Part shown: positions 1-16,188 of the stretch, one piece after another
Layout: the number at the start of each line of letters is the position of its first letter
Position numbering within the stretch: position 1 is the first letter of the stretch
IMG/VR virus record: IMGVR_UViG_2740892005_000001
Reading direction: 5' to 3' (one strand)
Source: a virus
Lineage: Duplodnaviria > Heunggongvirae > Uroviricota > Caudoviricetes
DNA length: 16,188 nucleotides
Position numbers and translations under genes: made by a program
Notes under the pieces: model-generated
The model's input: the letters and a program-made list of their open reading frames with translations, nothing else
Databases searched by the model: none
Told to the model about the DNA's origin: nothing

Positions 1-173
1 CCCCTGGTATGACCGTGGAAACGGCCCGCCGCATTCTGGCAGTTGCACCACAGAGTGCACAGGCGCGCAGTGACACTGCGCTGGATCGTCTGATGCAGGG
101 GGCACCGGCACCGCTGGCTGCAGGTAACCTGGCATCTGATGCCGTTAACGATTTGCTGAACACACCAGTGTAA
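1..173 (+). CDS. Nu3: 3' end of the capsid protease/scaffold gene (lambda C / Nu3 equivalent), truncated by the window start
   Basis: Open frame from the window edge (codons in phase with position 3) ending ...DAVNDLLNTPV then TAA at 171-173. It stops 9 nt before the D start codon, the same spacing as Nu3-D in lambda. Identification is by position and gene order; only 57 codons are visible. Confidence 0.65.
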   Translation, partial: PGMTVETARRILAVAPQSAQARSDTALDRLMQGAPAPLAAGNLASDAVNDLLNTPV

Positions 174-182
174 GGGATGTTT

Positions 183-515
183 ATGACGAGCAAAGAAACC
201 TTTACCCATTACCAGCCGCTGGGCAACAGTGACCCGGCTCATACCGCAACCGCGCCCGGCGGATTGAGTGCGAAAGCGCCTGCAATGACCCCGCTGATGC
301 TGGACACCTCCAGCCGTAAGCTGGTTGCGTGGGATGGCACCACCGACGGTGCTGCCGTTGGCATTCTTGCGGTTGCTGCTGACCAGACCAGCACCACGCT
401 GACGTTCTACAAGTCCGGCACGTTCCGTTATGAGGATGTGCTCTGGCCGGAGGCTGCCAGCGACGAGACGAAAAAACGGACCGCGTTTGCCGGAACGGCA
501 ATCAGCATCGTTTAA
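183..515 (+). CDS. D: Head decoration protein gpD
   Basis: The ORF track 177..515 translation contains [27 protein letters not shown]...GTAISIV, which matches my memory of lambda gpD (110 aa) nearly residue for residue. I place the start at the second ATG (183) because lambda gpD begins MTSKETF and an AAGGG sits 5-9 nt upstream. Confidence 0.95.
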
Positions 516-532
516 CTTTACCCTTCATCACT

Positions 533-557
533 AAAGGCCGCCTGTGCGGCTTTTTTT
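533..557 (+). terminator. GC-rich hairpin followed by a T7 run between D and E (terminator-like or RNA-stability element)
   Basis: AAAGGCCGC-CTGT-GCGGCTTTTTTT: a stem of about 9 bp with one G-U pair, a 4-nt loop, then seven T's. It lies in the 55-nt D-E intergenic gap. Confidence 0.35.
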
Positions 558-570
558 ACGGGATTTTTTT

Positions 571-1596
571 ATGTCGATGTACACAACCGCCCAGCTGCTG
601 GCGGCAAATGAGCAGAAATTTAAGTTTGATCCGCTGTTTCTGCGTCTCTTTTTCCGTGAGAGCTATCCCTTCACCACGGAGAAAGTCTATCTCTCACAAA
701 TTCCGGGACTGGTAAACATGGCGCTGTACGTTTCGCCGATTGTTTCCGGTGAGGTTATCCGTTCCCGTGGCGGCTCCACCTCTGAATTTACGCCGGGATA
801 TGTCAAGCCGAAGCATGAAGTGAATCCGCAGATGACCCTGCGTCGCCTGCCGGATGAAGATCCGCAGAATCTGGTGGACCCGGCTTACCGCCGCCGTCGC
901 ATCATCATGCAGAACATGCGTGACGAAGAGCTGGCCATTGCTCAGGTCGAAGAGATGCAGGCAGTTTCTGCCGTGCTTAAGGGCAAATACACCATGACCG
1001 GTGAAGCCTTCGATCCGGTTGAGGTGGATATGGGCCGCAGTGAGGAGAATAACATCACGCAGTCCGGCGGCACGGAGTGGAGCAAGCGTGACAAGTCCAC
1101 GTATGACCCGACCGACGATATCGAAGCCTACGCGCTGAACGCCAGCGGTGTGGTGAATATCATCGTGTTCGATCCGAAAGGCTGGGCGCTGTTCCGTTCC
1201 TTCAAAGCCGTCAAGGAGAAGCTGGATACCCGTCGTGGTTCTAATTCCGAGCTGGAGACAGCGGTGAAAGACCTGGGTAAAGCGGTGTCCTATAAGGGGA
1301 TGTATGGCGATGTGGCCATCGTCGTGTATTCCGGACAGTACGTGGAAAACGGCGTCAAAAAGAACTTCCTGCCGGACAACACGATGGTGCTGGGGAACAC
1401 TCAGGCACGCGGTCTGCGCACCTATGGCTGCATTCAGGATGCGGACGCACAGCTCGAAGGCATTAACGCCTCTGCCCGTTACCCGAAAAACTGGGTGACC
1501 ACCGGCGATCCGGCGCGTGAGTTCACCATGATTCAGTCAGCACCGCTGATGCTGCTGGCTGACCCTGATGAGTTCGTGTCCGTACAACTGGCGTAA
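571..1596 (+). CDS. E: Major capsid protein gpE
   Basis: Translation MSMYTTAQLLAANEQKFKFDPLFLRLFF...EFVSVQLA is 341 aa from the ATG at 571 and matches lambda gpE. The 544 start in the ORF track is a GTG-initiated upstream extension that would overlap the hairpin, so I reject it. Confidence 0.96.
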   Translation: MSMYTTAQLLAANEQKFKFDPLFLRLFFRESYPFTTEKVYLSQIPGLVNMALYVSPIVSGEVIRSRGGSTSEFTPGYVKPKHEVNPQMTLRRLPDEDPQNLVDPAYRRRRIIMQNMRDEELAIAQVEEMQAVSAVLKGKYTMTGEAFDPVEVDMGRSEENNITQSGGTEWSKRDKSTYDPTDDIEAYALNASGVVNIIVFDPKGWALFRSFKAVKEKLDTRRGSNSELETAVKDLGKAVSYKGMYGDVAIVVYSGQYVENGVKKNFLPDNTMVLGNTQARGLRTYGCIQDADAQLEGINASARYPKNWVTTGDPAREFTMIQSAPLMLLADPDEFVSVQLA

Positions 1597-1637
1597 TCAT
1601 GGCCCTTCGGGGCCATTGTTTCTCTGTGGAGGAGTCC

Positions 1638-2036
1638 ATGACGAAAGATGAACTGATTGCCCGTCTCCGCTCGCTGGGTGAACAACTGAACCGTGATGTC
1701 AGCCTGACGGGGACGAAAGAAGAACTGGCGCTCCGTGTGGCAGAGCTGGAAGAGGAGCTTGATGACACGGATGAAACTGCCGGTCAGGACACCCCTCTCA
1801 GCCGGGAAAATGTGCTGACCGGACATGAAAATGAGGTGGGATCAGCGCAGCCGGATACCGTGATTCTGGATACGTCTGAACTGGTCACGGTCGTGGCACT
1901 GGTGACGCTGCATACTGATGCACTTCACGCCACGCGGGATGAACCTGTGGCATTTGTGCTTCCGGGAACGGCGTTCCGTGTCTCTGCCGGTGTGGCAGCC
2001 GAAATGACAGAACGTGGCCTGGCCAGAATGCAATAA
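1638..2036 (+). CDS. FI: DNA-packaging / head completion protein gpFI
   Basis: From the ATG at 1638 (GGAGGAG RBS just upstream) the product is MTKDELIARLRSLGEQLNRDVSLTGTKEELALRVAEL..., 132 aa, matching lambda gpFI. The ORF-track start at 1599 adds 13 residues absent from lambda. Confidence 0.93.
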   Translation: MTKDELIARLRSLGEQLNRDVSLTGTKEELALRVAELEEELDDTDETAGQDTPLSRENVLTGHENEVGSAQPDTVILDTSELVTVVALVTLHTDALHATRDEPVAFVLPGTAFRVSAGVAAEMTERGLARMQ

Positions 2037-2047
2037 CGGGAGGCGCT

Positions 2048-2401
2048 GTGGCTGATTTCGATAACCTGTTCGATGCTGCCATTGTCCGCGCCGATGAAAC
2101 GATACGCGGGTACATGGGAACGTCAGCCACCATGACATCCGGTGAGCAGTCCGGCGCAGTAATACGTGGTGTTTTTGATGACCCTGAAAATATCAGCTAT
2201 GCCGGACAGGGCGTGCGCGTTGAAGGCTCCAGCCCGTCCCTGTTTGTCCGGACTGATGATGTGCGGCAGCTGCGGCGCGGCGACACGCTGACCATCGGTG
2301 AGGAAAACTTCTGGATAGACCGGATTTCGACGGATGATGGCGGAAGCTGTCATCTCTGGCTTGGGCGTGGCGTGCCGCCTGCCGTTAACCGTCGTCGCTG
2401 A
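2048..2401 (+). CDS. FII: Head-tail joining protein gpFII
   Basis: GTG-initiated ORF of 117 aa, MADFDNLFDAAIVRADETIRGYMGTSAT...VPPAVNRRR, matching lambda gpFII. An AGG is present upstream. Confidence 0.93.
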   Translation: MADFDNLFDAAIVRADETIRGYMGTSATMTSGEQSGAVIRGVFDDPENISYAGQGVRVEGSSPSLFVRTDDVRQLRRGDTLTIGEENFWIDRISTDDGGSCHLWLGRGVPPAVNRRR

Positions 2402-2412
2402 AGGGGGGATGT

Positions 2413-2991
2413 ATGGCCATAAAAGGTCTTGAGCAGGCCGTTGAAAACCTCAGCCGTATCAGCAGAACGGCGGTGCCCGGTGCCGCCGCAATGGCCATTA
2501 ACCGCGTTGCTTCATCCGCGATATCGCAGTCGGCGTCACAGGTTGCCCGTGAGACAAAGGTACGCCGGAAACTGGTAAAGGAAAGGGCCAGGCTGAAAAG
2601 GGCCACGGTCAAAAATCCGCAGGCCAGAATCAAGGTTAACCGGGGGGATTTGCCCGTAATCAGGCTGGGTAACGCGCGGGTTGTCCTGTCCCGACGCAGG
2701 CGTCGTAAAAAGGGGCAGCGTTCATCCCTGAAAGGTGGCGACAGCGTGCTTGTGGTGGGAAACCGTCGTATTCCCGGCGCGTTTATTCAGCAACTGAAAA
2801 ATGGCCGATGGCATGTCATGCAGCGTGTGGCCGGGAAAAACCGTTACCCCATTGATGTGGTGAAAATCCCGATGGCAGTGCCGCTGACCACGGCGTTTAA
2901 ACAGAATATTGAGCGGATACGGCGTGAACGTCTTCCGAAAGAGCTGGGCTATGCGCTGCAGCATCAACTGAGGATGGTAATAAAGCGATGA
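2413..2991 (+). CDS. Z: Tail completion protein gpZ
   Basis: 192 aa, MAIKGLEQAVENLSRISRTAVPGAAAMAINRV..., matching lambda gpZ in length and sequence. GGGGGGATG upstream serves as RBS. Confidence 0.93.
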   Translation: MAIKGLEQAVENLSRISRTAVPGAAAMAINRVASSAISQSASQVARETKVRRKLVKERARLKRATVKNPQARIKVNRGDLPVIRLGNARVVLSRRRRRKKGQRSSLKGGDSVLVVGNRRIPGAFIQQLKNGRWHVMQRVAGKNRYPIDVVKIPMAVPLTTAFKQNIERIRRERLPKELGYALQHQLRMVIKR

Positions 2992-3383
2992 AACATACAG
3001 AACTCCGTGCAGCCGTACTGGATGCACTGGAAAAACATGACACCGGGGCGACGCTTTTTGATGGTCGCCCCGCTGTTTTTGATGAGGAGGATTTTCCGGC
3101 AGTTGCCGTTTATCTCACCGGCGCTGAATACACGGGCGAAGAGCTGGACAGCGATACCTGGCAGGCGGAGCTGCATATTGAAGTTTTCCTGCCTGCTCAG
3201 GTGCCGGATTCAGAGCTGGATTCGTGGATGGAGTCCCGGATTTATCCGGTGATGAGCGATGTCCCGGCACTGTCAGATTTGATCACCAGTATGGTGGCCA
3301 GTGGCTATGACTACCGGCGCGACGATGATGCGGGCCTGTGGAGTTCAGCCGATCTGACTTATGTCATTACCTATGAAATGTGA
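2988..3383 (+). CDS. U: Tail terminator protein gpU
   Basis: 131 aa, [45 protein letters not shown]..., matching lambda gpU. The start overlaps the Z stop as ATGA. Confidence 0.94.
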
Positions 3384-3390
3384 GGACGAT

Positions 3391-4131
3391 ATGCCTGTAC
3401 CAAATCCAGTAATGCCGGTGAAAGGGGCCGGGACCACCCTGTGGGTTTATAAGGGGAACGGTGACCCTTATGCGAACCCGCTTTCAGACGTTGACTGGTC
3501 GCGTCTGGCTAAAGTTAAAGACCTGACGCCCGGCGAACTGAGCGCTGAGTCCTATGACGACAGCTATCTCGATGATGAAGATGCGGACTGGACTGCGACC
3601 GGGCAGGGGCAGAAATCTGCCGGAGATACCAGCTTCACGCTGGCGTGGATGCCCGGAGAGCAGGGGCAGCAGGCGCTGCTGGCGTGGTTTAATGAAGGGG
3701 ATACCCGTGCCTATAAAATCCGCTTCCCGAACGGCACGGTCGATGTGTTCCGCGGCTGGGTCAGCAGTATCGGTAAGGCGGTGACGGCGAAGGAAGTGAT
3801 CACCCGCACGGTGAAAGTCACCAACGTGGGACGTCCGTCGATGGCAGAAGATCGCAGCACGGTGACGGCGACAACCGGCATGACGGTGACACCCGCCAGT
3901 GCTTCCGTAGTGAAAGGGCAGAGCACTACGCTGACCGTGGCATTCCAGCCGGAGGGCGCAACCGACAAGAGCTTCCGTGCGGTGTCTGCGGATAAAACAA
4001 AAGCCACCGTGTCGGTCAGCGGTATGACCATCACCGTGAACGGCGTTGCTGCAGGCAAGGTCAACATTCCGGTTGTATCCGGTAATGGTGAGTTTGCTGC
4101 GGTTGCAGAAATCACCGTCACCGCCAGTTAA
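3391..4131 (+). CDS. V: Major tail tube protein gpV, with C-terminal Ig-like (Big_2-type) domain
   Basis: From the ATG at 3391 the product is 246 aa, [36 protein letters not shown]..., matching lambda gpV. The C-terminal ~90 residues ([25 protein letters not shown]...ITVTAS) have the Thr/Val-rich beta pattern of the known gpV Ig-like domain. The ORF-track start at 3361 lies inside U. Confidence 0.94.
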
Positions 4132-4146
4132 TCCGGAGAGTCAGCG

Positions 4147-4569
4147 ATGTTCCTGAAAACCGAATCATTTGAATATAACGGCGTGACCGTCACGCTTTCT
4201 GAACTGTCAGCCCTGCAGCGTATTGAGCATCTTGCCCTGATGAAACGGCAGGCAGAACCGGCGGGATCCGACAGCAACCGGCAGGTTACTGTGGAAGACG
4301 TCATCAGAACCGGCGCGTTTCTGGTGGCGATGTCCCTGTGGCATAACCATCCGAAGAAGACGCAGATGCCGTCCATGAATGAAGCCGTTAAACAGATTGA
4401 GCAGGAAGTGCTTACCACCTGGCCCACAGAGGCAATTTCTCATGCTGAAAACGTGGTGTACCGGCTGTCCGGTATGTATGAGTTTGTGGTGAATAATGCC
4501 CCCGAACAGGCAGAGGACGCCGGGCCTGCAGAGCCTGTTTCTGCGGGAAAGTGTTCGACGGTGAGCTGA
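4147..4569 (+). CDS. G: Tail assembly chaperone gpG
   Basis: 140 aa, MFLKTESFEYNGVTVTLSELSALQRIEHLALMKRQAEP...SAGKCSTVS, matching lambda gpG. GGAGAG RBS upstream. Confidence 0.94.
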   Translation: MFLKTESFEYNGVTVTLSELSALQRIEHLALMKRQAEPAGSDSNRQVTVEDVIRTGAFLVAMSLWHNHPKKTQMPSMNEAVKQIEQEVLTTWPTEAISHAENVVYRLSGMYEFVVNNAPEQAEDAGPAEPVSAGKCSTVS

Positions 4570-4985
4570 GTTTTGCCCTGAAACTGGCGCGTGAGATGGG
4601 GCGACCCGACTGGCGTGCCATGCTTGCCGGGATGTCATCCACGGAGTATGCCGACTGGCACCGCTTTTACAGTACCCATTATTTTCATGATGTTCTGCTG
4701 GATATGCACTTTTCCGGGCTGACGTACACCGTGCTCAGCCTGTTTTTCAGCGATCCGGATATGCATCCGCTGGATTTCAGTCTGCTGAACCGGCGCGAGG
4801 CTGACGAAGAGCCTGAAGATGATGTGCTGATGCAGAAAGCGGCAGGGCTTGCCGGAGGTGTCCGCTTTGGCCCGGACGGGAATGAAGTTATCCCCGCTTC
4901 CCCGGATGTGGCGGACATGACGGAGGATGACGTAATGCTGATGACAGTATCAGAAGGGATCGCAGGAGGAGTCCGGTATGGCTGA
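4147..4985 (+). CDS. T: Tail assembly chaperone fusion gpG-T, made by a programmed -1 frameshift at 4545-4551
   Basis: The T reading frame (ORF track 4551..4985, ...FDGELSFALKLAREMGRPDWRAMLAGM...) has no convincing RBS of its own and lies in the -1 frame relative to G. The slippery heptamer G GGA AAG sits at 4545-4551, 18 nt before the G stop. The predicted fusion is about 279 aa, the size known for lambda gpGT. Confidence 0.9.
4545..4551 (+). other. Programmed -1 ribosomal frameshift slippery heptamer (G GGA AAG)
   Basis: The heptamer GGGAAAG is read directly in the sequence, in the correct phase of G (GGA at 4546-4548, AAG at 4549-4551). It is the canonical lambda G-T slip site. Confidence 0.88.
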
Positions 4986-7539
4986 ACCGGTAGGCGATCT
5001 GGTCGTTGATTTGAGTCTGGATGCGGCCAGATTTGACGAGCAGATGGCCAGAGTCAGGCGTCATTTTTCCGGTACGGAAAGTGATGCGAAAAAAACAGCG
5101 GCAGTCGTTGAACAGTCGCTGAGCCGACAGGCGCTGGCTGCACAGAAAGCGGGGATTTCCGTCGGGCAGTATAAAGCCGCCATGCGTATGCTGCCTGCAC
5201 AGTTCACCGACGTGGCCACGCAGCTTGCAGGCGGGCAAAGTCCGTGGCTGATCCTGCTGCAACAGGGGGGGCAGGTGAAGGACTCCTTCGGCGGGATGAT
5301 CCCCATGTTCAGGGGGCTTGCCGGTGCGATCACCCTGCCGATGGTGGGGGCCACCTCGCTGGCGGTGGCGACCGGTGCGCTGGCGTATGCCTGGTATCAG
5401 GGCAACTCAACCCTGTCCGATTTCAACAAAACGCTGGTCCTTTCCGGCAATCAGGCGGGTCTGACGGCAGATCGTATGCTGGTCCTGTCCAGAGCCGGGC
5501 AGGCGGCAGGGCTGACGTTTAACCAGACCAGCGAGTCACTCAGCGCACTGGTTAAGGCGGGGGTAAGCGGTGAGGCTCAGATTGCGTCCATCAGCCAGAG
5601 TGTGGCGCGTTTCTCCTCTGCATCCGGCGTGGAGGTGGACAAGGTCGCTGAAGCCTTCGGGAAGCTGACCACAGACCCGACGTCGGGGCTGACGGCGATG
5701 GCACGCCAGTTCCATAACGTGACGGCGGAGCAGATTGCGTATGTTGCTCAGTTGCAGCGTTCCGGCGATGAAGCCGGGGCATTGCAGGCGGCGAACGAGG
5801 CCGCAACGAAAGGGTTTGATGACCAGACCCGCCGCCTGAAAGAGAACATGGGCACGCTGGAGACCTGGGCAGACAGGACTGCGCGGGCATTCAAATCCAT
5901 GTGGGATGCGGTGCTGGATATTGGTCGTCCTGATACCGCGCAGGAGATGCTGATTAAGGCAGAGGCTGCGTTTAAGAAAGCAGACGACATCTGGAATCTG
6001 CGCAAGGATGATTATTTTGTTAACGATGAAGCGCGGGCGCGTTACTGGGATGATCGTGAAAAGGCCCGTCTTGCGCTTGAAGCCGCCCGAAAGAAGGCTG
6101 AACAGCAGAGTCAACAGGACAAAAATGCGCAGCAGCAGAGCGATACCGAAGCGTCACGGCTGAAATATACCGAAGAGGCGCAGAAGGCTTACGAACGGCT
6201 GCAGACGCCGCTGGAGAAATATGCCGCCCGTCAGGAAGAACTGAATAAGGCCCTGAAAGACGGAAAAATCCTGCAGGCAGATTACAACACGCTGATGGCG
6301 GCAGCGAAAAAGGACTATGAAACGACACTGAAAAAGCCGAAGCAGTCCGGCGTGAAGGTGTCTGCGGGCGATCGTCAGGAAGACAGTGCTCATGCTGCCC
6401 TGCTGACGCTTCAGGCTGAACTCCGGACGCTGGAGAAGCATGCCGGAGCAAATGAGAAAATCAGCCAGCAGCGCCGGGATTTGTGGAAGGCGGAGAGTCA
6501 GTTCGCGGTACTGGAGGAGGCGGCGCAACGTCGCCAGCTGTCTGTACAGGAGAAATCCCTGCTGGCGCATAAAGATGAGACGCTGGAGTACAAACGCCAG
6601 CTGGCTGCACTTGGCGACAAGGTTACGTATCAGGAGCGCCTGAACGCGCTGGCGCAGCAGGCGGATAAATTCGCACAGCAGCAACGGGCAAAACGGGCCG
6701 CCATTGATGCGAAAAGCCGGGGGCTGACTGACCGGCAGGCAGAACGGGAAGCCACGGAACAGCGCCTGAAGGAACAGTATGGCGATAATCCGCTGGCGCT
6801 GAATAACGTCATGTCAGAGCAGAAAAAGACCTGGGCGGCTGAAGACCAGCTTCGCGGGAACTGGATGGCAGGCCTGAAGTCCGGCTGGAGTGAGTGGGAA
6901 GAGAGCGCCACGGACAGTATGTCGCAGGTAAAAAGTGCAGCCACGCAGACCTTTGATGGTATTGCACAGAATATGGCGGCGATGCTGACCGGCAGTGAGC
7001 AGAACTGGCGCAGCTTCACCCGTTCCGTGCTGTCCATGATGACAGAAATTCTGCTTAAGCAGGCAATGGTGGGGATTGTCGGGAGTATCGGCAGCGCCAT
7101 TGGCGGGGCTGTTGGTGGCGGCGCATCCGCGTCAGGCGGTACAGCCATTCAGGCCGCTGCGGCGAAATTCCATTTTGCAACCGGAGGATTTACGGGAACC
7201 GGCGGCAAATATGAGCCAGCGGGGATTGTTCACCGTGGTGAGTTTGTCTTCACGAAGGAGGCAACCAGCCGGATTGGCGTGGGGAATCTTTACCGGCTGA
7301 TGCGCGGCTATGCCACCGGCGGTTATGTCGGTACACCGGGCAGCATGGCAGACAGCCGGTCGCAGGCGTCCGGGACGTTTGAGCAGAATAACCATGTGGT
7401 GATTAACAACGACGGCACGAACGGGCAGATAGGTCCGGCTGCTCTGAAGGCGGTGTATGACATGGCCCGCAAGGGTGCCCGTGATGAAATTCAGACACAG
7501 ATGCGTGATGGTGGCCTGTTCTCCGGAGGTGGACGATGA
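4978..7539 (+). CDS. H: Tail tape measure protein gpH
   Basis: 853 aa, the exact length of lambda gpH. N-terminus MAEPVGDLVVDLSLDAARFDEQMARVRRHF; long central helical, charged region typical of tape measure proteins; Gly-rich C-terminal part. The start overlaps the end of T by 8 nt. Confidence 0.95.
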   Translation: MAEPVGDLVVDLSLDAARFDEQMARVRRHFSGTESDAKKTAAVVEQSLSRQALAAQKAGISVGQYKAAMRMLPAQFTDVATQLAGGQSPWLILLQQGGQVKDSFGGMIPMFRGLAGAITLPMVGATSLAVATGALAYAWYQGNSTLSDFNKTLVLSGNQAGLTADRMLVLSRAGQAAGLTFNQTSESLSALVKAGVSGEAQIASISQSVARFSSASGVEVDKVAEAFGKLTTDPTSGLTAMARQFHNVTAEQIAYVAQLQRSGDEAGALQAANEAATKGFDDQTRRLKENMGTLETWADRTARAFKSMWDAVLDIGRPDTAQEMLIKAEAAFKKADDIWNLRKDDYFVNDEARARYWDDREKARLALEAARKKAEQQSQQDKNAQQQSDTEASRLKYTEEAQKAYERLQTPLEKYAARQEELNKALKDGKILQADYNTLMAAAKKDYETTLKKPKQSGVKVSAGDRQEDSAHAALLTLQAELRTLEKHAGANEKISQQRRDLWKAESQFAVLEEAAQRRQLSVQEKSLLAHKDETLEYKRQLAALGDKVTYQERLNALAQQADKFAQQQRAKRAAIDAKSRGLTDRQAEREATEQRLKEQYGDNPLALNNVMSEQKKTWAAEDQLRGNWMAGLKSGWSEWEESATDSMSQVKSAATQTFDGIAQNMAAMLTGSEQNWRSFTRSVLSMMTEILLKQAMVGIVGSIGSAIGGAVGGGASASGGTAIQAAAAKFHFATGGFTGTGGKYEPAGIVHRGEFVFTKEATSRIGVGNLYRLMRGYATGGYVGTPGSMADSRSQASGTFEQNNHVVINNDGTNGQIGPAALKAVYDMARKGARDEIQTQMRDGGLFSGGGR

Positions 7540-7865
7540 AGACCTTCCGCTGGAAAGTGAAACCCGGTATGGATGTGGCTTCGGTCCCTTCTGTAAGAAA
7601 GGTGCGCTTTGGTGATGGCTATTCTCAGCGAGCGCCTGCCGGGCTGAATGCCAACCTGAAAACGTACAGCGTGACGCTTTCTGTCCCCCGTGAGGAGGCC
7701 ACGGTACTGGAGTCGTTTCTGGAAGAGCACGGGGGCTGGAAATCCTTTCTGTGGACGCCGCCTTATGAGTGGCAGCAGATAAAGGTGACCTGCGCAAAAT
7801 GGTCGTCGCGGGTCAGTATGCTGCGTGTTGAGTTCAGCGCAGAGTTTGAACAGGTGGTGAACTGA
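7536..7865 (+). CDS. M: Tail tip protein gpM
   Basis: 109 aa, MKTFRWKVKPGMDVASVPSVRKVRFGDGYSQRA..., matching lambda gpM. ATGA overlap with the H stop. Confidence 0.94.
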   Translation: MKTFRWKVKPGMDVASVPSVRKVRFGDGYSQRAPAGLNANLKTYSVTLSVPREEATVLESFLEEHGGWKSFLWTPPYEWQQIKVTCAKWSSRVSMLRVEFSAEFEQVVN

Positions 7866-8563
7866 TGCAGGATATCCGGCAGGAAACACTGAATGAATGC
7901 ACCCGTGCGGAGCAGTCGGCCAGCGTGGTGCTCTGGGAAATCGACCTGACAGAGGTCGGTGGAGAACGTTATTTTTTCTGTAATGAGCAGAACGAAAAAG
8001 GTGAGCCGGTCACCTGGCAGGGGCGACAGTATCAGCCGTATCCCATTCAGGGGAGCGGTTTTGAACTGAATGGCAAAGGCACCAGTACGCGCCCCACGCT
8101 GACGGTTTCTAACCTGTACGGTATGGTCACCGGGATGGCGGAAGATCTGCAGAGTCTGGTCGGCGGAACGGTGGTCCGGCGTAAGGTTTACGCCCGTTTT
8201 CTGGATGCGGTGAACTTCGTCAACGGAAACAGTTATGCCGATCCGGAGCAGGAGGTGATCAGCCGCTGGCGCATTGAGCAGTGCAGCGAACTGAGCGCGG
8301 TGAGTGCCTCCTTTGTACTGTCCACGCCGACGGAAACGGATGGCGCTGTTTTTCCGGGACGTATCATGCTGGCCAACACCTGCACCTGGACCTATCGCGG
8401 TGACGAGTGCGGTTATAGCGGTCCGGCTGTCGCGGATGAATATGACCAGCCAACGTCCGATATCACGAAGGATAAATGCAGCAAATGCCTGAGCGGTTGT
8501 AAGTTCCGCAATAACGTCGGCAACTTTGGCGGCTTCCTTTCCATTAACAAACTTTCGCAGTAA
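7865..8563 (+). CDS. L: Tail tip protein gpL (Cys-cluster, Fe-S type)
   Basis: 232 aa, MQDIRQETLNECTRAEQSASVVLWEIDLTEVGGERYFF..., matching lambda gpL. C-terminal cysteine cluster C-x-W-x-Y-R-G-D-E-C ... C-S-K-C-L-S-G-C. The start shares one nucleotide with the M stop (TGATG). Confidence 0.94.
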   Translation: MQDIRQETLNECTRAEQSASVVLWEIDLTEVGGERYFFCNEQNEKGEPVTWQGRQYQPYPIQGSGFELNGKGTSTRPTLTVSNLYGMVTGMAEDLQSLVGGTVVRRKVYARFLDAVNFVNGNSYADPEQEVISRWRIEQCSELSAVSASFVLSTPTETDGAVFPGRIMLANTCTWTYRGDECGYSGPAVADEYDQPTSDITKDKCSKCLSGCKFRNNVGNFGGFLSINKLSQ

Positions 8564-8567
8564 TCCC

Positions 8568-9311
8568 ATGACACAGACAGAATCAGCGATTCTGGCGCAC
8601 GCCCGGCGATGTGCGCCAGCGGAGTCGTGTGGCTTCGTGGTGAGAACGCCGAAGGGGGAAAGATATTTTCCCTGCGTGAATATCTCCGGTGAGCCGGAGG
8701 CGTATTTCCGGATGTCGCCGGAGGACTGGCTGCGGGCAGAGATGCAGGGTGAGATTGTGGCGCTGGTCCACAGCCACCCCGGTGGTCTGCCCTGGCTGAG
8801 TGAGGCTGACAGGCGGCTGCAGGTGCAGAGCGATTTGCCGTGGTGGCTGGTCTGCCGGGGTGAGATTCATAAATTCCGCTGTGTGCCGCATCTTACCGGG
8901 CGGTGCTTTGAGCACGGGGTGACGGACTGTTACACGCTGTTCCGGGATGCTTATCATCTGGCGGGGATTGAGATGCCGGATTTTCATCGTGAGGATGACT
9001 GGTGGCGTCACGGTCAGAATCTCTATCTGGATAATCTGGAGGCCACAGGGCTGTATCAGGTGCCGTTGTCATCAGCACAACCGGGCGATGTGCTGCTGTG
9101 CTGTTTTGGTTCATCGGTGCCGAATCATGCCGCCATTTACTGTGGTGATGGCGAGCTGCTGCACCATATTCCTGAACAACTGAGCAAACGAGAGAGGTAT
9201 ACCGACAAATGGCAGCGACGCACACACTCCCTCTGGCGTCACCGGGCATGGCGCGCATCTGCCTTTACGGGGATTTACAACGATTTGGCCGCCGCATCGA
9301 CCTTCGTGTGA
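8568..9311 (+). CDS. K: Tail tip assembly protein gpK (JAMM/MPN-like N-terminal domain plus NlpC/P60-like C-terminal domain)
   Basis: ATG at 8568 lies 5 nt after the L stop. The product MTQTESAILAHARRCAPAESCGFVV... is 247 aa and contains the JAMM signature HSHPGGLPWLSEAD (H-x-H-x7-S-x2-D) plus a Cys (GVTDCYTLF) and downstream His (NHAAIY) as in NlpC/P60 peptidases. The ORF-track start at 8526 lies inside L. Confidence 0.9.
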   Translation: MTQTESAILAHARRCAPAESCGFVVRTPKGERYFPCVNISGEPEAYFRMSPEDWLRAEMQGEIVALVHSHPGGLPWLSEADRRLQVQSDLPWWLVCRGEIHKFRCVPHLTGRCFEHGVTDCYTLFRDAYHLAGIEMPDFHREDDWWRHGQNLYLDNLEATGLYQVPLSSAQPGDVLLCCFGSSVPNHAAIYCGDGELLHHIPEQLSKRERYTDKWQRRTHSLWRHRAWRASAFTGIYNDLAAASTFV

Positions 9312-9850
9312 AAACGGGGGCTGAAGCCATCCGGGCGCTGGCCACACAGCTCCCGGCGTTTCGTCAGAAACTGAGCGACGGCTGGTATCAGGTACGGATT
9401 GCCGGGCGTGATACAGGTGAAACGGAATTATCAGCCCGTCTTAATGAACCGCTGGCAAATGGTGCTGTGATCCATATCGTGCCGCGTCTGGCAGGAGCCA
9501 AAAGTGGCGGTGTGTTTCAGGCTGTGCTGGGGGCGGCTGTTATGGCGGTTGCTATATGGATGCCGGGGGTAGGAATTATGGCGAGTAATCTGCTGTTTTC
9601 TCTCGGTGCCAGTATGACGCTTGGCGGTGTTGCACAGATGCTGGCCCCTAAACCCAGAACCCCCCGCACACAGACAACGGATAACGGCAAACAGAACACC
9701 TATTTTTCTTCACTGGATAATATGGTTGCCCAGGGCAATGTTCTGCCCGTTCTGTACGGTGAAATGCGCGTGGGATCACGTGTGGTATCTCAGGAGATCA
9801 GCACAGCAGATGAAGGTGATGGTGGTCAGGTTGTGGTGATTGGTCGCTGA
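9209..9850 (+). CDS. I: Tail tip assembly protein gpI
   Basis: 213 aa, MAATHTLPLASPGMARICLYGDLQRFGRRIDLRVKTGAEAIRALATQLP..., with N- and C-termini (...VVSQEISTADEGDGGQVVVIGR) matching lambda gpI as I recall it. It overlaps the 3' end of K by 103 nt in another frame, as in lambda. It is about 10 codons shorter than lambda gpI (223 aa), with a different central hydrophobic segment. Confidence 0.88.
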   Translation: MAATHTLPLASPGMARICLYGDLQRFGRRIDLRVKTGAEAIRALATQLPAFRQKLSDGWYQVRIAGRDTGETELSARLNEPLANGAVIHIVPRLAGAKSGGVFQAVLGAAVMAVAIWMPGVGIMASNLLFSLGASMTLGGVAQMLAPKPRTPRTQTTDNGKQNTYFSSLDNMVAQGNVLPVLYGEMRVGSRVVSQEISTADEGDGGQVVVIGR

Positions 9851-9867
9851 TGAAAAACGTTTTATGT

Positions 9868-9895
9868 GAAACCGCCTCCGGGCGGTTTTATCGTT
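9868..9895 (+). terminator. Hairpin in the I-J intergenic region (weak terminator-like or RNA structural element)
   Basis: GAAACCGCC-TCCG-GGCGGTTTT: an 8-bp stem and a 4-nt loop with T's at the 3' side, 18 nt after the I stop and about 20 nt before the J RBS (GGAG at 9899-9902). Confidence 0.3.
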
Positions 9896-9910
9896 TATGG
9901 AGCATGACGA

Positions 9911-12900
9911 ATGGGTAAAGGCAGCAGTAAGGGGCATACCCCGCGCGAAGCGAAGGACAACCTGAAGTCCACGCAGCTGCTGAGTGTGATCGATGCCATC
10001 AGCGAAGGGCCGGTTGAAGGTCCGGTGGATGGATTAAAAAGCGTGCTGCTGAACAGTACGCCGGTGCTGGACAGTGAGGGGAATACCAATATATCCGGCG
10101 TCACGGTGGTGTTCCGGGCCGGTGAGCAGGAGCAGTCACCGCCGGAGGGATTTGAATCCTCCGGCTCCGAGACGGTGCTGGGTACGGAAGTGAAATATGA
10201 CACGCCGATCACCCGGACCATCACGTCGGCAAACATCGACCGTCTGCGCTTTACCTTCGGTGTACAGGCACTGGTGGAAACCACCTCAAAGGGAGACAGG
10301 AATCCGTCGGAAGTTCGCCTGCTGGTTCAGATACAGCGTAACGGTGGCTGGGTGACGGAAAAAGACATCACCATTAAGGGCAAAACCACCTCGCAGTATC
10401 TGGCCTCGGTGGTGGTGGATAACCTGCCGCCGCGCCCGTTTAATATCCGGATGCGCAGGATGACGCCGGACAGCACCACAGACCAGCTGCTGAACAAAAC
10501 GCTCTGGTCGTCATACACCGAAATCATCGATGTGAAACAGTGCTACCCGAACACGGCACTGGTTGGCGTGCAGGTGGACTCGGAGCAGTTCGGCAGCCAG
10601 CAGGTGAGCCGTAATTATCATCTTCGCGGGCGCATTCTGCAGGTGCCGTCGAACTATAACCCGCAGACGCGGCAATACAGCGGTATCTGGGACGGAACGT
10701 TAAAACCGGCATACAGCAACAACATGGCCTGGTGTCTGTGGGATATGCTGACCCATCCGCGCTACGGCATGGGGAAACGTCTTGGTGCGGCGGATGTGGA
10801 TAAATGGGCGCTGTATGTCATCGGCCAGTACTGCGACCAGTCGGTGCCGGACGGCTTTGGCGGCACGGAGCCGCGCATTACCTGTAATGCGTACCTGACC
10901 ACACAGCGCAAGGCGTGGGATGTGCTCAGTGATTTCTGCTCGGCGATGCGCTGTATGCCGGTATGGAACGGGCAGACGCTGACGTTCGTGCAGGACCGAC
11001 CATCAGATAAGGTGTGGACCTATAACCGCAGTAATGTGGTGATGCCGGATGATGGCGCGCCGTTCCGCTACAGCTTCAGCGCCCTGAAGGACCGCCATAA
11101 TGCCGTTGAGGTGAACTGGATTGACCCGGATAACGGCTGGGAGACGGCGACAGAGCTCGTGGAGGATACGCAGGCCATTGCCCGTTACGGCCGTAACGTC
11201 ACGAAGATGGATGCCTTTGGCTGTACCAGCCGGGGGCAGGCACACCGCGCCGGGCTGTGGCTGATTAAAACGGAGCTGCTGGAAACGCAGACCGTGGACT
11301 TCAGCGTGGGTGCTGAAGGGCTTCGCCATGTACCGGGGGATGTCATTGAAATCTGCGATGATGACTATGCCGGTATCAGCACCGGTGGTCGTGTGCTGGC
11401 GGTGAACAGCCAGACCCGGACGCTGACGCTCGACCGTGAAATCACGCTGCCATCCTCCGGTACCACGCTGATAAGCCTGGTTGACGGAAGTGGCAATCCG
11501 GTCAGCGTGGAGGTTCAGTCCGTCACCGACGGCGTGAAGGTGAAAGTGAGCCGTGTTCCTGACGGTGTTGCTGAATACAGCGTATGGGGGCTGAAGCTGC
11601 CGACGCTGCGCCAGCGACTGTTCCGCTGCGTGAGTATCCGTGAAAACGACGACGGCACGTATGCCATCACCGCCGTGCAGCATGTGCCGGAAAAAGAGAC
11701 CATCGTGGATAACGGGGCGCACTTTGACGGCGAACAGAGTGGCACGGTGAATGGTGTCACGCCGCCCGCGGTGCAGCACCTGACCGCAGAAGTCACCGCA
11801 GACAGCGGGGAATATCAGGTGCTGGCGCGATGGGACACACCGAAGGTGGTGAAGGGGGTGAGCTTTATGCTTCGCCTGACCGTGGCAGCGGATGACGGCA
11901 GTGAGCGGCTGGTCAGCACGGCCAGGACGACGGAAACCACATACCGCTTCAGGCAACTGGCGCTGGGGAACTACAGGCTGACAGTCCGGGCGGTAAATGC
12001 GTGGGGGCAGCAGGGGGATCCGGCGTCGGTATCGTTCCGGATTGCCGCACCGGCAGCGCCATCGCGGATTGAGCTGACGCCGGGCTATTTTCAGATAACC
12101 GCAACGCCGCATCTTGCCGTTTATGATCCGACGGTACAGTTTGAGTTCTGGTTCTCGGAAAAGCGGATTGCGGATATCAGGCAGGTTGAAGCCAGCGCGC
12201 GTTATCTTGGTACGGCGCTGTACTGGATAGCCGCCAGTATCAATATCAAACCGGGCCATGATTATTATTTTTACATTCGCAGTGTGAACACCGTTGGCAA
12301 ATCGGCATTTGTGGAGGCTGTTGGCCAGCCGAGTGATGATGCATCCGGCTATCTGGATTTTTTCAAAGGAGAGATAGGGAAAACCCATCTGGCTCAGGAG
12401 TTGTGGACGCAGATTGATAACGGTCAGCTTGCGCCTGACCTGGCTGAAATCAGGACGTCCATTACGGATGTCAGCAATGAAATCACGCAGACCGTCAATA
12501 AGAAACTGGAAGACCAGAGTGCAGCGATCCAGCAGATACAGAAGGTTCAGGTTGATACAAATAATAACCTGAACAGCATGTGGGCTGTGAAGCTGCAGCA
12601 GATGCAGGACGGACGCCTTTATATCGCGGGTATTGGTGCCGGTATTGAGAATACCCCTGACGGTATGCAGAGTCAGGTGCTGCTGGCGGCGGACAGGATT
12701 GCGATGATTAATCCTGCGAATGGCAATACAAAGCCGATGTTTGTTGGGCAGGGCGATCAGATATTCATGAACGAAGTGTTCCTGAAATATCTGACGGCTC
12801 CCACCATTACCAGCGGTGGCAATCCCCCAACGTTTTCACTGACACCTGATGGTCGACTTTCTGCGAGAAATGCGGATATCAGCGGTAACGTGAATGCGAA

Positions 12901-13393
12901 CTCCGGGACGCTCAATAATGTCACGATTAACCAGAACTGTCGGATTCTGGGAAAACTGTCAGCTAACCAGATTGAAGGTGATATTGTCAAAACGGTGGGA
13001 AAAGCCTTTCCGAGAAATGGCAGTTATGCCAGCGGTACAATAACGGTCACTGTGTACGATGACCAGGCTTTTGACCGTCAGATAGTCGTCCCCCCCGTTC
13101 TGTTTCGCGGTGGTAAGCATGAAAACTTCAACAGCAACAACCAACAGTCATACTGGTATTCAACCTGTAAGCTGCAGGTGCTGAAGAACGGACAGGAAAT
13201 CTTTCAGCAACCCGCGACGGATGTCAGCAGGGTATTTTCATCAGTCATTGATATGCCTGCCGGACACGGCCATGTCACCCTGACTTTCAATGTTTCTTCA
13301 TATGGTGCAAATAACTGGACGCCAACGACCAGTATCAGCGACCTTCTTGTTGTCGTGATGAAGAAATCAACAGCCGGCATCAGTATCAGTTGA
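9911..13393 (+). CDS. J: Central tail fibre / host specificity protein gpJ (1160 aa), with an apparently divergent C-terminal receptor-binding region
   Basis: N-terminus [34 protein letters not shown]... and the first ~800 residues match lambda gpJ as I recall it, including the fibronectin-III-like central region. Lambda gpJ is 1132 aa and this ORF is 1160 aa. The final ~300 residues (from about ...[29 protein letters not shown]... to ...[16 protein letters not shown]) do not match my memory of lambda J. Confidence 0.93.
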
Positions 13394-13410
13394 ATTTTAA
13401 AACCCAAATT

Positions 13411-13440
13411 CGGGCACCAGAAATGGTGCCTTTTTTATTT
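13411..13440 (+). terminator. Rho-independent terminator-like hairpin immediately downstream of J
   Basis: CGGGCACC-AGAAAT-GGTGCC followed by TTTTTTATTT: a perfect 6-7 bp GC-rich stem with a U-tract, 18 nt after the J stop and about 12 nt before the stf start. Confidence 0.55.
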
Positions 13441-13451
13441 GTGGAGTGAAT

Positions 13452-15473
13452 ATGGCAGTACAGATTTCAGGTGTGCTGAAAGACGGTGCAGGAAAACCGA
13501 TACAGAACTGCACCATTCAGCTCAAAGCAAAACGTAACAGCACCACAGTTGTGGTGAACACGGTGGCCTCAGAAAATCCGGATGAAGCCGGACGTTACAG
13601 CATGGATGTTGAGTATGGCCAGTACAGCGTCGCCCTGCTGGTTGAAGGTTTTCCGCCTTCACATGCCGGGACCATCACCGTGTATGAGGATTCTAAGCCG
13701 GGGACATTGAATGATTTTCTGGGCGCTGCAACAGAAGATGATGTTTGTCCGGAGGCACTGTATCGTTTTGAAAAGATGGTGGAAGAGGCGGCACGCAACG
13801 CTGAAGCCGCCTCTCAGAGCGCAGCGGCAGCAAAGAAATCAGAAACAGCAGCGGCATCGTCCAGGAACGCGGCGAAAACATCAGAGACGAATGCAGGTAA
13901 CAGCGCGAAAGCGGCAGCTTCTTCAAAAACAGCCGCACAAAACGCAGCAACAGCGGCAGAACGTTCAGAGACAAATGCCCGTGCGTCAGAAGAAGCCTCC
14001 GCAGACAGTGAAGAGGCTTCCCGCCGTAATGCAGAGTCAGCCGCTGAAAATGCCGGAGTCGCCACCACAAAAGCGCGGGAGGCCGCAGCAGACGCAACAA
14101 AGGCCGGGCAGAAAAAGGATGAGGCTCTGTCGGCAGCGACACGAGCTGAAAAGGCGGCAGACCGCGCAGAAGCCGCAGCGGAAGTGACTGCAGAGCCCTG
14201 TGCGAATATAGTGCCGCCGCTGCCTGATGTGTGGATACCGTTTAACGATTCACTGGATATGATTACGGGTTTTTCGCCATCTTATAAAAAGATAGTTATT
14301 GGTGACGATGAAATAACAATGCCAGGCGACAAGATTGTTAAGTTTAAACGTGCTTCAACAGCAACGTATATTAATAAGTCCGGCCAACTCAAGCTTGCTG
14401 AAGTTGACGAACCGCGATTTGAGCGCGATGGCTTATTGATTGAAGGACAGAGGACAAATTATCTGAGGAACTCAAATAAACCAGACTCATGGACTGTTCA
14501 TTCCGCACTGAATAAAACATTTGGCACTGATAAACAGGGGTTCAATTATGCCACGGTGACACCCACGGAAAGTATAGTGGGAACAACAGGTGGCTATACT
14601 GTGCATGGTGTGGTTGCAGCAGACAGATTCCCGCTGGCAAGTGGTGAATGTTTCACTTTTTCGTGCCGGGTTAAAGGCGCTAAAGCACGATGCAGGTTAA
14701 GAGTTTCAGTTATTATTGGTGGAACAGATACCTTCTCTGCTGACTCTTATCTTGATCTGGATACCCGGATCGCAACAGTAAGCGGTAATACATCCCTTAT
14801 AACAGCCAAAGCTGAACAACAGGGCGAGTGGACCTACTATGAGGCCACTTATACAGCTAATACGGACATTGATACCGTTAACTGTGCTTTTTATATGACA
14901 AATAAAATAAGTAATGAGACATTCTATGATGACTCAACATTAACCATGACGACGCCGCAAATTGAACTGGGCAATACGGCATCGTCATTTATTGTAACTA
15001 CAATGCCAACAACACGCGCAAGTGATGTAGTTACTATCCCATCGCAGAATAACCTGTCAACACGGCCTTTTACGGTATTGTGCGAAGTAAGCAGGAACTG
15101 GAGTACACCGCCCAATGTTGCGCCAAGGATATTTGATGTTGGAGGGCACAGTATTGATGATAATTATTTATCGCTGGGGTTTGTTGCAACAGGAAAGATA
15201 AGCGCCAACGTAGGAATGGTTCAGCCACAAATTGCCTCAGATGGAGAAAGGTTCATTGTGGGTGTGAGAGCTAAATCTGATTTATCAGTAAATGCAATAT
15301 GCAATGGTAATTATACAACAAACCTTAATGGTAAAATATTTGGAGTTACAGCAACATCGTACCGGTTTGGTGGGCAGACCGCAGCAGGAACGCGTCATTT
15401 GTTTGGACACATCAGAAATTTCAGAGTCTGGTTTAAAGAATTAAATGACAGGCAAATCAAGGAGGCAGTATGA
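13452..15473 (+). CDS. stf: Side tail fibre protein (Stf-like), chimeric: lambda-Stf-like N-terminus, Ala/Ser-rich repeat shaft, unrelated AT-rich C-terminal domain
   Basis: ATG at 13452 with GGAG 5 nt upstream. N-terminus MAVQISGVLKDGAGKPIQNCTIQLKAKRNSTTVVVNTVASENPDEAGRYSMDVEYGQYSV... closely resembles the lambda Stf (orf-401) N-terminus, followed by an A/S/E/T/N-rich repetitive segment. From about residue 250 (nt ~14200) the sequence and base composition change to a domain I cannot place. 673 aa in total. Confidence 0.85.
   Translation: MAVQISGVLKDGAGKPIQNCTIQLKAKRNSTTVVVNTVASENPDEAGRYSMDVEYGQYSVALLVEGFPPSHAGTITVYEDSKPGTLNDFLGAATEDDVCPEALYRFEKMVEEAARNAEAASQSAAAAKKSETAAASSRNAAKTSETNAGNSAKAAASSKTAAQNAATAAERSETNARASEEASADSEEASRRNAESAAENAGVATTKAREAAADATKAGQKKDEALSAATRAEKAADRAEAAAEVTAEPCANIVPPLPDVWIPFNDSLDMITGFSPSYKKIVIGDDEITMPGDKIVKFKRASTATYINKSGQLKLAEVDEPRFERDGLLIEGQRTNYLRNSNKPDSWTVHSALNKTFGTDKQGFNYATVTPTESIVGTTGGYTVHGVVAADRFPLASGECFTFSCRVKGAKARCRLRVSVIIGGTDTFSADSYLDLDTRIATVSGNTSLITAKAEQQGEWTYYEATYTANTDIDTVNCAFYMTNKISNETFYDDSTLTMTTPQIELGNTASSFIVTTMPTTRASDVVTIPSQNNLSTRPFTVLCEVSRNWSTPPNVAPRIFDVGGHSIDDNYLSLGFVATGKISANVGMVQPQIASDGERFIVGVRAKSDLSVNAICNGNYTTNLNGKIFGVTATSYRFGGQTAAGTRHLFGHIRNFRVWFKELNDRQIKEAV
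13780..14190 (+). repeat. Degenerate in-frame tandem repeats encoding the Ala/Ser/Glu-rich fibre shaft of Stf
   Basis: Recurring protein motifs of about 14 residues (SETAAASSRNAAKT / SETNAGNSAKAAAS / SKTAAQNAATAAER / SETNARASEEASAD ...), with GCN/GCA-rich nucleotide sequence. These repeats explain the spurious long ORFs in the other frames here (13711..14187 + and 13693..14142 -). Confidence 0.5.
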
Positions 15474-15748
15474 AAGATTTAACTTTGAAATTTCCTGGTA
15501 ACAGAGAGTTTAAATCCTTCCTGTCATCTCTTGACTGGGAGGAGGATGAAGACCTCCAGAATAAACTGTTAGTCGATGAAATTGGTTTCACCTACACAGA
15601 AACAGGGGTAACAGAAGAGGGAGAACCTGTCTGTGTCCGGAATGACGGTTATTTTGTCAACATTCGCATTCTTGATGACTTGTTTGATGTTTCTGTATTC
15701 TCTGATTATGTCGTGGAGCTGGAAACACCGCTTCGGGAATGGAGCTGA
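15470..15748 (+). CDS. Hypothetical small acidic protein (92 aa), translationally coupled to stf; possible fibre-tip chaperone or accessory protein
   Basis: ATG at 15470 overlaps the stf stop (ATGA) and has a strong RBS AAGGAGG 4-5 nt upstream. Product MKDLTLKFPGNREFKSFLSSLDWEEDEDLQNKLLVDEIGF... is rich in D/E. It has no resemblance to lambda Tfa that I can see. AT-rich like the stf 3' part. Confidence 0.6.
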   Translation: MKDLTLKFPGNREFKSFLSSLDWEEDEDLQNKLLVDEIGFTYTETGVTEEGEPVCVRNDGYFVNIRILDDLFDVSVFSDYVVELETPLREWS

Positions 15749-15760
15749 AAGGAGGAAATA

Positions 15761-16054
15761 ATGGATATAAGCCCCTTACTTCATGCACTTTGTGCTGTGG
15801 CTGCGCAGATACTGGTTGGTCTTTTTACCGGAAACTGGGCTTACGGAGCGATAGCCGGTTGTACGTTCTTCATTGCGCGTGAACATACCCAGGCAGAATA
15901 TCGCTGGATTGAAATGTTCGGGCATGGCAAGCGAATGAATATGCCGTGGTGGGGCGGTTTTGATCCGCGAGCTTGGGATGTGGCAAGCCTGATGGATTTT
16001 GCTGTGCCGGTGGTGGCGTGTCTGCTGGTCTGGCTGTTGGTTAATCGTGGGTGA
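15761..16054 (+). CDS. Hypothetical small membrane protein (97 aa, two predicted hydrophobic helices)
   Basis: Very strong RBS AAAGGAGG about 6 nt upstream of ATG 15761. Product has an N-terminal hydrophobic stretch (LLHALCAVAAQILVGLFTGNWAYGAIAGCTFFIA), a Trp/charge-rich middle (EYRWIEMFGHGKRMNMPWWGGFDPRAWD) and a C-terminal hydrophobic stretch (FAVPVVACLLVWLLV). Not recognised as any lambda late protein. Confidence 0.6.
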   Translation: MDISPLLHALCAVAAQILVGLFTGNWAYGAIAGCTFFIAREHTQAEYRWIEMFGHGKRMNMPWWGGFDPRAWDVASLMDFAVPVVACLLVWLLVNRG

Positions 16055-16071
16055 AAAAAGGTGAGCTGTAT

Positions 16072-16188
16072 ATGCAACGGAGGAAGAAACCCCGTTGCTG
16101 GAAGCCAGGAAAAAGTATGAAGTGGTTTACTGAATTTGGCCACCTGAACAGAGGTGATATGCTCACCTCAGAACAACACAGGTGCCAT
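16072..16188 (+). CDS. Possible 5' end of a further ORF running off the window (basic N-terminus MQRRKKPRCWKPGKSMKWFTEFGH...)
   Basis: ATG at 16072 with AAGGTGAG about 6 nt upstream; open to the window end (39 codons). Too short and truncated to call with confidence. Confidence 0.3.
   Translation, partial: MQRRKKPRCWKPGKSMKWFTEFGHLNRGDMLTSEQHRCH

Follow-up and report, generated by a model that had tools for sequence, protein, structure and literature searches.

The divergent C-terminal end of the J protein in this DNA is not a new type: its sequence identifies the shaft, fibre and receptor-binding module as the phage 21 allele, which has already been sequenced, named, structurally modelled and experimentally characterized. 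The window (the whole 16,188-nucleotide stretch that was analysed) matches the sitABCD prophage integrated at icd in ST131 with 100% identity. Its J protein very likely consists of a lambda-like hub carrying an exchangeable 21-type module, with LamB as the receptor by homology with phage 21. The value as a discovery is small, since the allele is known, characterized and common. However, the result corrects a rule of thumb, because divergence at the receptor end of a lambdoid J does not equal a change of receptor.

Domain organization of gene J

Gene J (9911–13,393, + strand) is intact and encodes 1160 residues according to the open reading frame list and its translation, and we take its product to be the tip attachment or central tail fibre protein. 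In a profile search all six Pfam families of J scored above the cut-off, with E-values from 3.7e-31 to 3.3e-43. They form the complete series in canonical order (Phage-tail_3, FNIII-A_GpJ, Ig_J, Ig_J_second, Phage_Tail_Tip and Ig_GpJ_C), which places the protein among the lambdoid gpJ proteins. The gene lies 3′ of H-M-L-K-I and 5′ of the side tail fibre gene, the order found in the annotations of lambda, phage 21 and PhiR47_2.

The N-terminal 805 residues (9911–12,325, + strand) comprise the hub domains and two FNIII/Ig domains and are lambda-like. They are followed by an α-helical shaft of phage 21 type at residues ~807–889 (12,329–12,577, + strand), in which 81 of 83 residues are identical to phage 21 and 24 of 55 aligned residues to lambda. 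A single-sequence AF2 model of the shaft predicts a helix at 811–836 and, after a break at 837–841, a long helix that starts at 842; pLDDT is above 90 at ~850–900. The central straight fibre, a β-prism, occupies residues ~890–1025 (12,578–12,985, + strand) and matches phage 21 at 134 and lambda at 95 of its 136 residues (70%). The Ig-like receptor-binding domain, residues 1026–1160 (12,986–13,390, + strand), is identical to that of phage 21 at all 135 positions. As the sequence-only reading had assumed, the segment that diverges from lambda is the receptor-recognition end of J: the tail tip fibre family PF09327 covers residues 872–1000, and PF12421, the C-terminal receptor-binding domain, covers residues 1038–1160 (E = 1.6e-37). 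Rfam and repeat scans of the J region gave no relevant match, and antisense reading frames within J, such as 11,003–12,388 (− strand), are regarded as unsupported.

Divergence from lambda J

The reference for lambda J was taken from NC_001416 (NP_040600.1, 1132 residues). In the pairwise alignment, residues 1–805 are identical to lambda J at 787 positions (97.8%) without a gap, and each 50-residue bin is 94–100% identical; the closeness of the N-terminal ~800 residues, noted in the sequence-only reading, is thus borne out. For residues 806–1160, there are 181 identities in 360 columns, or 50.3% with the 38 gap columns counted, and 56.2% over aligned residues. Since the C-terminal 300 residues fall clearly short of 90% identity to lambda on alignment, the C-terminal divergence stands. 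Its extent was drawn too narrowly by the sequence-only reading, which had placed it at 12,350–13,393 with ~300 residues: the break lies ~30 nt further to the left, and ~355 residues are involved.

DNA identity to lambda is 0.96 at 12,211–12,310, 0.70 at 12,311–12,410 and 0.19 at 12,411–12,510. Because identity collapses from 12,310 onward, where mismatches become dense, the left recombination breakpoint is placed at 12,310–12,330 (+ strand; residue ~806), on the border between the second FNIII domain and the shaft. The GC content changes at this point from ~0.60 to ~0.50. The lambda J shaft begins at residue 809 (PMC11101478), and the breakpoint coincides with this start. Upstream of it, each 100-nt bin of the DNA is 91–100% identical to lambda, and small patches are nearer to lambda or to phage 21.

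J is indeed 28 residues longer than lambda J, and the excess falls entirely within residues ~836–866 of the shaft, inside the long helix of the AF2 model. It appears as lambda gaps of 21 and 7 residues (836–856 and 860–866; 12,416–12,508, + strand), whose exact position varies with the alignment. The last 130 residues contain three further, small indels (+5, −4 and −1) with a net effect of zero. The divergence is patchy, and a conserved island in the fibre, residues 951–1000 (12,761–12,910, + strand), is still 86% identical to lambda. The receptor-binding domain is not of the lambda type (lambda residues ~998–1132), with 62 of 130 residues identical (47.7%) and the three indels. Lambda J otherwise shares the gene position, the domain order and a presumed trimeric mechanism with the J studied here.

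Lambda J structures are available (PDB 8iyk, 8xck and, with LamB, 8xcj). The solved chains closest to the receptor-binding domain are 9wca and 9wcb, followed by 8xcj and 8xck; our literature search did not find a paper describing 9wca/9wcb. From its 48% identity to the lambda J of the 8xcj complex, the domain is predicted to have the J receptor-binding fold. A single-sequence AlphaFold model of residues 1000–1160 has a moderate pLDDT of 58.7, and its Foldseek matches largely repeat the sequence similarity, with the same top matches. Because of this confidence, the model was not used to assign contact loops but only to place the three indels, which fall in loops predicted at this low confidence.

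Comparison with phage 21

We compared J with that of phage 21 (CPT_21_21, UMO75436.1, GenBank OL657228). Identity to phage 21 is 96.6% over the whole J DNA and 98.3% over the C-terminal 1068 nt. The last 360 residues are identical at 356 positions, and the four changes (D816, D853, I912 and R986 here; N, G, V and K in phage 21) lie in the shaft and fibre, all upstream of the receptor-binding domain. With the same length of 1160 residues, the same 28-residue longer shaft and the fully identical domain, the C-terminal end belongs to the phage 21-type allele. Of the 18 DNA differences in the C-terminal stretch, 14 are synonymous, including all eight in the receptor-binding domain, which indicates purifying selection.

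Other features are shared as well. I1025, at the end of the fibre (12,983–12,985, + strand), and V1026 are both kept, the OmpC-switch residue thus being in the ancestral form of a LamB specialist, and codon 1071 (GAA, 13,121–13,123, + strand) encodes glutamate as in GenBank phage 21. Phage 21 also has the sitABCD cargo and the icd integration found in the carrier genome of the prophage. The two differ elsewhere: the N-terminal 2.4 kb of J is a finer mosaic here than in phage 21 and in places nearer to lambda, and the head genes here are lambda-like, unlike those of phage 21.

Comparison with other J proteins

The closest relative is J of PhiR47_2 (XSB42920.1, PV340567), with 99.9% identical DNA, a 100% identical C-terminal module and no notable difference in J. 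The record of this viable isolated phage lists E. coli C as the host; our literature search found no receptor data on it. The infant-gut lambda-like phages 1H12 and the Lambda_ev series follow, with 97.7% identity in J DNA and 99.3% in the C-terminal module.

J of phage 434 (UMO75286.1) has the same architecture with a lambda-type shaft, and represents a natural swap of the receptor-binding domain alone. Its receptor is cited in the literature as OmpC (including PMC11101478). The present domain is not of this type, with 57 of 132 residues identical (43.2%). PhiR55_1 J (XSB43168.1) carries the 21-type shaft and fibre with three substitutions up to residue ~1004, scattered differences from ~1008 and full divergence past ~1035; its receptor-binding domain is of a third type, and lom comes next. 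This pattern therefore reveals a second natural breakpoint at the border between fibre and domain.

Receptor recognition

The native receptor of phage 21 is K-12 LamB, as for lambda, and a lamB knockout is not lysed (bioRxiv 10.1101/2023.04.13.536812; PMC11336670). A literature search for earlier evidence on this receptor found none beyond the Meyer-lab papers. Since every residue of the receptor-binding domain is the same as in phage 21, LamB is the most probable receptor of the J studied here. The divergence had been read as a sign of a different outer-membrane receptor; this is not supported, as the domain equals that of a LamB user and J keeps I1025. Nor does the divergence itself imply a receptor change, since the lambda domain is 48% identical, yet the experiments on phage 21 point to LamB for both.

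The phi21 stock used in these experiments carries G18903A relative to GenBank phage 21, giving E1071K (AAA, Lys; bioRxiv 10.1101/2023.04.13.536812). Codon 1071 is the sole position in the receptor-binding domain where the stock differs from both GenBank phage 21 and the present J, so the tested domain is identical to the latter at 134, not 135, of 135 residues. The LamB dependence proposed for this J is therefore drawn entirely from phage 21 experiments with an E1071K stock, and we infer that the virion of the prophage would behave like phage 21. Changes in the fibre region are known to shift the receptor range of phi21, and the four substitutions noted above lie in the fibre and shaft.

The closest domain of solved structure uses OmpC. 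It belongs to the A8 gpJ chimera (PDB 9wca, closed; 9wcb, with OmpC), which was selected on a lamB knockout and delivers DNA via OmpC. The A8 domain has equal loop lengths and is identical at 109 of 135 residues (80.7%), so the present domain is a sister allele of A8 and not the same OmpC-binding type. As A8 is an engineered fusion, its shaft and fibre are lambda-type; its domain nevertheless represents a natural allele, 98% identical to J of Stx1a-converting phages, and has the long loop and the C-terminal 30 residues in common with the 21-type domain. OmpC, alone or with LamB, might then be the natural receptor, with the LamB-only phenotype peculiar to the laboratory phi21 stock or to K-12. 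Also in line with this, phi21 acquired the ability to use OmpC in each of 12 replicate cultures, one change outside the domain being sufficient (bioRxiv 10.1101/2023.04.13.536812; PMC11336670), the OmpC-gain mutation being I1025T (PMC11336670), and the tested stock differs from the present J by E1071K in a loop. We consider this reading improbable: the phi21 ancestor was unable to lyse a lamB knockout in which OmpC remained (bioRxiv 10.1101/2023.04.13.536812), J keeps I1025, at which the change that opens the way to OmpC occurs, and 26 of the 135 domain residues differ from A8. Taken across the family, sequence distance fails to predict the receptor, as domains 48% identical both use LamB and one 81% identical uses OmpC. 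Receptor specificity is labile in the 21-type/A8 clade.

For the favoured reading, LamB use through a 21-type module, we propose the following mechanism, in which the lambda opening mechanism and the LamB dependence of phage 21 are taken from the literature and the breakpoint, domain map, identities and frequency from this analysis. Shaft, fibre and receptor-binding domain would form an exchangeable unit of lambdoid J, and past homologous recombination at the border of the second FNIII domain and the shaft has probably fused the 21-type module to the N-terminal hub of lambda type. Like its lambda homologue, J would act as a trimer, and the bottom loops of the three receptor-binding domains would engage an outer-membrane porin trimer. 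Binding would splay the domains, twist the fibre, flip the helical shaft and open the tail tip so that DNA can be ejected. The porin would be LamB although the contact loops are unlike those of lambda in sequence and length; the main text of PMC11101478 does not give residue numbers for the lambda LamB-contact loops L1–L4. OmpC use would be latent, a single substitution (I1025T) away. This likely entry route for the ST131 prophage, LamB with OmpC one mutation off, concerns lambda-based delivery particles or phages directed against ST131.

Frequency of the allele and LamB variation

The 21-type ending ranks among the most frequent ones of J in E. coli prophages. Its receptor-binding domain is present in ~20% of complete E. 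coli genomes, with about 1082 records at a DNA identity of at least 95%. LamB of the genome with the exact prophage differs from K-12 at eight residues, all at mature positions 383–395 in loop EL9, and its EL9 is also unlike the S. sonnei variant. This ST131-type EL9 allele, YTGSSSTNPYYGKAVS, occurs in 1104 of 5412 genomes, a count similar to that of the 21-type domain. Lambda J contacts LamB at three loops, EL9 among them, and one change in EL9 is enough to shift the binding kinetics. In addition, lambda failed to infect NC101, a strain with changes in the extracellular part of LamB and with a lambdoid prophage integrated at icd (PMC12803456).

These observations permit a tentative reading, the variant-LamB alternative of the sequence-only reading, in which the 21-type domain binds LamB but is fitted to natural EL9 variants, or tolerates them better, while the lambda domain deals with them differently; J and LamB alleles would be partners in a natural arms race. 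We regard it as rather unlikely. Phage 21, with an equivalent domain, uses K-12 LamB, so a LamB variant is not needed, and PhiR47_2, with the matching J, has E. coli C as its listed host; the similar counts may merely reflect many clonal ST131 genomes, and the authors of the NC101 study give other explanations for the failure of lambda (PMC12803456). Because the 21-type loops are unlike those of lambda in sequence and length, the domain could conceivably contact LamB differently and with another EL9 tolerance, with J and EL9 (or OmpC) alleles matched in wild E. coli, but we hold this to be doubtful. If true, the allele, which about one-fifth of sequenced E. coli carry, ST131 among them, would stand for a receptor specificity not resolved by work on K-12.

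Region downstream of J

The region 3′ of J is arranged as in phage 21. Lom, which follows J in lambda, is missing from both, and J is directly followed by a terminator-like hairpin with a T-run (13,412–13,441, + strand), annotated likewise as a terminator in phage 21. Adjoining J is the side tail fibre gene stf (13,446–15,473, + strand; 675 residues, with Pfam phage_tail_N at residues 3–133), which carries the annotation Stf in both PhiR47_2 and phage 21; its product is the second host-recognition protein.

The RefSeq annotation gives stf as two pseudogene pieces, and the window comes from a resident prophage, so that the divergent J end might be regarded as functionless decay in a defective prophage. 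We consider this extremely improbable, and it is contradicted by the intact 1160-residue reading frame, the complete Pfam domains, the identity to J of the isolated phage PhiR47_2 and the synonymous nature of all eight domain differences from phage 21. In the window, stf is also a single uninterrupted reading frame. Its distal half differs from phage 21 and matches only PhiR47_2 and the infant-gut lambda-like phages.

Structure of the divergent J C-terminus

The late operon in the window is of lambda type, in the order D, E, FI, FII, Z, U, V, G/T, H, M, L, K, I, J and stf, and its J gene (9911-13393), encoding the tail-tip attachment protein, is one intact ORF of 1160 aa. The G/T frameshift slippery sequence GGGAAAG lies at 4545-4551, the expected spot close to the end of G. 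Against lambda J (NC_001416), residues 1-805 align without gaps and are identical at 787 positions (97.8%), as a sequence-only reading had anticipated for the N-terminal ~800 residues. The same reading regarded the last ~300 residues as divergent; the divergence is real, but it extends over ~355 residues and contains an island (residues 951-1000) that is still 86% identical to lambda. Residues 806-1160 share 181 identities with lambda in 360 columns, which is 50.3% with the 38 gap columns counted and 56.2% over aligned residues. The reading was also right that J is 28 residues longer than in lambda: these residues all fall within ~836-866, and three small indels close to the C-terminal end cancel out. 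At the DNA level, identity to lambda in 100-nt bins falls from 0.96 at 12211-12310 to 0.70 in the next bin and then to 0.19, which places the breakpoint at nt ~12310-12330; GC content drops there from ~0.60 to ~0.50. Upstream, across J 9911-12310, some bins are nearer lambda (e.g. 11311-11710) and others nearer phage 21 (e.g. 11111-11310 and 11811-11910), an alternation that indicates fine-scale recombination among lambdoid J genes.

Pfam recovers the complete J domain series, in which residues 872-1000 belong to the tail-tip fibre family and residues 1038-1160 to the J C-terminal receptor-binding domain. In lambda J, cryo-EM shows FNIII-2 followed by the alpha-helical shaft (residues 809-861), the beta-prism central straight fibre and the Ig-like receptor-binding domain, which inserts its four bottom loops into LamB (PMC11101478). 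The breakpoint matches the border between FNIII-2 and shaft, and the shaft contains the 28 extra residues. When residues 801-910 are modelled with AlphaFold from the single sequence, one helix spans 811-836 and, after a short break, a long one begins at 842 (pLDDT >90 around 850-900). The model is compatible with a longer helical shaft than that of lambda, but because it treats a trimeric element as a monomer, this agreement is supportive only.

Identity with phage 21 and distribution of the module

The divergent end is the phage 21 allele of J, already known and experimentally characterized, in a common ST131 prophage. In DNA, J is 99.9% identical to its counterpart in Escherichia phage PhiR47_2 and 96.6% to that in phage 21, and the divergent 1068 nt are 100% and 98.3% identical, respectively. 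Over the last 360 residues there are four substitutions relative to phage 21 (D816, D853, I912 and R986 in the window; N, G, V and K in phage 21), all upstream of the receptor-binding domain, and residues 1026-1160 are identical at 135 of 135 positions. Non-functional decay of the divergent end would be a highly improbable explanation: 14 of the 18 DNA differences from phage 21 in this stretch, including all eight inside the receptor-binding domain, are synonymous, so the C-terminal module is under purifying selection.

Prophages of E. coli O25b:H4-ST131 and of related genomes match the whole window at 100% identity. In strain 4/1-1, sitABCD lies downstream and the prophage end adjoins an icd fragment, the phage 21 attachment site. 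D, E and FI, the head genes (1-2272), are ~97% identical to lambda and only ~67% identical or unmatched to phage 21, and from FII onward both phages match; thus, the prophage is a mosaic of lambda head and phage 21 tail tip, integrated in icd where phage 21 inserts and carrying sitABCD as cargo. Among 5,426 complete genomes, the 408 nt coding for the domain have matches of ≥99% identity in 471 records and of 95-99% in another 611. At ≥80% query coverage, 1,672 genomes have a nearly complete copy of the 21-type C-terminal module or of one of its relatives; the lambda module reaches that coverage in 95, the eight matches listed all being laboratory strains. Domains of sequenced phages fall into discrete classes at ~100, 90, 80, 60, 45 and 40% identity.

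Receptor prediction

We compared the window domain with those of J proteins with known receptors, covering LamB and OmpC users. Identity is 100% for phage 21 J (LamB), 81% for the J of A8 and the Stx1-phage type (OmpC), 48% for lambda J (LamB) and 43% for phage 434 J (OmpC). Across this family, sequence distance does not track the receptor, so that divergence by itself permits no conclusion on the receptor; the earlier proposal of a different outer-membrane receptor is not supported, since the domain is that of phage 21 and LamB is the best call. The phage 21 ancestor could not lyse lamB-knockout cells, and under coevolution it gained the use of OmpC and later of OmpF (bioRxiv 10.1101/2023.04.13.536812; PMC11336670). 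The window J keeps V1026 and also I1025, whose change to Thr adds OmpC use in phage 21 (PMC11336670). From the phage 21 evidence and these retained residues, the best-supported prediction is LamB as the receptor, as in lambda, with OmpC use latent.

Natural OmpC use appears improbable, although two observations point to it. First, the closest solved structure to the window domain is not that of lambda but 'A8 gpJ 713', available in the closed state (PDB 9wca) and in the open state with EDL933 OmpC (9wcb). A8, a chimera engineered from lambda J and screened on a lamB knockout, delivers DNA via OmpC (bioRxiv 10.1101/2022.09.30.509847); its domain is 80.7% identical to that of the window and 98% to J as it occurs naturally in Stx1a-converting phages. 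Second, the tested phage 21 stock differs from GenBank phage 21 by G18903A (bioRxiv 10.1101/2023.04.13.536812), which maps to J codon 1071 (Glu to Lys) within the receptor-binding domain, where the window has Glu, as in GenBank.

Compatible with LamB as the receptor is a tuning of the domain to variants of the LamB extracellular loop EL9, a tentative idea that we consider rather less likely than not to hold. AR_0081, a genome with exactly this prophage, has a LamB identical to that of K-12 at 438 of 446 positions, and all eight differences cluster at precursor residues 408-420 (mature 383-395), which form EL9. The loop reads YTGNADNNANFGKAVP in K-12, YTGSSSTNPYYGKAVS in the carrier of this prophage (NZ_CP027534 lamB) and YNGDSKVNPNYGKAVP in S. 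sonnei; the carrier allele also differs from the S. sonnei 3070 variant used in the lambda-LamB structure. EL9 is one of three LamB loops contacting lambda J, and A384S alone leads to irreversible binding (PMC11101478). The carrier allele occurs in 1104 of 5412 complete E. coli genomes, alongside several further EL9 alleles. However, phage 21 works on K-12 LamB, and similar genome counts may reflect ST131 clonality only. The EL9 evidence for a variant LamB, the other option of the sequence-only reading, is circumstantial.

Exchange points and the region downstream of J

The block replaced relative to lambda spans ~12320 to 13434 and comprises the J C-terminus and intergenic region in place of the lambda J end and lom; lambda similarity returns in the stf N-terminus. 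Several phages match the window J only as far as J nucleotide ~3036-3101. The J of PhiR55_1 (PV340571, 3101-4177) has the 21-type shaft and fibre with three substitutions up to residue ~1004, scattered differences from ~1008 and full divergence past ~1035, where it carries a third type of receptor-binding domain, followed by lom. These matches show a second natural breakpoint, at the fibre/domain border. Phage 434 J is the converse of PhiR55_1, joining a lambda-type shaft and fibre to its own receptor-binding domain. The conserved island at 951-1000 lies shortly before this junction and could provide homology for such exchanges.

In contrast to lambda and phage 434, lom is absent between J and stf (13394-13445); the 52-nt gap holds a terminator-like hairpin (13412-13431), and phage 21 is arranged alike. 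The stf gene (13446-15473) is one uninterrupted 675-aa ORF in the window, and RefSeq splits the same DNA in strain 4/1-1 into two pseudogene fragments, 'tail fiber N-terminal domain' and 'head spike fiber domain'. Its distal half (~14460-15360, GC ~0.43) is unlike phage 21 and matches only PhiR47_2 and infant-gut lambda-like phages. Two small ORFs follow at the position of lambda tfa, 15470-15748 (92 aa), whose overlap with the stf stop would suit a chaperone gene, and 15761-16054 (97 aa). Neither has a Pfam match; both are kept in phage 21, annotated there as a hypothetical protein and a putative membrane protein. Finally, 46 nt at 16073-16118 match lambda 22437-22482, close to where the lambda tail fibre assembly gene ends, at 91% identity and are likely a remnant or recombination scar.

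Follow-up and report, generated by a model that had tools for sequence, protein, structure and literature searches.

The side tail fibre (Stf) of phage lambda (Ur-lambda) is encoded directly after the J gene, begins with an anchor of the Pfam family PF08400, and is followed by the Tfa (Caudo_TAP) gene. In phage 21 (OL657228, CPT_21_22), J is followed by stf, a 92-aa ORF, a 97-aa membrane protein, and sitDCBA. Siphovirus lateral fibres with coiled-coil shafts include T5 pb1 and DT57C LtfA-LtfB, which recognise O-antigen, are branched in DT57C, and carry a C-terminal S74 intramolecular chaperone. For siphoviruses of this kind, the lateral fibres are held to bind O-antigen or other glycans (PMC8594841). 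In Tequintavirus IrisVonRoten (Bas32), a C-terminal 'galectin-like domain' was predicted for Gp22 as a possible extra receptor-binding domain (PMC11990801). The head spike fibre of RcGTA, Rcc01080, is present as a single copy on the capsid vertices, attached through an N-terminal Leu-Gly repeat, and mediates attachment to the polysaccharide capsule (PMC7296036, citing Westbye 2016). Literature searches gave no receptor assignment for any member of the module family described below, and no study of the phage 21 Stf.

The window analysed here, a stretch of 16,188 nucleotides from a Caudoviricetes virus (IMG/VR record IMGVR_UViG_2740892005_000001), harbours stf in the order known from phage 21 (Table 1). 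It encodes the side tail fibre of a lambdoid phage or prophage of the phage-21-like (Jouyvirus) kind. Its ORF (13446/13452-15473, plus strand) translates to MAVQISGVLKDG...SHAGTITVYEDS; the ATG at 13452 was taken as the start, and a GTG is in frame at 13446. The J homologue ends at 13393, with stf directly downstream. As in lambda, the gene follows J and encodes a side fibre with a PF08400 anchor; unlike lambda, the window has no lom gene between J and stf. Counts in promoter and terminator scans were at chance level, except for a hairpin between J and stf, at whose corresponding position the phage 21 record has an annotated terminator.

Table 1. Features of the stf locus, with positions in the window
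Feature	Position	Strand	Basis
Terminator-like hairpin with T-run, between J and stf	13412..13431	+	consensus scan
stf, side tail fibre gene, 673 aa	13452..15473	+	ORF and homology
N-terminal anchor domain, lambda Stf type, aa 1-131	13452..13844	+	PF08400, 9e7m, lambda DNA identity
Ala/Ser-rich heptad coiled-coil shaft, aa ~105-246	13764..14189	+	composition, hydrophobic periodicity
Conserved neck of distal module, aa 247-328, PLPDVWIPFNDSL...ASTATYINKSG	14190..14435	+	
Variable lectin-like domain A, aa 329-523, head-spike-fibre / CBM-like jelly roll (modelled)	14436..15020	+	
Variable lectin-like domain B and conserved C-terminal tail, aa 524-670, LamG/ConA-like (modelled)	15021..15461	+	
Cassette differing from phage 21, aa ~338-637	14462..15361	+	blastn
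orf92, small acidic protein, pI 4.05, 92 aa	15470..15748	+	PHROG 1361
orf97, putative membrane protein, 97 aa	15761..16054	+	PHROG 1443

The first-pass annotation, made from the sequence alone, had described a fibre that begins like lambda Stf and ends in a distal part unrelated to it, and both descriptions are in agreement with the searches. The anchor matched PF08400 ('Prophage tail fibre N-terminal') with E=2.8e-67 and 225 bits against a cut-off of 26.6. A single-sequence PDB search matched residues 1-94 to 9e7m, a solved fragment of lambda Stf (E=1.5e-49), and returned nothing else. Against the lambda J-stf-tfa locus, blastn gave 84% DNA identity over 13435-13801, where the similarity stops, and tblastn with the full Stf aligned residues 1-110 only, at 84.5% protein identity; past residue ~117 the two fibres show no similarity. 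The distal module alone gave a best E of 1.4 with tblastn against the same locus. A distal region of the lambda type (orf-401/orf-314) was not found past nt 13801 / aa 110 by either search. The ORFs downstream of stf had no significant Pfam match and no Caudo_TAP; where lambda has the Tfa gene, the window has the PHROG 1361 gene orf92. The Gifsy-1 Stf, which recognises LPS core Gal II, was rejected as a model, being of the lambda type and different from the module in the window.

The shaft (residues 105-246) consists of 36% Ala and 11% Ser, and the autocorrelation of its hydrophobic residues peaks at 7, 14, and 21, with a Fourier peak at 3.5. The Ala/Ser-rich repeat shaft proposed earlier therefore stands as a periodicity of the protein, but not as a repeat of the DNA, since no tandem repeats were found in this region of the nucleotide sequence.

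The switch to the distal part lies at '...AEVTAEPCANIVPPLPDVWIPFND' (nt ~14175-14245), after which 427 residues follow. Two 60-nt lines, counted by hand at ~55% and ~33% GC in the first reading, were recomputed as 58.3% (13801-13860) and 33.3% (14281-14340), close to those counts. The region 14190-15473 has 43.1% GC versus 56.7% for 1-13445; the 1284-bp segment with the lowest GC of the whole sequence begins at 14241, and the maximum-likelihood change point for GC at all positions is nt 14240. The drop had been read as a signature of horizontal transfer. The discontinuity is present, but it is such a signature only in part, and much of it reflects the Ala codon bias of the shaft: the step is sharp mainly because a shaft with 36% Ala has a GC2 of 0.667, which derives from Ala GCN codons. 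GC3 declines gradually, from 0.66 (tail genes) through 0.55 (final 1.2 kb of J), 0.50 (stf N-terminus), and 0.45 (shaft) to 0.37 (distal part). The shift at third codon positions within stf is modest, with a change point at nt 14268 (0.48 to 0.36; LLR 5.2; permutation p ~0.03).

The distal module belongs to a described family, contrary to the earlier view of a domain of unknown fold without a recognisable family. The whole Stf matched PHROG 1419 with E=2e-294, and the module alone matched profile positions 352-793 with E=2.3e-173. Domain A matched the NCBIfam family NF048003 ('phage head spike fiber') with 65.7 bits against a curated cut-off of 36, over residues 329-523 and model positions 1-181 of 182. 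For domain B, a PF13385 Laminin_G_3 match scored 20.3 bits in Stf, under the gathering threshold of 27.6. The match recurred in nine out of nine homologues, always under the cut-off (best E=6.9e-6), and PF13385 is also a precomputed annotation on relatives. A search of PDB sequences with the family profile matched RcGTA Rcc01080 with E=1e-17 over ~235 residues. The RcGTA fibre (PDB 6tb9/6tsu chain) is homologous to domain A and part of the neck; in the window, however, domain A sits at the end of a tail fibre with a coiled-coil shaft, and a LamG-like domain comes after it. Only residues 2-10 of the RcGTA chain are resolved, so that the homologous part has no experimental structure and the chain was ruled out as a structural template.

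An AF2 monomer model was weak overall (mean pLDDT 61.5), with values of 80-93 in domain A (aa ~345-505), 45-74 in domain B, and below 50 in the neck. Both variable domains are modelled as jelly-roll beta-sandwiches of the Concanavalin A-like lectin / LamG superfamily, which is in agreement with the lectin-like or jelly-roll tip that had been guessed from composition. The best single-domain fold matches are non-catalytic, namely CBM40, pentraxins, LamG, BoNT Hc, and NTNH.

The two variable domains differ strongly between phages. Among the eight other phages compared, the neck segment (aa 247-337) has 60-86% identity in all but the rV5-like phage, where it has 40%, and the C-terminal tail has 45-79%. 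The domains located 3' of the neck have 22-35% identity in the same comparison, with the exceptions of KarlJaspers, phiE31-2, and Stokescottia. Domain A is 85% identical to that of the BASEL coliphage KarlJaspers and of phiE31-2, and at most 35% identical to that of phage 21 and the T5-like phages compared. Domain B has 79% identity to Stokescottia only.

Phage 21, the closest divergent relative, served as the reference for the cassette breakpoints (14461/15362). It possesses the same Stf anchor, shaft, neck, and C-tail, whereas both lectin-like domains (nt 14462-15361) are another allele. By blastn, 13000-14461 aligned at 94.3% and 15362-16118 at 94.6%, with no alignment between them, and the protein identity of the cassette is ~30%. 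The recombined cassette is located within the module. The switch placed at nt ~14200 by the first-pass annotation is a domain boundary rather than a proven breakpoint of recombination; similarity to lambda ends at 13801, and the cassette relative to phage 21 spans 14462-15361. The graft of the module is old and widespread, and not peculiar to the window: phage 21, which according to its record came from a Paris sewer in the late 1950s, has the same architecture.

The earlier proposal of a horizontally mobile distal part is borne out by the joining of the module to several different N-terminal anchors: lambdoid (PF08400), T5-like, P2-like (PF12571/PF03406), and rV5-like, and also by its presence in fibres of Dhillonvirus and Drexlerviridae. 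The lateral fibres of IrisVonRoten and of T5-like, Drexlerviridae, Dhillonvirus, and rV5-like phages (PHROG 1419/5939) align with the whole 427-residue module (32-61% identity), and their genes are likewise followed by the small ORF; IrisVonRoten Gp22 is a 43%-identical homologue. In contrast to the window, these fibres have other anchors, and most of them are accompanied by a distal fibre gene. The search for homologues of the window module gave only 100%-identical fragments, of no use for alignment, and the alignment was therefore taken from two profile searches, with ~50 sequences that are 34-49% identical. In all, the family yielded more than 2,400 proteins in profile searches. With domains A and B, phmmer returned only 46 clusters from 1.84 billion cluster representatives, because these domains are highly variable and not because the family is rare. 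T5 pb1 and DT57C LtfA-LtfB differ from the window Stf in their S74 domain, as no match to PF13884 Peptidase_S74 was found in Stf at E<=1, and their distal domains are unrelated. DT57C LtfA/LtfB were ruled out for these reasons as a model for the T5-like homologues.

We consider it likely that the distal part of Stf is a portable receptor-binding module on a lambda-type fibre, whose lectin-like domains bind surface polysaccharide reversibly. The N-terminal domain fixes the fibre, presumably a trimer, to the tail tip, and the Ala-rich heptad coiled coil forms the shaft. The distal 427 residues comprise the conserved neck, two variable domains modelled as ConA-like jelly rolls, of which the first is related to the RcGTA head-spike fibre and CBMs and the second is LamG-like, and the conserved C-terminal tail. 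The lectin-like domains may bind O-antigen, LPS core, or capsule, and such reversible binding would gather virions on the cell before J contacts its receptor in the outer membrane. Cassettes recombine at the conserved neck and C-tail, and domains A and B are swapped independently, across temperate and virulent coliphages. The translationally coupled orf92 would act as the assembly or accessory factor of the module. In favour of this reading are the homology of domain A to the capsule-attaching RcGTA fibre, the mosaicism of the module, and the published views on lateral fibres and Gp22 cited above. Against it count the RcGTA chain resolved for residues 2-10 only, the reported binding of lambda Stf to a protein, OmpC, the weak AF2 model and its low pLDDT in the neck and domain B, and the occurrence of the jelly-roll fold in glycoside hydrolases and lyases (GH16, PL7), because of which the fold alone cannot separate binding from catalysis. 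Furthermore, most other phages carry the module on the proximal one of two fibres, so the main role of the module could be structural.

The gene order bears on this last point. The start of orf92 overlaps the stop of stf (ATGA), and its product matched PHROG 1361 with E=1.6e-39. The gene is conserved, and a homologue always comes directly after the module, in phiG7 as well as in phages of the lambdoid, T5-like, rV5-like, Dhillonvirus, Drexlerviridae, and P2-like groups. It belongs to the module and takes the position of Tfa, probably as an assembly or accessory factor; its single-sequence AF2 model (pLDDT 54) was too poor for use. In the window orf92 is directly followed by orf97, whose phage 21 homologue is annotated with two transmembrane domains, and which occupies the spot of the second fibre gene in other phages. 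Most other phages with the module possess, after the small ORF, a further fibre gene with the N-terminal motif xTxTxIPxDIxxLK, an order found in T5-like, Drexlerviridae, Dhillonvirus, and P2-like phages, phiG7, and the lambdoid PhiR11_1. A six-frame search detected the motif in nine other loci, corresponding to seven distinct phages and two copies of one P2-like prophage. The window gave no hit, and neither did phage 21, 1H12, or the prophage locus of E. coli. The window thus lacks the distal fibre of a three-gene branched-fibre cassette. PhiR11_1 has the order stf, small ORF, and orf97, with a 347-aa fibre gene inserted before orf97, and its orf97 homologue is 94% identical to that of the window.

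These arrangements would also fit a module that is mainly a branching adaptor, or 'proximal fibre', in which the neck or C-tail, possibly with orf92, docks a distal fibre that carries the real tip. With the distal gene lost in the phage-21 lineage, the fibre of the window would be truncated, a remnant whose receptor function is slight or absent. The presence of the further fibre gene elsewhere, the lack of its motif in the window and the three other loci named with it above, and the insertion in PhiR11_1 speak for this explanation, as does IrisVonRoten, where the T-shaped fibre Gp24 was modelled attached to the proximal fibre Gp22 (PMC11990801). We nevertheless regard it as unlikely. Docking of the distal fibre comes from structure prediction, stf is an intact gene with 100% conservation across hundreds of genomes and in 12 phage records, and the lectin-like domains are the hypervariable part, swapped as cassettes between phages, as would be expected if host-range selection acted on this surface but not if it were a passive adaptor.

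Binding of an outer-membrane protein instead of a glycan appears improbable. OmpC is reportedly used by lambda Stf (PMC11338833; PMC11990801), and some ConA-like domains, LamG and BoNT Hc among them, are also able to bind proteins. However, the module has no homology to the lambda distal region, the RcGTA fibre as its closest functional relative is a binder of capsule polysaccharide, and the family is found on lateral fibres that the BASEL authors tie to O-antigen recognition (PMC8594841; PMC11990801). Even less probable is a GH16- or PL7-type enzyme in one of the jelly-roll domains, degrading O-antigen or capsule like a tailspike, since the best fold matches are the non-catalytic ones listed above, identity to the enzymes matched by fold is 6-13%, and no hydrolase or lyase family matched in Pfam or NCBIfam.

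The two lectin-like cassettes between conserved recombination flanks are a natural swap point, which could serve for the retargeting of lambda-based delivery particles. More tentatively, and with less than even confidence, the module, orf92, and the following fibre may constitute a widespread three-gene branched-fibre system, of which phage 21 and the lineage of the window would be natural variants without the distal fibre, with the proximal lectin domains as sole receptor-binding tip and orf92 as a new kind of assembly or adaptor factor replacing Tfa. If true, the marks of such a system would be the proximal conserved neck and C-tail, the 92-aa acidic partner, and the distal N-terminal docking peptide xTxTxIPxDIxxLK.

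The Stf sequence and its family are already known from public databases, as an ordinary mosaic tail fibre. Proteins with 100% identity are annotated as 'tail protein' or 'side tail fiber protein' in 1H12, Lambda_2E9, Lambda_ev087, and others. From stf to orf92 (13446-15748), the DNA shows 100% identity to that of phages 1H12 and Lambda_2E9, and the stf DNA is 99.7% identical to that of phage PhiR47_2. Of 5,426 complete E. coli genomes, 517 matched this stretch along 80% or more of its length, and stf is the host-adsorption fibre gene of a very common E. coli prophage. Source names on identical proteins include O25b:H4-ST131. In related records the sitABCD iron/manganese transporter is located just downstream on the prophage.

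The side tail fibre gene stf of the window encodes an ordinary mosaic tail fibre that is already catalogued, and the reading of it in the first-pass annotation was correct. The stf-orf92 region (13446-15748), which includes the small gene following stf, shares 100% identity with 11 phage records, including 1H12, Lambda_2E9, Lambda_4B5, and Lambda_ev087, and 99.7% with PhiR47_2. It is present at 80% or more of its length in 517 out of 5,426 complete E. coli genomes, and entries named O25b:H4-ST131 are among the identical proteins. Database labels are 'side tail fiber protein', 'tail protein', and 'phage head spike fiber domain-containing protein'. In NZ_CP023844.1 (L003 4007-6028, corresponding to window 13452-15473), PGAP annotates the 673-aa ORF, which is intact and identical, as two separate 'pseudogene' pieces, one named for the N-terminal domain and the other for the head spike fiber domain; the split is apparently an annotation artefact and not a disruption of the gene. 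In some genomes the fibre gene is interrupted or truncated by insertion sequences: the IS3-like ISEc52 lies within the fibre gene of one E. coli chromosome (NZ_CM190141.1), and phage 4A7 (L012 3767-6146) carries a truncated module with transposase genes directly after it.

Stf consists of an anchor, a shaft, and a predicted pair of lectin-like domains. Residues 1-131 correspond to Pfam PF08400 'Prophage tail fibre N-terminal' (E=2.8e-67), and the solved lambda Stf fragment 9e7m aligns with residues 1-94 (E=1.5e-49). Ala makes up 36% and Ser 11% of residues ~105-246, where a heptad pattern is evident; this segment is thus a coiled-coil shaft, and no tandem repeat was found in the DNA under it. 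The remaining 427 residues follow '...AEPCANIVPPLPDVWIPFND' (nt ~14190). Both Stf stretches quoted in the first-pass annotation were present in the translated ORF. Its description of a lambda-like start, an Ala/Ser shaft, and roughly 420 residues unlike lambda (427 in the translation) was borne out by blastn/tblastn, Pfam, and the periodicity. At the DNA level, only 13435-13801 resembles the lambda J-stf-tfa locus; against this locus, tblastn with full Stf aligned residues 1-110 and nothing beyond, and with the module alone gave a best E=1.4. Between J and stf, a GC-rich hairpin with a T-run was found at 13412-13431, and the equivalent site is annotated as a terminator in the phage 21 record. 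If it is a terminator, stf would be expressed by read-through.

Coordinates, GC3, and conservation of the features (identities relative to the window)
Feature	Position	GC3	Remarks
Tail genes		0.66	
J homologue	9911-13393		last gene of the tail-gene block, ahead of the stf ORF
Last 1.2 kb of J		0.55	
stf ORF	13446/13452-15473		starts MAVQISGVLKDG, includes SHAGTITVYEDS (translation)
stf N-terminus		0.50	
Shaft		0.45	
Distal part		0.37	
Conserved neck	residues 247-337		60-86% identity in seven phages, 40% in the rV5-like phage
Variable domain A	residues 338-525		23-35% identity
Variable domain B	residues 526-640		22-35% identity; T5-like Stokescottia 79%
Conserved C-tail	residues 641-673		45-79% identity
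orf92	15470-15748	0.42	start in ATGA overlap with stf stop; acidic, pI 4.05
orf97	15761-16054	0.51	PHROG 1443, small putative protein with two transmembrane domains

The distal part had been described as of unknown fold, which does not hold, given the family matches and the AF2 model. PHROG 1419 covers the entire module (E=2.3e-173, module alone), and NCBIfam NF048003 'phage head spike fiber domain' matches residues 329-523 with 65.7 bits (curated cut-off 36). Laminin_G_3 (PF13385) gave a sub-threshold match to residues ~524-670 in all nine members, and several relatives carry precomputed PF13385. The AF2 model (51 sequences) has a mean pLDDT of 61.5, with 80-93 in domain A (Stf ~345-505), 45-74 in domain B, and <50 in the neck. 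The predicted fold is two ConA-like jelly rolls, in agreement with the lectin-like or jelly-roll tip guessed from composition.

In an alignment of nine modules (lambdoid, T5-like, rV5-like, Dhillonvirus, and Drexlerviridae phages), only the two lectin-like domains are hypervariable. The closest domain A relatives are BASEL coliphage KarlJaspers and phiE31-2 (85% identical each), followed by JenP2 and Es2 (60%), whereas that of domain B is Stokescottia. Such differing nearest relatives are the mark of cassettes exchanged independently of each other at conserved flanks. A recombination breakpoint near nt 14200 was not recovered: by comparison, this position is a domain boundary and no mapped joint, and the joint with respect to lambda lies at ~13801. 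Phage 21, the closest relative that diverges, has 94% DNA identity at 13000-14461 and 15362-16118 with no alignable DNA between, so the distinguishing cassette is 14462-15361, within the distal part. Its Stf is near-identical to residue ~337 and in the last ~30 residues, with about 30% identity in the middle.

The GC drop presented as a sign of horizontal acquisition is real (58.3% and 33.3% computed for the two hand-counted 60-nt lines), but weaker than it appears. GC is 43.1% at 14190-15473 versus 56.7% for all DNA upstream, the 1284-bp stretch with the least GC in the entire window begins at 14241, and a single change point fits best at nt 14240. However, the sharp step owes largely to protein composition, the shaft having a GC2 of 0.667 because of Ala GCN codons. 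GC3 falls gradually from the tail genes to the distal part; its change point inside stf is nt 14268 (0.48 to 0.36, LLR 5.2, permutation p about 0.03). Module GC tracks that of the phage genome carrying it in T5-like phages (38-40%) and Dhillonvirus KarlBarth (54%), and in lambdoid phages (43-44%) is lower than the surrounding DNA. These values fit an import from lower-GC coliphages, although the signal is modest. The 3' end of J (12200-13393), its receptor-binding end, also has low GC (0.49, GC3 0.55, versus 0.56 and 0.66 for whole J) and could be a mosaic piece of its own.

The distal module is portable between fibre anchors: its homologues carry N-termini of lambdoid PF08400, P2-type PF12571/PF03406, T5 LtfA, and rV5 types; Drexlerviridae and Dhillonvirus fibres also contain it. 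In a search of PDB sequences, the nine-module profile matched Rcc01080, the RcGTA head spike fibre (E=1e-17), of which only residues 2-10 are resolved. This match shows homology to a capsule-binding fibre: according to PMC7296036, the particle is attached to the polysaccharide capsule by this spike fibre. IrisVonRoten Gp22 is 43% identical to the module, and the BASEL authors consider it a proximal fibre and note a 'galectin-like domain' at its C-terminus, potentially an additional receptor-binding domain; in their model, the T-shaped fibre Gp24 is attached to Gp22 (PMC11990801). In the same authors' view, these siphoviruses use their lateral fibres to bind O-antigen or glycans (PMC8594841).

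We consider a glycan-binding role of the Stf distal module fairly probable. The coiled coil would hold the fibre together as a trimer, the lectin-like domains would reversibly bind surface glycan and accelerate adsorption ahead of J action, and cassette recombination at neck and C-tail would change specificity. Alternatively, the module could serve mainly in a structural role, as a branching adaptor whose distal fibre has been lost. Less probable than glycan binding, too, are an enzymatic domain within it and recognition of a protein receptor.

A homologue of orf92, a member of PHROG 1361 (function unannotated), lies directly after the module in every context examined, including lambdoid, T5-like, and other phages; its product is probably an assembly or accessory factor that would replace Tfa. 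In most of the phages examined a further fibre gene comes next: S74-type (574-586 aa) in T5-likes and phiG7, a Gp34_trimer protein with Caudo_TAP in a P2-like prophage, and 347-aa, 225-aa, and 98-aa proteins in lambdoid PhiR11_1, swan01, and KarlBarth, respectively. These otherwise unrelated products all begin with xTxTxIPxDIxxLK, a peptide through which they may dock onto the fibre that carries the module. The motif starts the gene after the small ORF in loci L005, L006, L008, L009, L010, L011, L013, L014, and L015, from T5-like, Dhillonvirus, Drexlerviridae, lambdoid, P2-like, and phiG7 phages; the window has no copy, nor do phage 21, 1H12, or the E. coli locus searched. PhiR11_1 shares the order stf, small ORF, orf97 (94% identical to orf97 of the window), with the 347-aa gene (L010 4117-5157) between the latter two. 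Exactly this gene is missing from phage 21 and from the window, at the orf92-orf97 junction 15749-15760. By this comparison, the phage-21 lineage would lack the second fibre gene relative to PhiR11_1, of which no description was found in the literature searched. Only the three-gene cassette logic and this missing distal fibre seem mildly new.

Conservation of the orf97 product is 100% across phage 21, 1H12, and the prophage. 1H12 and phage 21, both Jouyvirus by classification, have the gene order J, stf, 92-aa ORF, 97-aa membrane protein, and sitDCBA on the opposite strand. This iron/manganese transporter operon lies ~90 nt past orf97 in phage 21, 1H12, and the E. coli prophage (L002 8701-12150, L001 5740-8342), and by position the right edge of the window, beyond 16054, should reach the 3' end of sitDCBA.

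Follow-up and report, generated by a model that had tools for sequence, protein, structure and literature searches.

The closest described counterparts of the gene considered here are those encoding Tfa, Mu U and P2 G (PF02413), which lie immediately after a fibre gene and are co-transcribed with it. Each goes with one fibre C-terminus and is swapped horizontally together with that end. The equivalent place at a fibre end can also be held by a Peptidase_S74 domain (PF13884), as in T5 pb1, the K1F endosialidase and DT57C LtfA/LtfB. A third arrangement is that of DT57C LtfA/LtfB and of T4 gp35/gp36, where a second receptor-binding fibre is mounted on the proximal fibre. In the T4 long fibre, with its hinge proteins gp35/gp36, a small protein is located at a joint. 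As documented below, the gene studied here shares features with each of these systems and differs from all of them.

The window, i.e. the whole stretch of 16,188 nucleotides that was analysed, carries the side tail fibre gene stf (13452..15473, + strand) followed by a gene encoding a 92-aa acidic protein (15470..15748, +; WP_000654172.1). The start of stf is most likely the ATG at 13452, giving 673 aa as in database proteins, and not the in-frame GTG at 13446; E. coli 4/1-1 carries an intact, identical stf. Reading the sequence confirmed the features that the initial annotation had reported for the small ORF. Its ATG (15470-15472) overlaps the stf stop codon TGA (15471-15473) in an ATGA motif, and an AAGGAGG ribosome-binding site (15459..15465, +), located within the 3′ end of stf, precedes the ATG by 4 nt. 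The product has a mass of 10.7 kDa, 22 D/E vs 8 K/R, a pI of 4.05 and a net charge of about −14. No promoter-like or terminator-like site was found between stf, the 92-aa ORF and the next ORF. As to context, a terminator-like hairpin with a T-run (13412..13440, +) lies between J and stf, and phage 21 has an annotated terminator at the corresponding site.

The next ORF has its own AAGGAGG ribosome-binding site (15749..15755, +) and encodes a 97-aa predicted membrane protein (15761..16054, +; PHROG 1443, function unknown). In lambdoid prophages it comes after the 92-aa gene, at the position taken by a distal fibre gene elsewhere, and it is probably outside the fibre module. The window ends, again as context only, in the left end of an IS3-family (ISEc52-like) element (16104..16188, +); in most relatives, a sitD flank is found at this place.

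Stf is composed of an N-terminal PF08400 domain, an Ala-rich shaft and a C-terminal module, StfC (14217..15470, +), which covers Stf residues ~258-675, from 'PLPDVWIPFNDSLDMITGF' to the end. According to the conservation profile, residues 271-345 form a conserved junction. Residues ~331-525 correspond to a variable jelly-roll that matches NF048003 (GTA head-spike-fibre domain) and CBM_4_9. The final domain, with the terminal sequence 'RHLFGHIRNFRVWFKELNDRQIKEAV', is called Laminin_G_3 by Pfam in one distant relative. When homologues were searched with Stf, all of the best 120 matches listed were identical to the query over StfC. The module is also 40-55% identical to the C-terminal parts of the lateral fibre proteins of JenP1, IrisVonRoten and KarlBarth, and it is present in 216 phage records. 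The fibre tip, initially taken as novel, is therefore a widespread lateral-fibre C-terminal module, part of which matches NF048003.

The 92-aa protein belongs to PHROG 1361 (profile match with E 1.6e-39, residues 1-91 aligned on profile positions 1-91 of 92), and 332 homologues were retrieved from the protein database (E ≤ 1e-3). It is identical in >1,100 complete E. coli genomes and in the classical phage 21 (CPT_21_23, 92 aa, same position), has identical or near-identical copies in Lambda_ev203 and further records, and has a homologue in IrisVonRoten (bas32_0023). A profile search against 1.84 billion representatives yielded 89 clusters, nearly all of standalone proteins of 85-110 aa; distant members have 93-101 aa and come from loci of 32-60% GC. 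Long multi-stretch matches, considered as possible gene fusions, were PKD-repeat proteins sharing a 'VRVLDDDGG'-like motif and were judged spurious. Acidity is kept across the family (pI 4.05-4.69). Among lambdoid loci without a distal fibre, where identity to the window protein is 60-100%, the gene is under purifying selection with a dN/dS of 0.2-0.4, dS being saturated between clades. The full-length PHROG 1361 match, the 332 homologues and the dN/dS value together indicate that the ORF is not a chance frame; a lack of conservation, which would have spoken against translation, was not what we found.

Database entries for the family give no function: members are labelled 'unknown function' (PHROG 1361), 'hypothetical protein' (WP_000654172.1) or, without explanation, 'tail fiber protein'. 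In the literature consulted on DT57C, the BASEL phages (two papers), BF23, SIA3lw, SIY1lw and rV5, we found no statement on the function of the small protein, nor did we find one for E. coli HS phages, lambda particle engineering or phage 21/Seuratvirus proteomics. PHROG 1361 is an uncharacterised family.

To place the gene in its comparative context, ~110 loci were inspected, from lambdoid phages and prophages, an HK97-like prophage, Dhillonvirus, Nonagvirus, Drexlerviridae, T5-like and rV5-like phages, P1-like plasmids and distant metagenomic relatives. With two exceptions, the small gene lies directly 3′ of one for a fibre protein that shares the ~420-aa C-terminal module of Stf, and the stop and start codons of the two mostly overlap. 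The gene is real, conserved and coupled to the fibre gene. The initial annotation had proposed to check whether the Stf tip and the 92-aa gene always co-occur; in the inspected loci, the small gene indeed accompanies this one type of fibre end. The two exceptions are phage 4A7, which has an IS insertion, and L110, where the upstream StfC match is weak (E 0.011). A full-length StfC homologue ending at the start of the small ORF (ATGA, TAATG or GTGA) was found in 95/95 scanned loci, counting L049, where StfC and the small ORF are ~2.7 kb apart as in phage 4A7. The same arrangement is seen in KarlJaspers, phage 21 and SIA3lw. Starting from StfC instead led to rV5-like 'nomine', T5-like SP15 and lambdoid PhiR47_1, in which the small ORF matched the profile with E 1e-16 to 1e-18. 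Distant members are mostly found 3′ of a protein matching the StfC profile and ending '...IRNFRIWH..L.D.QI..'.

N-terminal fibre parts vary among phage groups while StfC and the small gene move jointly, in virulent and temperate phages alike. In P1-like plasmids, the cin-invertible segment, flanked by 197-nt inverted repeats, spans StfC, the small gene, a distal fibre and U; expression of the small gene would thus be limited to that fibre variant. Of the pair, the small protein is better conserved than the variable part of StfC, with 93% against 42% identity between two loci (L019 and L033). Recombination has decoupled the sequence divergence of StfC and the small protein, so that a co-evolution signal is absent, and we dropped an argument based on it. 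The conserved StfC segments (residues 271-345, 511-570 and 646-675) could provide a common contact for the small protein.

An AlphaFold model of the 92-aa protein (pLDDT 92, pTM 0.77) predicts an alpha/beta fold. No significant match to it was obtained among solved structures, and a search of the PDB with the family sequence profile found nothing. Two polar residues on a beta-strand, N64 and R66, are invariant. The C-terminal 'PLREW' tail is nearly invariant, yet is the least ordered part of the model, as expected for a segment that would become ordered only on a partner.

Comparison with Tfa, Mu U and P2 G reveals the same gene position, co-transcription and joint transfer with one fibre C-terminus, but no sequence relation. 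Pfam gave nothing above noise for the 92-aa protein and no PF02413 match at E ≤ 1, NCBIfam gave no match, and hhalign of the family profile against a P1 U-type Caudo_TAP protein returned a probability of 0.2%. The earlier remark that nothing Tfa-like could be recognised therefore holds. In addition, the 92-aa protein is half the size of Tfa, its gene coexists with U in P1-like plasmids, where U lies 3′ of the distal fibre, and its partner consists of globular jelly-roll domains and not of a Tfa-type fibre tip.

The parallel with Peptidase_S74 domains comes from rV5-like phages. The equivalent fibre of rV5, gp41, has a C-terminal K1F-type intramolecular chaperone domain and no small gene after it; in the 'nomine' allele, StfC and the small gene stand in place of this chaperone-ended fibre. 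However, the 92-aa protein is a separate polypeptide without sequence match or autoproteolysis motif, and Pfam detected no PF13884 domain in it or in Stf. Virion proteomics of rV5 is not applicable here, since the rV5 gp41 allele differs and is devoid of the small gene. We also observed that distal fibres encoded 3′ of the small gene often have an S74 domain of their own.

We favour the reading that the 92-aa protein serves the StfC-type lateral/side fibre end as a dedicated accessory protein unrelated to Tfa, probably aiding its folding or assembly (probability roughly 0.6). Stf and the small protein would be translated from one late transcript, in step with each other via the stop/start overlap. 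We infer that the protein physically contacts StfC and takes part in assembly: it would most likely bind conserved parts of StfC, allowing the fibre end to fold or assemble correctly, and may stay there as a minor component of the proximal fibre's end. StfC comprises the conserved junction, a variable, GTA-spike-like jelly-roll predicted to bind sugars, and the final domain; the small protein would take the position that Tfa has in lambda. Trimerisation chaperones are not usually required by globular jelly-roll domains, which counts against this reading. In the AlphaFold-Multimer model published for IrisVonRoten, distal Gp24 is joined to proximal Gp22 without the small protein, which is given no role (PMC11990801). 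The only virion proteomics found for a phage with the small gene is that of SIA3lw; the bands sampled there started at 19 kDa (PMC12752171), so that it is uninformative on a 10.7-kDa protein.

The main alternative, which we regard as possible though clearly less probable, is that the 92-aa protein is only a joint or adaptor for a second, distal fibre in a branched structure, and persists here as a leftover after deletion of that fibre. Most lineages have a distal fibre as the next gene, with conserved first 15 residues (M[VA][TS][KV]T.IP.DI..LK) and a different remainder; tblastn with a short peptide of this N-terminal motif returned exact matches only. In lambdoid PhiR47_1, the order is Stf, small gene, distal fibre and ORF97-like gene, and by this comparison the window looks like a deletion derivative. 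The SIA3lw virion holds both of the fibre proteins that flank the small gene (PMC12752171), and branched fibres are established in DT57C (PMC10713586 and PMC4728585). However, the gene is not confined to loci where a distal fibre follows. It is intact without one in the prophage type of the window, is under purifying selection in the lambdoid clades concerned, and is kept in rV5-like phages and in L109, where the genes after it are holin and amidase. This persistence without a second fibre also separates it from the known branched-fibre systems. Moreover, distal fibres in the wider family have another N-terminus ('MANRID...'), yet the hallmarks of the small protein persist. DT57C has other fibre ends: LtfA and LtfB end in intramolecular chaperone domains, and a term search of PMC4728585 revealed no small gene.

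Adaptor and accessory functions are not mutually exclusive. Tentatively, both might be united in a small acidic cap with two tasks, maturation of the lectin-like tip on the proximal fibre and provision of a universal socket for interchangeable distal fibres. It would represent a so far uncharacterised class of fibre-end subunit; we consider this possible, though improbable on balance.

Another fibre-linked role appears rather unlikely, namely that the protein masks or regulates the lectin-like domain in the producing cell, or acts as an extra receptor-contacting subunit of the tip. Its conserved, strong acidity (pI 4.05-4.69), the strict coupling to a module with predicted sugar-binding domains and the invariant N64 and R66 would be compatible with it, but none of this supports it specifically. 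The part of StfC that presumably binds the receptor is variable, and the small protein is far better conserved than this part, which argues against a role in receptor specificity.

The initial annotation had left the choice open between a chaperone for the fibre and a moron riding on late transcription, such as a DNA-mimic-like anti-restriction or anti-defence protein. Comparative context strongly supports the fibre-linked half of this choice, a fibre accessory protein being almost certain even though chaperone activity is only proposed, whereas the other half is not supported and seems very improbable. The protein is small and very acidic, as are mimics of the Ocr/ArdA type, its gene lies near the end of the late operon, and the prophage also bears cargo (sitABCD in relatives). 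But the gene goes strictly with one fibre module, whether the phage is virulent or temperate, and is found inside the P1-type invertible segment. Its late, fibre-coupled expression also contrasts with the early or leading-region, structure-independent expression of Ocr and ArdA. PADLOC models of defence and counter-defence gave no family at E ≤ 1 with the 92-aa protein. The predicted fold is without match to known mimics: the comparison with solved structures gave nothing significant, and hence no structure of the DNA-mimic kind. Finally, a nonfunctional ORF, arisen by chance or decaying, would fit the sole annotation of the gene as 'hypothetical protein', but is already refuted, on sequence grounds, by the conservation of hundreds of homologues of constant length with a full-length PHROG match and a dN/dS below 1, as well as by the strong ribosome-binding site, the conserved stop/start overlap, the confident fold prediction and a truncation in only 1/80 IMG/VR loci (L062).

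[quoted passage not shown] Among coliphages the StfC-type end is frequent, with 216 phage records and >1,100 complete E. coli genomes carrying it; if the 92-aa gene is needed for folding of this end or for a second fibre, chimeric fibres made without it would fail. The StfC fibre type can be recognised by a simple rule: the fibre ends '...IRNFRIWH..L.D.Q...' and its gene overlaps a subsequent acidic ORF of ~90-100 aa. Annotation pipelines should drop 'hypothetical' for the 92-aa family. The cap and socket function, if true, would account for the exchange and branching of receptor-binding modules in siphoviruses and myoviruses, DNA inversion in P1-like plasmids being one of the routes.

The window covers the late structural genes of a lambdoid prophage resembling phage 21, in which head genes are followed by homologues of V, G/T, H, M, L, K and I, then by J (9911-13393) and stf (13452-15473). 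The 92-aa ORF (15470-15748, + strand) overlaps the end of stf and precedes a 97-aa ORF (15761-16054) encoding a predicted membrane protein of PHROG 1443 (function unknown). The final ~85 bases (16104-16188) correspond to the left terminus of an ISEc52-like element of the IS3 family, present in up to 24 copies per E. coli genome; the nearest relatives carry a sitD flank at this position instead. Of 889 bases around the small gene, 819 are found at 100% identity in many E. coli chromosomes, and 1,108 of 5,426 complete E. coli genomes match these 889 bases at a coverage of at least 80%. In those genomes, as in Lambda_ev203 and classical phage 21, stf and the 92- and 97-aa ORFs adjoin sitDCBA. At locus L001 (4153-6174, NZ_CP023844.1), RefSeq treats stf as a pseudogene in two 'incomplete' pieces, one labelled as an N-terminal domain and the other as a head-spike-fibre domain. 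The frame is unbroken and identical to that of the window (0 mismatches, single terminal stop), and these calls are an annotation artefact of a mosaic protein.

The initial annotation had described an acidic product, translationally coupled to stf, where tfa was expected. Sequence reading confirmed that the two genes overlap in ATGA, that an AAGGAGG ribosome-binding site is present and that the product has 92 aa. The acidity is indeed strong (22 D/E versus 8 K/R, pI 4.05). The lack of any Tfa likeness also held, with no match in Pfam, in NCBIfam or in a profile comparison with a P1 U-type protein. No promoter-like or terminator-like site was found between stf, the 92-aa ORF and the 97-aa ORF. 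The protein matches PHROG 1361 over its full length (E 1.6e-39) and is identical or nearly so to database proteins, including that of Lambda_ev203; phage 21 and BASEL phages carry homologues. The sequence itself is therefore not new, being already in databases, where all entries are without annotated function, and our literature search found no paper assigning it one. Almost all of the 332 database homologues are 90-93 aa long. In the family alignment, invariant positions are scattered over the whole chain, and dN/dS among lambdoid loci is 0.2-0.4, with synonymous sites saturated between the two main clades. The 92-aa ORF is a real, conserved gene.

A tblastn search detected the small protein in 144 phage records, including lambdoid phages, Dhillonvirus (KarlBarth), Nonagvirus (JenP1) and T5-like phages (IrisVonRoten, SIA3lw). 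In every annotated carrier record the small gene overlaps the 3' end of a 'lateral/side tail fibre' gene, and the identical arrangement occurs in the Drexlerviridae phage KarlJaspers, reached via the rV5-type small protein. StfC here denotes the C-terminal ~420 residues of the Stf encoded in the window, beginning 'PLPDVWIPFNDSLDMITGF'. The C-terminal parts of the carrier fibre proteins are 40-55% identical to StfC, whereas the N-terminal tail-attachment parts are unrelated; the mobile unit is therefore StfC plus the small gene. We then scanned 95 loci by script, of which 80 came from IMG/VR and the others were annotated records or contigs encoding homologues. Every one of the 95 carries a full-length StfC homologue, which ends at the small-gene start with an ATGA, TAATG or GTGA overlap in all but L049; there, ~2.7 kb separates the StfC match from the small gene downstream, a situation also seen in the isolated temperate phage 4A7. 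In 4A7 (L107 5376-7792, NC_049946.1), an IS insertion separates the end of stf from the small gene. It is annotated as three transposase ORFs, with a layout that we read as IS66-type, and stf is cut at about residue 366 of the 420-aa StfC.

The reverse search found StfC in 216 phage records, the additional ones carrying a divergent StfC (33-38% identity). Three of these were opened (rV5-like nomine, T5-like SP15 and lambdoid PhiR47_1), and in all three a small gene matching the family profile (E 1e-16 to 1e-18) directly follows the fibre gene. Most of the more distant family members are likewise directly preceded by an StfC-profile match ending '...IRNFRIWH..L.D.QI..'; at one locus, L110, the upstream protein matches only weakly (E 0.011). 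The constant partner of the small gene is StfC, in particular its final domain. Records MG065652-55 and OR847733, labelled as Campylobacter or Listeria phage, contain coliphage-type (rV5-like or Seuratvirus-like) fibre modules and are probably mislabelled or contaminated.

In a scan of species-representative genomes the close family was confined to Escherichia, the single other occurrence being on a 2.8-kb contig from a metagenome bin labelled Collinsella. More distant members (93-101 aa, hallmark '...GYHVNLRV...TP.RVWA') were obtained from a search of 1.84 billion proteins and lie in loci of 32-60% GC. The small protein of nomine (L096 4769-5101) has 110 aa, with a different 25-residue end in place of the C-terminal 'P.R.WA' tail. 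The family profile also picks up large PKD-repeat proteins (P0144, P0165, P0166, P0170, P0173, P0180 and P0186), owing to a 'W.DG...Y.V.VRVLDDDGG' motif that they repeat many times, each time with a weak match; these matches were judged spurious because the small protein is predicted to be alpha/beta, not a PKD fold.

In most lineages a second, distal fibre gene starts 9-12 nt downstream of the small gene. The first ~15 residues of distal fibres are conserved (M[VA][TS][KV]T.IP.DI..LK) and look like a common docking peptide; the remainder varies, being of S74 intramolecular-chaperone types, Gp34_trimer plus U, or the IrisVonRoten T-shaped receptor-binding protein. This N-terminus was seen at seven loci with unrelated receptor-binding parts (L002 4289-, L003 5289-, L004 4270-, L007 ~6290-, L014 6289-, L098 5102- and L099 ~4282-). 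In the wider family it reads 'MANRID...' instead, with the small-protein hallmarks unchanged. IrisVonRoten Gp24 has been modelled as attached to the proximal fibre Gp22, with a 'galectin-like domain' noted at the Gp22 C-terminus; the small protein encoded between the two is given no role (Humolli et al. 2025, PMC11990801). In SIA3lw virions both fibre proteins flanking the small gene were detected, from bands of at least 19 kDa, the small protein being 10 kDa (PMC12752171).

Such an arrangement could be read as the small protein being purely a joint for a distal fibre. The window and all other lambdoid loci of the 95-locus scan have no distal fibre, the ~97-aa membrane protein coming directly next, and in these clades the small gene, whose product shares 60-100% identity with that of the window, remains intact and evolves under purifying selection. 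No such fibre follows it in rV5-like phages, and at the distant locus L109 holin and amidase genes come after it. Since these three groups keep the small gene without a distal fibre, it does not appear to need one. This persistence weakens the joint reading, which is compatible with a role on StfC but, taken alone, seems rather unlikely. In lambdoid PhiR47_1 the series is complete (Stf, small gene, distal fibre, terminator, ORF97-like gene, dinI, int), which makes the window look like a derivative from which the distal fibre has been lost. The 97-aa protein ('putative membrane protein' CPT_21_24 in phage 21) is found in 75 phage records, and phages of Aeromonas, Halomonas and Cobetia encode weak relatives. 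Its gene follows the small gene in all lambdoid loci without distal fibre, and in PhiR47_1 a terminator-like hairpin separates it from the distal fibre gene upstream; it may be a separate moron, e.g. a superinfection-exclusion protein. In the GC-rich prophage L109 (2691-5991, GCA_002994485.1), StfC-type proteins of 679 aa (with Laminin_G_3) and 416 aa are encoded in tandem, ahead of a single small partner gene, which the lysis cassette follows directly.

In P1-like plasmids R is followed by S (966 aa, StfC at its end), the small gene, the gene for a 365-aa distal fibre, and U; then come, in the opposite orientation, U', the alternative variable part of S, and cin. The whole stretch from StfC to the alternative S part is flanked by 197-nt inverted repeats, and sister plasmids have this segment flipped. 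The small gene, lying inside the cin-invertible segment, is therefore part of a fibre-specificity switch and, from this layout, would be expressed solely with its own fibre variant. In the P1-like contig L014 (4451-10583, GCA_044827745.2), as in L013 and L015, the segment alternates between a simple fibre (alternative variable part of S plus U') and a two-part one (S ending in StfC, small gene, 365-aa distal fibre, U). In rV5-like phages, an StfC-ending fibre plus small gene forms an allele at the position where rV5 itself encodes the fibre gp41, which has a K1F-type intramolecular chaperone at its end and no small gene after it.

The AlphaFold2 model of the small protein (65-sequence alignment) is compact and confident (mean pLDDT 92, pTM 0.77), with a strand (2-8), helices (11-20 and 27-32), a long hairpin (33-47/53-67), a short helix and a less ordered C-terminal tail. 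On the StfC side, residues 331-525 match NF048003 (GTA head-spike-fibre domain) and, weakly, CBM_4_9. Among twelve divergent representatives, segments 271-345, 511-570 and 646-675 are conserved and 346-510 and 571-645 variable. Between loci L019 and L033 the small proteins are 93% identical and the variable StfC parts 42%; the small protein being far better conserved, the conserved parts of StfC must be the site if StfC is bound.

A fibre-linked function, tied to StfC rather than to the distal fibre, is close to certain from these comparisons. We favour, with a probability of about 0.6, a dedicated accessory protein of the StfC fibre end. Translational coupling would yield it stoichiometrically with Stf. 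It would bind to those StfC segments that are conserved, would be required for the fibre end to fold or assemble correctly, and may stay on the fibre as a small subunit. Of the dedicated fibre chaperone initially proposed, the link to the fibre stands, the conservation of the gene, its coupling to stf and its invariant StfC neighbourhood being seen directly in the loci, and the chaperone action itself, like StfC binding, is what we infer. Another fibre-linked role, e.g. masking of a lectin domain, is doubtful. The initial suggestion of a DNA mimic or moron has acidity as its sole support and is very improbable; the context and timing of the gene, the lack of a structural match to the model and the PADLOC search all count against it. 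That the ORF is non-functional is scarcely credible.

Its gene occupies the same position, after the fibre gene, as lambda tfa, and the place corresponding to the C-terminal intramolecular chaperone of other fibres; the defining sequence features of both families were tested and are absent. The small protein would fall among fibre accessory proteins, a known kind. What is new here is the rule, as it emerges from genomic context, that the small gene is obligately paired with a single widespread fibre end in siphoviruses and myoviruses alike.

Follow-up and report, generated by a model that had tools for sequence, protein, structure and literature searches.

A conserved family of small, predicted inner-membrane proteins encoded after phage receptor-binding genes

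The DNA analyzed here (the window, 16,188 nucleotides) is the late region of a lambdoid prophage, and an open reading frame (ORF) of 97 codons lies 3′ of its fibre genes. Is this ORF a gene, and if so, what might its product do at the end of a fibre operon? A sequence-only reading of the window had proposed a small inner-membrane protein, encoded where lambdoid phages carry morons, that might block receptor use or DNA entry by competing phages. The features of the locus are collected in Table 1.

Table 1. Features at and upstream of the 97-aa membrane protein gene, in window coordinates
Feature	Position	Strand	Basis or remark
J-like gene	9911-13393		Upstream of fibre unit
Hairpin and T-run	13412..13431	+	Between J-like gene and fibre unit
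Side tail fibre gene	13446..15473	+	First gene of three-gene unit
92-aa acidic ORF	15470..15748	+	phrog_1361
Shine-Dalgarno AAAGGAGG	15748..15755	+	Read directly from sequence
CDS of 97-aa membrane protein (PHROG 1443 family)	15761..16054	+	ORF reading, profile match, homologs, dN/dS
Helix 1, aa 4-23, strongly hydrophobic	15770..15829	+	AlphaFold2, hydropathy, conservation
Helix 2, aa 26-53	15836..15919	+	AlphaFold2, hydropathy, conservation
Family signature AREHTQAEYRWI, aa 39-50	15875..15910	+	Conservation
Trp/Arg-rich non-helical loop GHGKRMNMPWWGGFDPRAW, aa 54-73	15920..15979	+	AlphaFold2, conservation
Helix 3, aa 74-96, strongly hydrophobic	15980..16048	+	AlphaFold2, hydropathy, conservation
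ISEc52-like IS3-family element, left end	16118..16188	+	Boundary, outside gene

The ORF runs on the + strand from an ATG at 15761 to a TGA at 16052-16054 and translates as MDISPLLHALCAVAAQILVGLFTGNWAYGAIAGCTFFIAREHTQAEYRWIEMFGHGKRMNMPWWGGFDPRAWDVASLMDFAVPVVACLLVWLLVNRG. The Shine-Dalgarno sequence AAAGGAGG stands 5 nt ahead of the ATG and shares one base with the 92-aa ORF: the final base of that ORF's stop codon is the first of the Shine-Dalgarno sequence. An ORF of 97 aa behind a strong Shine-Dalgarno sequence is exactly what the earlier reading had described. The product matches the phrog_1443 profile with residues 1-96 on profile positions 1-96 of 97 (E 2.4e-58). A collection of 5.8 billion proteins holds 577 homologs at E<=1e-3, and by exhaustive profile search the homologs form 439 clusters at 50% identity. 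Compared with diverged Escherichia copies, the ORF has a dN/dS of 0.15-0.19. Phage 21 gp24 is 100% identical to the 97-aa protein in amino acid sequence, with the DNA 96% identical. The 97-codon ORF is a genuine gene under purifying selection. A chance ORF or a wrongly called frame might be feared since ORFs of about 100 codons are frequent within the window and one on the minus strand (15841-16143) overlaps the gene. We regard that explanation as negligible given the full-length profile match, the hundreds of homologs, the dN/dS below 0.2, the strong ribosome-binding site and a confident structure model. The overlapping 100-codon minus-strand ORF spans the junction with the insertion sequence (IS) and is the spurious one of the two.

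As the sequence-only reading had placed it, the gene lies 3′ of the fibre genes. It closes a three-gene unit of side tail fibre gene, 92-aa ORF and membrane protein gene that is also found in phage 21 and in many lambda-like coliphages. In the side tail fibre, a PF08400 N-terminal domain is followed by an Ala/Glu-rich stalk and then by a lectin-like distal domain (NF048003). The stop codon of the fibre gene is overlapped by the start of the 92-aa ORF (ATGA), and the 97-aa ORF begins 12 nt past the stop of the latter. The 92-aa ORF accompanies the membrane protein gene in Escherichia prophages; its comparison with the Comamonas counterpart gave no significant similarity (E 0.064). The hairpin ahead of the unit is annotated as a terminator in phage 21 and is the sole terminator-like site near the unit on the + strand. 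On the other side, the ISEc52-like element is inserted 64 nt beyond the stop codon of the gene, and homology to phage 21 and the lambda-like coliphages ends at 16118. The only Rfam match, a sub-threshold hit to IS009 (31.5 bits, gathering score 117), covers the 3′ flank together with the end of the IS.

The earlier reading treated the gene as a moron and suggested that a promoter be sought in 15700-15760 or inside the ORF starting at 15470. A consensus scan, which could miss weak or embedded promoters, found no promoter-like site there or elsewhere in 14550-15760. The same kind of scan found none upstream of the gene in phage 21 and JEP4, and no terminator-like site follows the gene in the window, phage 21 or JEP4. 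Of the moron assignment, the conversion-type slot at the distal end of the fibre operon therefore stands, and the gene's own promoter and terminator do not, with a 12-nt gap and no such signals found. Because the gene is tightly coupled to the preceding late gene and has no signals of its own, it would be synthesized late with the fibre. Most simply, it would be the last cistron of the late fibre transcript and not a classical moron transcribed from a promoter of its own. The base composition does differ from that of its neighbours, as it does for morons: GC is 0.50-0.54 across the gene versus 0.38-0.45 for the distal half of the fibre gene and the 92-aa ORF. The Gly/Ala/Trp/Arg-rich composition of the protein may contribute to the higher GC.

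The family is catalogued, as PHROG 1443 and phage 21 gp24, without a Pfam or NCBIfam model or an assigned function. The window shares with phage 21 the identical protein and the identical three-gene unit, in addition to the full-length match to the PHROG profile. The phage 21 protein (UMO75439) is named "putative membrane protein", and the phage 21 genome announcement and keyword literature searches gave nothing on the gp24 gene. Every homolog, distant ones included, is named "hypothetical protein" in its source. The 97-aa protein itself has no Pfam match at E<=1 and nothing above noise in NCBIfam or PADLOC. When 116 family representatives were compared with Pfam, only scattered sub-threshold matches appeared. 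The PhoR N-terminal domain (PF11808) was matched weakly in eight of the 116 (14.9 bits, with a cut-off of 27.1), VirB3 in four and one holin model in one; all three were judged compositional. Cor, Llp, Bor and Lom are absent from the 25 Pfam families listed for the 116 members, and neither the Pfam models for Imm, SieB and YebO nor PADLOC gave a match. A family profile search of PDB sequences returned nothing below E 0.9. Fold comparison gave no informative match, and no similarity to an enzyme or cofactor-binding protein was found by sequence or fold. A scan of viral contigs gave, among its best 80 loci, almost exclusively near-identical E. coli prophages, with little gain in diversity.

AlphaFold2, run with a 25-sequence alignment, modelled the protein confidently (pLDDT 91.7, pTM 0.75) as three helices with an ordered, non-helical loop before the last (pLDDT ~88-90 in the loop). 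Helices 1 and 2 form a tight hairpin with a two-residue turn. The sequence-only reading had described two hydrophobic segments around a Trp- and charge-rich loop. Its composition holds, with hydrophobic stretches at aa 4-39 and 74-96 around a loop with four Trp, five Lys/Arg and five Asp/Glu. Its helix count does not, as the first stretch is modelled as two helices, making three in total. The membrane part of helix 2 (aa 26-39) is Gly/Ala-rich with a G29xxxG33 motif, is weakly hydrophobic and runs into the polar signature. A single residue, G97, follows helix 3. Family members are stand-alone proteins of ~60-146 aa and are never fused to another domain.

The N-terminus, MDISPLL, has no basic n-region, and the protein has no lipobox: H-A-L precedes C11, which is not conserved. 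We thus agree with the earlier reading that signal-peptide and lipobox architecture is missing. With three hydrophobic helices and no export signal, the protein looks like an integral inner-membrane protein and not a Cor-like one, also as had been proposed. The depositors of phage 21 cite a SignalP prediction of a 29-aa signal sequence; a cleaved signal peptide is disfavoured because helix 1 holds conserved residues. Across the family, the mean number of Lys and Arg is 0.84 at the N-terminus and 5.37 in the loop versus 0.14 in the turn and 0.63 in the C-terminal tail. Because these residues concentrate in the N-terminus and the loop, the positive-inside rule predicts both to be cytoplasmic and the C-terminus to be outside. 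The phage 21 record cites TMHMM for two transmembrane segments with both ends inside, which would make the loop periplasmic and conflicts with the topology predicted here.

Conservation was compared among close homologs and across the whole family. Among 25 close homologs the loop region is near-invariant (AREHTQAEYRWI..FG.GKR.NMPWWGGFD). In the 116 representatives of the whole family, the residues H8, R40, E41, Q44, A45, E46, W72 and P83 are conserved at >=90%, with R40, E41, Q44, A45 and E46 at >=97%. A second tier of Y47, R48, I50, R58, P62 and D79 is conserved at about 75-88%, with R58 and D79 at 78-88%. Helix 1 carries the near-invariant H8 and a conserved face of A12, Q16, G20 and G24. 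Conserved residues in the loop are R58, P62 and W72, and at the start of helix 3 they are S76, D79 and P83. The two Cys residues and H42 show no family-wide conservation. The core residues fall on i+4 stripes. Counted from the hairpin turn, H8 and E41 both come at 16 residues; D79 lies five residues into helix 3. From these helix limits, rather than from coordinates, we infer that the polar residues H8, E41 and D79 should meet at one end of the bundle. The near-invariant residues would then lie at one face of the membrane, predicted by the charge counts to be the cytoplasmic one.

This conservation extends over distant hosts. The copies from E. coli, Comamonas, Leclercia and Aeromonas are ~55-64% identical, in a family whose hosts span the gamma-, beta- and alpha-proteobacteria. 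None of the neighbouring receptor-binding genes comes close to the membrane protein in conservation. Between E. coli and Comamonas kerstersii prophages, for example, the membrane protein is 64% identical, while similarity of the fibres is limited to a motif of 59 residues. Co-variation with one fibre type was considered, as the E. coli and Comamonas fibres clustered together, and was rejected given that this motif is all they share.

We also examined what precedes the gene in other phages. The phage copies are the last cistron after receptor-binding genes, whether the tail is short, contractile, or long and non-contractile. Most phage loci have a spacing of -4 to 27 nt between the preceding gene and the family gene, which follows no fewer than seven unrelated receptor-binding architectures. 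The window and phage 21 have the PF08400 fibre. Comamonas and Pantoea prophages encode giant J-like proteins (L002, L033) or, like Chelativorans, a fibre and a small protein (L011, L020, L024, L030, L031). Other Escherichia prophages have an extra distal fibre gene inserted before the family gene (L005, L007), and Leclercia has a tail fibre (L029). Two loci (L032, L034) have a target gene of the Mtd-like type of diversity-generating retroelements, with avd-like and reverse transcriptase genes after it, all assigned by eye. Tailspikes precede the gene in Desulfovibrio (pectate-lyase/S74 type, L064), in two loci with a GDSL-esterase tailspike (L161, L162) and in JEP4, where the gene lies between a P22-like tailspike and int. 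In the P2-like myovirus phiHAP-1 it follows a P2-type fibre and its assembly gene and stands just before the sheath gene, and in Halomonas, where the architecture is likewise a P2-type fibre with an assembly protein, it follows a DUF4376 protein (L060).

Several phage groups differ in what surrounds or remains of the gene. In Comamonas prophages the lysis genes come directly after it: two holin-like genes, of which the first starts inside the stop codon of the family gene, an SLT-type endolysin and Rz/Rz1. The gene does not adjoin an endolysin gene in the window, phage 21, JEP4 or phiHAP-1, and in the E. coli, P22-like and P2-like phages the lysis genes are a long way off. Homologs are encoded by jumbo Aeromonas phages of ~235 kb. 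In HC6-like coliphages only a decayed pseudogene is left after the fibre gene. Multiple prophages with a copy are found within single genomes of E. ruysiae (L004, L005) and Pantoea (L020, L025, L033).

The family is also encoded outside phages. In five Aeromonas species the copy occupies a single shared site that follows a pirin gene, with a RIO1-like kinase gene and two lipid A acyltransferase genes close by. Five Leclercia genomes have a copy at another common site. In Sphingomonadales the copies adjoin genes identified by Pfam as polynucleotide phosphorylase, DAHP synthase, AMP nucleosidase and HerA, and by eye as ligA and cyclophilin. A cyclopropane-fatty-acid synthase gene is 3-32 nt downstream in three Sphingomonadales loci, and a PhyH-like dioxygenase gene is nearby in eight, adjacent and divergent in most. 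This lipid theme is confined to a few chromosomal neighbourhoods, most neighbours being unrelated housekeeping genes. In a neighbour-joining tree, whose resolution is low with 97 aa, the chromosomal copies group into one clade each for the sphingomonads, Aeromonas and Leclercia, and the clades of Aeromonas and Leclercia are nested among the phage copies. The possibility that the chromosomal copies are scars of prophage ends at tRNA attachment sites was set aside, as tRNA genes are not systematically adjacent. Because stand-alone chromosomal copies and copies in jumbo Aeromonas phages exist, the family is not solely a lysogeny gene.

What could such a protein do? The reading that leads, and that we favor tentatively, is that the three-helix inner-membrane protein acts as a generic effector at the membrane interface, independent of any receptor, perhaps as a tiny enzyme or ligand-binding module. 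A generic site at the inner membrane is suggested by the conserved His/Glu/Asp/Arg cluster, the purifying selection and the stand-alone chromosomal orthologs. The conserved end of the helical bundle would face the cytoplasm, and the His/Glu/Asp/Arg cluster would be its binding or catalytic site. Its target might be one that many Proteobacteria share at the inner membrane; lipids, lipid-linked intermediates, metals and conserved membrane proteins are examples. In phages the protein would be made late, alongside the fibre, and would alter the envelope of the infected or lysogenic cell regardless of the receptor that the phage uses. A more specific form of this proposal, which we find doubtful as a whole, would make the family a hitherto unrecognized membrane enzyme, or a module that binds metal or lipid, very small (~95 aa, three helices) and with its His-Glu-Asp-Arg site where the membrane meets the cytoplasm, shared by chromosomes and by phages of three tail types. 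In phages its gene would be the conserved right flank of exchangeable receptor-binding cassettes, and the protein would remodel a universal envelope component late.

Small size has a precedent among membrane enzymes. DgkA is a diacylglycerol kinase of 121 aa with three transmembrane helices and acidic and polar catalytic residues at the cytoplasmic interface. The 97-aa protein is similar in size and also has three helices; as there is no sequence or fold match, DgkA serves only as an analogy for a feasible enzyme size. At 97 aa the protein is nonetheless very small for an enzyme. Its size counts against the enzyme reading, and so does the outcome of our sequence and fold searches, in which no enzyme or cofactor-binding protein proved similar.

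The main rival, to our minds somewhat unlikely, is superinfection exclusion at the inner membrane. By analogy with T4 Imm, P22 SieA and HK97 gp15, the protein might stop incoming DNA or ejection proteins and so protect the lysogen or the late-infected cell. Imm and gp15 are small phage-encoded integral inner-membrane exclusion proteins, gp15 has a chromosomal homolog, YebO, and Imm, SieA and gp15 are made from the prophage or early in infection. The 97-aa protein is likewise predicted to be a small integral inner-membrane protein, and like gp15 it has chromosomal homologs. SieA is also a small phage-encoded integral inner-membrane exclusion protein (PMC10883804). The PHROG 1443 family differs from these systems in having no sequence similarity to them, and its gene has no promoter-like site, ends a late operon and is conserved across proteobacterial classes. 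Exclusion would fit a small integral inner-membrane protein encoded at the end of the tail-fibre operon, the slot for conversion and exclusion genes in other phages. It would also fit the several prophages per genome that each have a copy (E. ruysiae, Pantoea), the fixed-site copies of Aeromonas and Leclercia, as expected of a gene useful to the host alone, and the HC6-like pseudogene, which suggests that the gene is dispensable for lytic growth in those coliphages. These points are countered by several others. With no promoter-like site found, expression from a repressed prophage is not evident, and the gene is present in jumbo phages. An identity of ~55-64% across classes and a predicted cytoplasmic face would be unusual for a protein that recognizes fast-evolving periplasmic entry proteins, and the Imm, SieB and YebO models and PADLOC gave no match. 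A role in lysis timing appears improbable: the protein would form a late, viroporin-like oligomer in the inner membrane that shifts the membrane potential or the triggering of the holin. Its main basis is the Comamonas prophages, where the gene directly precedes the lysis cassette. The operon position, which implies late co-expression, and the polar residues H8, Q16, E41 and D79 within or at the edge of membrane helices are in keeping with it. Against it are the lysis genes' distant location in the E. coli, P22-like and P2-like phages, the absence of a lysin near the stand-alone chromosomal copies and a conservation well above what is usual for holins. The protein also lacks the charged, hydrophilic C-terminal tail of holins, the family-mean tail being ~5 residues with 0.6 Lys/Arg, and the single weak match to a holin model among 116 members adds little.

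A receptor-specific mask matched to the phage's own fibre, by analogy with Cor (FhuA) or T5 Llp, seems very improbable. Cor (of phi80, N15 and T1), T5 Llp and lambda Lom and Bor are outer-membrane lipoproteins or a beta-barrel, and llp adjoins the T5 receptor-binding gene. The family gene recalls llp in its tight linkage to receptor-binding genes, and all four share with it a location beside or downstream of tail or receptor-binding genes. The proteins are unlike: compared with Cor, Llp and Bor, the 97-aa protein is all-helical, lacks a lipobox and signal peptide and is predicted to be in the inner membrane, and compared with the Lom/Ail beta-barrel of ~170-200 aa it is 97 aa and all-helical in the model. 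Helix 1 holds conserved residues instead of being a disposable signal, and an inner-membrane protein of this form would have almost no periplasmic surface. The protein also barely changes across the unrelated receptor-binding architectures, of which there are at least seven. We set a Cor- or Llp-type mask aside because the protein is conserved while the adjacent fibres are barely alignable, and the same evidence speaks against the earlier suggestion that one particular receptor is blocked.

Linkage to receptor-binding genes may carry no functional information, since in lambda-like, P22-like and P2-like phages these genes close a late operon, a position that tolerates any cargo. Other phages have conversion genes in this slot: gtrABC in P22, oac in Sf6 and Z/fun in P2. 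The family gene has the same slot in JEP4, between tailspike and int, and in phiHAP-1, after the fibre assembly gene. The gtrABC, oac and Z/fun genes belong to recognizable enzyme families or have their own expression signals and are receptor-specific; the 97-aa protein is neither.

The family is unusual in combining conservation across classes, a slot after unrelated receptor-binding genes in three tail types, and stand-alone chromosomal copies. Should the protein act in exclusion, it would be a prophage-borne determinant of phage resistance with a very wide distribution, relevant to phage therapy of E. coli. If instead it is a minute enzyme of the membrane or binds a ligand there, it would represent a new protein family tying phage late functions to envelope chemistry. 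Under either reading the gene usefully marks where receptor-binding cassettes end on their 3′ side. The pair of small genes, present in classical phage 21 as well, is held by about one-fifth of complete E. coli genomes (1,122 of 5,426, counted as present if >=80% of the 789-nt query was covered). Many of the carrier genomes are, judging by strain names that we recognized, presumably ST131-type clinical strains.

The three-gene unit made up of the side tail fibre gene, a 92-aa ORF and the gene for the 97-aa membrane protein (15761-16054) lies between a hairpin and an insertion sequence. Upstream, a hairpin with a T-run corresponds to an annotated terminator in phage 21, and late transcription must therefore read through it to reach the unit. 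Downstream, only 64 nt separate the stop codon of the membrane-protein gene from an ISEc52-like insertion, and the homology of the window to phage 21 and lambda-like phages stops exactly at the left end of this element (16118). The same left end is found at thousands of sites in E. coli genomes and plasmids. A match to Rfam IS009 (16052-16143) covers the 3' flank of the membrane-protein gene together with the IS end; at 31.5 bits (E 7.6e-5) against a gathering score of 117 it is below threshold and probably not meaningful. The minus-strand ORF in the same region, which overlaps the membrane-protein gene and spans the IS junction, is spurious.

Features flanking or overlapping the gene for the 97-aa membrane protein
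Feature	Window position	Strand	Remarks
Hairpin with T-run	13412-13431		Between J-like gene and side tail fibre gene
92-aa acidic ORF	15470-15748		phrog_1361 (unknown function); ATGA overlap with fibre stop
100-codon ORF	15841-16143	minus	Overlaps 97-aa gene, runs over IS junction
ISEc52-like IS3-family insertion sequence, left end (TGAAGTGGTTTACTGAATTTGGCCACC...)	16118-16188		

Composition shifts abruptly within the side tail fibre gene between 13800 and 14300. The Ala/Glu/Lys-rich stalk has a GC content of 0.56-0.62 and an AT skew of about 0.55, while the lectin-like domain at the distal end has a GC of only 0.39-0.45, suggesting a mosaic joint near 14200. In Escherichia prophages the 92-aa ORF follows the fibre gene and precedes the membrane-protein gene, and its product is possibly a fibre assembly factor.

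Homologs of the membrane protein are also encoded in other settings. In prophages of Comamonas nitrativorans and Pigmentiphaga humi (loci L032 and L034, about 4785-9800), the homolog is flanked by an Mtd-like gene (phrog_2889) and by avd-like and reverse-transcriptase-like genes, the latter two assigned by eye and apparently present as two pairs. It thus looks to be inside a diversity-generating retroelement cassette. Directly 3' of the homolog in Comamonas prophages is a lysis cassette (L002, 6300-8033; L024, 6258-8036) with, as assigned by eye, two genes for holin-like membrane proteins, one for an SLT-type endolysin and an Rz-like gene holding an embedded, Rz1-like lipoprotein frame.

Escherichia phage HC6 and its relatives retain an unannotated, decayed remnant of the family (L155, 2965-3162), directly 3' of a fibre gene bearing an S74 chaperone domain. 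The N-terminal half is gone and an in-frame stop follows the equivalent of D79, the conserved Asp of the third helix.

Several family copies can occur in one genome, with one in each of two prophages of E. ruysiae (L004, L005) and of three prophages of Pantoea sp. 18069 (L020, L025, L033). A contig from a MAG labelled Collinsella sp. (L006) carries the Escherichia-type three-gene unit at 93% identity, and probably represents E. coli DNA contaminating this bin.
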